Assembly: GCA_011364965.1 (NCBI GenBank)
Contig: RDOB01000003.1
Coordinates: 96,001-160,000, forward strand
Source: Candidatus Heimdallarchaeota archaeon
GTDB taxonomy: Archaea; Asgardarchaeota; Heimdallarchaeia; Hodarchaeales; Hodarchaeaceae
Length of the DNA stretch: 64,000 bases
Direction: 5' to 3'
A model generated the notes under the pieces. The model was given only the letters and a program-made list of their open reading frames with translations, was not told where the DNA came from and did no database searches. Shown here in pieces: positions 1-64,000 of the stretch (positions within the stretch are counted from its first letter, which is position 1; each line of letters opens with the position of its first letter). Position numbers and translations under genes: made by a program.

Positions 1-133
1 TTGATGGATAATCTGGATAAAGAAAGAGGTATAGCTTAACTAAATTGAAGATTTTTTCTGTATTTATATTTCCTGCTCAACAAATTTTTACATTCTTACT
101 CTTATAGGAAAGAAGAATCAATACAAAATTACT

Positions 134-1906
134 TTAAATTTCCTGTCCTGCAAATTGCTTTTCATATAGATTTGTAAAAATCCCTTTTTTGTTTAATAAC
201 TCGTCAAAAGTCCCCATTTCCTTAATTTTCCCCTCTTCAATAACCAAAATTTGATCAACTGATCGAACGGTGCTTAATCGATGGGCAATAATTATGGCAG
301 TTCGGTTTTGTAAAATATTTTGAAGACTTTCTTGAATAACAAGTTCTGTATGAGCATCTACTGATGATGTCGCCTCGTCCAATAGTAGAATTGATGGATC
401 CGCAATAAGTGCCCTTGCAAAGCAGAGGAGCTGTCGTTCTCCAAAAGATAATCGTGATCCTCTTTCTCCCACTTGTGCATCTAAACCTAGTCGGCAAACA
501 AAATCAAAAGCTCCAACTCTTAGAAGTGCTTTCTCGATTTGTTCTTCACTCGCGTCTGGATTACCATAAAGAAGATTCTCCCGAACCGTTCCTGAGAAAA
601 GAAAACTAGATTGGGGAATAATAGAAAGCCATTTTCGATAGCTTGGAATATTATAGTCACGAATATCAACTCCATCAACCAAAATCTCTCCTTGATTAAA
701 GTCATAGAAACGACAAAGCAGATTTGTGATTGTTGTTTTTCCCGCTCCTGTATGGCCGACTATAGCGAATGTAGCTTTAGCTGGAATAGTTAAATCAAAG
801 TTTTTCAGTACAGGAGCTTGATCTGGAACATATGAAAAAGTTAAGTCCTTGAATTCGATGATACCCTGCATTTCAGATATCATTTTATCGCTTCTTGGTA
901 TCACACTCGGTGTTCTATCTAAAATATCAAGAATTCTTTCTGTGGCTGCCATTGAAGAAAGTAAGTCATTGTAGAAATTAGACAACGTCATAATTGGTTG
1001 AGCGAGTCTACTCAAGTAAGATAGAAATGCGACTAATATGCCAACACTTAAAATTCCAGCTCCTATTGATATTCCTCCTACAGATAATACAACTGCTGTA
1101 CCCAAAGCGAGTATTGTATCCATGACAGGAAACATAATAGCAAATAGCATAAGAGCTTTAATACGAGCTTCATAATTATCCAAATTTAGAACTTTGAATT
1201 CATTTGACATAAATTCCTCGGCAGCGAACGCTTTTGAAACCTCAATTCCTGAAATAGCTTCTTGGTAATATCCAGTCACCTTTGCTAAAGCCCTCCTCGT
1301 ACGTTGCCACGCAGAGCGAGCCTTAATCCTGAAATAAACCACGAAAATTGCTAAAATAGGGAATATAATAAGAACAGTAAGAGCCAAAATGGGATTTAAG
1401 TAAAATAAAATGAAGAAGAGAGTTCCTAAAAACATGACATTAACAATCGCATCTATTATTCCTGTCGAAAGAAGATTCAATAACCGCTCAACATCATTCG
1501 TAACCCTAGAAATGATCCTACCTGCAGCCTCCTTATCGTAGAAATCCAAACTGAGCTCTTGTAACTTATAAAACGCATCAGTTCTTATCTGGGTGATAAG
1601 ACGAATGCCAGTAATCGTTGTATAGTAACTAGAAATTACATTTAAAGAAAAAGAAACCACTGAAATCACTAAATATGCTAGCGAGATAAGCTCCAAGCCT
1701 TCCAAGTTCTTAGGCAAGATATATTCATCTATTGCTACAGCTAATATGATAGGTTGGAGAATGGAAAGAATAGTGGAAAAAAACATGGTAATTAGGGCAG
1801 TAATGAAGATTCTAAAATGAGGTTTTGTGTATCCCATTAACCGCGTGAATAATTCCCAATCAGAGTATTCACGAGCCAAATAATCCTTTTTATCTTCATC
1901 ACTCAT
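134..1906 (-). CDS. Heterodimeric ABC exporter subunit (TMD+NBD), TM288-like
   Basis: 6-TM N-terminal domain; Walker A GHTGAGKT, degenerate signature LSFGERQ, Walker B LLLDEAT, H-switch AHR; overlaps partner gene by 4 bp. Confidence 0.93.
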   Translation of the reverse strand: MSDEDKKDYLAREYSDWELFTRLMGYTKPHFRIFITALITMFFSTILSILQPIILAVAIDEYILPKNLEGLELISLAYLVISVVSFSLNVISSYYTTITGIRLITQIRTDAFYKLQELSLDFYDKEAAGRIISRVTNDVERLLNLLSTGIIDAIVNVMFLGTLFFILFYLNPILALTVLIIFPILAIFVVYFRIKARSAWQRTRRALAKVTGYYQEAISGIEVSKAFAAEEFMSNEFKVLNLDNYEARIKALMLFAIMFPVMDTILALGTAVVLSVGGISIGAGILSVGILVAFLSYLSRLAQPIMTLSNFYNDLLSSMAATERILDILDRTPSVIPRSDKMISEMQGIIEFKDLTFSYVPDQAPVLKNFDLTIPAKATFAIVGHTGAGKTTITNLLCRFYDFNQGEILVDGVDIRDYNIPSYRKWLSIIPQSSFLFSGTVRENLLYGNPDASEEQIEKALLRVGAFDFVCRLGLDAQVGERGSRLSFGERQLLCFARALIADPSILLLDEATSSVDAHTELVIQESLQNILQNRTAIIIAHRLSTVRSVDQILVIEEGKIKEMGTFDELLNKKGIFTNLYEKQFAGQEI

Positions 1907-3711
1907 ACTATATATCCCTCCTTGTCTTGTGCGATTCTTTCCAAAGCAAGCTTGATGTCAAGTATACCTGCTTCTTGTGTTTTCCAAAGAAGAGGATAAA
2001 TTTTTCCTGTTTTTATGAGGGTATCATGATTTCCTTGCTCGATGATGTGTCCTTGGGACAGAATAATAATACGATCTACAATTTTTAGGGTACTCAGTCG
2101 TTGAGTAACGAAGATAACTGTAGATTTGATGTCCGAACGATCTAGATATTGCTTAAAAGCGCTTTGAAATTGACTTTCGGTCACTATATCTAAAGAACTT
2201 GTAGCATCATCTAGAATCATTAAAGGTGAGTCTTTCAAAAGCATTCTAGCAATCGCAACGCGTTGTTTTTGGCCTCCAGAAAGTGTTACTCCCCTTTCTC
2301 CAACAATAGTATTCACTCCCTCTGCTAAACTATCGATAAATTCCCTCAACTGAGCCACATTGACAACATCTTGAATAATAGCCTCATCTACCTCTGTTAC
2401 ACTAAAAGTGATATTTTCAGCAATGGTTCGTCCAAAAAGAAAGACATCTTGATGAACAAATCCAATTGCTTTTCTTAATGAATTGAGCTGCAGGTCTCGT
2501 ACATCTACACCATCAATAGTAATTCTACCCTTGGAAACATCATAAAAACGAGGAATTAAATTAATTAAAGTAGTTTTTCCAGATCCTGTTGGCCCCAAAA
2601 TAGCAACTTTTTCCCCAGGATTTATCTGGAGAGAAATATTAGATAAAACCTCTTTTTCATTATAACGAAATGACACATTTTCAAACCGGATTGTAAAAGG
2701 TCTGTTTTGATCTAGAATATGTGGATTTGAAGCTGTAGGAAGTTCTGTTTTCGATTCAAGAAGCTTAAACACTCGCTCACCTGCAGCAGAGACTCTCTGA
2801 TACATAATAAGTGAAAAAGCTAGAAACCGTGTAGGCATTGCCAACATAGTGAAATAAGTAAAAAGTGTGATAAGAAATCCGGGAGAGATACTACCATCAA
2901 TTACTAATGATCCGCCGGCATATATTAATATGGTAATTAAAAGACTTACAATCAATAGAATCATCGGTAAAAAGATTGATCGAATCTTGAATGCATAAGC
3001 TCGGAGATTCATGTAACCAAGGTTCTCTTGATCGAACTTACGTTTTTCTCTCTCTTCTGCATTGAATGCTTTCACTATCTGAGTTCCTGTAACATTTTCT
3101 TGAATCACAGTCGTAAGCTGTCCATATTGCTGTCGAATATCAAAATAAAGAGGGCCTAACTTTGTTGAAACAAAATAAGAGAGAATGAAGAGAGTTGGTG
3201 TAACTATGCCAATGAAAATGAATAAGCGGACATCAATTAGAAATAATACCAAATATATACCTATATACGTGAGACTTGCCTGAACAAGAATTCGTTCGCC
3301 CCAAACTAGGAATTCTGAGATTGGTTCCAAATCCGTTGTGGCTCTAGCCATAAGATCGCCAGTATGATGTTCATCAAAAAATGTTAAGCTTGCAGTCTCA
3401 TATTTTTCGAACAAATTCTTTCGAATTTCATAAATAATTTGCTCTCCCTGTAAATATCCCATATATCGAGCAATAAAATAAGTTAAACCTCGGATTAAGC
3501 TTGCAACCACGATTAGGAGCACGCCAGAAAAAACCAACGCGGTTTTAAATAGATTTTCTTCAATAGAAAACAAGATTTCATCGATAGTGCCCCCAATAAA
3601 TAAAGGAATAAGTAATTCGGCTATTTGAGCTATTGAAATAAAAAGAATAACACTTAATGCCAGCTGTTTTCTTTGCCCAATATATATAAGCAAGTGTTTT
3701 AGTACATGCAC
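1903..3711 (-). CDS. Heterodimeric ABC exporter subunit (TMD+NBD), TM287-like degenerate-site half
   Basis: GPTGSGKT, LSGGQKQ, Walker B ILDDAT (catalytic E to D) and switch TQR (H to Q), the usual degenerate site. Confidence 0.93.
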   Translation of the reverse strand: MHVLKHLLIYIGQRKQLALSVILFISIAQIAELLIPLFIGGTIDEILFSIEENLFKTALVFSGVLLIVVASLIRGLTYFIARYMGYLQGEQIIYEIRKNLFEKYETASLTFFDEHHTGDLMARATTDLEPISEFLVWGERILVQASLTYIGIYLVLFLIDVRLFIFIGIVTPTLFILSYFVSTKLGPLYFDIRQQYGQLTTVIQENVTGTQIVKAFNAEEREKRKFDQENLGYMNLRAYAFKIRSIFLPMILLIVSLLITILIYAGGSLVIDGSISPGFLITLFTYFTMLAMPTRFLAFSLIMYQRVSAAGERVFKLLESKTELPTASNPHILDQNRPFTIRFENVSFRYNEKEVLSNISLQINPGEKVAILGPTGSGKTTLINLIPRFYDVSKGRITIDGVDVRDLQLNSLRKAIGFVHQDVFLFGRTIAENITFSVTEVDEAIIQDVVNVAQLREFIDSLAEGVNTIVGERGVTLSGGQKQRVAIARMLLKDSPLMILDDATSSLDIVTESQFQSAFKQYLDRSDIKSTVIFVTQRLSTLKIVDRIIILSQGHIIEQGNHDTLIKTGKIYPLLWKTQEAGILDIKLALERIAQDKEGYIV

Positions 3712-3954
3712 AAATGTTCCTCTTTATTGAGGTTGAAAAAATTCCTATACTCTCACATAGAGCGAGGAAAAGATATCTAGAGTAATTAAAACAACATTAA
3801 TTCAAGAAATTTATCTATTCGCTTCAAAACAATGCTAGAGGGAATTCTTAAGACACAATTTCTATGCATTAACGATCATCCAAAAACCTTACTACGGAAA
3901 ACAAACAGATTGTGCTTTGAACGGGAGAGAACTCAGCAAGATCGACCAAATTAA

Positions 3955-5160
3955 GTGGTTATATTCTGTAAGATAATTAAACAAAATAATATCAGGATGG
4001 TTTGCATAAAATTGGCCGTGAAGATTCCGTTATTAATACTCTTAGGACTATCCTCAATATTAGCCATGAGTGCTATTGTAACAATTGAAACGAATTACTC
4101 TACGAGATTAATTCAGGGCGAAGATTGTTCAACCTATCACAATGACCTTTTTATTAATCTTTATTCTAATTTAGAACGATTAGGGGTGGAAAAAGATAAC
4201 GGAATCCTCAGTATAATCTTCTCTCCCGCAGCTCCCGAGCTGATCTTTACTGCGGATGTGATCTTGCAAAGAATACCTGAGGCAAGTCAATTAATTCAAG
4301 ATAATATTACTTACAATTTCTCTCCTTTTGTTTATCCGGAAGAACGAATCGCAACATGGAACTTCACAAGACTAAACCAAGCTGATGGGGAATTTTCAGC
4401 GGATATCATATTATCAGTCAAGGTTCCTGATAATTATCGTATCCATCCAGGTTATGAAGCAACATATGCAATAGAATTAAGACACACCCTTGAACCGAGA
4501 GAACTATCAATTTATGAATATATTTTTAGCTTCCAATGGTTTGATATAAATCTCACAAATCAACTCCTTTCTTATTTATCATATTTATTCATTGCATTTG
4601 TTGCGATTCTTGGGATGCCGCGCTTGAATGCACTCATCGAGATATCTACAAATAAAAAGATCTCTAAAAAAACGCTGCAACAATATCATTACAAAGCAGG
4701 AAAATTTAGCGGGATTGTAATATCCCTGCACGTCATTTTGAGCATCATTTCTCCTATGTGGTTAAATATCCTAAAATTATGGATTTTGCCTACTGGATAT
4801 GTTCCTACAAACATTGAGAAAGTTTTGACATTCCAAGACTCAAATTTCGGATTGGAATTAGGACGATGGGCTGGCTTGCTTTTACTTTATACATTTATTA
4901 GTGGTGTAAATTTCGGTTGGATCACCCGTAAAATTGGACGAAATTGGGCATTAAGTCTACAACAACTATCCTATCTTAGCTTGTTTATGATTGCGATACA
5001 TGCATTAATTATTGGAACATTAGCACGAGATATTTCTCTATTTACGGTGTTTATTTGGAGTGTATTAATTATGGTTTTCAGTTTGCGACTTATTCTTTTT
5101 TGGTTTAACAGAGAATTAAAAAATCAACGCCAATTGACTGAGGTTCCCTCCAACTTCTAA
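3955..5160 (+). CDS. Membrane protein: signal/anchor, extracellular domain and C-terminal ferric-reductase-like (heme b) TM domain
   Basis: TM helices carrying His (QYHYKAG, SLHVIL, AIHAL); the real start may be a few codons downstream. Confidence 0.6.
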   Translation: MVIFCKIIKQNNIRMVCIKLAVKIPLLILLGLSSILAMSAIVTIETNYSTRLIQGEDCSTYHNDLFINLYSNLERLGVEKDNGILSIIFSPAAPELIFTADVILQRIPEASQLIQDNITYNFSPFVYPEERIATWNFTRLNQADGEFSADIILSVKVPDNYRIHPGYEATYAIELRHTLEPRELSIYEYIFSFQWFDINLTNQLLSYLSYLFIAFVAILGMPRLNALIEISTNKKISKKTLQQYHYKAGKFSGIVISLHVILSIISPMWLNILKLWILPTGYVPTNIEKVLTFQDSNFGLELGRWAGLLLLYTFISGVNFGWITRKIGRNWALSLQQLSYLSLFMIAIHALIIGTLARDISLFTVFIWSVLIMVFSLRLILFWFNRELKNQRQLTEVPSNF

Positions 5161-5209
5161 GAAGTAATTTTGAGAAAAATTTTTATGATACACTTGAAGC
5201 TAATATTGG

Positions 5210-5872
5210 TTGTCAATGAAACAACTATTTTTTAAATCATTGGGTCTTCCTTTATTTATCTTATATGTCAATCTTGGATTTCTAGTGCTTGAAAGAGAAT
5301 TAACCAACCGAATATGGGTATTAATCCCAATTCTCCTACTAAATGTAATCCTAAGTGCAGATATTGTCATTCGTCCAATTTCCAGACAAAAAGACAGGTT
5401 TAATAGGTTAATATTAGCGGGTTCTTTTCTAATGGTCCCAGTAGGCGTAGTTATTCCTTTTCTTGAATTTGTTCTCTTCTGGGAAGGTGTGTTCCCAATA
5501 CCCCTTTCCATGAGCGTACTTATTATAGGGGGAGTATTAGAATTGGTAGGAGGGATTTTCTTAATAGGAAGTCGGATTCAATTGGGAAAGTACGGAGGGC
5601 CAAAAATTGTCTTGGAAGAAGACCATCGTTTAGTAACTGGGGGATTCTATAGATTTATCAGACACCCCATGTATACAGGTTTTTTATTGTTCTTTTTTGG
5701 ATATTCAATAAGCTTTAGTAGTATCCTGATGACAGGGTTGATCACACTGGTATTATTTATACTTTTCAAGATTAGAATGGACATTGAGGAGGAAATTCTT
5801 CTGCAAAAATTCAATGATGATTATCGCGCTTATATAAAACGAACTCAGCGGCTTTTTCGCTTCATCTATTAG
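5210..5872 (+). CDS. Isoprenylcysteine carboxyl methyltransferase (ICMT/Ste14/PEMT) family protein
   Basis: HRLVTGGFYRFIRHPMY and EE..L...F...Y..Y motifs; multi-TM. Confidence 0.88.
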   Translation: MSMKQLFFKSLGLPLFILYVNLGFLVLERELTNRIWVLIPILLLNVILSADIVIRPISRQKDRFNRLILAGSFLMVPVGVVIPFLEFVLFWEGVFPIPLSMSVLIIGGVLELVGGIFLIGSRIQLGKYGGPKIVLEEDHRLVTGGFYRFIRHPMYTGFLLFFFGYSISFSSILMTGLITLVLFILFKIRMDIEEEILLQKFNDDYRAYIKRTQRLFRFIY

Positions 5873-6134
5873 AAAATTGAAAACTTTGCATTCAAGAAAC
5901 GAGTTGAATTCTCCTCCTAAATGGTGGAATTTCGTTCTTCTACATTTTTTTGTAAGTTTTTATGAGCTCTTGCCTTCATAAACCAAAAATCGCAGGAATA
6001 TTCCCCTTTTTTCTTGCGATTGAATCCTTATCAAACCCCAGTCATTTAATTACCTAGAATTACCATCATAAAAGCATATATAGGGTAGGACACCTTCTGC
6101 ATTTTGAAGAGTTAAACATTTTACTGTCACTGGA

Positions 6135-6773
6135 TTGAGGTTGATGTCAATACAGCAACAAATTGCCGGTTGGGCTGATAAATTACGGGATATTTCTGCA
6201 ACAGGGTCTAAATTTACGAAGAATGTTTATGATAAAGAAAATTATGAAAAAATTCAAAACATCGTTGGTGAAATGCTTACATTTGATCCTTTTAGGAAAA
6301 ATACTGATATTAAATCCATCCCGCTCCCCTATCTTACCCGTCCAGGGCCTTTAATAGGGGGAGATGGAGCTATTATCAACTCCGAAGAAGAAATATTATT
6401 AATTCAAAGAGCAGATAATAGAATGTGGGCAATGCCAGGGGGATTATTAGAGGTTGGAGAAACTCCAGCTGAAGGGGTATTAAGAGAAATTTTTGAGGAA
6501 ACAGGAATTACATGTCAAATTACAAAACTAATAGGAATTTATGATTCTAGACTCTGCGGAACTTCGTCTCCATTTCATATCTATCATCTCCTCTTCTTAT
6601 GTACTCCATTAATGAGAAATCCAATTACCATCCCTAGTCATAAAAGAGAGATAATATCTTACAAATGGTTTAAGGAGGCTTTTTTACCAGAAAGTATTGA
6701 CCCAGGCCACATAACACGAATCCCCGAGGCTTTTCGAACGTGGAAAGGAGAGAAAGAGGCCTATTTTGACTAA
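6135..6773 (+). CDS. NUDIX hydrolase with N-terminal helical domain (YjhB-like)
   Basis: Nudix box PGGLLEVGETPAEGVLREIFEETG; N-terminal WADKLRDISATG...YDKENY. Confidence 0.9.
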   Translation: MRLMSIQQQIAGWADKLRDISATGSKFTKNVYDKENYEKIQNIVGEMLTFDPFRKNTDIKSIPLPYLTRPGPLIGGDGAIINSEEEILLIQRADNRMWAMPGGLLEVGETPAEGVLREIFEETGITCQITKLIGIYDSRLCGTSSPFHIYHLLFLCTPLMRNPITIPSHKREIISYKWFKEAFLPESIDPGHITRIPEAFRTWKGEKEAYFD

Positions 6774-6793
6774 TAACCACAAGGAAGGAGATT

Positions 6794-7528
6794 ATAAAGA
6801 TTTACTCAGAGGAATCATGTTTATGGGTAGGGAATATTCCACTTGAAAACGTAGATTGGGTCTTTGAAACAGAAGAGCTAGTTCAACTTCCACCAGAAAT
6901 CGAATCCAAAAGAAAAATCCATTGGAATAATATACTCAAAGAATTTCCACATATATATGATGGTGATCTTCTCCTATTGAAATCCTTCGAGATCACAAAA
7001 CGGCGCATCGATTTAAAACTTGAACCAACAAAATTCTCAAGAGTAATCATGCATGATAAAGGAAAAATACCGTTTAAATCCTCATTAGGGTGCTTGGGAT
7101 TTCAATGTGTTGTATTAAATAAAAATCGGAACGCATTCCTGATAGGAGAACGAGCTCACACTTCGGATTATAAACCAGGATGGTTAACACTACCAGGAGG
7201 GATTTTTGAACTGGATGATACTAAAAAAACAGTCCATAAAGCATGCTTACGTGAACTAACAGAAGAGATTGCCATAAATGTGAAAATCGAATCTCTCAGA
7301 CTACGAGCAATACTAAGAGAACAAAATAATTTAGGAACAATCTTACTTATCGAAGCTGAAACTGATTCAAATGTACCTAGAGAGAGAATAAAACGAACAA
7401 AAGTAGGAGGGAATGAAGAGTGGGAAAATAATGAATTAGAGTGGATTGATATAGCTGACCTCAACACACTATCCAAACCATTAATGGAAGGAATTACATT
7501 TCTAAAATTAAATCCAATCTACAAATAA
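6794..7528 (+). CDS. NUDIX hydrolase, extended upstream of the listed ORF to a non-canonical ATT/ATA start
   Basis: Nudix box PGGIFE...CLRELTEE; the frame is open 61 codons upstream of TTG 6977 (HWNNILKEFPHIYDGDLLLL) back to AAGGAG-ATT-ATA at 6785-6796. Confidence 0.75.
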   Translation: MKIYSEESCLWVGNIPLENVDWVFETEELVQLPPEIESKRKIHWNNILKEFPHIYDGDLLLLKSFEITKRRIDLKLEPTKFSRVIMHDKGKIPFKSSLGCLGFQCVVLNKNRNAFLIGERAHTSDYKPGWLTLPGGIFELDDTKKTVHKACLRELTEEIAINVKIESLRLRAILREQNNLGTILLIEAETDSNVPRERIKRTKVGGNEEWENNELEWIDIADLNTLSKPLMEGITFLKLNPIYK

Positions 7529-7657
7529 AGAATTCTCTGAATTAATCGGCCTATTGGTTATTATAAAGTGAAGCATACGAAAAAACTGTAATTGTGCATT
7601 TATAACACACGATGAGAGGGGAGATTGAATGAGAATTAGAAAATGAGAGATTAGTTG

Positions 7658-8395
7658 ATGATAATAGTCAGAACACCAGAGGATTTATATCATATTCAAG
7701 GAAAGATTCAGAGAGGTACATTCCAAGGACGCTGGCATTTTGCTTTTGATCAGTAATTTGATAAGAATTATGTTCACTTTGGTACATTACGTGTATTGAA
7801 CGATGATACGCTATCCCCAGGTGCAATTTGGCCCCTACATCCCCATCGCCATAATGAAGTAGTAACCTATATTGTGGAGGGTGAATTTAAACATGCAGAT
7901 GAATATGGAGGAGGAGGAATATTAGAACAGGGATGGGTTCAACATACGACCATAGGAAGGGGTATGTTTCACTCAGAAATAAATAATGACCCAGATAAAC
8001 CGATGCGTTTCATCCAGCTATGGTTCTATCCCGAAAAACTCAATTTAGAACCATCAATCAGACAAAAACAAGTAGAAAAGCAAGAACGGACTAATAGGAT
8101 TTTACCCTTAGTTTCAAATGAGCATACGAATGCCCTCAGAATCCGATCGAACGCACAGGTGCATTCATGTTTTTTAGAAAAGGGAAAAGTAGTAACCTAT
8201 GAATTGAAAAGTACACGAGGGCTTTACTTATGCACCCTTAAGGGAGGAGCAATTCAGGTCAATGATCATGAAATCCCCGAATTCGGGGCTGCAAAGATTC
8301 AAGATGAGAATAAACTACAGATAACAACCCAGTTCGATGTTGAGCTCTTATTTATCGATGTAAGCTTGCAGGAAGAATATATTGGACAATATTAA
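7658..8395 (+). pseudogene. Pirin family protein with an in-frame nonsense codon
   Basis: MIIVRTPED...GRWHFAFDQ*FDKNYVHFGTLRVLNDD then HPH, E..TY, H, HSE cupin motifs; TAA at 7754-7756. Confidence 0.85.
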
Positions 8396-8414
8396 AGATT
8401 ATTATTTCCGTTCA

Positions 8415-9155
8415 TTAGACTTCTTTATGTCCATTAGACCAATCAGTAACGATATCATTAGCTTCCTTGGCATATTCTATAACAGGGGGTTCAAACAATT
8501 CAAAAAAATCGCAATTACTACTTCGAGCAAATATAATCATTTTGGGATAATTACTTGGAAAGACCACACGCCGGCAGTTACGAATAGCTTTGACATATTT
8601 GATAAAAGTATGAAGCTCAACATCAACGAATTCAAGTAAATCAATATTCTCGAAGATGACATATCCCCCATACTCAAGAAGATCATTCTCAGTAACCTGA
8701 ACGGTGGATTGATGACCGATACAAACACGTTTATGACGATTAATCCAGATTTGTTCCAAATCATGGGCACTCAGGCGGGGAAATTTCTTATCCTCACGAC
8801 TAGTTGTAATTTCATTCATCAGGATGGATATTAATTCACCAATTGGTATTTCGAGTCGATGTGCAAGATTGACAAAATCATTATAAACAGATTCATCTAA
8901 TTCACTAAGCAAGAGGGAAAATTCGTTGCCAATAGTTGATACATTCTTTAACCATTGGTCTTGTTGGAGTTTGAAGGTATCTAATTCATTAAGTAAAAAA
9001 TCACGTTCGACCAAAAGGGCATCAAGAAGAGCGATAAGTTCAGATTCTTTCACAACATCAGAATGAATTTTCTCATGGATATCCTGAATCTGTAGAGAAA
9101 GTTTATTCCGCAATTGAGAAAGATTGAGTAGCTGAACGGTCACAAACTCACCCAT
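8415..9155 (-). CDS. Hypothetical protein: coiled coil, RHH-like segment and beta-rich domain; paralog of the upstream gene
   Basis: Likely start MGEFVTVQ at 9155 overlaps the upstream stop; C-terminal half aligns by eye with 9148-9663. Confidence 0.7.
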   Translation of the reverse strand: MGEFVTVQLLNLSQLRNKLSLQIQDIHEKIHSDVVKESELIALLDALLVERDFLLNELDTFKLQQDQWLKNVSTIGNEFSLLLSELDESVYNDFVNLAHRLEIPIGELISILMNEITTSREDKKFPRLSAHDLEQIWINRHKRVCIGHQSTVQVTENDLLEYGGYVIFENIDLLEFVDVELHTFIKYVKAIRNCRRVVFPSNYPKMIIFARSSNCDFFELFEPPVIEYAKEANDIVTDWSNGHKEV

Positions 9156-9663
9156 CGTCAGTGATGATTTCATCAATCTGAAACATTTTGGAAAGGACAA
9201 ATAATTTGGGCAGAGAGGCGGGAATATAGACACGACGACAATGAGAAATAGAACGGATATATTTCTCGAAAACCTCACGGGTAACATCATTAGCAATGAC
9301 AAGTTTATCAATATGAGTAAAAGAAAATCGAGCATTGGATTCCTCAAGATCCCTTTTGGTAATAGTGAGTTCGTTATAATGCGCTATAGAGGCTTTTTGC
9401 ATATGAAACCGTCCAAAAGAAGCACGAGCGGTTAGATCGGGGAAAGCATCATCAAAATCTGCTAACACATCCTCCATCATCTTATTAACAGCATCACCCA
9501 AGTTCAATTCGAGATCACGGACTTTACGGGAAAATTCATCGTAAGTATGAGAATTGACCCCACGAATGGTGACATTCTTAAGTTTAGAGTTAGAAAGCTT
9601 ATAATCATCCTCAGTCTCGCCTTCAGGAGGAGGCAGAGGAGTATCATCATGGTCAGACATCAC
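9148..9663 (-). CDS. Hypothetical protein with ribbon-helix-helix-like N-terminus and beta-rich C-terminal domain
   Basis: VTIRGVNSHTYDEFSRKVRDLELNLGDAVNKMM fits a strand-helix-helix pattern. Confidence 0.7.
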   Translation of the reverse strand: MMSDHDDTPLPPPEGETEDDYKLSNSKLKNVTIRGVNSHTYDEFSRKVRDLELNLGDAVNKMMEDVLADFDDAFPDLTARASFGRFHMQKASIAHYNELTITKRDLEESNARFSFTHIDKLVIANDVTREVFEKYIRSISHCRRVYIPASLPKLFVLSKMFQIDEIITDDG

Positions 9664-9704
9664 ATTTCATACCTTTTTGGATTAGATTAACAAGCTATTG
9701 TTGC

Positions 9705-9740
9705 ATGACATGTCATACTACGCATACTTAAAAAGCTTGC
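9705..9740 (-). promoter_or_regulatory. TATA-like box plus palindromic operator over the predicted TSS
   Basis: Minus-strand TTTTTAAG near 9728-9735; perfect palindrome ATGACATGTCAT at 9705-9716. Confidence 0.5.
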
Positions 9741-10232
9741 GTACATGGTAAAAACTTCATTAGTTACCACGAGCCCCTCCCCCTAATCCTCACGAAAAAT
9801 GCACTAAGAGAAGAGAAAAACGTTGTATCGCCCGAGAGTTAGGGATGATGAGCGTAATGAGGCGGACTAGCAACCATGCAGGCCCATTCGTCATCAGGGA
9901 TGTAGCCGTTGAGGTGACGTGGGTCGTTGTGAAAGTGTGCAAGTTGATGCTTGCGTTCCTCCATATCTATCCGAGAAGGAGCTGCGGAAGTTTCAAATAT
10001 TATTTGTACATTGCGTGTTTCTTGCTCCTATTGTTCGAGAGAAATATTACTCCGAATGCAGTTAGGCAAATAATAGAGCTAATTCCAATTATATATTTTC
10101 TTTCATGCATAGATTTATCAAGTTTAATCCACTTTAATATTAGGGTCTTTAAACGTGATTGCGGAGAGAGTAGTGAACTTCTCGTAGCAATTTCATGTGA
10201 AGATACCTTTTGTATAACATACAAAAAAATGG

Positions 10233-18886: not shown

Positions 18887-20359
18887 TTGGAACTCTTGTA
18901 TGAAATTAACGCACGCCTATGGTTGACCGAACTAAAAGACAAATATCAAGACTCATTGTTTTTAATTGATGTACCAGATGATGAATGGACAACTATTCGC
19001 AATAAAGGATTTGAATGGATTTGGCTGATGGGAGTATGGGAAACTGCCGAAGTGGACGATTTAGATAGGTATCCATTTCTAAAAAGTGTTTTCGATGAAG
19101 CCTTGCCCACTTGGCAAAAACCCGACACTGTAGGATCCCCTTATTCGATTATGAAGTATTCATTAAATCCATATTTAGGCAATAAAGGTGATCTAGCGGA
19201 ACTTAAATCAAAATTGAATTCCTTTGGAATCAAACTAATTCTTGACTTTATACCAAATCACTTATCTTACCTGACAACTTACCTTCAAACAAATGTAGAT
19301 TATTTCATTCACTCAAAAACCGAAATCAGGGAAAGACGGAAATTATTTTTTCATACTGGTACTAATTATATTGCAATGGGCAAAGATCCTCATTTCGATC
19401 CATGGACCGATACTTCTCAATTAAATATTTTTAATGAAAAGACAAGATTGTTTATGATTAACAATTTAAGACATATTGCTAAACATGCAGATGGAGTAAG
19501 ATGTGATATGGCGATGCTTGTCTTAAATGATATTTTCAATAGTACATGGGGATGGTTATTAAAAAAACAAGGATTTCTCATTCCCCAACAAGAATTTTGG
19601 AGTATTGCAATCCAAGAGATAAAATCAGAATTCCCAGAATTCACTTTTATAGCTGAAGTATATTGGAATCTAGAATGTAAATTGCAGGACTTGGGTTTTG
19701 ATTATACTTACGATAAAAGGCTGTATGATGAGTTAAAAAACTCAACAGGTGCTAATATTTACAATTATATTAACAGAAATTTTCCATTCCAAGAGAAAGC
19801 TATGCGATTTATTGAAAATCATGATGAAGAACGAGCAATTAAGGTATTTGGAAGTCAAAAATCACTTGCTGCTTTTGTGATAATTTCTACTTTACCTGGG
19901 ATGACCCTAGTTCATCAGGGACAATCTATTGGTAAAACAGTCAAAGCTCCGTTAAGACTTTTAAGAATTAAAGATGAAAACATAGATCGTGATTTAAACG
20001 CAAAATACGAAATAATATTTCAGTTCTTGTCGAATATAGAATCAAACGTTTCAAAATTTTCATTTATAAAAATAACTCAAGCTTGGGCTTACAATGACTC
20101 CCATTATAATATAACTAGCTGGATTTGGAGAACCAAGCAAAAATTTTTCCTTATAGTAGTCAATTATTCTTCGATAATGTCACAAGCAAACCTAAAACTT
20201 CCGAAAGACATCTTGGTACAAAATAACCTAATCTTTTCTGATAAATACGGAGAAAAAGAATATATAAGAGATTGTAAGAGCTTAATTGAAGAAGGGTTAT
20301 TTGTCGAATTAAAACCGTATAATTTCCATTTATTTGAGGTAAACCTGAAACCTTTATGA
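18887..20359 (+). CDS. Glycoside hydrolase family 13 (alpha-amylase-like)
   Basis: DFIPNH, GVRCDMA, FIAEVY, FIENHDE conserved regions. Confidence 0.92.
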   Translation: MELLYEINARLWLTELKDKYQDSLFLIDVPDDEWTTIRNKGFEWIWLMGVWETAEVDDLDRYPFLKSVFDEALPTWQKPDTVGSPYSIMKYSLNPYLGNKGDLAELKSKLNSFGIKLILDFIPNHLSYLTTYLQTNVDYFIHSKTEIRERRKLFFHTGTNYIAMGKDPHFDPWTDTSQLNIFNEKTRLFMINNLRHIAKHADGVRCDMAMLVLNDIFNSTWGWLLKKQGFLIPQQEFWSIAIQEIKSEFPEFTFIAEVYWNLECKLQDLGFDYTYDKRLYDELKNSTGANIYNYINRNFPFQEKAMRFIENHDEERAIKVFGSQKSLAAFVIISTLPGMTLVHQGQSIGKTVKAPLRLLRIKDENIDRDLNAKYEIIFQFLSNIESNVSKFSFIKITQAWAYNDSHYNITSWIWRTKQKFFLIVVNYSSIMSQANLKLPKDILVQNNLIFSDKYGEKEYIRDCKSLIEEGLFVELKPYNFHLFEVNLKPL

Positions 20360-20384
20360 TTAATCAAATCTGTTTTTGTCGATT

Positions 20385-21776
20385 TCAGGTAAGACGTTTC
20401 TTTTCATGAATTAATTTCAACGCTTGTTTCATTTCCTCAAGATATTTTCCATGAATTGGATAGAAATACAAACAAATTAGACCTATCATTAAAACAATTG
20501 CAGGATAAACTCCTATAAGAAATCTAAGACCTAAAAGAACATCCACCCCTGGATTTGGTGTGTATGTACTCCATTCTGTCCCTGAAAATACTAAGCCAAT
20601 CATAAAGAAATTAATTACCCCTGACAACCTAATGATGAATGAGATTGTGCCATAATAGCCACCAGCTCTTCTACCACCATGACGAACTTCATCATCATCA
20701 ATTATTTCAGCAATACATTGATCATAAAAGTAGATTGAGCCTCCCAGACCAAAACCGACGAAAGCCATGGTAATAAATCCTGAAATAAGATCGAATGAAA
20801 AGCAGAAAACTAATAGAGCAATTGCCCAACACCCAAATACAATAATGCCTGTTGTTCTTGCCCCCCGAATTTGTCGTAATTTGGTCCACAAAGGCAATGA
20901 AAAACCCCCAACTAAAAATCCAATAAGCAATAAAACACCAATGAGAATCGAATCAGTTTCAGCAATGCCTAATATGTACGTAGCAAACAATGGAATAACA
21001 GTTGGTAAAATCCCATTGCAGATCCATGTAGCTAAAGCTGCTACAACAAAAAACCGAAATGCTTTATTTTGAAAAGTGAATTTTAAAGATTTAAAATATG
21101 AAGGCATTGTTTTAGAATCTTTGAGGAACTCTGATCGCTCTCGTGCACCCCATTTGAGAAATATACTGTAAGAAATAACTATAACAAATGCTGCAATAAA
21201 TCCCACTATTATATATTGACTCTGGGTATATGAATATGCATACTGATTTGTTATATCCTCAATGATGATAGTGGGGAGAATAAAAGCAAGAACGAGGGCA
21301 ATAATCACGAAAATTCCCCTCATTTGGCCAACTTCACTCCGAGCTTTCGTTGTGATAAACAATTCAGCCCATAAGGCATTATAATTTAGATTGAAAGCTG
21401 TGTATACAGTATCAAAAAGAAATAAAATTAAGAGAAAATATATGAAATTTATTTCCTTGGAAGATATTTGCATAGGGGGAAGCCATAATAAGATCATAAC
21501 AAGTGCTAGAGGTAATGTCGCTCCAACGAGCCAGGGATAACGTCTCCCCCAACGCGTATGGGTTTTATCAGATAAAAAGCCAATTAAAGGATCATTTATC
21601 GAATTCCATAAAGACCAAATTATAAAACCTCCACTTATCCACAAGATTGGAAGCTTTACTACTGTGAAATAAAATGTGAAAATCAAGAAAGTGAATGTTT
21701 GATATGCTACTCCATCACCAATTTCACCGAAGGAGAAAATTATTTTTGTTAGAAGGGGGATTTTTTCTTCAGTCAT
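20385..21776 (-). CDS. GPH-family (MelB-like) MFS sugar symporter
   Basis: NDPLIGFLSDKTHTRWGRRYPW; DDDEVRHGGRRAGGYYG; 12 TM. Confidence 0.92.
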   Translation of the reverse strand: MTEEKIPLLTKIIFSFGEIGDGVAYQTFTFLIFTFYFTVVKLPILWISGGFIIWSLWNSINDPLIGFLSDKTHTRWGRRYPWLVGATLPLALVMILLWLPPMQISSKEINFIYFLLILFLFDTVYTAFNLNYNALWAELFITTKARSEVGQMRGIFVIIALVLAFILPTIIIEDITNQYAYSYTQSQYIIVGFIAAFVIVISYSIFLKWGARERSEFLKDSKTMPSYFKSLKFTFQNKAFRFFVVAALATWICNGILPTVIPLFATYILGIAETDSILIGVLLLIGFLVGGFSLPLWTKLRQIRGARTTGIIVFGCWAIALLVFCFSFDLISGFITMAFVGFGLGGSIYFYDQCIAEIIDDDEVRHGGRRAGGYYGTISFIIRLSGVINFFMIGLVFSGTEWSTYTPNPGVDVLLGLRFLIGVYPAIVLMIGLICLYFYPIHGKYLEEMKQALKLIHEKKRLT

Positions 21777-21890
21777 AAGGTATCGTTCCTCTTTTATCTA
21801 TCTAGTGAATTCTTTCTCTTTGACAACTCCTTGGTTTATAAAACCTTTTAACTTACTTTAAAGCGACTTTGGAACTAATGATATTACAAA

Positions 21891-23006
21891 TTATTTCTTT
21901 GACACTTTCCTATGTTGACAGTATAAGACTAAACCAAGAAAAATTGGTATTTGATAGAGTGGAGTGGAAGAGGAGCTTGAAGTATTGTTTGAAGAAATAG
22001 TTATTGTATCTGCTTTACTTGTTGTGTCTGTCTCAGGATCATATATTAAGGTATCAATTGTTAAATTAACTTGGCCCTCGTACTCATTAACAGTGACATT
22101 ACAATAATGATAATCCGAAAAATATACATCTCCTTCTTGCCATTCCGATCGATCCCCATCTACAGCAAGATCTTCATTTACTCCTCCTGTGACAATATAA
22201 GTAGTTCCATTTCTTTGAGTCCGATAATAATAATGATCATGTCCAGAAAAAACCAAATCAACTTTATATTCCACAAATAAAGGTTCCAAAACCCTTCGGA
22301 TTTCCTGTGCTGCAGTAACTCGACCTACTCGTAGGATAGAATAACTTGGACGATGATAGACCGTAATTACGAAATCAATAGTATTACTTTTGAGATCAGC
22401 CTTTATCCAATCTAATTGTTCTGATGTTATATCAAATACTCCATTGTCTCCTCCTTCCCAATATTCTTCTGTATTAATTACAATTACATGTACTTGATCA
22501 TTATAATCAAATGAATAATACCTCTCATTACCAGGTAAATCTACATTTGCTTCGTAAACAGAGAAATCCTCATCAGCTGGTGCATAAATGCCATCTCCTA
22601 GCGCATAATTATATAACTCATGATTACCGATTGCATAATAAATGGAGGTATTTTTAGCAGTAAAATTCGCAATATCTTCAAAATATCGATCCCAATCATC
22701 TTGTTCTCCGCCTGATTTCACCATATCACCTGTGTGTATCAGAAATTCCATATTAGGATTATTTGCGGCAATATTATTAAACATTTGAGCTCTTATTGGA
22801 CAGCTGGCATTATCAGTATTATATGCTTGGATTTCTTCAACCCAGTACCCAATTGCTTGTCGGGTATCTCCTAGCACGATAAATTGCCATGGATTAGCTA
22901 TTTTTGGATTTGAAAGAGTTACATCCATAGGTTTTGTAATCATTCCAGAGATTCCAGCTATAATTAGAACCATCAATGCTATTTTAAGAAATTTATTGCT
23001 TTTCAT
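21891..23006 (-). CDS. Surface-anchored metallophosphoesterase (purple acid phosphatase-like)
   Basis: GDTR, HTGD, GNHE, YHRP, SGHDH motifs; signal peptide, Ser-rich linker, C-terminal anchor. Confidence 0.9.
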   Translation of the reverse strand: MKSNKFLKIALMVLIIAGISGMITKPMDVTLSNPKIANPWQFIVLGDTRQAIGYWVEEIQAYNTDNASCPIRAQMFNNIAANNPNMEFLIHTGDMVKSGGEQDDWDRYFEDIANFTAKNTSIYYAIGNHELYNYALGDGIYAPADEDFSVYEANVDLPGNERYYSFDYNDQVHVIVINTEEYWEGGDNGVFDITSEQLDWIKADLKSNTIDFVITVYHRPSYSILRVGRVTAAQEIRRVLEPLFVEYKVDLVFSGHDHYYYRTQRNGTTYIVTGGVNEDLAVDGDRSEWQEGDVYFSDYHYCNVTVNEYEGQVNLTIDTLIYDPETDTTSKADTITISSNNTSSSSSTPLYQIPIFLGLVLYCQHRKVSKK

Positions 23007-23175
23007 AACTCTAATCTGACTAAATTTCAGTTTATTAAGATTTTCATTGGATTTCTCTCTGAATATTTGTGGAAGAAATGAAAAGATTATTTTTTATCTG
23101 AACTTTGATTCAATAAAAAGACTTAAGCGTGGGAAAGTTAAATGAGAAGTCTTCTTAATATTAATCTTTAACTGT

Positions 23176-23390
23176 CTACTTTTTTATTATGTTATAACTC
23201 AGAAAACCTGATCGATCAAAATTCACATTTATTACCTCAAATCCATTCTTTGTAATAAATTGTTCAACATAACTTAATCCTTCAGAGATTCCCTTGTCTT
23301 TTTTGCGAGTTTAATCTCCTCAACTCCAGCAGAAGGGTAATATTTAACTTTTTTATGTACAAAATAAATATTTATCATCTCTAATTTCAT
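23176..23390 (-). pseudogene. Small gene split by a -1 frameshift at A-AAA-AAG
   Basis: GGTGAG then ATG; MKLEMINIYF...LAKK continues in the -1 frame as DKGISEGLSYVEQFITKNGFEVINV...KK*; not in the ORF track. Confidence 0.45.
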
Positions 23391-23481
23391 TTTACTCACC
23401 AAATTAATTAAATCTTCCAAAATTATACACCATTATAGACTTTTTGACACGTATTCTGAAATGCAAAAAGTTATATACTTA

Positions 23482-23515
23482 ATACTATAACTCATATATA
23501 GATAACTTATAGTAT
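23482..23515 (+). promoter_or_regulatory. Candidate PadR operator
   Basis: ATACTATAA-N16-TTATAGTAT just upstream of the PadR start. Confidence 0.5.
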
Positions 23516-23533
23516 AACTGAAGGGAACATTGT

Positions 23534-23863
23534 ATGGAAGACGTGGAAAAATGGGCTGAGCAGTTTAAGAAAGGATTTTCAAATCCTTTTGTGTTATTAT
23601 CCCTCTCGAAGACTCCCAATTATCCATATGGAATAACAAAAGCTGTAGCAGAGAAAACAAATGGTAAATTTACTATTGCTGGTTCTAATATATATCCAAT
23701 TTTGAAAAAAATGGAGAAAATGCAACTAATTGTGGAAACACAAGACCAAGAATCAGACCGAAAATTCTATCGTTTGACAAGCAATGGAGAAGTCTTCTTG
23801 AGCTCATTGAAACATGTTATGAAGGATTTTATTGAAGTTATTCAAATTATGTTAAATGATTAG
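23534..23863 (+). CDS. PadR family regulator
   Basis: YPYGI, GSNIYPILKKME, RKFYRLTSNG. Confidence 0.9.
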   Translation: MEDVEKWAEQFKKGFSNPFVLLSLSKTPNYPYGITKAVAEKTNGKFTIAGSNIYPILKKMEKMQLIVETQDQESDRKFYRLTSNGEVFLSSLKHVMKDFIEVIQIMLND

Positions 23864-23873
23864 GTGAAAATGC

Positions 23874-24584
23874 ATGAAAAAAATACATCAAGAATTAATT
23901 GATGAATATATTGAGAAAATAAATCGCTTATTGCCATATCCTAAGGAAACAAAGCAAGACGCGTTAGAAATTTTACGCTCAGATGTTTCAGCAGCATTAG
24001 CTGATGTACAGGACGGAGATCCTTCATCTACCTTTGGTAAGCCTATAGAAGTAGCTAAAGATATTCTGGAAGGGCAAGAATGGCACCATCAGCGCGCTGG
24101 ATGGGGGATTCGATTTATTGCATGGGGTATTGATTTATTTCTGAAACTAGGTTTTGCATTTCTTATTTTAGCGATTGGATTCGGATTAATGCTAATAATA
24201 ATGCCTTTTGATGAATTAATCCAAGAATTTGCTAAATGGGAAACTAGTGAATTTAATGAGATTATCGCCAGTCCTACAACATTTATTTCAATTTTGACAA
24301 TAATTCCTGCCACTCTTATATTTATGGCTTATAATATTGTTTTAGAATATTTTTTCAGTGCAACTATTGGTAAAAAATTACTTGGTTTAAGAGCTGTAGA
24401 TCACAGTGGAATTAAAATGGTAGGTAGACAAGTAATCATTCGTAATCTATCTAAAATTGTGTTTGGGGAATTTTTAATTCTTGATGTAGTTCTTGGGATG
24501 ATTCTTGAAAAACAGACTCCAGAGAGAACTCAAAATCAGCGCGGATTAGATATCTTGGCAGAAACCATTGTCATTCGAGTTTAA
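23874..24584 (+). CDS. RDD family membrane protein with N-terminal HAAS-like helical domain
   Basis: IDEYIEKI...FGKPIEVA; RFIAWGID, TIGKKLLGL, QRGLDILAET. Confidence 0.85.
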   Translation: MKKIHQELIDEYIEKINRLLPYPKETKQDALEILRSDVSAALADVQDGDPSSTFGKPIEVAKDILEGQEWHHQRAGWGIRFIAWGIDLFLKLGFAFLILAIGFGLMLIIMPFDELIQEFAKWETSEFNEIIASPTTFISILTIIPATLIFMAYNIVLEYFFSATIGKKLLGLRAVDHSGIKMVGRQVIIRNLSKIVFGEFLILDVVLGMILEKQTPERTQNQRGLDILAETIVIRV

Positions 24585-24604
24585 TTAATTAGGAGAAAAT
24601 TATT

Positions 24605-25114
24605 ATGAGTAAGACAATTCTAGTATATGCTACCCGATGGGGTGCTACAACAGAAACAGCACGAGAAATAATCAAAGTATTGAAGGAAAAATTCGGGATC
24701 GATGTGGATCTGGTTAATCTAAAAGATAAAAACAATGAAACGAATCGCAATCCTGATATCTCTTCTTATGATAACGTAATTCTAGGAGTTAGTTACGCTA
24801 AATTTAATTGGGCTAAAGAAGGAATGAATTTTTTGAAAAAAAATAAAGAGAAGTTGAAAAACAAGAAATTATTTGTATTTATTTCATCAGCTCGATGTGG
24901 AGGAGCTTGGCAATCAAGGAATTATGAAAAACATGAAGAACTACAGAAAAAGTTCATTGATAGAAAATTAGAGAAAGTTGGGGTGCAATTTACATCACGT
25001 AGGGGATTCGGAGGTTATTATATTAACCAACCGCCAGATAAAGCAGAAACTCGGGATTGGAACATGATTCGTGCTTGGGCAGAGGAAATAGGAGAAATCA
25101 TTAACTCTGGGTAA
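24605..25114 (+). CDS. Flavodoxin-domain protein (HemG-like)
   Basis: ILVYATRWGAT, YDNVILG, FGG, RDWNMIRAWA. Confidence 0.85.
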   Translation: MSKTILVYATRWGATTETAREIIKVLKEKFGIDVDLVNLKDKNNETNRNPDISSYDNVILGVSYAKFNWAKEGMNFLKKNKEKLKNKKLFVFISSARCGGAWQSRNYEKHEELQKKFIDRKLEKVGVQFTSRRGFGGYYINQPPDKAETRDWNMIRAWAEEIGEIINSG

Positions 25115-25119
25115 CTTCA

Positions 25120-25815
25120 ATGTCAGGTCAAACATCCTCAACAACTAAAAACGCTAATATCATTCCTATAAAACTAGGAATCGTTAATTGCTATATTCTG
25201 AAAGGGAAAGAGGGATATATATTGATTGACACAGGATATGAAAGTAAACGAAAAATTCTCGAAAGGAAACTTGAGGAACTTGGGATTCCAGAGAAAAAGC
25301 TAAATCTCATTATTTTAACGCATCAAGATTTCGATCACACTGGAAATGCGGCATATCTACGTGATAAATTTAATACCAAAATAGCAATGCATAGGATTGA
25401 TTCTGAAGCAGTTGAACGAGGAGATATGTTATGGAATCGAAAAATGCGGAGTATTTTTTCTCGTTTTATTCTGAAAATTATCTTTTTATTCTTCCGAATT
25501 GGAAAATTCCAGAGATTTTCCCCTGATATTTATCTGGAAGAAGGAAGTGATCTTTCCGCTTATGGAATAAATATTAAAGTGATTAACTTACCTGGACACT
25601 CAAAAGGATCAATTGGAATCTTAACAGCAAATAACGATCTTTTCTGCGGAGATTTATTCATGAATACTGGAAAGAAACCGGCAAAGTCATCTCTAATCGA
25701 TATCAAGGAAGATTTGAATGCCAGTGTTGAAAAATTAAGAGAATTTCAAATAAACACAGTCTATCCTGGCCATGGTCCATCTTTTGAATTGGAAACGTTT
25801 TGGTTTAATCAATAA
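25120..25815 (+). CDS. MBL-fold metallo-hydrolase
   Basis: IDTG, THQDFDH (variant), PGHSKGS, CGD, PGHG. Confidence 0.88.
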   Translation: MSGQTSSTTKNANIIPIKLGIVNCYILKGKEGYILIDTGYESKRKILERKLEELGIPEKKLNLIILTHQDFDHTGNAAYLRDKFNTKIAMHRIDSEAVERGDMLWNRKMRSIFSRFILKIIFLFFRIGKFQRFSPDIYLEEGSDLSAYGINIKVINLPGHSKGSIGILTANNDLFCGDLFMNTGKKPAKSSLIDIKEDLNASVEKLREFQINTVYPGHGPSFELETFWFNQ

Positions 25816-25914
25816 TCTTAAGGAATAATTTTGCTATAAATTAGTTTCAGTTTAGAAACTACTATTCTCTTTTATTTATTACTTTATTAAAGGATTTTCC
25901 ACGTTGATCACTTT

Positions 25915-27528
25915 GTGATTGTGATCGAAATTGCGGGAGATAATGATATGAAGAAAAATCCAATTATTCTACCACTAACATTGCTTCTGATATGCTGTAC
26001 AACCGCTTTCTCTAGAGTGTCTACTGGAATGGCAGATAATACAGTGGATTTAGATGAGTACATACTTAGCAGTTTTTTAGGAGGAATAAGCGACGATCTT
26101 ATCAGAGATATGGCTATTGACTCTGAAGGAAATATCCTAGTGACTGGTGATACAATGTCTGAGAATTTTCCTACTAGGGACGCATTTCAAGATACTTTTG
26201 CAGGAGGTATTCAAGACGTTCACACTGTCAGTGGAGATGCTTTTATAGCAAAATTTAACTCCATAGGTAACTTAATTTGGGCAAGTTATTTGGGAGGTTC
26301 CAGTAATGATGGAGGAATAGGTGTTCACGTAGATAGTGTCGATAATATCTATGTGGTAGGTGTAACAAATTCCTTGGATTTTCCTGTAACTGGATCTAAT
26401 GCCTCTCATGGAGGTTCAGATAAGTTTGTCACTAAATTTGCCTCCAACGGTACCTTAATTTTTTCTATGTGCATTGGAACTTCTGAAGAAGAAAATTTAG
26501 AAGGTTCTATCATGTTTTCTGATCTTTTGACAATCACGGGGAGTACAACCTCTCCGAGCTTTCCTATTACGGAAACTGCTCTGCAACCAAGTTTTGAGGG
26601 ACAAATAGATGGAACCATTGTCCAAGTTTTACCGAATGGATCCATTTATTATTCAAGTTTCTTTGGTGGATCTGGCGTGGATGTGATAGGAGAAATCTAT
26701 GCTAGTGAGAGTGGTAAGTATATTATCAATGGTTATTCAGATAGCCCAGACTTACCATTTACGGAGAATGCATATTCGTCAGAAATATCGGGGCCAGGAC
26801 GAGACTTCTTCATAGCTGTTCTTACAACTGATATGGAAATAGAATATTGTACATATTTTGGGGGATCTGGAGTAGATGATTGTTTTGGATGCACATTTGA
26901 CACTGAAAATAGTATGATATTTTCTGGAAGAACATGGTCAGTAGATTTCCCGATAGCAAACGCGTGGCAATCAACTTATTCTGGAGTAGAAGGTGATGTT
27001 AATGGGGTGGACGCGTTTGTTACAAAGATTAACAGTACTGGACAAATTGTTTTCTCTAGTTACTTTGGAGGCCTTTCATGGGATACATTACATTTCGTAG
27101 ATACTGATGATCAGAATAACATCTTTACCTGTGGTGATGCGCCGACGAATGATTTTCCAGTATTCTCTAACGCTATTCAAGAAGAAATAGTAGGTAATAG
27201 TGATATAGTCTTTTTAGTGTTAAACCCTGAAGGAAAACCATATTTTGGCACTTATTTTGGAGGTAGTAATCCAGAGCATGTTTGGAACATGGAAAGATTT
27301 TCAGATCATATTTATATCGTTGGTCATACAGCATCTGTGGATTTTCCAGTGACGAGTGGCGTTTTTCAGGAAAATAAGAATGGTTCTCAAGATGGATTTT
27401 TCCTTAGATTTGACCTTTCTAAGTATCTTGAAGATTACCCGCAGAAAACTAAATCTAGGATTGGTTTGGAATTTGGAGTAATTCTTAGTGCTATAATCCT
27501 GTTCACCCGTAGAAGAAAGAAAGCATAA
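25915..27528 (+). CDS. SBBP-repeat beta-propeller surface protein
   Basis: Repeats of S(Y/F)(L/F)GGSxxD...G.T.S.DFP; signal peptide; C-terminal TM plus RRRKKA. Confidence 0.88.
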   Translation: MIVIEIAGDNDMKKNPIILPLTLLLICCTTAFSRVSTGMADNTVDLDEYILSSFLGGISDDLIRDMAIDSEGNILVTGDTMSENFPTRDAFQDTFAGGIQDVHTVSGDAFIAKFNSIGNLIWASYLGGSSNDGGIGVHVDSVDNIYVVGVTNSLDFPVTGSNASHGGSDKFVTKFASNGTLIFSMCIGTSEEENLEGSIMFSDLLTITGSTTSPSFPITETALQPSFEGQIDGTIVQVLPNGSIYYSSFFGGSGVDVIGEIYASESGKYIINGYSDSPDLPFTENAYSSEISGPGRDFFIAVLTTDMEIEYCTYFGGSGVDDCFGCTFDTENSMIFSGRTWSVDFPIANAWQSTYSGVEGDVNGVDAFVTKINSTGQIVFSSYFGGLSWDTLHFVDTDDQNNIFTCGDAPTNDFPVFSNAIQEEIVGNSDIVFLVLNPEGKPYFGTYFGGSNPEHVWNMERFSDHIYIVGHTASVDFPVTSGVFQENKNGSQDGFFLRFDLSKYLEDYPQKTKSRIGLEFGVILSAIILFTRRRKKA

Positions 27529-27606
27529 CTGCTTCCTTTTCCCTTTTTATTAAAGGATTTTGAAAATAAATTTAAACTAATTTTTCAGCTATTCTTCCAC
27601 CTGTGA

Positions 27607-28584
27607 GTGATAAGGATGACTGCGATCAGGAAAGAAGGAAAAGTTAATGAAAATGCCACTTTGATTGATTTCAAGTACGAAGGGGCAGCAGCTGTAGGAG
27701 GGGTTTATTTCGTTGAGGCAGGGAAAACCTGTCTTATCGATAGTGGTTGTAAAGATGGAGCTAAATATATAATAAAATCATTGAAAACTATGAATAAATT
27801 TCCTCCCGACTACGTAATTCTTACTCATTCTCATTGGGATCACAGCCAAGGACTACCTATTATTAGGAGAGCTGCGGAAAAGCTGCAAAAATCGATAGAG
27901 GTATTTGCTTCAAAGAAAGCTATACCCTTATTAGAATCACAGACCTATAATGAAATATTAAAAAAAATAAAATTTGAAAATATAACTGATATTTCTCCTC
28001 TGAAAGAGGGGGATTCAATTGACTTAGAGGGGCTTAATCTCAAAGTTATTGATGTTCCAGGTCACAACCTCGACCATATTGCTCTTTACGATGAAAAGAC
28101 GAGAAATATCTTTGTTGGGGACTCAATTGGTATTAAGATCGACGATCGTGCATTTCTTTCTCCCATAATGCCACCTAACTGGAATGAATCTGATTATCTA
28201 AATACAATTGATAAACTCAAGCAAATCAAATTTGAAAGTATAAGTTTAGCACATTATGGATATATTTTTGGAGAAGAAGCACAAAATATCCTACATGAAT
28301 CCCAACAGATCTTTGAACTTGAAAATAAAGTTTATAAAATTGCAGAAAAGGAAGGAAAACTGGATGATATTAACTATCTAGTCGAACTCGCTGTTCGAGA
28401 GATGAATCCAATCATTCCTGATCTCAAACTTGAAAATTTTTTCATGCGTTCAATATTAAGCGTGATGAATTCAATTCGAGGAATTGTTCGCAAAAAACCA
28501 ATTACTGTCGGCGATATAATGCTGAAACAAATCCTAGAGACTAAAGTTAAAGGTTATAAGATTTCAAAGGGAATCAGATGGTAA
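27607..28584 (+). CDS. MBL-fold metallo-hydrolase
   Basis: THSHWDH, PGH, VGD, AHYG. Confidence 0.88.
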   Translation: MIRMTAIRKEGKVNENATLIDFKYEGAAAVGGVYFVEAGKTCLIDSGCKDGAKYIIKSLKTMNKFPPDYVILTHSHWDHSQGLPIIRRAAEKLQKSIEVFASKKAIPLLESQTYNEILKKIKFENITDISPLKEGDSIDLEGLNLKVIDVPGHNLDHIALYDEKTRNIFVGDSIGIKIDDRAFLSPIMPPNWNESDYLNTIDKLKQIKFESISLAHYGYIFGEEAQNILHESQQIFELENKVYKIAEKEGKLDDINYLVELAVREMNPIIPDLKLENFFMRSILSVMNSIRGIVRKKPITVGDIMLKQILETKVKGYKISKGIRW

Positions 28585-28629
28585 TCATTATAGTTAAATC
28601 CACTGTAAACAAAATTTGAGAGACACAAA

Positions 28630-29385
28630 ATGAGTTCAGAAGATCAATTTGAAAATATCTTCAAAGAATGTAAGGATGATCCGAAAGTAATTGGATTAGT
28701 TCTCGGGGGATCACGGGGAAAAAATATGCACACAGAGTATTCAGATTACGATTTCACTATCATTATCGTGCCAGAAGCGAAAGTAGAATATGAAAAAAGA
28801 GTTAATTCCTTAAAAAAAGATTTTGATGTCGCTGTCAGTACACTCGTAGAGTTTAAGAAATATGCACAATGGGGGAGCGAATTAATGTGGGATCGATACA
28901 ACTTTACTCATGTTAAAGCTTCAATAGACAAAACTGGAGGAGAAATACAAGATATTATAGATCAAAAAGGTAAAGTACCTCCAGAATATTGTACAGAGTT
29001 CATTTCAGCGAGTTTAGATGAATATATCAATCAAGTTTATAGATCAATTAAGTGTTTACGTGATAAAAATGATATAGGGTATCGGCTAGAAGCAGCAACA
29101 TCAATCAAACCGTTATTAAACTGCTTATTTGCTATCCACGATAACAGAATATGTCCTTATTTCAAGTATTTATATTGGGAATTAACTGAGTTTCCACTTG
29201 TGAAACTTCCATTAACTCCTAACGAATTGATTGAAAAAATCCTTTCTATTCTAGAATCAGGAGATTATAAAATTCAACAAGAGATTTTCAGGCTAGTTGA
29301 AAAAATCTTTCGAGCTGAAGGATATGGAAGGGTGTTTGATAGCTGGAAAGGGGATGATCAATGGATCATGAATTATATTCCCTAA
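28630..29385 (+). CDS. Pol-beta-type nucleotidyltransferase with helical C-terminal domain
   Basis: GGSRGK...SDYD; PYFKYL motif. Confidence 0.8.
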   Translation: MSSEDQFENIFKECKDDPKVIGLVLGGSRGKNMHTEYSDYDFTIIIVPEAKVEYEKRVNSLKKDFDVAVSTLVEFKKYAQWGSELMWDRYNFTHVKASIDKTGGEIQDIIDQKGKVPPEYCTEFISASLDEYINQVYRSIKCLRDKNDIGYRLEAATSIKPLLNCLFAIHDNRICPYFKYLYWELTEFPLVKLPLTPNELIEKILSILESGDYKIQQEIFRLVEKIFRAEGYGRVFDSWKGDDQWIMNYIP

Positions 29386-29598
29386 AACTTCCACTTTGAA
29401 AAATACCAGCCCATTTTACTCATGATTTGAATAAAAGTTAAAGCTTGAAAAAAACTCGCTTCTCGACGAAGTTACAAGATAAGGAAGCATGAAATGATAG
29501 AAATAATACTAACCCACTAGTTCTTTATATCTAGTTCTATAATTTTCAACTATTTTGAAATGAAATTATGCAATTAAACTTACGAGGAAGTTTCTTAA

Positions 29599-30552
29599 CT
29601 AACTATTCATGAAAGAGAGTAATTTCTCAGAAAAATCAGGTGGATACCAATGCCCTAAATTGGGGTATTCAATGAGCTGACATGAAATTCCATCGTTTCT
29701 CAACATTTGTACAAACTTTTGGATATTTTTGTGGGAGATTACTTGGTCCTTTTTCCCAGTAATTATCATTCCACTGACTTCAGAGGCATTATCATTTTCA
29801 ATCAATGGTTTCCAATTGTCGAGATCATTCATCCATCTTCCTCCAGGAGCAACAGCCACAAATTTCTGTATGGGCAGTGTACCAGATACAACAAGCCATA
29901 TAGCAAGTTCTGCACCTGAAGAAAGCCCTCCAACTAGAGAATGACCAAATTCAATAGAATAAGTTTCCTCTATCTTTTTAACATATGTCTTAAGCTGTTT
30001 CGTAGCAGATTCATGATCAGGCCAGTAAGCTGAATCTTTTCCTGACCAGTAAACATTAGTTGAACGAGGCATAGCAACAATAAATCCTTTATCAACGACA
30101 GGACACCAATAATGAATCTCTTCCTCGATCACACCACTATCAGCATGTAATGCAAGCATTAAGGAGTATGGAAAATTTTTTTCCTCTGGAATGATTTTTA
30201 TTTCTTGTTCTTTCATTAGTTCAGGAGTAGAAATTTCTCGACTTCGTTTTAATTGTTCTTTAAATTCAGGAATACCCTGAAGGGAGTGCAATGAAGGGCT
30301 TTGAGTTAAAATATATTCCGAATACCAACCTCCTTCATCGATTATTTGCTTTAGGAGTTTAATTGCTAATTGGCTATCCCCCAAATTTGCAGCTGCGCAG
30401 ATTCCAGAGTAAAAAAGTGCAGCTTTCCCATATGGGAATTTAACTCGGGGCGTTTGTAGATATTCGAGTATTTCTGTGTATTTCTTGGCATCAAAAAGAC
30501 GAAACATTTCTCTCAAGAGTTCCCAATACTTCTCTAAGTTCAAAATATTCAA
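29599..30552 (-). CDS. Alpha/beta hydrolase with TPR-like N-terminus
   Basis: GLSSG nucleophile elbow, GKKD, GHWYP. Confidence 0.8.
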   Translation of the reverse strand: MNILNLEKYWELLREMFRLFDAKKYTEILEYLQTPRVKFPYGKAALFYSGICAAANLGDSQLAIKLLKQIIDEGGWYSEYILTQSPSLHSLQGIPEFKEQLKRSREISTPELMKEQEIKIIPEEKNFPYSLMLALHADSGVIEEEIHYWCPVVDKGFIVAMPRSTNVYWSGKDSAYWPDHESATKQLKTYVKKIEETYSIEFGHSLVGGLSSGAELAIWLVVSGTLPIQKFVAVAPGGRWMNDLDNWKPLIENDNASEVSGMIITGKKDQVISHKNIQKFVQMLRNDGISCQLIEYPNLGHWYPPDFSEKLLSFMNS

Positions 30553-30717
30553 CCCCTAATACATAAGTGGATTTTCAATTAATAAAAAGGGATAATCCAA
30601 AAGGAATGTGATAAATGCAATTCCAATATATGTTCCTTGTTGAAGTATCTTATAAGTCATCTTTCACTCTATATGGTTATTTGATACGGGAACCAAATAA
30701 CTAGGAGATGATAAACA

Positions 30718-31239
30718 TTGGATTCTAATACTTCAATAGAACTAAATTCTGGAGAAAAGGTTCCTCAAAAAACAACGTGGATAGATGTTATATTCATAAT
30801 ATTATTGGTTAATTTAGGATTAGTAATTCTCGTTTCAATTGTAGCAATTATTTTCAATTCTGAATTTTTAGAAAGTCTATTGCTAATTGGAGTAATTTCA
30901 GGAGCGGTATATATTGTTGTCATACTTCTAGTTCTACTATTGTCCATAGCCCCTCCTGCGCTCATTCGGCGAATATTTCATTGGGAGGAAGAGAAAGAAG
31001 CAAATTTGATAGTAAACCTGCTTTTTTTACTCAGCTTCCTTTTTGGAACTGGGACAGCGATAGGATTGTACATCTTGATTCTTCCATATTTTCCAGTAGT
31101 AGCTGACCCATTTAGCCTCACAGCAATCAATCCTGTATTTGCTATACTATATTCTATATGGTGGTTCTTTGGTTTTATCATTTCGATTTTAATTATTACT
31201 ATTCTATATTTGCTCCTTGAAACTGGACGATATGCTTGA
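30718..31239 (+). CDS. Hypothetical 4-TM membrane protein
   Basis: Four hydrophobic helices; upstream AGGAG. Confidence 0.65.
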   Translation: MDSNTSIELNSGEKVPQKTTWIDVIFIILLVNLGLVILVSIVAIIFNSEFLESLLLIGVISGAVYIVVILLVLLLSIAPPALIRRIFHWEEEKEANLIVNLLFLLSFLFGTGTAIGLYILILPYFPVVADPFSLTAINPVFAILYSIWWFFGFIISILIITILYLLLETGRYA

Positions 31240-31293
31240 GGAATCTTCCCTGATAAAGTAAGAGTAAAATCTAACAGAAAAATTCTAATTTTG

Positions 31294-31371
31294 ATCCTAT
31301 TATTATATTAGAATAGGGATGATAATAAAGAAAACTTTAAATATATCCCAGTTCTAATATTAGAATAGGAC
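31294..31371 (+). promoter_or_regulatory. Two candidate PadR operators flanking a TATA-like box
   Basis: ATATTAGAATAGG occurs twice; perfect palindrome TTCTAATATTAGAA at 31352-31365; TTTAAATA between the two. Confidence 0.55.
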
Positions 31372-31376
31372 TGAAA

Positions 31377-31997
31377 ATGAGTGTTAAGGGAACAAAGTTA
31401 ACTTTGAACGATATTACAGTGTTAGGACTCCTCAACGAAGAGAAAAGAGGCGTTACAGGACTGCAACTTGAAGAAGCAATAGAAAGACGAGGTATGAGGG
31501 TATGGACTAAAATTGGAAAGTCTAGTGTTTATCATGCATTAAAAAAATTGCAGAATTACAAGTATGCAGTCAATGAAATTATCATTAATCGAAAGGATGC
31601 AATCTCCCCGCCAATCAAGGAAAAATATTACAGAATTACTGAATATGGTCGGAAAGAACTAGAAAAAGCTGTTTACACTGTATTAGCGAATCATGAAAAA
31701 ATGATAGATCCTTTTGATATCGCTTTTGCATTCTCAGGGGTTTTAACACAAGAAAAATTAATTGAAGCAATAACGCAACGAGTATCTGAAATTGAAACAC
31801 GAAAAAAGAGGCTTGAGGAGAGTATCAAAAATTTTAGTAAGCCAAATGCCCATGGTTACACTTTGGATGGCACCAAAATTTTTGAAGATCTTGTTATTCA
31901 ACATATAATTGCGCTTTTCACACGACCTCTCGCATTCGTAAACGCGGAAGAACAATGGTTACTATATTATCTTGAGAAGATTAGTCGGAGAAGATGA
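31377..31997 (+). CDS. PadR family regulator (long, C-terminal helical domain)
   Basis: VLGLL, SSVYHALKKL, YRITEYG, AEEQWL. Confidence 0.85.
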   Translation: MSVKGTKLTLNDITVLGLLNEEKRGVTGLQLEEAIERRGMRVWTKIGKSSVYHALKKLQNYKYAVNEIIINRKDAISPPIKEKYYRITEYGRKELEKAVYTVLANHEKMIDPFDIAFAFSGVLTQEKLIEAITQRVSEIETRKKRLEESIKNFSKPNAHGYTLDGTKIFEDLVIQHIIALFTRPLAFVNAEEQWLLYYLEKISRRR

Positions 31998-32003
31998 TGA
32001 AAA

Positions 32004-33050
32004 ATGGAAAATAATAATGAAATTAATGTTATAAAAGGTTTTAATCACAAAACAGGAGTACATTGCACTTCTAGTGCACTTAGGAATATATTTGAGTTTT
32101 ATGGACTGAAATTGAGCGAAGAAATGATCTTTGGAATAGGAGGAGGTTTAGGATTAGGATATTTAAAATTCAAAAATCAAAACCCAATGATTGGTGGACG
32201 TCAAAATGATTTTGAAAAAAACTTAGCCAAGCTAATGAATACTCCTTTGAAGATTTACAGAACAAAAGACAAAGAAGAGGGTTGGAACCATCTACGATCG
32301 TATCTCGAAAATAATAAACCGATGGCAATTAATATTGATATGGCATACTTACCATACCATAAAGGAGACCTTCCAAGGGAGGATTATCATTTTGGCATGC
32401 ATACAGTAGTTGTTTGTGGATATAATCCTAAAAAAAATACTGTTTCCCTCGCTGATACTGCTTATGAAGAAATTCAAGAGATAACAGTAGAGGAATTATC
32501 CGCAGGACGAAACGCATCATATAATAGATGGTTGGATCCTTATAACTTTATTTATGAATTTGACTTCAATCAGAAAAGACCAGATCTAGTAGAAATTATC
32601 CCCCAAGCCATAAGAAATAATGGGAATTCGCTACAAAAAAGTAGCAAATTAATGACTTTTATGGGAATTTATAGTGGTCCTAAAGGTCTAAATAAATTTG
32701 CAGAGGATCTTGGAACTTGGCCCAAATTATCAAAGAACATATTATTGGAACAATGTAAAGAAATTTCGGGTTATATCTCCCATTATGGCACAGGTGGAGG
32801 CTTCTTTAGATTTTTATACAGTCGATTCTTACTAGAGTGTGCAGAACTATTAGAGGATAACAGATTGAGTGATCTTAGTGATAATTACGATAGTTTGGGA
32901 AAAGAATGGGAAGATTTTTCAGATCATCTCGAGAAATTCCCTTTAAAAGGTGAAGAAGAGGAAGTTTTAGTATTACAAAAACTCTTAATGAACATAATTC
33001 ACTTAGAAAGAGAGAACGCAAAAAAATTAGCTAATTATTGGCATCCATAG
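32004..33050 (+). CDS. BtrH N-terminal / DUF4872 papain-like peptidase
   Basis: HCTSSALRN, SEEMIFGIGGG, HFGMHTVVVCGY, GTGGGFFR. Confidence 0.85.
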   Translation: MENNNEINVIKGFNHKTGVHCTSSALRNIFEFYGLKLSEEMIFGIGGGLGLGYLKFKNQNPMIGGRQNDFEKNLAKLMNTPLKIYRTKDKEEGWNHLRSYLENNKPMAINIDMAYLPYHKGDLPREDYHFGMHTVVVCGYNPKKNTVSLADTAYEEIQEITVEELSAGRNASYNRWLDPYNFIYEFDFNQKRPDLVEIIPQAIRNNGNSLQKSSKLMTFMGIYSGPKGLNKFAEDLGTWPKLSKNILLEQCKEISGYISHYGTGGGFFRFLYSRFLLECAELLEDNRLSDLSDNYDSLGKEWEDFSDHLEKFPLKGEEEEVLVLQKLLMNIIHLERENAKKLANYWHP

Positions 33051-33080
33051 GAATCCAATTTTTAAAAGGGGTGAATAGTA

Positions 33081-33707
33081 ATGGTAAAAATAGATTTTAA
33101 AAAGGAACTTAAGGAATATTATTCCGGAAAAGCTGGAAGAGTTGTAGTTGTGGATATTCCCAAATTTTATTTCCTGATGATCGATGGTAAAGGATACCCA
33201 GAAACATCACAAGAGTACCAAGACGCCATGGGAACAATCTATCCAATATCTTATACATTAAAGTTTATGATGAAGAAAAAAGGAAAGGATTATGTAGTTA
33301 TGCCTTTAGAAGGTTTATGGTGGGCTGAAGACATGGATGTATTCACTTCTGAATTTATGGAGCAGAAGGAGGAGTGGTTATGGACTTCACTTGTGATGCA
33401 ACCAGATTTTATCACACAGGAGCTTGTTGACAAAGCAATAATAGAGTTGCAAGAAAAGAACAAATCACTTCCTAGCTTGTCTAAATTGCGATTCCAAGCT
33501 TTTGAAGAAGGTAAATGTGTCCAAATTCTTCATCTTGGACCATTCTCGGAGGAAGGTTCTACTATTGAGCTTCTGCACAACTATATTGAAAAAATCGGAG
33601 GTACCTTTGATGGAAAAAAGCAGAAGCATCATGAAATCTATCTTAGTGATCCAAGAAGGACTCAACCTGAGAAATTAAAGACATTAATCAGACAACCTTT
33701 TATCTAA
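33081..33707 (+). CDS. GyrI-like small-molecule binding protein
   Basis: YVVMPLEGLWW, HLGPFSEE, HHEIYLSDPRR. Confidence 0.9.
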   Translation: MVKIDFKKELKEYYSGKAGRVVVVDIPKFYFLMIDGKGYPETSQEYQDAMGTIYPISYTLKFMMKKKGKDYVVMPLEGLWWAEDMDVFTSEFMEQKEEWLWTSLVMQPDFITQELVDKAIIELQEKNKSLPSLSKLRFQAFEEGKCVQILHLGPFSEEGSTIELLHNYIEKIGGTFDGKKQKHHEIYLSDPRRTQPEKLKTLIRQPFI

Positions 33708-33722
33708 ATCTTTTTTTCTATT

Positions 33723-34382
33723 TCAAACCCATTGAAAGGCGAATTCCTGAAGGATTTTGAGTTCGGCCCGTTTCAATCGTTCTTGCATTGCTACACGTTT
33801 AATACCTAGTTTTGGTGCAAGTTCAGTTAATTTAATTTGCTTGGGAATTCTATAATATCCTGATTTGAAAGCTAATTGAAATGCCTCGAGTTGTTTAACT
33901 GTTAGCAAAGATTGCTGAAATCCAAAGGGAATAGAAGATGTTGATTGAATCTTTACAGATGTGAATCGAACTTTCAATAACTTTAAAAGGTTTTTTAAGT
34001 ATGTTCGATCGGGGGATAATATAGTATGATATTGAAGACCATTAGATATAGTGATTGGTAGAATTGACATATTTCCACTATTAAGAACGGTTTCATAGAT
34101 AGAAGGATAATCCAATTGATGAATAGTTCGTGTCCAGTACAAAATTGGACTGGAATAGGTAATTTCAAACTTTATAATATCCTTAGATTTCTGAATTGCA
34201 TCTATGTATGAACGAATTGATTCTTCATTTCCATTCAAAGCTTCTATATATCCATATCCTTCAGGTAACTGAATTGATACGATTGTGACCCGAACTGGAT
34301 ACTTTTTCGTAAGCTCACAAGAATAATAATCCTTAGAGTATATTACTAACTTGGTATGTATCATCTTATATACACCCGTCAC
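33723..34382 (-). CDS. HTH_10 (Bat-like) transcriptional regulator
   Basis: LTVKQLEAFQLAFKSGYYRIPKQIKLTELA...LKRAE. Confidence 0.85.
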   Translation of the reverse strand: MTGVYKMIHTKLVIYSKDYYSCELTKKYPVRVTIVSIQLPEGYGYIEALNGNEESIRSYIDAIQKSKDIIKFEITYSSPILYWTRTIHQLDYPSIYETVLNSGNMSILPITISNGLQYHTILSPDRTYLKNLLKLLKVRFTSVKIQSTSSIPFGFQQSLLTVKQLEAFQLAFKSGYYRIPKQIKLTELAPKLGIKRVAMQERLKRAELKILQEFAFQWV

Positions 34383-34441
34383 TCGACATATTTAAATTAT
34401 AAAACTTATCTTTTTCATCTTTCTATTGGACAAGATTTCCC

Positions 34442-35368
34442 ATGGTCTCCCCATACTCGAAAGCTTATTTGCTAGCTCTTCTGGAAGCTCTTTTCGTCAC
34501 TATTTTATGGAGTTCATCATGGGTGATAATCAAGTTTACTCTAGAAGAAATTTCTCCTTTAATTTTCGCATCGTTCAGGTATCTTCTTGCTTCTAGCATC
34601 TTAATGTTAATAGTTCTTTCCAACTCCGAATCTAGAAACGCGATTCGAACCCAGAATCGTCATTGGTGGAAATATATTTCACTTTATGGCATTATTTTCA
34701 TTGCAGGTACACAAGGAACACAGTTTTTAGCTCTTGATTTGCTTCCAGCAATTACAGTCTCTTTTTTGCTCAATCTTACTCCTTTCGTAGTTATACTCAT
34801 TTCTATTCCCACTATTCGGGAAGTTCCATCAAAATTCGACATTATATTCTTTTTCACAGTTTTTATTGGAATATTTTTCTATTTCTCTACAAAAAATATT
34901 CTCGTAACTGATTTTTTGGGTATATTCATCGCAATAGTAGGTGTTTTGACGAATGCTTTGTCATCGATTCTTGGACGAAAAATTAATCGTGATACCTCTT
35001 TACAACCAATTGTGATTACTGGAATTAGTATGACAATTGGTTCATTTTTCCTAGTAATTCTCGCTTTCCTAATTGAAGGTTTGACGTTTATGGAAACTAT
35101 TTCTCCATTAGCCATAATTGCTATAATTTGGCTGGGAATTGTTAATACTGCTTTTGCTTTTACTCTTTGGAACAAGGCAATGAAGCATATAAGGGCAATG
35201 GACATTTCATTGATAAATAGTACAATGCTACCACAAATAGTGCTACTATCTATCGTTTTCCTAGAGGAACATCCAACTATGTTCGAATGGCTTGGACTAG
35301 GACTAATTGTATTTAGTGTAGCCTTCATTCAATGGAATCAAACAAGGAATAATAATAACAAGCGCTAA
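34442..35368 (+). CDS. DMT/EamA family transporter
   Basis: 10 TM; LWSSSW, NTAFAFTLWN. Confidence 0.9.
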   Translation: MVSPYSKAYLLALLEALFVTILWSSSWVIIKFTLEEISPLIFASFRYLLASSILMLIVLSNSESRNAIRTQNRHWWKYISLYGIIFIAGTQGTQFLALDLLPAITVSFLLNLTPFVVILISIPTIREVPSKFDIIFFFTVFIGIFFYFSTKNILVTDFLGIFIAIVGVLTNALSSILGRKINRDTSLQPIVITGISMTIGSFFLVILAFLIEGLTFMETISPLAIIAIIWLGIVNTAFAFTLWNKAMKHIRAMDISLINSTMLPQIVLLSIVFLEEHPTMFEWLGLGLIVFSVAFIQWNQTRNNNNKR

Positions 35369-35370
35369 AA

Positions 35371-36342
35371 TCACACGCCTTTCTCTCCAAAGGTAGGTGT
35401 TATTTCTCGACGCAATAAAAACAAAGCAAGAATTATACAAACTAATCCCAACACCTTGAAATAGGATGTAATTACTATTTCTCCTTCTATGGGTACTATG
35501 AGATCCTCAAAAAAGAGAAAGTATGCACCAAGGAATGCTACTGTTACTGAAAGGGAATTGGCTATAGGGGAAACTATTGAGAGTCGGCCTTTCTCAAATG
35601 CAAGCTGTTGAGCAATAATAGCAAATCCATATGTCAATAAAAACATAACTAGTGAATAAATAAAAATAATCAACGGAAAAAAATCAGCAGTATTAATATG
35701 GTTTATAGCAATTAGAAAGCTTTTAGTAAAAAATGTCCCAAATCCGTAAAATGTTCCTGAAAATAATGGGAAAACATATTCCTCATATCCCTCTCCAACT
35801 CGAGCTACAAACATTAAAAATGCCATTATAATAACAAGGATGATTGTCAAAGGGAAGATTGTAAATAAAAGTGGTACATCTACTTGATCATGTATTGAAA
35901 TACTGGAAGGATTAATGGCTATAACATTAGGGGAGAACGCGATTAATAAAAGACCAACAATTAGAATGACAACCCCAATCCATTCTATCGCTTTCAACCT
36001 TTCTTGGAAGATAAAAAAAGCAAAAATAAAAGTAAATAGAAGATTTGTATTCACCAAAGGTTTAACAATAGAAATATCATAATTATTTAATGCGATTGTA
36101 TAAATAAGGAAACCTGAAATTGCAGTAACACCACCCCACATCCAAATGGGTGTTTTTATTAAACGCCAAGTTTCAGGAAAAATATCTTTGAAAAAATTTT
36201 GAATCTTTATACCTCCCGCTTGAAAAATTCCTTTTTTTAAGAGAATAGCAGATCCTCCGCTAACTAGGCCATATAAAAACATAATAAGGAGAATATAAAA
36301 ACTATCCAAAGGAAATTCAACCATAATAGTACCTTCAGTCAA
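35371..36342 (-). CDS. DMT superfamily transporter (NIPA/EamA-like)
   Basis: SIVKPL...FIFQERL; AFEKGRLSIVSPI; multi-TM. Confidence 0.75.
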   Translation of the reverse strand: MTEGTIMVEFPLDSFYILLIMFLYGLVSGGSAILLKKGIFQAGGIKIQNFFKDIFPETWRLIKTPIWMWGGVTAISGFLIYTIALNNYDISIVKPLVNTNLLFTFIFAFFIFQERLKAIEWIGVVILIVGLLLIAFSPNVIAINPSSISIHDQVDVPLLFTIFPLTIILVIIMAFLMFVARVGEGYEEYVFPLFSGTFYGFGTFFTKSFLIAINHINTADFFPLIIFIYSLVMFLLTYGFAIIAQQLAFEKGRLSIVSPIANSLSVTVAFLGAYFLFFEDLIVPIEGEIVITSYFKVLGLVCIILALFLLRREITPTFGEKGV

Positions 36343-36347
36343 AATTT

Positions 36348-36872
36348 TTATTCTTCTTCATTTGATTTAATTGGATTCTCCCCAAGAATGGCTTCACGTT
36401 TGAAAAGATATTCTGTTTCATCATTTGACAAATCAAAACTTTTTTTCCTTTTTTTCTTTTTTAGGGAGACTTCTTTCAAAAGTACTTGGTTCTTTTCTTC
36501 CGTGATAGGGATTATTTGACCATCAGCTATTCTCTTAGATGGTTGTTCTTCTGTATATTCCAAATATTTGATGGAAATGTAATGAGATTGATCGTACTCC
36601 CCGATTCCAGAACTTTCCTCAACAAAAATCCTTAAAGATCCAGGTTTTGCTAATTTAATGAGAGGTACATGTAATTCTAGGTATTCTCGATCAGTTGCAC
36701 CAATATATTGCCCCCTAACCTTTCCAAAGTCATCAAGAAGTCGAACTCGATATCTAGTCAACTGTGTTTTTCGTTCTTCGAGATGTACACGGATATAAAA
36801 TGGAATTGGAATAGAAATCTCGGTAAAAGTATCTCCTGCATCGTCAGCAACTTCAATTTTTGTCAAAAACAT
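36348..36872 (-). CDS. Hypothetical protein (beta-rich N-domain, charged tail)
   Basis: AGGTGA RBS; 5 bp from the DMT gene, likely co-transcribed. Confidence 0.65.
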   Translation of the reverse strand: MFLTKIEVADDAGDTFTEISIPIPFYIRVHLEERKTQLTRYRVRLLDDFGKVRGQYIGATDREYLELHVPLIKLAKPGSLRIFVEESSGIGEYDQSHYISIKYLEYTEEQPSKRIADGQIIPITEEKNQVLLKEVSLKKKKRKKSFDLSNDETEYLFKREAILGENPIKSNEEE

Positions 36873-37256
36873 CTCACCTTGACAGAAGCAAGCTTATTCT
36901 AATAGTATTAATTCTTTGGTCTTAAAATCTTTCTCCCCTGAAAAATATTTCCTGAAATTAAAATAACCTATAAAACAACCAGGAGATCGTGGAAGTAAAC
37001 TGCGTTCATTCAATATTTATAATACGAAAATAAAAAATTTAAAAGGTAAAAATAGTAAAAAAGGTCTCTAATTCCTTTTAAAACATAAATAATTGTATTA
37101 TTATGGAGAAAATCTGGAGGGGATTGCAAACAATTGTTTACGCTCCCACTCACAGAATGAAATGGGATAATTCTTACGGAATGAAATGAAATAAAACGAT
37201 TAACAATTGTTAATTTACGTTTTTAAACTTTATGGAATGTGATTTATTATGCTTAT

Positions 37257-37685
37257 TTAGATATCATTTCTGGCCCGTTTAGAATAATATCGAATTTGGG
37301 GCCAGCTTGTATACCCCTCTCCCTCAAAAAGAGATAAACTTACCTCATTATCTTCTAGAATCAGTGCACAATAAATTTCAATTCCAAATCTACTAAAAAG
37401 CTCCCTTTCAGCTGCCTGTATCAATTTTTTCGCAATTCCTTGATGTTGATAGGCAGGATGAACAGCAAGTCTATTTATCCATCCCTTTCGACCGTCATGT
37501 GTTACTAATACTACTCCTCTTATTTCATTATCGATAATATCCCCCAGAAAGAAAACATTGGATTGCATAAGCTGATTTTTTACTGCTTCAGGTCGATCTC
37601 TTCCTTTTATTCTCGTGGGCAGACCTGATAGCTCCCAAAGACGCAAAACATCCTCATACTGTTCATAAGTTATCTCTTCGATCAT
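37257..37685 (-). CDS. GNAT acetyltransferase (YpeA-like)
   Basis: HDGRKGWINRLAVHPAYQHQGIA. Confidence 0.88.
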   Translation of the reverse strand: MIEEITYEQYEDVLRLWELSGLPTRIKGRDRPEAVKNQLMQSNVFFLGDIIDNEIRGVVLVTHDGRKGWINRLAVHPAYQHQGIAKKLIQAAERELFSRFGIEIYCALILEDNEVSLSLFEGEGYTSWPQIRYYSKRARNDI

Positions 37686-38494
37686 TCAAAAGTCCTTCGA
37701 GCGTCATTCCACTTATTAGATAATATTTCAGCCTTTTCTTCATCAATTGGAGAATGAATGTCAGTTTTCTTGATGGAACTTCCGACTATAGCCCCAGAAA
37801 TATATTCAAAAACTGTATTGAGATTATCAGAGGATAATCCACTTCCTAATATTGGATAAATTCCAGATTGTTTTACAAATTCCGATAATGCTGATTTTTC
37901 AACGAGTTTCCCTGTTTCTGATCCAGATACTATTATTGCATTTGCTTTTCCGCGATTCAAAGCATTTTTCGCTGCTTCAGCTAAGGAGAATTGGCCCAGA
38001 GGAGACGCGTGTTTCACGTGAACATCAGCCAAAATTAATACCTTTGATTTTAAACTCCGTACTTTTCTTTGCACACCATCTGCTACACCTTCAATTATGC
38101 CTTGATCAGTAACGTAAGCTCCTTCCCAAACATTACAGCGGATAAATGAGGATCCAGTAATATGAGCTATTGTTAATGCTTGTTCACATGCATTTCGAAG
38201 AATATTGATACCTAAAGGAAGTTTGATCTCTTTTTTTACATTTTCTACCACTAAAGTCATCATAAGGAGTATTTCATCTTCTATCCGATATTTAGAAAAG
38301 GGAAAGTCGTTAAAGTTTTCAATAAGAATCCCATCATATCCTGTTTTCATTAAAACTCCAGCATCACATAATACAGACTCAATCATTTCTTCTTTTACAT
38401 CAGGATGCTCGATACATTTCCGAAGACAAGGAAGATGAACCATACCTATTAAAGGTTTATTTTTTAAATCCAAAACCGTTGAGGAGCTTTTCAA
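37682..38494 (-). CDS. btpA: BtpA/SgcQ family TIM-barrel protein
   Basis: IGMVHL, IENFND.PF, GINILRN, ADVHVKH, IVSG..TG. Confidence 0.88.
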   Translation of the reverse strand: MKSSSTVLDLKNKPLIGMVHLPCLRKCIEHPDVKEEMIESVLCDAGVLMKTGYDGILIENFNDFPFSKYRIEDEILLMMTLVVENVKKEIKLPLGINILRNACEQALTIAHITGSSFIRCNVWEGAYVTDQGIIEGVADGVQRKVRSLKSKVLILADVHVKHASPLGQFSLAEAAKNALNRGKANAIIVSGSETGKLVEKSALSEFVKQSGIYPILGSGLSSDNLNTVFEYISGAIVGSSIKKTDIHSPIDEEKAEILSNKWNDARRTFE

Positions 38495-38669
38495 ATTTAT
38501 CTAACTCCGATTGAAAATCAATAGTTATATATCTAAGCTCAATGAATATGTGTTTCGATAATATTAATACAAAACATAAAAAGAATTCCGTAACTTCATA
38601 CATTAAACTCAATCTAGTACAATATTTTTTGAAATATTGCTCTTCATAACCTTCCTGGGGATCCTGATC

Positions 38670-38948
38670 ATGATTAAAATTTATCTATATGGACATCTTA
38701 AAAAAATATTTGACCCAAACGCATCATTAGCAGAGAATACAATTATCGAAATACCTTTTAAGAAAAATGAAACATTTGATGGTTTAATTATCAGAATAGG
38801 TTTAAATAATCACCAAATCGGAGACTGCTTTATTAATGGAAAATATGCTCAAAAAACAATAGAAATTTCTGATAATTCAAGAATAGGAATATTCCCAACA
38901 GGAATGCGTTTAATTGATGGCGGATTATATATCAAACTACTTAATTAA
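38670..38948 (+). CDS. MoaD/ThiS/SAMP-like ubiquitin-fold protein with an extension after GG
   Basis: MIKIYLYGHL...FINGK...RIGIFP...IDGG-LYIKLLN; ATG 38670 preferred over TTG 38637. Confidence 0.72.
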   Translation: MIKIYLYGHLKKIFDPNASLAENTIIEIPFKKNETFDGLIIRIGLNNHQIGDCFINGKYAQKTIEISDNSRIGIFPTGMRLIDGGLYIKLLN

Positions 38949-39113
38949 AATGTGTGAGATCTATTCTCAAAAAAACTTCAGCTAAGTAAACTATTAATGT
39001 ACTTTAACAGCTCTTGTTAAATGCGTGATGACGGTTTTACCGGCAGATCCAATCGTTATTTCGATTGGAGATGATGAGATCTGGCAAACTGATAATTGGT
39101 CTGAGGAAACCGA

Positions 39114-40046
39114 ATGACTCTTTGCATTTGTGGAAAAAATGGAGCTTTTAAAATACCAAGGAATCGACAAACTCTCTGTATAAAATGTTTTTCTGCAGAG
39201 TTGGAAAGATCGGTCGTTAATCGTCTTCCAAAGCATATCAGGGGACATATTGGTGCAGTTGCCCTCTCGGGGGGAAAAGATAGCATCACTCTTCTGAACA
39301 TTTTAATAAGAAATCAAAAAAAACTTCGTATTCCTGAATTATTTACGATTACCATTGAGGAAGGAATTCCAGAAATCGATGAAAGGAGAGGTAAAATTCT
39401 AAAAAATCTTGAAACAAAATTTCCCAATGTTAAATTTCTTCGATTTTCTTACCAAGACTTATTTGGATATACGTTACCAGAGTTCCTCGCATCAGAGAAT
39501 CAGCGAAAATATAAACATACGCCGTGTGCAATATGTGGGGTTTTAAGAAGGCATGCTTTGATTCGTGCAGCGAATTCTATCCGAGCTGATTTCATCGCAC
39601 TAGGAAATACACTCAATGATGAAGCAGCTACTACATTAATTAATATTATTGGAGGAAATCCAGAAAAAAATTATAGATATTTAATTGAATATAAATCGAT
39701 TGAGGATTTATATAATCCCAAGAGAATTAAACCTCTAGAAAAGTTAGAAGAAGCATCTATAATAGAATATGTTAATATTAATAATTTAGAAACTTTAGAA
39801 GTTACATGTCCTTATTCCAAATATTCTTTACGAAGTGAAGTAAATATCTTTCTGTCCACTCTGAAGCTCAAACATCCAGACTTACTTTTCAATATTACCG
39901 CTGCAGGAAAACGCAAAATTAATACAGAATCTCAAACAAAAATTCTCCAGCAATGTGAGAATTGTCCCTCACTTACACCAAAGCAACAATGTTCAGCCTG
40001 CCGGTTGATAGCCAAGTATTTTGGAGCAAAGGATAATTCTCTATAA
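39114..40046 (+). CDS. TtuA/NcsA/Ctu1-type tRNA 2-thiolation protein
   Basis: N- and C-terminal Zn fingers, PP-loop SGGKDS, CAICGVLRR, CPYS. Confidence 0.82.
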   Translation: MTLCICGKNGAFKIPRNRQTLCIKCFSAELERSVVNRLPKHIRGHIGAVALSGGKDSITLLNILIRNQKKLRIPELFTITIEEGIPEIDERRGKILKNLETKFPNVKFLRFSYQDLFGYTLPEFLASENQRKYKHTPCAICGVLRRHALIRAANSIRADFIALGNTLNDEAATTLINIIGGNPEKNYRYLIEYKSIEDLYNPKRIKPLEKLEEASIIEYVNINNLETLEVTCPYSKYSLRSEVNIFLSTLKLKHPDLLFNITAAGKRKINTESQTKILQQCENCPSLTPKQQCSACRLIAKYFGAKDNSL

Positions 40047-40271
40047 TTTTTGTCACTCCAAACAATACATGCAATCCAAAAGGTACAAATATCTTTCTCT
40101 TCATATAATGGATCATTATAAGGAAATTATTCTTCATTAATAGCAAAATAATTAAAAAAATTCTCTCTTCTTTTAGAAGAGGCAGTATATGATATATATA
40201 AGCTCCCTAGTTTTAGTTTTCACATTGAAAAATCTTCTTTTATCTCTCCCCAATTAGTTATGTGACGTTTT

Positions 40272-42143
40272 ATGTCCGAAAAACTCTATCAAGAAATAAG
40301 GGGTCTTCTTCTAGATAAGAAAGACCAGCAAGCTAAGAAGCTGATCAAAAGATCTAGAGAATCCTCTGAAAATTATTCGGTGGAACAGAAGTATTGGTAT
40401 TATTTAATTGAGAATTATTATGCAAGAAATCAAAAAGATTCTGAGCTTAGCTATTCTTTTTTATTAAAAGCTAGTCAAATAATGCCCAAAATTACATTGA
40501 ATGAACATCAAAAAGGAAGTTTCCATGGACAGCTAGGAACTACTTTACAGCAACTAGAACGATACGAAGAAGCCCTAAGAGAATATGAGAAAGCACATTC
40601 CAGTGTCAAAAACGATTTTAAAAGACGAAATCATTATCGTAGATCGATGATCTATTGCTATTATAAAATTGGAGATTTAAAACGGTCGTTCGAGTTTATA
40701 TACAATATATTGGCTTCTAATTTTGCAGAAACAACAATAAATGAATGGGATGCAAACCTTGCATTCTCATGGGATCTTATTAATTTTGCTTCAGACCTAA
40801 AGTGGTTTGATTTAATAATTAATGTTTTAAATACAATTAAATTATCTGAAACGGAAATTTTAGGTCGATCGCATCGTAATTTCTTATTTGCTCTTCTCCA
40901 TCGACAGCAGATGAATCGTGAAGCTTTCAAAGAATATATGGAATTAAGTCTCACTTTATGCCCGAAACTACCATTAGAATTTATCCTTAATCTAAGATCG
41001 AATTTTATCATGTTGCTTGAAAACCCATTCGGAGAATTTGAGCGCACTAAAGAATTACTTCAACAAAACTTACAGGATGTAAAGAAACCCTCCCCCCTAC
41101 AAATAGTTTATCTTAATCGTTTAGGTTCGTGTCTTCGTTTTATTGGGCAGTATGAAAAAGCACTTAAAGTTCTCGAAGAAGCCCTGAAAATCAATACAGA
41201 AAATTTTCAGTATAAATGGCAAGAATCATTTTCGCATAACACCATGGGAATGATTTTTACCTTAATGGGGAAGTCAGATCAAGCATTAAGTCATTATACG
41301 AAAAGTTTGGTGATCTGTGAAGAGATAGATGATTTTTATGGAATGGGATTCACATATGGGGCAATTGGATGGCTTGAATCTATAAAAGGAGATCTTGAAA
41401 AAGCTTTGGAATCATATAAATCTGCCTTTAATTCCTTTAATAAGATAGATTATTCTATACCTCCAGTGATCCTTCTAGCTTACTCAGAAATACTTTCACG
41501 TCAACTACCAAGAGATCCAAGTATTGAAGAAAATCTGGAAAAAGCTAGAAATCAAATTTGGCAAAAACAGCGTCGGTTGGACATTGCACGATATTATAAT
41601 ACTTTGGGAAATATCGCTCTAAACTACAAGCAGCTTGATATGGCCGAGAAAGAATTTTCACTTGCCTTGGAATACTCTGATTCTTTCGAAGTGGAAACTC
41701 AAACACTTTTAGGGATTATTAAAGTTAATTTGGAGCAGTTTATACAGTTAGATTCGGAAGAGCATCTCAAAAAAGCTGAATTATTTTTGAACGACCTGAA
41801 AACAGCCTCAAAAAATTCCTTGTTCATTTCTGGAGAAATGGATTTGATTCTAGGTATTATTAACATGTATTATCAGAATTTTGGACGAGCAGAGGAAATT
41901 TTCTCTCATGTGTTCCAACACGCAAGATCCTATGGCTTTAATTCACTCTTAAACAGAGTAGAAAAACAAAAAAAAGTATTAAACATTTTAAATACTCATA
42001 AACAAATAGAAACTATTTTAGAAGGTTCATATTCGAAAAATGACTTGAAATCTAGTTCAATCCGAGAAGCGATTGCCTATCTAAATGAATTAGGAAATCT
42101 GTTGGGGAGTCATATACGAAAAAATGGAGATAAAGAATCGTAA
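40272..42143 (+). CDS. Tetratricopeptide repeat protein
   Basis: Repeated LG..Y...G.YEKAL/A-type TPR units. Confidence 0.85.
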   Translation: MSEKLYQEIRGLLLDKKDQQAKKLIKRSRESSENYSVEQKYWYYLIENYYARNQKDSELSYSFLLKASQIMPKITLNEHQKGSFHGQLGTTLQQLERYEEALREYEKAHSSVKNDFKRRNHYRRSMIYCYYKIGDLKRSFEFIYNILASNFAETTINEWDANLAFSWDLINFASDLKWFDLIINVLNTIKLSETEILGRSHRNFLFALLHRQQMNREAFKEYMELSLTLCPKLPLEFILNLRSNFIMLLENPFGEFERTKELLQQNLQDVKKPSPLQIVYLNRLGSCLRFIGQYEKALKVLEEALKINTENFQYKWQESFSHNTMGMIFTLMGKSDQALSHYTKSLVICEEIDDFYGMGFTYGAIGWLESIKGDLEKALESYKSAFNSFNKIDYSIPPVILLAYSEILSRQLPRDPSIEENLEKARNQIWQKQRRLDIARYYNTLGNIALNYKQLDMAEKEFSLALEYSDSFEVETQTLLGIIKVNLEQFIQLDSEEHLKKAELFLNDLKTASKNSLFISGEMDLILGIINMYYQNFGRAEEIFSHVFQHARSYGFNSLLNRVEKQKKVLNILNTHKQIETILEGSYSKNDLKSSSIREAIAYLNELGNLLGSHIRKNGDKES

Positions 42144-42151
42144 CCGATTAC

Positions 42152-43141
42152 CTAAGAATGACCCAATATAGGATGCGGAACGTAATGTTCTTCTAACCGT
42201 CTAATATCATCCTCTGAAAGCTTAATTTCTAATGCCTCTACTGCTTGGTCGATATATTCAACTTTCGTTGCTCCAAGTATCGGAGCAGTGACATAATCCT
42301 TGCTAAAAAGCCATGCTAGTGCTATTTGTGCAGGAAATACCCCCTTTTCATGCGCAATCTCAATAAGTCGGTTTAAAACTTGAAAATCCTCTTTCCTAAA
42401 ATAACGGGATGTGAGATATTTATCTGAAGTACCACGAATAGAGGTTATTTCTTCCCCGCGTTTGTACTTACCTGATAAAAATCCCCGAGCTAGTGGTGAC
42501 CATGGTATCATTGCGATATTCTGATCCTTGCATAATGGGATCATTTCTCGCTCCTCCTCACGATAAACCAGATTATAATGATTCTGCATTGAGCAAAAAG
42601 GTTCTATTCCTAACTGATCTGCTATCCAAAGACTTTTCATGAATTGCCATGCAAACATTGAACTAGCGCCTATATGACTGATTTTTCCCTCTTGGATCAA
42701 ATAATTTAGTGTCTGGAGGACTTCTTGGTAAGAAGTATGGGGATCTAATCTATGGATCTGATATAAATCGATATTTTCCATATTCAGTCTTTCCAATGAA
42801 CCTTTAATGGCTCTTCTGATATGGTATCGGGAAAGTCCACTTTTATTTGGCTTTCCAGCGGCTTCATACCCTTCAATAGGAAAAAAAACTTTTGAAGCAA
42901 TCACAACCTCATCCCGATAAGGATTTAGTAATTTTCCCGTTATTTCTTCAGATTTTCCTTTTGAATAGACATCAGCGGTATCGAAAAAGTTAATACCTGC
43001 ATCTAAAGCCTTTTTAACTATAGGTTCGGCATCAGGTAGCGGTAGAATCCATGATGAAAATGTAGGATCCCCATAGGACATCATTCCCAAACATATACGG
43101 GATACTTTAATACCAGTATTTCCTAAATTTACATATTTCAT
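42152..43141 (-). CDS. Aldo/keto reductase (YajO/AAD-like)
   Basis: FFDTADVY, ASK, DLYQIHR, PWSPLARG. Confidence 0.95.
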   Translation of the reverse strand: MKYVNLGNTGIKVSRICLGMMSYGDPTFSSWILPLPDAEPIVKKALDAGINFFDTADVYSKGKSEEITGKLLNPYRDEVVIASKVFFPIEGYEAAGKPNKSGLSRYHIRRAIKGSLERLNMENIDLYQIHRLDPHTSYQEVLQTLNYLIQEGKISHIGASSMFAWQFMKSLWIADQLGIEPFCSMQNHYNLVYREEEREMIPLCKDQNIAMIPWSPLARGFLSGKYKRGEEITSIRGTSDKYLTSRYFRKEDFQVLNRLIEIAHEKGVFPAQIALAWLFSKDYVTAPILGATKVEYIDQAVEALEIKLSEDDIRRLEEHYVPHPILGHS

Positions 43142-43296
43142 ATATTAAGTCTAAATATTTCTACTAATTAAGTAATTATCTTAATATTGAGAAAGCTGGT
43201 CTACATATTAGCTAAACTGCTTTGATGGATCTATAGGAAATTCTTTTCAGCAAGCCTAAAAGACATACGTTAGAAATTTTTGAGGATGAAACTATT

Positions 43297-44460
43297 ATGA
43301 ATCTTGAAAAAATAAGATCAGATTTTCCGATAACCGATAAAGCAATATATCTGAATCATGCAGCTATAGGCCCCTCACCGATGCCAGTTATTGAGGAGAG
43401 TCAAAAATGGTTAATTAATTACAAGACTTATGGAGAATTATTTTTTCCCTCACTCGCTGATCAACTTGAAGAGCAGAATATTCATCGAAAAACGGTTGGA
43501 AGTTTTATTAACGCTAAAGTTCCAGAAGAAGAAATCGCTTTCACATATAACACTTCCTATGGGCTATCCGCTATCGCTGAGGGAATTCAGTGGGAGAATG
43601 GACAACAGATTATTCTAAATGATCTTGAATATACATCAAATTCATATACATACCAAGCCCTAGCTAAAAAATATAATTTAAGCATTGATATTATTAATAA
43701 CAAACACGGTATTCTCCCTCTAGAAGATTATGAAGAAAAAATTCACGATAAAACACGTCTTATTGCAGTTTCTCACGTTCAATTTAGCAATGGTTTTCGC
43801 TCTGATCTCGGATCCCTCGCACGCCTTGCTCATGAAAATCAAGCTGAAATAATAGTAGATGCTATTCAATCTCTCGGTGCAATTCCTGTCGATGTTCAAG
43901 AAGATCAAGTTGATTATTTAGCAGCAGGAGGATACAAGTGGCTACTCGGACAGTTAGGTACAGGATTTCTATATGTAAAACGAGATCTAGCAGAAAATTT
44001 AAATCCAACCTTCATTGGTTCGATGTCAGATGCTTCTGCATTAAGCTTATCTCATCATGTTTATCAGCCTGCTACTGGAGCGAGACGTTTTCAGGCTTCT
44101 CTTGGACCCAATGCTAATTTACTAGCCAAATCAGTGGACTACATCTCCAAAATAGGAAAAATGAATATCTTTAAACACATTATGAAGCTTACAGATTTAT
44201 TAATAGACTTGATATTCCAAGAACCAAATTTTAAGCTGAGGTCACCAGTGGATAATGCTAATCAGAGGAGTGGAATTATAAACTTCGTTTGCCCTAATGC
44301 TGAATTAGTAGTTTCAAAACTGCGAACTCTTCCTAAACCAATAGCAATTTCACTCCGAGAAGGAGGGCTAAGAATATCTCCGCACTGCTATAATACAGAG
44401 GAAGAAATAAAATTGGCTTTTGCTAGAATTAAAGAATTTTCAAGAGGAATTGGACAATGA
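43297..44460 (+). CDS. Aminotransferase class V PLP enzyme (cystine lyase/epimerase-like)
   Basis: YLNHAA, VDAIQSLG, GGYKWLLG, LRISPH. Confidence 0.88.
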   Translation: MNLEKIRSDFPITDKAIYLNHAAIGPSPMPVIEESQKWLINYKTYGELFFPSLADQLEEQNIHRKTVGSFINAKVPEEEIAFTYNTSYGLSAIAEGIQWENGQQIILNDLEYTSNSYTYQALAKKYNLSIDIINNKHGILPLEDYEEKIHDKTRLIAVSHVQFSNGFRSDLGSLARLAHENQAEIIVDAIQSLGAIPVDVQEDQVDYLAAGGYKWLLGQLGTGFLYVKRDLAENLNPTFIGSMSDASALSLSHHVYQPATGARRFQASLGPNANLLAKSVDYISKIGKMNIFKHIMKLTDLLIDLIFQEPNFKLRSPVDNANQRSGIINFVCPNAELVVSKLRTLPKPIAISLREGGLRISPHCYNTEEEIKLAFARIKEFSRGIGQ

Positions 44461-44716
44461 AACATTTGTATCGCTCTTCATTAATTAACCATTTTCCGTT
44501 TTTGTCTCTTGTTTTAATGATTTTATTTCTTTTATTTATTGATTTATTTATCCTAAATAATGTTTTTTACGTGCTAACAGTAGTTCTATTAACCCTAGTT
44601 ATTTTTCTCATTGAAATTTTTAGGAGATCGACATAAATGCCTCATGAAATTTTTTTACAGTAACTGCTCTATTTGGAACAATTTTATTAATGCTACATTC
44701 AAATCACACAAGAAAG

Positions 44717-45035
44717 TCATATGGCGTGTAATTCGAGTGCAACCCATTCATGCCATTCAAACAGGAGTAAGAATAGGAGCTGGAAGGGGATTCTCCCGAT
44801 TCTTAACCTACTTGAGGTTACCTGGTTCAATTTTTCTTCAAATCCCATTTCGTAACTTAACATGGAATTTGAGAAGAACTCTCTTTACTTTTGGAGGGAT
44901 CGCACTCGCCATCTGCGTCTTAGTGGGAGTAATTAGATTTGTTGATGGAGCAGATACATTATTAGCAGATGAACAGACCCTCATCAAAGGCACATCAGAG
45001 AACCGTATCGATGTCCTTCTCAATAATTTCTATAA
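44717..45035 (+). pseudogene. Internal fragment of an FtsX/MacB-type ABC permease
   Basis: RVQPIHAIQ...PFRNLTWNLRRTLFTFGGIALAI; lacks both ends. Confidence 0.55.
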
Positions 45036-45044
45036 AAAAGATCA

Positions 45045-45362
45045 GTGGACGGTTTTCCGCAAATCATGTCAAAATTTCACTCCATTAATGGGTTCCTTTC
45101 TCTTATTGAACTAATTGTTTTAATCGTTTTAATAGTTGTTATCTATGCAGCTCACAATGTTCATAAATTTTTTGATTATCCATCCTTACCCATAGATGAT
45201 CCGACCTTTTCAGTTGCTAAATATCCTCCCCCAAAGATGGTGTGTTCTTCCTGCCAGTCCACTTTGCAACTGAATTCGATATATTGTATGACCTGCGGAG
45301 CTGAGGTGCCAACACAGGAATCGTTTCAAGATACCGATCCTCCAAAATTAGGAAAACTGTGA
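45045..45362 (+). CDS. TM plus zinc-ribbon small protein, possibly a fragment
   Basis: CSSC...CMTCG after one TM helix. Confidence 0.5.
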   Translation: MDGFPQIMSKFHSINGFLSLIELIVLIVLIVVIYAAHNVHKFFDYPSLPIDDPTFSVAKYPPPKMVCSSCQSTLQLNSIYCMTCGAEVPTQESFQDTDPPKLGKL

Positions 45363-45673
45363 AGATGAATTCTCCACAATGGGGTATAATCCTAGCAGGA
45401 TCAAGGCTGAATTGTGAAAATAAGTTCGCGATTATCACAAAAATATGAGTTGGAATATTTTGCCTCAATAGGTAGTAATCAGGATTGAGGATGAAAATAA
45501 TCTCTATTATTTCATTACCTAGATGCTTGACTAGCTAGTCAGGTACTCCCCCTTGAGATTAATAGTCCTTACAAATCGAATCTCATAGGCAATGATGTAA
45601 AACTTTAAGTATATTCATTGACAATAGGGTATATTAAGGTGTGAGAGGAATATAAAGTGAGAGGGGTATAAAA

Positions 45674-46987
45674 GTGCAACCATGTGAAAAGTCTAATACA
45701 CTTGAGATTTCTCAAAGGATTGAAAAACCAGTAACACTATCTGAAAATTATCCACGAGAACGCAGCAAGAGTCAGATGGTAAGTCGAGGGGTGTTTGTAC
45801 TGCTTACTTGGTTTGTTATATACTTCTGTTTTGTAGATGCATATATAGTACTTAGAGGTTTCATCCCCTACAACCTGAATTCAATCCAAACATTAAGTAC
45901 TTTATTAGGAGTTCCAATTCAGCTCATCTTAACTGATTTCGTCAATATTTTTTACATCCCCCTATTTCGTCCTGACTGGTTCCAGAGGTTTCAATCATGG
46001 GACAAATATCTTATGTATATCAACGGAGCTCTCTTTATTTTGCTGAATATTGGATTTACTGGTGTAATTGTACTGATTAATCGAAAAAAATCCCGTTCAA
46101 CAATTAGCTTACCACGATTCTTTTTTTTAGCTTATATAGAAACCCTTTTTGTTTTCGTGATAATCAGTGGACCCAGTTATTTATGGGAAGTGCGTATTTG
46201 GACTTTGATTCATGGGAATATTGGAGATTTATTTCTTCTGTATCGAATGAATCCAGCACGGGGTTACTTGGGTTCTAACCTATGCTTCTTAATTGCGAGT
46301 TGCGTGAGTCTTTTATTTTTCCTAGCTGGTGAAAGAGTAACTCACGGAGGAACGATTTTTTTCCATTGGTGCTTAGCATACGCATTTCTATCTGGAGTAC
46401 AAACCCTTTTCCTGAGGGATTTTATTTTTATTACAGTAACACAGGAAATCTTCGTTGCTTATTTCCTACACGTACTTGCAGCGGTATTACTAAGTTCGCT
46501 TGTCTACTATGCGTTCAATATCGGTTTTTTTTTATATTTGATATTTTTTCCTGAACAGATGTCATGGCGGGGAGATTGGTTTTTCTACCTGTTTAACGAC
46601 GTTTTTTTCCTCCTGCAGAATCTTGGGTTCGCAGGTGTGATTTTTTTTCTCAATCGTTTACAACGTGATAAGCACCCCCCGATCAAGATAGTACCGTTCT
46701 ACTATCTATCATTACTGAGTACAGGCTTCTTCCACAGTGTGATGATACTGAAATGGAAAGATTTGTGGACACAAATGCCTTCACATGTCTATGATTCCTA
46801 TGCTATTGGATCAGTCGGATATCTTGTTGAGGGAATCATTGCACCCCTCAATTTGTGCTATTTTGCTGTGGCTTGCGTATGGATAGGACTCCTCCTAGCG
46901 TACACACGACGCGAAGGCTTCTTAAAACAAATTAGAGCCAATTTAGACACGAAGAGTTCAGAGGAGATTCCCAAGACTGGCAATTAA
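45674..46987 (+). CDS. Polytopic membrane protein with internal tandem duplication
   Basis: Halves share NIGFTGVIVLINR/NLGFAGVIFFLNR and NLCFLIASCV/NLCYFAVACV. Confidence 0.7.
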   Translation: MQPCEKSNTLEISQRIEKPVTLSENYPRERSKSQMVSRGVFVLLTWFVIYFCFVDAYIVLRGFIPYNLNSIQTLSTLLGVPIQLILTDFVNIFYIPLFRPDWFQRFQSWDKYLMYINGALFILLNIGFTGVIVLINRKKSRSTISLPRFFFLAYIETLFVFVIISGPSYLWEVRIWTLIHGNIGDLFLLYRMNPARGYLGSNLCFLIASCVSLLFFLAGERVTHGGTIFFHWCLAYAFLSGVQTLFLRDFIFITVTQEIFVAYFLHVLAAVLLSSLVYYAFNIGFFLYLIFFPEQMSWRGDWFFYLFNDVFFLLQNLGFAGVIFFLNRLQRDKHPPIKIVPFYYLSLLSTGFFHSVMILKWKDLWTQMPSHVYDSYAIGSVGYLVEGIIAPLNLCYFAVACVWIGLLLAYTRREGFLKQIRANLDTKSSEEIPKTGN

Positions 46988-47074
46988 ATTAATCCCCACC
47001 TATTCCAGTAACTATCAGGATTCTTCTAATTTTCCTTTCTATCTTCAGTTTCCTACTATTTCTATAATAAGTTA

Positions 47075-48015
47075 TTATTTTGTTCCTTTTTGAGACAGCA
47101 TTGGAAAATACAATTTCTTCACATATTCTTTGAGCATTCGCAAGTAGAAAAAAGAGGAATAGAAGTCCGAGCTGCTTCACACATGACAGTAATCCAGTTA
47201 AAGGGGATATTATTTGATTCAAAATCATAATATAAGGGAATCACTGTCTCCTCTAGGATCTCGTACAAGCTTATGGCGTCTGCCCAATTTTAAGCAGCTT
47301 GATTACTTTCCTCAATATTTTCGGGGTTGATGGCTCAGCCATTAACACCATTAAATCCTTCAACCCACCATCCATCAAGAATAGAGAGATTTGGGACAAA
47401 ATTCATACTTGCTTTCATTCCAGACGTCCCTGAAGCCTCATTATAGCGTTTTGGAGTATTTAGCCATACATCTACTCCCTATAATAATGCTTTGGTCGTC
47501 TTCAGATCATAATTATCAAGAAAAGCAATTCTGTAACCTAATTTTGCAATTTTTGCATGATTATAGATTTCTTGAATTAATACTTACCCCGAATCATCCA
47601 TTGGATGAGTTTTACCCGCAAAAATAAATTATACTGGTCTATATGGGTCTTCTATCATTTTTTGAAGTCGTTGAAAATCTGAAAAGAGTAAAGTTGCTCT
47701 CTTCTATGTAGCAAATCGTCTTGCAAATCCTATAGTTAAAGTATCTGGATCTAAAGTTAACCCATTTACCAAAGCTGTTTCTATATTCCAATAACAACTC
47801 TTCAAATTAGTACGAGCATTCTCCCGGATGACTTTGAACAGTCGGCCTGTTGCAGTTTTATGATACTCCCAGATTTGATAATCACTAGTAGTATGTCGAT
47901 CGAGCATCTCCTCCCAAAACTCTGATTCATCGTGATGCTCCAACCAATTTTGGTTCACCATTCTATACATATGTTGGTAGATTTCGGTAATAAAACTCGG
48001 AGCATGCACCCCATT
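47075..48015 (-). pseudogene. glgP: Alpha-glucan (glycogen/maltodextrin) phosphorylase, 5'-truncated, with several stops and frameshifts
   Basis: NGVHAP, TIGFARRFAT*KRATLLF, FAGKTHP, DVWLNTP, PLP motif [23 protein letters not shown]. Confidence 0.88.
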
Positions 48016-48056
48016 TTTTCGTTGTACATTGAGCTCATGCTGATCGGGGTCATGTA

Positions 48057-48296
48057 ATGATTGATTTACCTGGTTTGAAGACTGCAACACTTGATACCTA
48101 TACCTGTACGATTTATGGTTATACTGAATTTTATGCTGATCAACTTGGATTAGAAAACATAAAAAGTAGTGGACGATTCTTATCAAAGATATCTGATAGG
48201 GTTGATTATTCTACAAGATGGTGTTCAGACTGTGGTTCTTCAATCCCTCCTGAAGAAAAATTCTGTCCGAAATGTGGAAAGCAATTAAATTGGTGA
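48057..48296 (+). pseudogene. C-terminal zinc-ribbon fragment
   Basis: CSDCG...FCPKCG; abuts the truncated 5' end of glgP. Confidence 0.5.
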
Positions 48297-48502
48297 CTTT
48301 TTCTTTATTCCTTAGAAGGAACGTAAGCAAAACAGCTGTAATTGAAGATAGATCTTCCATTACTCGGAACCAAGCTCCTCTTAGAGAAGAAGAGGAATTA
48401 ATTGAATCTCTTTCGTTTTCTAATTATTTTGGAAATCGTCTCACTTGTCCAGTTTTAGAATTTGTTTCAATAAATGTTTAATTTCCAACTAGAATAGAAA
48501 AT

Positions 48503-49200
48503 CTAGAGCGATTTTTTTCGTTTAAACAGTATTAAGATGATGATTGCTGAAGATGAAATAATTAAAGGAGGCCAATCTGCTCTCGATGTTTTCACAGGAA
48601 TAACAACAAGAACAGTATCACTAATACTGTTTCCAGACTGATCGTATACTTTGCAGATATACGTATAATTACCAGGTGTTAATTCTTCAATCATTACTGT
48701 AATACTACTTCCATTCCAATTTCCAGATTCCATTAGAGAATTATTTCTCGTCTCTTGATACGAAGCAGGATGCAAATCAAATGGATTCCATGTAATTCTC
48801 TTTTCTATAATCCCTTCAACATATATGATGTCGAATGGATGATTTATACTAGGAGGAGTAGTGTCAATAACAGTTACTAAAACAGAGTTGCTAGCGTGAT
48901 TACCTGCATTATCATATAGTATACAGGTATACAGATAATCACCACATTGAAGACTATCGATACTAATCGTAATTGATTCTCCAAACCACGGTCCACTGAC
49001 AATTAGAATCCCATCCCTGTCTACTCGGAAGCTCTCTGCATTAAGGTCAAAAGGATTCCAGTTAAGGCTATTATTAAGTATACCCTCTTCATAAATTATA
49101 TCATCGGGATGATTGATAGTTGGAGGATTTTCATCTGAAATAATTACAACGACTGTATCTGTTATTGAATGTTCTGCTTCATCAAAAACTTCGATAATGA
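48503..49200 (-). pseudogene. 5'-truncated Ig-like repeat surface protein with C-terminal anchor
   Basis: Frame open from about 49200 with no start until TTG 48775; repeats PP(T/S)INHP.DI.Y.EG...WNPFDL...YD..GN; tail TM plus KRKK. Confidence 0.75.
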
Positions 49201-49757
49201 AACCATATAAATTAATCCTTTTTTTCGGTGTAGGATTTATTTTTGGGATTTTAAGAGAGAATTTAATTCAGGTTCTTATTGAATTGGCAATTCTACCGTC
49301 ATTGTATACTTATTCTCTTCATTTTTTACGAATTTTGTATTCGCCAATAGTAATAGGAATTGGATGGATTTTTGCATTTTATAACGGTATGATAGTTGGA
49401 GAACGGTATTTGAAGTCTACTAATCCTGTAAAAACCAGTTTTTTGGCTGCTATTTTTGTTATGTTGGTCTCTTTTCCGATTGAAGTTACAGTAGTTGCAA
49501 TGAATTGGTGGATTTGGTAAATCCTGGGAATGCCCTTATTCATGGAAATTCCTTTAATGACTCCATTTGGTTGGGGAACCGCAGCATTTATTTTCATTTT
49601 CTCTTTCAAGCTGATTGATCAAAGAATAGAGAGAAATCAAAACAAAATCTTAATATTTTTAGGTTTGATAATTCCTTTGATTGGAGTCCATTTCACCATA
49701 ATTTTTGTTCTAAGAACAGCTTTTGTTGCCTTAGGTAACTTAGGAATACTACTCTGA
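49197..49757 (+). pseudogene. Carotenoid biosynthesis protein (CruF/DUF422)-like membrane protein with an internal stop
   Basis: FGILRE, IGIGW, E..VAMNWWIW*...EIPL...FGW; TAA 49518-49520 is in frame with ORF 49530. Confidence 0.55.
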
Positions 49758-50408
49758 TTTTTCTGATGAATTAAAAGACTTCAACTTTTTCACTGGTACT
49801 CCGCCATATAAGCTATTAGCATCTAGTACCCAATTAGCAGGGACAGTAGATCCCATAGCGACAGTAGTATTATCTCCTATAATAACTCCTGGTAGAATTA
49901 CACAATATGCTCCAATGGTGACGTTTTTCCCGATTCTCAGTCGCTTTCTATACATCTTTTGACTTCGTATGTGGTGACCAGATACGATTGCACCAGTACC
50001 AATTAAAGAATTTTCCCCTACATCAATAAGATCTGGATCCCAAAGAGTTGTTAAGATTGAAACTCCTTTCCTTCGTTTGAATCCAAATAATTGATAAATG
50101 AAATCTGGGATAGGAGAGTGAATGAATAACTTTCTTGTTAAAGTGAGTGCTATATCTAGTGATGTAGCTTGAACAGTCCAGAGTATTAAATTTACTCCAG
50201 TTATTTCCCCTTCTTTAGTTCCCATGGCAATACGGGAAAGTTTATGAGCTGATGCTAATAAAACTAAACTCAATAAATATGTCACTGGAATTGAAATGAT
50301 TACAGAAGGCACTAATCCAAAAGCAAATGAATCAATTATTGTATAAACGAATAAAAACAAAATTAATAATGATAATGTCAAAAGCAATTGAATAGCAAAG
50401 AAAAGCAT
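49749..50408 (-). CDS. Membrane-anchored hexapeptide-repeat (LbH) acyltransferase
   Basis: DPDLIDVGENSLIG, IGKNVTIGAYCVILPGVIIGD, YGGVP; two N-terminal TM. Confidence 0.85.
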   Translation of the reverse strand: MLFFAIQLLLTLSLLILFLFVYTIIDSFAFGLVPSVIISIPVTYLLSLVLLASAHKLSRIAMGTKEGEITGVNLILWTVQATSLDIALTLTRKLFIHSPIPDFIYQLFGFKRRKGVSILTTLWDPDLIDVGENSLIGTGAIVSGHHIRSQKMYRKRLRIGKNVTIGAYCVILPGVIIGDNTTVAMGSTVPANWVLDANSLYGGVPVKKLKSFNSSEKSE

Positions 50409-50430
50409 AATTTACACCATTTTTCACTTA

Positions 50431-52092
50431 TCAGATCATTTCAGGGTTTGTAGAGGGGGCAAGATGACCAAATACTTCCTCTGCAATATTAATTGCACCA
50501 TCAAATACAGATCGTGTACCATTCCACGTTTTTAATTCCTTTGAGTAGGTTTTACAAAATCTAGTCAGAAATTCAGTTAATGTTCTTTGAAGCTCAGGAT
50601 CCTGTTTATTACTAAATAAGGCAGCTGAAACACCTGTGTTCTTCTCTTTATCAGTTAATATAAAATGATTTCCGTGACGTACAAGGTTAAGGTCTCCTTT
50701 CTCCTTCATAGTTTCATTCATAAATGAAGCAACCGCAGTTAAGGCACCAGATAATAAAGTGAGTTCCGTTGAGATATCTATCTTTTGAAAACTGTAATCG
50801 AAGATAGGTAATCCACCTTCTTCGATAACAAGTAACAATGTAAAGTCAAGAGGTTTGTAACTGTCAGATACCCAAAATAAGGGGAAAGCTGCTAAAATAG
50901 CTAAAATAGTGATTAAATAGGTAATTATCTCCACGTTCTCAATTTCTGGAGGTAAGATCCAATAACCGATAATATAACCGATTCCCAACCCTACAACAAG
51001 GGATATAAATCCCATGGCGTAATATCGTCCTAAACCATCACGAGGTGACAAGTCGGCCCATAAAGAGGAATCTAAAGTGGGATGTAAAAATGAAAATGAT
51101 ACACCAATGCTTAAAGCAGCTACTATAAAGCTATTCGGGGTTTTTTCTAAACCAAAAATCAATGAAGCAAAAACAATTCCGTAGATTGCTACAACAATTA
51201 AATTTTTCCGTCCGAATCTATCCGTAAAGTATCCAGCAGGTAAAATTGCAAGTAGGTCTCCTACTAAAACAATGAACCAAAAACTCTTATCGATAGGAAG
51301 ATCAAATTCTCCAACGGATGGTATTTCTATAATCCACGAAATATTTAGCACTTCTGCTCCAAGTTGTGAAAAACTTGCAAGAACAATTCCCAACATTGTG
51401 TAGAGGAGGATATGTGTACTAAGATAAGCACGTACTGATCTTCTATTTATAATTTTATGAAATCGAGTAGGCCATTTATCATTTTTCCAACTTAACATAT
51501 TACGAGTTAATAAATAAAAACATATTGTAAGCAAAATGCCAAATATGCCCACAATAGATAATATACTCACAAAACTGTGACTTAAATATTCTGTATCATT
51601 GAATCTAGATGAGTAACCTCCCCCAAAGAGAATTGCTACTATGCCTAGGATAATAAAAGAAAAGATAATGTACGAATATATTCTTCCGCGTTTCCACATA
51701 TCAGAAAGACCAGCGAACAGAGTACCACTACTTGTTAATAGTAAACTAAAGAAAAATGCCAAACTAGCTAAACCTATTATTAAAAAAAGGCCTTCTTGCA
51801 AGACAAATACGAAAAATATTACACTCAAGGAACTACCTGACATTCCAATTAGAATAGATGTTCGTAAATATCTTGGTTCTTGATCCAATTTAACCCCCGT
51901 ATAATAAATTACAAAAATCACTAATATAAGTATCAAGATCAAAAGTAATGCTCCTAATCCTGCAAATGGATTATTAGCAGAGCTTTCTATATAATTAATA
52001 ATATCAAAAGAATAGATCAACACTAATAATGTGGCTAATAACCAAGTGAAAACACTAGGAATAATGACAATTAATTTGGTTCTTAATTTCAT
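50431..52092 (-). CDS. MFS transporter fused to a C-terminal longin-like domain
   Basis: Motif A GYFTDRFGRK; soluble tail LLVIEEGGLPIFDYSF...LLSGALTAVASFM...LTEFLTRFCKTY..ELKTWNG...F. Confidence 0.82.
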   Translation of the reverse strand: MKLRTKLIVIIPSVFTWLLATLLVLIYSFDIINYIESSANNPFAGLGALLLILILILVIFVIYYTGVKLDQEPRYLRTSILIGMSGSSLSVIFFVFVLQEGLFLIIGLASLAFFFSLLLTSSGTLFAGLSDMWKRGRIYSYIIFSFIILGIVAILFGGGYSSRFNDTEYLSHSFVSILSIVGIFGILLTICFYLLTRNMLSWKNDKWPTRFHKIINRRSVRAYLSTHILLYTMLGIVLASFSQLGAEVLNISWIIEIPSVGEFDLPIDKSFWFIVLVGDLLAILPAGYFTDRFGRKNLIVVAIYGIVFASLIFGLEKTPNSFIVAALSIGVSFSFLHPTLDSSLWADLSPRDGLGRYYAMGFISLVVGLGIGYIIGYWILPPEIENVEIITYLITILAILAAFPLFWVSDSYKPLDFTLLLVIEEGGLPIFDYSFQKIDISTELTLLSGALTAVASFMNETMKEKGDLNLVRHGNHFILTDKEKNTGVSAALFSNKQDPELQRTLTEFLTRFCKTYSKELKTWNGTRSVFDGAINIAEEVFGHLAPSTNPEMI

Positions 52093-52205
52093 AACTTTGG
52101 CTTCCTTCTAATTGATTTTAATTTCTGTATGTACTCATTTTTTCCTTTTCTTTCAATCTTTTAGCTTCGATTATTTAATCCAATAACCATGAATTGTCAG
52201 ATAAA

Positions 52206-53843
52206 TTAACTCCTGAAAGATTTTGAAGGTAATAGAGGTCCAAATATTTCCTCTGCATACCCAATCCCTTTCTCAAACGCATTAGGCTGTCCAACCCACT
52301 TTTCAATTTCACTGTGATGAGATTTAGTAAATTTAACAAGAAATTGGTTCAAACTGCTTTGTAACTCAGCTGATGCTTTATTAGCAAAGATAGTGCCAAT
52401 AATATCTCCTTTAGAAGTGCTAATACGTGTTTGTACAATTAAAACATGACCATGACGCACTAAATCTAACGTTGCATGCTGTTCGTCTATTTCTTCAAAA
52501 AAAGTATCTATAGCAGAAAGTGCCCCTGCAACAAGAGCTAAATCTTTCTGCGAGATCTGTTCTTTATGATGGAAATCGTAATCAAATAGCAACATTCCAC
52601 TTCGCGTGACCAAGAGTAGATAGATATCCAAAGGGGGAAATGAATCGTTCATATAAAATAAAGGTAGGAGACTCAAGACTGCAAAGAAGAAAAGAATATA
52701 GCTTATATTACTAGAATCTGCTGTTATAAATGGATTGATGAATAATCCCAGCAATAATCCAGTTCCTATTCCTTGAAGAAGCATGACAAACCCTAGAGCA
52801 TTATAACGGCCAAGTGAATCTAAAGGACTTAAATCACACCATACGGTACTATCAATTGTCGGATGCATTGTAGAAAAGCTCCCACCCAAAATAAAAGCTG
52901 ATAAGTAAAACATGAAAGGATTATTACTTAGAGCTACAATTAATGCTGAAAGGACTATTCCGTAAACCCCGATGATAATCAAATTCTTCCTACCTATATG
53001 GTCAGCAATTAAACCATTAGGAAATACCAATAAAACATCTCCAAAGAAAACAAAAAGCCAAAAGAGCTTATCCTGATTAGCTTGAAATATGGAAAACCAG
53101 GGAGTATCAACTAAGAGGTTAGGAAATTTTATCTGACCTATTTCTGGAATTGTGATAAACGCAAAACCTAGCATCACATAAATAAAATAATGAGAAATTA
53201 AATAAGCTTTTGTAGGTCTTCGACTCAGAATTTTCTGTAACTTAGTTGGAAATTTATCATTAACCCACGGATCAATTGACCGACTGAATACATAAAAAAC
53301 TAAAGCTACAAGAATAGACAATAATCCTGTTAATATCAAAGGAAAATGGAAATCTAAAAAGTTAAATTCGGCAAATAACATAATTGTAATTACTGCAAAC
53401 ATACTCATGAATAATGCTCCTGCGTATAGACGTCCGCGATTATGTGCCTCAGAAAATCCAGAAAAGAATGAAGCTGTAGCTGTTGTACCCACTCCCAGAA
53501 AGAATCCCATGGCTGGAAGAGCAATAAGCAGAATACCGAAATAAATTGTTCCTAGAATTACTAGAAACAGAGAAATTCCAATTGATACCAAGGAGATTAC
53601 GATTAAGGATTTTAAATGTTCGGGATTCTTGTCAATAATCATCCCAGTTCCATATAAAGCACCTGTAGCTACTATAGCTGTAATAAGTAAGATAAAATAG
53701 GCTGGGTTAAAAGGAATGTCTCCAATAATCAATATCGGTGCTGTTTCAAGAAGATCAAGAGAGTAAACTAGCAAGAATATGGCTGTAATTAGCCACATCA
53801 TACTAATCGGGATCATTATTGTAAGAGATCTTAAAAATTTCAC
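52206..53843 (-). CDS. MFS transporter fused to a C-terminal longin-like domain (paralog)
   Basis: Motif A GLIADHIGRK; tail LLLVTRSGMLLFDYDF...LVAGALSAIDTFF...LNQFLVKF....EIEKWVG...F. Confidence 0.82.
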   Translation of the reverse strand: MKFLRSLTIMIPISMMWLITAIFLLVYSLDLLETAPILIIGDIPFNPAYFILLITAIVATGALYGTGMIIDKNPEHLKSLIVISLVSIGISLFLVILGTIYFGILLIALPAMGFFLGVGTTATASFFSGFSEAHNRGRLYAGALFMSMFAVITIMLFAEFNFLDFHFPLILTGLLSILVALVFYVFSRSIDPWVNDKFPTKLQKILSRRPTKAYLISHYFIYVMLGFAFITIPEIGQIKFPNLLVDTPWFSIFQANQDKLFWLFVFFGDVLLVFPNGLIADHIGRKNLIIIGVYGIVLSALIVALSNNPFMFYLSAFILGGSFSTMHPTIDSTVWCDLSPLDSLGRYNALGFVMLLQGIGTGLLLGLFINPFITADSSNISYILFFFAVLSLLPLFYMNDSFPPLDIYLLLVTRSGMLLFDYDFHHKEQISQKDLALVAGALSAIDTFFEEIDEQHATLDLVRHGHVLIVQTRISTSKGDIIGTIFANKASAELQSSLNQFLVKFTKSHHSEIEKWVGQPNAFEKGIGYAEEIFGPLLPSKSFRS

Positions 53844-53952
53844 GGATAAGATGCCTCAGGATTGCAGTTTGATTGAGGAAAAAAAGTCCAAAACTCTAAT
53901 TAAAAAATGCTTCTGTTAAATTAATTAATAGGATTCTTCCCAGAAACGGAAA

Positions 53953-55002
53953 ATGGTTAAAATGAACGATTTGGAATTATATAATTTAGTAAAAGAGCTT
54001 GCAGAAATACCAGGGCCGGTGGGTAGGGAATCTGAGGTTCAAAAATATCTTTCAATGGAATGGGAACAGAACGGGTTTGAGACCTCATATGATAAGGTTG
54101 GTAATTTATATGGAAAATCTTTTGGTTCTGGGAAACGTTGGGCTATCGTATCTCACGCGGATTCGATCGGATTTATTGTCCAGAAAATATTAAGAAATGG
54201 TTTCATTAAAGTTGCATTTAATACTGCGGCAACAAATCCGGATGCAAGATTTTTAGCGGGAACTCCAGTTAGATTTCTTACAAATGATAACAAAATGGTC
54301 ATTGGATATTTTGGATTAAGAAGTGGGCACTTAGCAGGAGTTGAAGGCAAGAGGAAACCTATTTTATTTGAGGATATGTTTATAGATGTTGGAGTAGATT
54401 CAAAAGAGGAAGTAAATTCTCTTGGTATCGATATAGGATCAGCTGCGGTATTTTATTCTCCTGTTTTCAAATCTCAAAGTAATATTGTTGGACCTTCAAT
54501 GGACAATCGGATAGGAGGTGCTATTCAATGTTTACTAGCAAAGGAAATTAATGCGCAAAATACCTCTTTGAACCTCCATTTAATTTCAACTGTTCAAGAG
54601 GAGATTGGTATGAAAGGTGCTGCAGCCGTGGCAAGAAATTATGAATACGATGGAGTAATTGTGCTTGATATAGGACTAACTGGGGATATACCAACTTCTA
54701 ATAAAGATAATCTTGACACTCGGCTAAAAGGGGGGCCAATAATTGTATATAAGGACTTCTCTATTCATTATTCAGTTGAAATTATACAGGAAATTGAGGA
54801 GTTAGCAAAGACAAATAATATCCCTTTTCAAAGAGCAGTATTTAAAAACTTCAATACTGATGGAGTTCACTTCTTCATGAATGGTTATCCTACAGTAATG
54901 CTTGCTATTCCCTGTCGATATACACATACTAATTTCGAAACTATAAGATTTATAGATGTGAAAAACACGTTGAGTTTATTAAAACTTATTATTACAGTTT
55001 AA
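53953..55002 (+). CDS. M42 family (TET) aminopeptidase
   Basis: HAD, MDNR, QEEIG, LDIG, RYTH. Confidence 0.9.
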   Translation: MVKMNDLELYNLVKELAEIPGPVGRESEVQKYLSMEWEQNGFETSYDKVGNLYGKSFGSGKRWAIVSHADSIGFIVQKILRNGFIKVAFNTAATNPDARFLAGTPVRFLTNDNKMVIGYFGLRSGHLAGVEGKRKPILFEDMFIDVGVDSKEEVNSLGIDIGSAAVFYSPVFKSQSNIVGPSMDNRIGGAIQCLLAKEINAQNTSLNLHLISTVQEEIGMKGAAAVARNYEYDGVIVLDIGLTGDIPTSNKDNLDTRLKGGPIIVYKDFSIHYSVEIIQEIEELAKTNNIPFQRAVFKNFNTDGVHFFMNGYPTVMLAIPCRYTHTNFETIRFIDVKNTLSLLKLIITV

Positions 55003-55045
55003 GCTTGCTTATTATAATTTAGAATACTTTTTAGCGTGAAAACTA

Positions 55046-56731
55046 ATGTTTATAACACCAGTTACAATGATAAAAATGGGAGGAAGCTTGATTACTTATA
55101 AAAATGATGAACAACGCATTCAGAAATATTTAAAGGAAATAGACCAGTTCCTGTCAGGAAAAGGATCTATTGATAATCTCTATACGACTATATGTGAACT
55201 CATGAATTTTGAAGTACTCAATAAGATCTTTGAGATCCTAAAAAGGTATATAACGGCCAATCCTGATAGAAAAATAATTTTAATACATGGTGCAGGGTCA
55301 ATTGGCCATTCGTTGGTCTTTTATCTAACTAAAGAGAAAAAAAATCTCGAATGCACTTTTCCAATTATAAAATTAGCTGTTGCAATTCAAAATCAAATAA
55401 TTATTAGTTCTGCAATTAAAATGGGATTGAACACGATTTCAATGCCGTCTCATAATGTAATGATAGGAGGATTTTCATCGTCGATCTCTTCAACTTATGT
55501 TAATAGCCCAGATTTATCCGTTTTGGAAGAAATATTATGTAATTCTAATGCGATTCCAGTTTTTTATGGTGATGTTGGATTTTCAAAACGTGGATGGAAA
55601 GTACTTTCTGGAGATATATACTCAAGTTTGCTTATTAGACGATTTAAAGGATTAAGAATTACCAAAGCCATATTTCTCACTAGAGTTGAGGAGAAAACAA
55701 CTGGAATCTATACTGAAGATCCAGTGAACAATACCGCGGAATTTATTTCACGAATAGAAGTTGAACAAACTTCAGTAAAGTGCTATAATGAACATAATAG
55801 ACTTGTCCAATTTAAGAATTATGAGAAAAAAGATGGAAAATTTGATGTTACGGGAGCTATGCAGGGGAAACTTGAAAATTTAATCGATTTGGCAAATAAT
55901 TTTACTAAATCATGGGTTATTGGAATAGATGAATTCTATGAAGCCTTAGAAGGCAAATCTGTTGGAACACGAATTTATAAGACCATTAAGGAAAATATAT
56001 TAATAAAGTTTCTTGGAACGGGAGATGCATTTAATTCAGAAGGATTTAAGAGTGCCTCAACACTTATAGAAACAGAAGGAAGGTATATTCTTCTGGATTG
56101 TGGTCCTCATACTTTATCTGCAATGAAAAAAGCATTTCTTCCAACGAATAACATAGATCTAATCTTAATAACGCATTTTCATGGAGATCATACAGCTGGA
56201 GTTCCTTTTATTCTTCTTGAATCTATGATTCTCAGCAAAAGAAATCATCCTTTAACTATTTGTGGTCCACCTGGCGTTCAAAATGTTATAAAAGCACTAT
56301 ATGAGGCATTATATTCTGAATTATCAACAAAACCACATTCATTTGACATAATATTCTTAGAAATTACTCCTGGTAAGCCAGTTTTCTTTCCCAACCTCAA
56401 GATTCAAGCTATTAAAATGCTTCACACCCCAGAAGCTCTGGGATACATACTGGAGGGAAAGAATATGAAATTAGCTTATTCTGGTGATACAGGGTGGACT
56501 GAATCCTTACTAGAATTGGTTGAGGGTACTGATCTTGCCATAATTGAGTGTAATTTCATTGACCAAGAACATGAATATCATTTAAATTTCCATCAAGTGA
56601 AAAAATTGGCCAAACTCACAAAACGACTTTTCCTTACACACATGGGAGAGGGGGTACGCGATGATCTTGAAGAGTACTTAGTAAATACAAATATCTTCAT
56701 TGCCCACGAAGGAAATATAGAAAGATTTTAA
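55046..56731 (+). CDS. Isopentenyl phosphate kinase-like (AAK) domain fused to an RNase Z-like MBL hydrolase
   Basis: KMGGSLIT, HGAGSIGH, PVFYGD, LSGD, DVTGAMQGK; then LGTGDAF, LDCG, THFHGDH, SGDT, THMG. Confidence 0.82.
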   Translation: MFITPVTMIKMGGSLITYKNDEQRIQKYLKEIDQFLSGKGSIDNLYTTICELMNFEVLNKIFEILKRYITANPDRKIILIHGAGSIGHSLVFYLTKEKKNLECTFPIIKLAVAIQNQIIISSAIKMGLNTISMPSHNVMIGGFSSSISSTYVNSPDLSVLEEILCNSNAIPVFYGDVGFSKRGWKVLSGDIYSSLLIRRFKGLRITKAIFLTRVEEKTTGIYTEDPVNNTAEFISRIEVEQTSVKCYNEHNRLVQFKNYEKKDGKFDVTGAMQGKLENLIDLANNFTKSWVIGIDEFYEALEGKSVGTRIYKTIKENILIKFLGTGDAFNSEGFKSASTLIETEGRYILLDCGPHTLSAMKKAFLPTNNIDLILITHFHGDHTAGVPFILLESMILSKRNHPLTICGPPGVQNVIKALYEALYSELSTKPHSFDIIFLEITPGKPVFFPNLKIQAIKMLHTPEALGYILEGKNMKLAYSGDTGWTESLLELVEGTDLAIIECNFIDQEHEYHLNFHQVKKLAKLTKRLFLTHMGEGVRDDLEEYLVNTNIFIAHEGNIERF

Positions 56732-56760
56732 GCTTAAAAAGAAATGCAAATGATATGAAT

Positions 56761-57009
56761 TCAGGTATTATCTGATTTAGGAGTTAGAAACCAGACGATA
56801 TTCTTCCTCTCGCCATCTTTTCCTGCAACAACTTTGTAACTCACTTTACCCTCCATCCTCATTTGTGTCAGAGCCATAGGTATCCGATCAGCACAATCTT
56901 GATTATAGATTTTCACTTCGTTCATTATTTCTTCGGTTGTTCCTTCATTCATATCAGCAAGAATGGTTAAAATCCACTTTTCAGTACCTCTGTACTCTTC
57001 GGTAACCAA
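56761..57009 (-). CDS. Small winged-helix protein
   Basis: ILTIL...TTEEI...ALTQMRMEGKV...WFL pattern; GGTGA RBS. Confidence 0.6.
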   Translation of the reverse strand: MVTEEYRGTEKWILTILADMNEGTTEEIMNEVKIYNQDCADRIPMALTQMRMEGKVSYKVVAGKDGERKNIVWFLTPKSDNT

Positions 57010-57286
57010 CTAATAATCACCGTTAAATGTTATCTAAACTTTCTACTCACTTCTATTAAATATACCCATTTGATTTGATATTTATTACATCGAAGTTAAT
57101 TGAAAACCAGAGTATCAATTAGAAATGAATAAATTCTATTGGAATTATCACCAAACTAATGAATATTGAATAAGCATGTTGTTGCTGAATTTTTTGTTGA
57201 TCATAATCCCAATCTAAAAATCCTATTATTAACAAAAGTTATTATAGAACCCAGATCAAAAAATATTATCAACTGGAGATAGAAGC

Positions 57287-57841
57287 GTGTCCAAAGAAAT
57301 TAAACATATATTGAAATTATTACTCCTTGGGGATGGAGCAGTAGGTAAAACATCCCTAATATTGCGCTATATTGAAAATAAATTTAAAGAAGAATATTCC
57401 ATGTCTCTGGGAGTTGATTTCTTAACAAAAACCGTTAAATTTATTGATGAAAATAACACACAAAGAACTGTTTCCCTGCAAATCTGGGATATCGCAGGCC
57501 AGGCACGTCACGTTTCTTACTCGCATCTCTATTTAAAAGGGGCTCAAGGTGCATTTTATGTGTTCGACTTAACCCGTAAAGAAACATTAATGCAAATTCA
57601 ATCAAGATGGCAATCTCAAGTAGCAAAAGTTTCTCCTCAATGCCTTTCAATTCTGATTGGTAACAAAGCAGATTTAAAGAAGGAACGGGATATTACTAAA
57701 TCTGAAGTAAATCAAATAAAACAATCCATGTATGCAATCGATTTTATTGAAACCTCTGCAAAAACTGGACTAAATGTTGATCAGGCGTTTTCAACGATGG
57801 CAGCTGCTATCTTAAATCTCAAAATAAAAAAATACCTTTGA
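57287..57841 (+). CDS. Rab-like small GTPase (Ras superfamily)
   Basis: G1 GDGAVGKT, SLGVDF, WDIAGQ, NKAD, ETSAK; no C-terminal Cys. Confidence 0.95.
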   Translation: MSKEIKHILKLLLLGDGAVGKTSLILRYIENKFKEEYSMSLGVDFLTKTVKFIDENNTQRTVSLQIWDIAGQARHVSYSHLYLKGAQGAFYVFDLTRKETLMQIQSRWQSQVAKVSPQCLSILIGNKADLKKERDITKSEVNQIKQSMYAIDFIETSAKTGLNVDQAFSTMAAAILNLKIKKYL

Positions 57842-57850
57842 GGGCTTTGT

Positions 57851-58621
57851 TTGTCACTACAAGACTTTAAAACCATTAAAGCGTTTTTTGTTTTCCAAAA
57901 AGAGAGCGGGAATACTTTATTTACACGCTCATATGAAAAAGAAGATTCTCAGACTCCAGATCCACATCTAGTTGTTGCTTTTTTGACTGCGATGTTCTCA
58001 TTCGCAAAATCTTCATCATTAAGTGATCTAAGAGTCGTAGATATGACTGACCTTCGTTTTTCCTTTATTGAACGTGAGGGTTTAGTCTTTTCAATTCTAG
58101 CATCTGCCTTAGTTAGTCCAATGGATTTACAGTTTAAACTTACTACAATTGCCAGTTTATTCCTAGCAGAATATGGAGATAAAATTAAAAAAATACAGCT
58201 AATAGATACAGAAATTTTCGAACCTTTTTCAGCTCAAGTTGACGAAATCTTTAAAGGCGAAACGAGAGAAATGCTAACCTCCTCAAAAAACGCTGCACTG
58301 TTCTATTTAAAGAAATTAATGCAACAAAACGATATTGGGGTAAGAGGGTGCATGATTGTTTCATTTACAGGTGATATTTTAATCGAACATAATATGGATC
58401 AAAAAAGAATGGCAGGAGCAATTCGATTATTGAATGTAAGCACATATATGAGAAATTTACGATATATGGTTGTTTCTTCTGAAGCTACTAATCTTGTTGC
58501 ATATAAGATTAGCGAAGGGCTATTATTATATGTTGATGGCGATCCCTCAACAGGTTTGGAGAATCTAGTTGTAAGAGTAGCAGAAACTGTCAACCAGATT
58601 AAAGAAATTATCCCACATTGA
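57851..58621 (+). CDS. Longin-roadblock/LC7 fusion protein
   Basis: N-half FVFQKESGNTLFTRSY...LVVAFLTAMFSFA...FEPF (longin); C-half GVRGCMIVSFTGDIL...LLLYV (roadblock). Confidence 0.78.
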   Translation: MSLQDFKTIKAFFVFQKESGNTLFTRSYEKEDSQTPDPHLVVAFLTAMFSFAKSSSLSDLRVVDMTDLRFSFIEREGLVFSILASALVSPMDLQFKLTTIASLFLAEYGDKIKKIQLIDTEIFEPFSAQVDEIFKGETREMLTSSKNAALFYLKKLMQQNDIGVRGCMIVSFTGDILIEHNMDQKRMAGAIRLLNVSTYMRNLRYMVVSSEATNLVAYKISEGLLLYVDGDPSTGLENLVVRVAETVNQIKEIIPH

Positions 58622-58652
58622 AATCATGATGATTTGGATAGGATAGAATAGT

Positions 58653-59111
58653 TTGTTTTCACTAGAAATAGCAGAATTAAAGGATATTCCCGAAATTTCA
58701 GATATTATCATTAAAGCATACGAACCTATTGGAAAACTGCTTTCTCGTCCCCCAGGAGCCTTAAATAATTTAGACAAAAAGTTAACTGATTCAGTTTCCG
58801 AGAATGGATTATATAAAATTCTAATGGATGCATCCAAAATTATAGGTACGTTATCTATTAGTTACATTAACGCAAATACCATTAAACTATTTCATTTTGC
58901 AATAACACCTAGTAAACAAAATCTGGGAGTTGGTTCATGGGCGATTTATGAGTTATTAAATCATTTGGAACCTAGTGTGAGAAAGGTCGTTCTTGAAGTA
59001 TATGCTAAAACCCCAAAAGCAAGAAGATTTTATGAAAAACACGGTTTCTCCATATATGGATCAAAAAAAATCAAAAATGAATTAATATACAAATTAAGTT
59101 ATGTAGTTTAA
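58653..59111 (+). CDS. GNAT acetyltransferase
   Basis: FAITPSKQNLGVG, ARRFYEKHGF. Confidence 0.88.
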   Translation: MFSLEIAELKDIPEISDIIIKAYEPIGKLLSRPPGALNNLDKKLTDSVSENGLYKILMDASKIIGTLSISYINANTIKLFHFAITPSKQNLGVGSWAIYELLNHLEPSVRKVVLEVYAKTPKARRFYEKHGFSIYGSKKIKNELIYKLSYVV

Positions 59112-59213
59112 ATATATGAATTCCTCATGAAAATATTATTTAAATTCAGAATTACTATTGCGTTATTGAAAGCTTTCATTATTTTGGAATCAATCTTGAA
59201 TTGAGGGTTCTTA

Positions 59214-59687
59214 ATGAAATATGCTGATTTGATAACTAAACCTCCGTTTAATATATTTCCATATAAAAATGCTCCTTCTATAATTGATAAATTAGAATAT
59301 CTTGGGGAAGAATCGTCTCCGTATGAAATTTCTCCTGGAACAGATTTGTGTATCAGTGATACATATTATTCATTAGGTTTTCTTACATATTTACACGCTT
59401 TTGGGAGAGTTGTAAAAAAGGATGATAAATGGTTACTTGACCCTCAAGGGAAGTCATTACCTGATAAACCTTATAGATTTACTTTAATATCTGATGCAGT
59501 AGAAATTTTAAACGTATTGCAAAATGGGCCATTAACAATAGAAGAGATTGCTGAAGCTGTAGAAAATATCTCAGAGGAGAAAATTGAGATTTATTTGAAT
59601 ATCCTCAACTTATTATCTCAAAAGGGAAGAGTTAATCAAGTTTCTAAAGGGTGGGACGCTACATTTCAGTTAATTGAGTGGGATTAA
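59214..59687 (+). CDS. Hypothetical protein, probably tandem winged helix
   Basis: C-terminal ILNVLQNGPLTIEEIAEAV...YLNIL...GRV; similar N-half FLTYL..FGRV. Confidence 0.6.
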   Translation: MKYADLITKPPFNIFPYKNAPSIIDKLEYLGEESSPYEISPGTDLCISDTYYSLGFLTYLHAFGRVVKKDDKWLLDPQGKSLPDKPYRFTLISDAVEILNVLQNGPLTIEEIAEAVENISEEKIEIYLNILNLLSQKGRVNQVSKGWDATFQLIEWD

Positions 59688-59789
59688 TTCCCACTAATTT
59701 TATTCCAATCTGAGGAATTATAATGTATATTTTTAGACTTGGGATAAATTATACCTCTTAACGAATTAATAGATAAACAGTGAATTTAG

Positions 59790-60857
59790 ATGGAAATAAT
59801 AGAGCAAGAAGTAATTAAAGAAACGCAAAGAGAATTATCAGAACTAATTGGAGTATCTGGACGGGAATCGAAGATAGTTGAATATATTCAAGAGAAAATC
59901 AGAAATTTCGTAGATGAAATGTATATCGATCCATTGGGATCTTTGATAGCTATTCAAAAGGGAACTGAAGAGAAAAATCGGATTATGTTTGACGCCCATA
60001 TTGATGAAATAGGATTAATGATAAATCATATTGAAGAAAATGGATTTCTTCGATTTTGTTTAATAGGAGGATGGGATACGCGAATTTTACTAGGAGCATC
60101 AGTCAAAATAGTTTCAGAAACAGGTGAAATCCTCCCAGGGATAATTGGTTCTACACCTCCACATTTATTATCAGAAAAAGAAAGGAATACTTTGGTTGAA
60201 GTAGACCAAATGTTCATTGATGTGGGTTTAAATAGCAAAAAGGAAATAGAAGAGAAGGGTATACAATTAGGTTCAGTAGGAACACTATATAACCCTTTTG
60301 TAGAGTTTCCTGGTGATTTGATTAGAGGAAAAGCATTTGACGATAGAACTGGCGTAAATATCCTTATTCAGATTATTAAAAAGTTCTCTGCTATTAAAAT
60401 TAGTGATACTCTCCTTTTTAGTTTTACTAGTCAAGAAGAAATTGGAGGAAGAGGAGCCGCTACTGCTGCATATTCATTAAATCCAACAATGGCAATTGCA
60501 ATTGAAAATACGACAGCAGGGGATGTTCCAGGGATTAAAGCTTCCCAATGCCCTGCATATATAGGAAAAGGTCCCGCAATTTCTGTAGCTGACCGATCAT
60601 TAATAGCCAATCAAGGAATTAATGACCGCTTGAAACAAAATGCAGAATTTGAAAATATACCATACCAAATAAAAAAGCCAATCTTTGGTGGAACTAATGC
60701 AGGAAGAATTCATCAGACTCGTGGTGGAATTCCCTCTTCTGTTGTGTCTGTTCCATGCCGCTACATACATTCTTCAACTTCCCTACTCTCCTTAACAGAT
60801 ATTCATAATACTATAAGACTTATTTCAGCTTTTATTCTGAATCCAGCTAAAGTTTAA
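59790..60857 (+). CDS. M42 family (TET) aminopeptidase
   Basis: AHIDEIG, AFDDR, QEEIG, IEN, RYIH. Confidence 0.92.
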   Translation: MEIIEQEVIKETQRELSELIGVSGRESKIVEYIQEKIRNFVDEMYIDPLGSLIAIQKGTEEKNRIMFDAHIDEIGLMINHIEENGFLRFCLIGGWDTRILLGASVKIVSETGEILPGIIGSTPPHLLSEKERNTLVEVDQMFIDVGLNSKKEIEEKGIQLGSVGTLYNPFVEFPGDLIRGKAFDDRTGVNILIQIIKKFSAIKISDTLLFSFTSQEEIGGRGAATAAYSLNPTMAIAIENTTAGDVPGIKASQCPAYIGKGPAISVADRSLIANQGINDRLKQNAEFENIPYQIKKPIFGGTNAGRIHQTRGGIPSSVVSVPCRYIHSSTSLLSLTDIHNTIRLISAFILNPAKV

Positions 60858-60948
60858 GCCCTGAAAAATAAATTTGAGGAAAAGACATAATAATAAAACC
60901 TTTTAGAGGAAATAGTCTAGATTCCTTATCCTATAAGGTGAGGTTAAA

Positions 60949-63333
60949 ATGGCCGAAGAGCCTGTTTTAAGAGATCTTAGAAACCTTAAATCGACTGAGT
61001 TTCAAATTAAATGGAATGCAATCCACAATATCAGTAAATATCTTCAATCTGACCTGAAGCCTGATGATGTCCGCTATAGAATGATTATTAAATCTTTTCT
61101 TCCAATGACGAAAGATCCAGATGAAAAAATACGAGAGATTGTCCTATCAACGCTTCTTAAAGTATTAGAAGATAAAAAACAAACTGAAGCTCTAGTAGCT
61201 CAAAGTCTAGCTGATTCAAACCCTGGAATTCGATCTTTAGCTTTAGAATGGCTTCGAAGTCAAAATCACCCTAGCGTAACAAAATACACAATAGTCGCGT
61301 TATCTGACCCATCTGAGGTCGTACGCAAAACAGCAATTGAAACTGTGATTAAAAATCAATTTGAAGGAATAGAAACTCAACTTCTAAACATGCTCGGAAC
61401 CGAATCGGGAGGATTAAGAAGACAAGTAATTTATGCGTTGGGAAAATTAAAAACGAGTCAAGCAATTGGGGCTTTGATAGATATTATGCAAAATCCCGAG
61501 TATGATGATTGGACTCGAAACCAAGCGAGTTCAGCTCTCGATCATATGGAAGGAGAAGGGATTATTGAGCCCTTTCTTAATAATTTAATAGATCCGAATC
61601 CCTATGTACGAGAAACAGCTGCAGCTTACCTTAACAAGCACAAAGACGATATATTACCTTTCATATTGAAAACGAGTCGTCTAGATTTGATAGGCTTATT
61701 ACAATATGGAACAGATAATACAAAACAGGACTTCAGTTCTATAATATCAAGCTTGAAAAAACAAATGGAATTTGCATTTAAAGATCTGGAATCCCGCATT
61801 ATAGCCAAAGAGCAAATTAAATTTGCAAAATTAGCGGATGAGTTTCAATTCTCCGAAATTGCGCTGAAAACATTGATTGAAAAGGTATTAAATCTCCAAC
61901 TAATTGAACTTCCCAATAATGCTTATTTAACAGAAACTGGTCTTCTTAATCTATTAACAGAGGAATTTAATACCCATTTATCGCTATTTCTTCCTGAAAT
62001 AATTAAAAAGAAACCTTTCAAAGAGGTTCCCTTAGTCAATTTAGAGGAAATCATAATAAAGATACCCAATCTTGTAAAATTAACCGAGAAATTCTTTATT
62101 CATCAAAATTTTTATACAGAACTTCAAGAAGCTTTCTCTAAAACAGGAATGTTAAATATTCAAAATATAATTGAAAAATTATCTGTAAAGAAAGAAATTA
62201 TTGAAACGGAACTAATTCCAAATCTATATTCCGAAGAAGAAAGCTGGATTAATTCTAAAAATGAATTTATTACTCCAGAGTATTTAGATAAGAAGATTAA
62301 GGCAATCTTGGACGATAAAGGGATCCTTTCACTAAAGCGTTTGCTACATGATCTATCGAATCCGAAAATTTCAGAACAATACATGATTGATAGGATTAAT
62401 TCTCGTTATTCAGGAACTTGGTTAAAAGATCTGAAAGTGTTCATCAGTGAAAAACAATTCTTATATATAAAAAAGAATTCCTCAAGGCTTGATGAAGCAC
62501 TAGTTTCTCCATTAATTAAAACCATTGATATAAAATTTCCAGAATTCTTATCCAACTTGCAAAAAGTACTTGATGTTCATACGTACCAAACACGATCAGG
62601 AACTATAATCACAATGGAAAGTTTGCATCCCTCTTTACAACAAGAAATTTTGGGCAAAGGATACATAAACATTGATGATTTTATTAAACTCAATGACCTG
62701 CAAACACAAAAAGAATCGATTAAACCATCAATAATGGATTTTATTAATCAAGAATTCTCAGGACGAATAGATCCCTTAGGAAAATATTTCTTTACTGAAG
62801 ACCTTATTATGAAAGTAAAGAATGAAATAGAAGCACAATCTCGTTTAAATTTCAATATACTTGCTTACAGAATGGAATTATCCAAAGATATCCTTCTAAT
62901 ACTAATACAACAAATCTTATTCGTCAGAGGATTTAGAAACAAAATAGGGGAGTATATTACAGATAAAGGAATTCAAAATGAACTTAATAGCATTTTGGAG
63001 AGTACTCAAGAATTTAAATTATCCGAATTCTATGATATATTAGAAATTACAGAGGACAGGGAAAAAGAGGATCTAGTAAGAGAAATTCTCTCTGAAGACA
63101 CAAGATTATTCATTACGAAAGATCAACTCATGTTTATAACTAAGAAAAGGGCTATTAATAACCTCTTTCGCTATTTGAAGGACCCTATGCAACAAACTCG
63201 CGACATGATCCCTTGGAATGAACTTTCAAAAGCAATGAGACTAACAGAGGAAGAATTGAAAGCAATGCTCAATTCTCTAGTCCAGAATCAATTCCTGCCT
63301 GGAACCATCATTAAAAATGGTTATAAACCTTAA
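60949..63333 (+). CDS. HEAT-repeat protein with UFL1-like winged-helix repeats and a C-terminal PCI-like winged helix
   Basis: HEAT units DPDEKIR, DPSEVVR, DPNPYVR; repeats NEFITPEYL..KIK..L...G.LSL and GEYITDKGIQNEL; tail IPWNELSKAMRLTEEELKAML..LV....LPGTI. Confidence 0.7.
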   Translation: MAEEPVLRDLRNLKSTEFQIKWNAIHNISKYLQSDLKPDDVRYRMIIKSFLPMTKDPDEKIREIVLSTLLKVLEDKKQTEALVAQSLADSNPGIRSLALEWLRSQNHPSVTKYTIVALSDPSEVVRKTAIETVIKNQFEGIETQLLNMLGTESGGLRRQVIYALGKLKTSQAIGALIDIMQNPEYDDWTRNQASSALDHMEGEGIIEPFLNNLIDPNPYVRETAAAYLNKHKDDILPFILKTSRLDLIGLLQYGTDNTKQDFSSIISSLKKQMEFAFKDLESRIIAKEQIKFAKLADEFQFSEIALKTLIEKVLNLQLIELPNNAYLTETGLLNLLTEEFNTHLSLFLPEIIKKKPFKEVPLVNLEEIIIKIPNLVKLTEKFFIHQNFYTELQEAFSKTGMLNIQNIIEKLSVKKEIIETELIPNLYSEEESWINSKNEFITPEYLDKKIKAILDDKGILSLKRLLHDLSNPKISEQYMIDRINSRYSGTWLKDLKVFISEKQFLYIKKNSSRLDEALVSPLIKTIDIKFPEFLSNLQKVLDVHTYQTRSGTIITMESLHPSLQQEILGKGYINIDDFIKLNDLQTQKESIKPSIMDFINQEFSGRIDPLGKYFFTEDLIMKVKNEIEAQSRLNFNILAYRMELSKDILLILIQQILFVRGFRNKIGEYITDKGIQNELNSILESTQEFKLSEFYDILEITEDREKEDLVREILSEDTRLFITKDQLMFITKKRAINNLFRYLKDPMQQTRDMIPWNELSKAMRLTEEELKAMLNSLVQNQFLPGTIIKNGYKP

Positions 63334-63360
63334 TTAATTGGTTTTGGAGAATTATACTCA

Positions 63361-64000
63361 ATGGAAAAACTTTTACATATTATAGTTGATCATAGAGAAC
63401 CTAAGGGTTTGAAAAATCGATTAAGAAAATTAGGTATGAGTATTGAAGAAAAACAGCTAGAAATTGCTGATTTCATTATCTCAGATCAAGTTGCATGTGA
63501 AAGGAAGACAGGAATCGATTTGATTGCCTCAATAATGGACAATCGATTATTTGAACAGATAGATCGATTAATTGAGACATATGATCAACCGATATTGATA
63601 CTTGAGGATTTTCCTTCGGCATTCGATCGAGTGGAATGGAAAAAACGTAAAAAACACGTATATGGAGCCCTCACGTATATTTTTTTGAGACGTCAAGTTC
63701 CAGTAGTTCCAACATCCAAGATCGCTGAAACAGCTATAGTTCTGAATCGAATAGCTTCATGGGTTCAAGAAGAACACGAGGATCCAGTGATTGCCAGAAA
63801 ATCTCCCAGAAAAAAATCATTACACGATAATCAGTTATATTTTCTTCAAGGGTTGCATAAGACAGGTAAAAAGAAAGCAGACATTTTACTCAATCAATTT
63901 AAAACACCCGAGGGAGTAATTAGTGCAATACTCGATTCAGAGATTATTTACACTCGAACTGGAAATCCAAAAGGAGTAAAAGGAAGATTTGGTGATTTAA
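63361..64000 (+). CDS. xpf: ERCC4/XPF structure-specific endonuclease (short form, runs off the window)
   Basis: Translated by hand: IIVDHRE, ADFII, CERKT..DL..SI.D.RLFEQ, HhH-like LQGLHKTGKKKA. Confidence 0.88.
   Translation, partial: MEKLLHIIVDHREPKGLKNRLRKLGMSIEEKQLEIADFIISDQVACERKTGIDLIASIMDNRLFEQIDRLIETYDQPILILEDFPSAFDRVEWKKRKKHVYGALTYIFLRRQVPVVPTSKIAETAIVLNRIASWVQEEHEDPVIARKSPRKKSLHDNQLYFLQGLHKTGKKKADILLNQFKTPEGVISAILDSEIIYTRTGNPKGVKGRFGDL

Follow-up and report, generated by a model that had tools for sequence, protein, structure and literature searches.

The 11-kb gene cluster in the window (the whole 64,000-nucleotide stretch of Hodarchaeales DNA analysed here) is probably a vertically inherited block, collinear within one Hodarchaeales genus and made up of separate transcription units, in which the coupled unit consists of a small Rab-like GTPase together with LonRB, a longin-roadblock protein that may act as its platform regulator. 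The two genes form a conserved two-gene unit, the only one in the block with evidence of functional coupling. The genes of the block are the following:

49749..50408, minus strand, hexapeptide-repeat acyltransferase with a membrane anchor, final gene of the MFS operon (Pfam Hexapep, 45.1 bits)
50431..52092, minus strand, MFS1-longin, a 12-TM MFS protein with a predicted cytoplasmic C-terminal longin (Pfam MFS_1, 56.7 bits; cut-off 33.4)
52206..53843, minus strand, MFS2-longin, a paralog of MFS1 (Pfam MFS_1, 46.6 bits; cut-off 33.4)
53953..55002, plus strand, TET1, M42 aminopeptidase (Peptidase_M42, 216.7 bits; cut-off 23.2)
55046..56731, plus strand, AAK-MBL, two-domain fusion, amino-acid kinase (IPK-like) with MBL (RNase-Z-like) (Pfam and NCBIfam profile matches)
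56761..57009, minus strand, conserved 82-aa ORF, possibly a winged helix (Atlas lead to a FUR-type cluster, 0.91)
57287..57841, plus strand, Rab-like small GTPase (Pfam Ras, 153.3 bits)
57851..58621, plus strand, LonRB, longin plus roadblock, 256 aa (AF2 model and structure matches)
58653..59111, plus strand, GNAT acetyltransferase, a variable member (Acetyltransf_1, 40 bits)
59214..59687, plus strand, 157-aa protein, possible HTH, a variable member (HTH_5, 18.8 bits; cut-off 22)
59790..60857, plus strand, TET2, M42 aminopeptidase (Peptidase_M42, 312.9 bits; cut-off 23.2)

The gene content reported for this Asgard genome in a first-pass annotation was partly confirmed. The ORFs described there as two MFS-longins, two TET aminopeptidases, a Rab-like GTPase, a longin-roadblock fusion and a GNAT are all present, and so is the 109-bp gap (53843 to 53953) across which MFS2 and TET1 diverge. 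The ORFs of two proposed winged-helix proteins are also in place, but that identity is doubtful for both, as the 82-aa ORF has no match in Pfam or NCBIfam and the 157-aa protein, found in only part of the relatives, falls below the Pfam cut-off and has Atlas scores of at most 0.86. The acyltransferase and the AAK-MBL fusion had been omitted from that list; the latter reaches neither the IPK nor the RNase Z curated cut-off.

The GTPase is most similar among solved structures to Rab1 (E = 3.6e-33) and Thor-Rab (7ezb). Its G1 (GDGAVGKT), G3 (WDIAGQ), G4 (NKxD) and G5 (SAK) motifs are all intact, with no variation in the alignment, and it has no C-terminal cysteine. It is not Rag-like: Gtr1_RagA scores 26.6 bits against the much higher Ras score, and the Rag-type C-terminal roadblock domain is missing. 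LonRB begins 9 bp past the GTPase stop codon, and its AF2 model (pLDDT 80.1, pTM 0.66) has longin topology in residues 9-135 and roadblock topology in residues 143-251. The C-terminal domain matches MglB (Z 15.9, rmsd 2.1, 117 aligned), Roadblock3 of MK-D1 (Z 15.8), LAMTOR2 (Z 14.8) and the Rag C-terminal domain (Z 14.7); Pfam Robl_LC7 leaves it unmatched even at E 10. For the N-terminal domain, matches were obtained to Sec22b (Z 15.3), VAMP7 (Z 14.5), synbindin (Z 14.3) and Fuzzy LD1 (Z 12.9). When the whole model was used as a Foldseek query, Fuzzy, a BLOC-3 chain (8zwc_B) and chains of Mon1-Ccz1 complexes came out on top (E from 1.8e-7 to 3.1e-7). The sole Pfam match is Fuz_longin_1 (20.8-22.6 bits, under the cut-off of 26.1), and no DENN family matches at E ≤ 0.01. 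Orthologs carry the JGI automatic name 'predicted regulator of Ras-like GTPase activity (Roadblock/LC7/MglB family)'.

In all 17 orthologous loci of the genus the GTPase gene lies directly upstream of LonRB on the same strand, with gaps of about 9-27 bp and LonRB identities of 68-82%. The same order recurs at five of five paralogous loci, where LonRB is 26-30% and the GTPase 44-48% identical to the proteins of the window, and the pair is adjacent at 16 of 17 paralogous loci from named records, a set that includes four of the former five and whose single exception is cut by a contig end. Consistent with co-duplication, the paralog that BLAST ranks nearest to the GTPase of the window (46%, 147 bits), one of 54 Ras-family matches, adjoins the only LonRB paralog of the genome. 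In a quick GTPase tree the ortholog and paralog clades did not come out as sisters, leaving that fork without resolution, and the ortholog clade grouped with a GTPase on a long branch that lacks LonRB next to it (83% SH-aLRT); a constrained tree uniting all LonRB-adjacent GTPases in one clade was not rejected (delta lnL 0.17, p-AU 0.50). The pair is also adjacent in three further Asgard families, represented by genomes G022 (family f2), G256 (f29) and G299 (f30). Outside the Heimdall-group families the LonRB homolog adjoins a GTPase in none of 26 loci, and the pairing thus appears to be lineage-limited. Among 20 such loci with 3.5-kb flanks, nine have a Ras-family gene 1-3.3 kb upstream; in both loci that are annotated, cupin, eIF-1A and NGN genes lie in between.

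The other genes of the block do not accompany the pair at the paralogous loci. MFS, TET, AAK-MBL and winged-helix genes are absent from all five and all 17 paralogous loci, and the GNAT is likewise absent from the paralogous modules. The f29 pair stands alone, with no MFS or TET gene in 10.8 kb upstream, as does the f30 pair, with neither on a contig of only 5.4 kb. Within the genus, AAK-MBL adjoins the 82-aa ORF, the GTPase and LonRB at all 17 orthologous loci (partial in one), and the 82-aa ORF, divergent from the GTPase gene across 277 bp, is kept in place at all 17 with 52-67% identity. Both are therefore as constant beside the pair as the pair itself, and the genus genomes alone are compatible with a wider unit that includes them. 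The GNAT, which starts 31 bp after LonRB, was not found at the same place in four (L014-L017) of the 15 relatives readable beyond LonRB.

MFS1 and MFS2 are 37% identical. There are 12 hydrophobic segments in MFS1, whose K/R-rich loops follow a K/R-in pattern that would place the longin tail in the cytoplasm. The last 150 residues of MFS1 were modelled by AF2 (pLDDT 81.5, pTM 0.76) as a longin fold (beta-beta-alpha-beta-beta-beta-alpha-alpha), with Trs23/TRAPPC4 (Z 15.5), Sec22b (13.7) and Fuzzy (13.4) as the top structural matches among those listed. The tail resembles the TRAPP core longins (Bet5/TRAPPC1 and Trs23/TRAPPC4; 2j3t_D, Z 15.5, 130 aligned; 3cue_C, Z 13.3), from which it differs in being the fused C-terminal part of a 12-TM MFS protein. 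Pfam Sybindin gives 15.8 bits for MFS2 (cut-off 25) and no match for MFS1. The models point to transporter-fold membrane proteins that display a TRAPP/SNARE-like longin in the cytoplasm. All 21 genomes of the genus have MFS1-longin, and the names under which it occurs in 75 clusters are of Hodarchaeales type only, apart from a few mislabelled records. MFS2 is missing from one clade of the genus: L014-L017 lack it, and L019, which ends within MFS1, could not be read at this position. The acyltransferase, 23 bp from MFS1, has two N-terminal hydrophobic segments and weak NCBIfam matches, all under cut-offs; it adjoins MFS1 in most relatives, with varying copy number.

TET1 and TET2 share 28% identity, match MJ0555 (E = 1.4e-44) and 5ds0 (E = 9.5e-76), respectively, and both retain the H-x-D, D, EE, D and H metal motifs when aligned to solved M42 enzymes; judging by sequence, both belong to the ordinary TET-type aminopeptidases of the cytosol. 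Among 16 readable relatives, 10 carry an MH-clan aminopeptidase in the slot that separates the MFS-longin operon from the next gene: M42 (TET1) in seven and a non-orthologous M28 in three, in one of which it lies on the MFS strand. This recurrence leaves room for a real MFS-peptidase link and is weakly suggestive of one, bearing in mind that the counts come from a single genus whose members are not independent. It would fit an arrangement of two separate links, in which MFS uptake or export and an aminopeptidase form a metabolic unit while the GTPase-LonRB switch, found alone elsewhere, has no signalling connection to it. The divergence of MFS2 and TET1 across the short gap and the filling of one slot by two different families agree with this arrangement, which we nevertheless regard as unlikely: the slot is empty in six of the 16 relatives, no M42, M28 or LonRB gene occurs at any of eight MFS-longin paralog loci, and neither MFS protein has an amino-acid or peptide transporter signature among Pfam and NCBIfam profiles.

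The same loci bear on the circuit originally proposed, in which the MFS-longins would detect or transport peptides or amino acids that the TETs produce, and their longin tails would recruit LonRB and the GTPase into a switch like that of a transporter with Ragulator/FLCN and Rag. All parts do lie within 11 kb and stay together in the genus, the LonRB profile picks up the MFS longin tail (E = 4e-11), and at least one M42 or M28 is present in the block in 15 of 16 relatives with a readable MFS-side slot (the sixteenth, L024, ends before the TET2 position). TET2 is downstream in 14 of 15 readable loci and is missing in G001 and G016. However, the entire block is collinear within the genus, from g39114, three genes upstream, to an ERCC4 nuclease, two genes downstream, and takes in clearly unrelated genes, namely those for TPR and HEAT proteins, for a class-V aminotransferase and for the ERCC4 nuclease itself; synteny within the genus is thus general collinearity and says nothing specific about the listed genes. 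A link of the GTPase-LonRB pair to the transporters and peptidases is indistinguishable from gene order that is shared in the ordinary way. The synteny comparison suggested at the outset finds the parts together in the genus, but neither the paralogous loci nor the sister family share the linkage. In family f2 the parts are split: G022 encodes an MFS-longin and a paralog-like pair (28-32% identity) on contigs with none of the other block genes, whereas in G023 a LonRB ortholog is followed by unrelated genes and no full-length MFS-longin was found by this query (both genomes are 80-85% complete). A third M42 gene that adjoins a GTPase elsewhere in the genome (G000:C14) keeps this arrangement in none of 20 relatives.

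Chance proximity, a caveat of the first-pass annotation, holds for part of the cluster. With 54 Ras-family matches and longin/roadblock-like domains in at least 24 ORFs of a 2.97-Mb genome, one GTPase or an extra longin near the MFS pair is not unusual. The occurrence of two of the four full M42 genes inside 7 kb is mildly unusual (chance of about 0.03 by a rough estimate), although relatives often lack one or the other of them. The resemblance to lysosomal nutrient sensing is loose. Transporter, roadblock, longin and small GTPase folds near each other recall Rag-Ragulator-FLCN/GATOR1 with SLC38A9, and the C-terminal half of LonRB is similar to LAMTOR2 and to the Rag C-terminal domain. In contrast, the GTPase of the window is Rab-like and has no Rag-type C-terminal domain, the transporter belongs to MFS, the matches listed for its longin are to those of TRAPP, SNARE and Fuzzy, and beyond the block the parts do not stay linked. 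Taken together, these observations make a single circuit of transport, peptide hydrolysis and GTPase improbable, while the GTPase switch with a longin/roadblock partner stands as encoded here; the earlier interpretation as a whole is partly supported.

Among known systems, LonRB, as modelled, resembles MglB and the first two domains of the tri-longin Rab exchange factors. As in MglA-MglB of Myxococcus and Thermus, where a Ras-like GTPase has an adjacent-encoded roadblock-dimer GAP, the small GTPase gene adjoins that of a roadblock-fold candidate regulator; however, the GTPase is Rab-like rather than MglA-like, and LonRB is a single-chain longin plus roadblock instead of a roadblock homodimer. 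Mon1-Ccz1, Fuzzy-Inturned/CPLANE and HPS1-HPS4/BLOC-3 provide the best Foldseek matches (7q3e_C, 8zwc_B, 8c7g_C and 9lol_B) and the family of the sub-threshold Pfam match, and the presumed client is again Rab-like. They differ in having three domains, compared to two in the 256 residues of LonRB, and in domain arrangement (rmsd of about 16 across both LonRB domains); no second subunit was identified for LonRB. The available passages of Liu et al. (bioRxiv 10.1101/2020.10.19.343400) describe an operon in Asgard archaea that encodes a LAMTOR1-like roadblock protein together with a Rab-like GTPase and a DENN-domain protein, likewise a conserved Asgard neighbourhood of a Rab-like GTPase and roadblock-superfamily proteins, proposed as an exchange-factor module. 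Going by those passages, the window differs in having no roadblock gene before the GTPase on its strand and no DENN match in LonRB, and its pair may still be identical with one of the asCOGs of that study.

That LonRB instead serves as a scaffold, as a membrane factor of the SNARE/adaptor type or as an effector of the GTP form only, adjacency reflecting co-expression only, is very improbable. In favour of this reading, its N-terminal domain is as near to SNARE longins as to exchange-factor longins, the homolog has no adjacent GTPase in most of the Asgard families examined, Tran et al. 2024 (PMC10933270) state that in MK-D1 the GTPase genes are generally not in operons with RB or longin genes, and the abstract of a 2026 paper (PMC13408092) reports that a presumed MglA exchange factor is really an effector. 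Against it, an old duplication left the pair together, four families retain it, the roadblock half best matches the GTPase-binding MglB, and the automatic name is that of a Ras-like GTPase regulator. In the explanation we prefer, the Rab-like GTPase and LonRB would be expressed as a bicistron, to which the GNAT that follows may also belong. Within LonRB, the two domains would pack into an intramolecular pseudo-dimer of the longin/roadblock platform type, which may bind the switch face of the neighbouring GTPase and control its nucleotide state, either as an exchange factor, like the longin platforms of Mon1-Ccz1, TRAPP and Ragulator, or as a GAP, like the roadblock dimer MglB acting on MglA. 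Most likely, then, this lineage of Asgard archaea encodes in the pair a GTPase switch together with its own platform regulator, be it an exchange factor or a GAP.

The block considered here encodes a Rab-like GTPase and, directly behind it, a longin-roadblock protein (LonRB), which, judging from sequence, constitute a predicted matched and well-conserved pair. The first-pass annotation had gone further, proposing that these two genes, two paralogous MFS proteins with longin tails (MFS1 and MFS2) and two M42 aminopeptidases (TET1 and TET2) form one peptide/amino-acid sensing circuit, which is unsupported. The gene content reported there was largely right, including the 109-bp gap between the divergent MFS2 and TET1. 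As for its two 'winged-helix' proteins, the ORFs exist, and the winged-helix identity is a sub-threshold or language-model lead only.

Genes of the block (ORF listing with Pfam and NCBIfam scans, unless another source is given in brackets)
49749-50408, minus strand, transmembrane hexapeptide acyltransferase
50431-52092, minus strand, MFS1
52206-53843, minus strand, MFS2
53953-55002, plus strand, TET1
55046-56731, plus strand, amino-acid-kinase/MBL fusion (AAK-MBL), 561 aa
56761-57009, minus strand, 82-aa ORF (ORF listing)
57287-57841, plus strand, Rab-like GTPase, 184 aa
57851-58621, plus strand, LonRB, 256 aa (ORF listing; fold)
58653-59111, plus strand, GNAT
59214-59687, plus strand, 157-aa possible HTH protein (ORF listing; sub-threshold leads)
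59790-60857, plus strand, TET2

Downstream of TET2, across short gaps, follow a 794-aa HEAT-repeat protein and then an ERCC4 nuclease (60949-63999), whose placement is as conserved as that of the genes of the finding. On the other side, about 5 kb (window positions about 44611-49700) between a class-V aminotransferase and the acyltransferase/MFS operon have no counterpart in the collinear blocks of relatives and may have been inserted in this genome alone. This stretch contains a 437-aa ORF without Pfam match, two small membrane ORFs and further small ORFs, one of which ends zinc-ribbon-like (CxxC...CxxC). AAK-MBL, which adjoins the GTPase pair in 17/17 orthologous loci, joins an IPK-like amino-acid-kinase domain (81.9 bits, below the IPK cut-off of 120) to an RNase-Z-like MBL half, in which model positions 2-151 and 200-282 are matched and the stretch between them is unmatched. 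A proper IPK is encoded elsewhere in the genome (contig C9, position 307876). No RNase Z reached the curated cut-off in this 87%-complete genome (2.97 Mb, 16 contigs), the best match being the AAK-MBL fusion. The window spans C11:96001-160000 of this genome, which the names of near-identical proteins assign to Hodarchaeales (Heimdallarchaeia); a search for related loci likewise gave only Hodarchaeales-type records.

Single co-occurrences are cheap in this genome because GTPase, longin/roadblock and M42 genes are many: there are 54 Ras-family matches, at least 24 ORFs with longin/roadblock-like domains (counted with our own narrow profiles) and four full M42 genes. To assess synteny, we mapped 22 window proteins onto 20 stretches from 17 genomes of the same genus. 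Nearly all 20 stretches retain the order PP-loop ATPase, TPR protein, class-V aminotransferase, acyltransferase, MFS1, (MFS2), (peptidase) in the first half, and AAK-MBL, small ORF, GTPase, LonRB, (GNAT), (HTH), TET2, HEAT, ERCC4 in the second, with the bracketed genes variable. MFS2 is absent from one clade, TET2 is missing in genomes G001 and G016, and the GNAT and HTH genes come and go. Since this collinearity extends far past the circuit and takes in genes that clearly have nothing to do with it, gene order within the genus is uninformative about any particular link. Several relatives carry, between LonRB and GNAT, another and divergent copy of the membrane hexapeptide acyltransferase (26-31% identity; loci L009 5326-5925, L010 4896-5468, L012 11263-11952, L013 5700-6362 and L026 9222-9539), so that an acyltransferase of some kind often comes after LonRB.

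By sequence, both TET1 and TET2 are clear M42 enzymes (Peptidase_M42, 216.7 and 312.9 bits, respectively), with the metal-binding motifs kept in alignments of both. Of 16 readable loci, 7 have an M42 gene and 3 an M28 gene between the MFS operon and AAK-MBL, and 6 have nothing there. An M28-family aminopeptidase of 405 aa is encoded exactly where TET1 would be at L007 9607-10824 (genome G008), and one is also found at L010 and L012, in the latter on the MFS strand; the genome studied here has no close homolog of it (best 29% over 177 aa). This M42/M28 replacement is the only observation that hints, if weakly, at a real link between the MFS proteins and an aminopeptidase. A third M42 gene (contig C14; L047 9103-11859) comes immediately after a Ras-family GTPase and a TPR/zinc-ribbon gene, and the TET-GTPase link it would suggest was rejected as coincidence, an adjacent GTPase being present in 0/20 orthologous loci of relatives. 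Separately, an M20 peptidase gene (contig C9; L048 8795-11109) and the gene for the second-closest paralog of the window GTPase are divergently oriented neighbours.

More informative are loci outside the collinear block. LonRB paralogs (26-30% identity) have a GTPase paralog (44-48%) directly upstream in 5/5 loci cut from genomes. Among 17 loci from named records, 16 show this arrangement and the 17th is cut by a contig end; four of the 17 repeat loci among those five. Within 6-10 kb of the LonRB paralog loci there was no MFS-longin, TET, AAK-MBL, small ORF, GNAT or HTH gene. Reciprocally, M42, M28 and LonRB were found in none of eight loci of MFS-longin paralogs (33-45% identity; 17-20 kb each), and a Ras-like match within 8 kb occurred in two of the eight, about chance level.

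The sister family f2 provides two further contigs. In genome G023, where the upstream side is cut, genes for a helical protein, a rhodanese and DnaJ take the place of GNAT/HTH/TET2 behind the LonRB ortholog (43-45%). In genome G022 two LonRB genes stand in tandem behind the GTPase (L028 642-2831), the upstream 7.6 kb comprise thiolase, dehydrogenase and HerA-like genes, and the MFS-longin genes are on other contigs. Such a tandem might encode a heterodimeric platform of two subunits; the window itself has no second LonRB-like gene. Across the phylum, the LonRB profile has matches in 293 of 301 genomes at E ≤1e-8, single-domain matches counted in. Of 29 loci of LonRB homologs outside the genus, three have a GTPase immediately upstream, those of G022 and of genomes G256 and G299 from two other Asgard families (f29 and f30). 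MFS, TET and AAK-MBL genes are absent from the 10.8 kb upstream of the G256 pair and from the G299 contig of only 5.4 kb. A Ras-family gene is found 1-3.3 kb upstream of the LonRB homolog in 9/20 loci with 3.5-kb flanks. In a further, large Asgard family, f14, the LonRB homolog lies behind cupin, eIF-1A and NGN-domain genes (two annotated loci) and before acyl-CoA dehydrogenase genes. The f14 run, which is conserved (L127, L129 and others), reads Ras-family GTPase, cupin, eIF-1A, NGN-domain (Spt5-like) protein of about 250 aa, LonRB homolog of 250 aa, and one or two acyl-CoA dehydrogenases. The synteny comparison divides the first-pass proposal: adjacency of GTPase and LonRB holds at paralogous loci and at one locus in each of three other families, whereas linkage to MFS and TET genes does not. 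Co-location of transporter, peptidase and GTPase beyond the general gene order was seen in 0/8, 0/17 and 0/20 cases at paralogous loci, and the f2 contigs lack the partner genes.

The GTPase matches Pfam Ras with 153.3 bits (cut-off 21.6), and its closest solved structures are Rabs, namely Rab1A/B (E 3.6e-33 to 1e-31) and Thor-Rab (7ezb, 9e-29). The G motifs GDGAVGKT, WDIAGQ, GNKxD and TSAKTG are intact, with the catalytic Gln kept, and are invariant in 18 sequences. At the switch-I Thr position the orthologs have Ser (SLGVDF) and the paralogs Thr. The protein ends in ...LNLKIKKYL, without the C-terminal Cys prenylation motif of eukaryotic Rabs. A Rag/Gtr identity can be dismissed, since the 184 residues comprise a G domain only, without a C-terminal roadblock, and the Gtr1_RagA match reaches 26.6 bits, compared with 153.3 for Ras.

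The LonRB model, built from 16 sequences (pLDDT 80.1, pTM 0.66), has two domains. Residues 9-135 are predicted to form a longin (beta-beta-alpha-beta-beta-beta-alpha-alpha), with fold matches to Sec22b (Z 15.3), synbindin (Z 14.3) and Fuzzy (Z 12.9). Residues 143-251 form a roadblock by DSSP of the model (alpha-beta-beta-alpha-beta-beta-beta-alpha), matching MglB (Z 15.9), MK-D1 Roadblock3 (Z 15.8) and LAMTOR2 (Z 14.8). No Pfam family, Robl_LC7 included, matched this C-terminal half up to E 10; a distant family member, P0097, matches Robl_LC7 at E 0.0046, below the cut-off. With the whole chain, the top Foldseek ranks went to Fuzzy, one chain of BLOC-3 and chains from Mon1-Ccz1 complexes. Tri-longin-domain RabGEF subunits have three consecutive longin-type domains, whereas LonRB has two domains in 256 aa. 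PDB entry 8yqg is the longin domain of a Lokiarchaeota 'Roadblock-Longin protein', so fused roadblock/longin chains are already known.

The two genes may also have been duplicated together. Of all GTPase paralogs in the genome, the one closest to the GTPase of the window (46%, 147 bits, against 41% and 139 bits for the runner-up) adjoins the only LonRB paralog, which fits duplication of both genes as a unit. In a quick GTPase tree of 26 rows, the fork between the two LonRB-adjacent clades was left open, and the ortholog clade grouped with a long-branched GTPase without LonRB (83% SH-aLRT). Constraining all LonRB-adjacent GTPases to one clade costs 0.17 log-likelihood units (p-AU 0.50). Co-duplication of the two genes would be compatible with these sequence comparisons, which are not proof of it. 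The intergenic gap is about 9-27 bp in 17/17 orthologous loci, so the two genes are likely co-transcribed. Among sequencing runs, no RNA run was listed for window positions 51000-60900, and one run of unknown kind shared 0.20 of the words of this stretch. The best-supported reading is that of a small GTPase served by a longin/roadblock platform of its own. Single-chain LonRB might then substitute for the dimers that bind one GTPase, of which MglA-MglB, TRAPP-Ypt1, Mon1-Ccz1-Ypt7 and Ragulator-Rag are given in parts of PMC10933270 as established family knowledge. As a rough apportionment, LonRB may tentatively be regarded as an exchange factor, somewhat less readily as a GAP, and with still lower expectation as a plain effector; the folds do not discriminate among these roles.

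The MFS proteins exceed the MFS_1 cut-off of 33.4 (MFS1 56.7 bits, MFS2 46.6 bits), with the Pfam match mainly in residues 275-413. MFS1 has 12 hydrophobic segments in a hydropathy-window scan, and the K/R-rich loops are the odd-numbered ones, which predicts a cytoplasmic tail. Its last 150 residues, modelled with an alignment of 23 homologous tails, adopt a longin topology (pLDDT 81.5, pTM 0.76), with Trs23/TRAPPC4 as the best fold match (Z 15.5, rmsd 2.9, 130 aligned), followed by Sec22b (Z 13.7), Fuzzy LD1 (Z 13.4) and Bet5 (Z 13.3). Pfam gave only sub-threshold Sybindin and ScpB on the MFS tails. According to passages of a 2025 paper in Traffic, longins of FLCN/SMCR8/NPRL2-type GAPs carry a GP motif before strand 2, beside the arginine finger, and a GP-motif class of Asgard longins is linked to FLCN-type GAPs (PMC12290439). 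Here the MFS1 tail has G-L-P instead of G-P, MFS2 has no Pro there, and LonRB keeps the invariant Gly and has no Pro; FLCN/SMCR8/NPRL2-type chains were not among the fold matches listed.

The MFS-longin family is limited to Hodarchaeales, and 'MFS transporter' is the only annotation in 75/75 clusters found. In this genome a TPR protein and a MinD/ParA-like ATPase likewise terminate in a longin of this kind, so the tail looks like a general docking module rather than one specific to the neighbourhood. The longin-ended genes lie at C11:68069-70180 (L004), C12:41575-43275 (L005) and C13:143003-145591 (L003), and their products are the TPR protein, the MinD/ParA-like ATPase, with a GTPase gene adjoining at C12:40093-40584, and an 863-aa protein without Pfam matches. 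We consider it very improbable that the MFS tails are membrane receptors pairing with LonRB or the GTPase, such that the transporter's state would set the nucleotide state of the GTPase. If true, this would be a prokaryotic 'transceptor' made from Rab-, TRAPP- and MglB-type parts, similar in build to SLC38A9-Ragulator-Rag and PQLC2-C9orf72, in an archaeal order often placed nearest to eukaryotes.

Asgard genomes encode dozens of small GTPases and longin/roadblock proteins, and sections of Tran et al. 2024, where Asgard Rab-like and roadblock structures are solved, describe the matching of regulators to GTPases as mostly unreadable from gene order and GTPase-regulator operons as generally lacking in MK-D1 (PMC10933270). 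Liu et al. likewise, in part of their preprint, place most Asgard eukaryote-signature genes outside conserved neighbourhoods and put forward one roadblock/Rab-like/DENN operon as a possible exchange factor (bioRxiv 10.1101/2020.10.19.343400). Within the listings and passages surveyed on Asgard longins, roadblock proteins and GTPases, we found no description of the GTPase-LonRB pair or of MFS-longin fusions; the supplementary tables of Liu et al. could list both. A nutrient-sensing circuit would be of far greater consequence but is not borne out by the comparative data, and the pair is an additional member of an already known kind of system. Adjacency that survived an old duplication and is shared by four Heimdall-group families would make it a concrete matched GTPase-regulator pair, in which LonRB has the shape of the first part of eukaryotic Rab7/Rab23/Rab32-type exchange factors.
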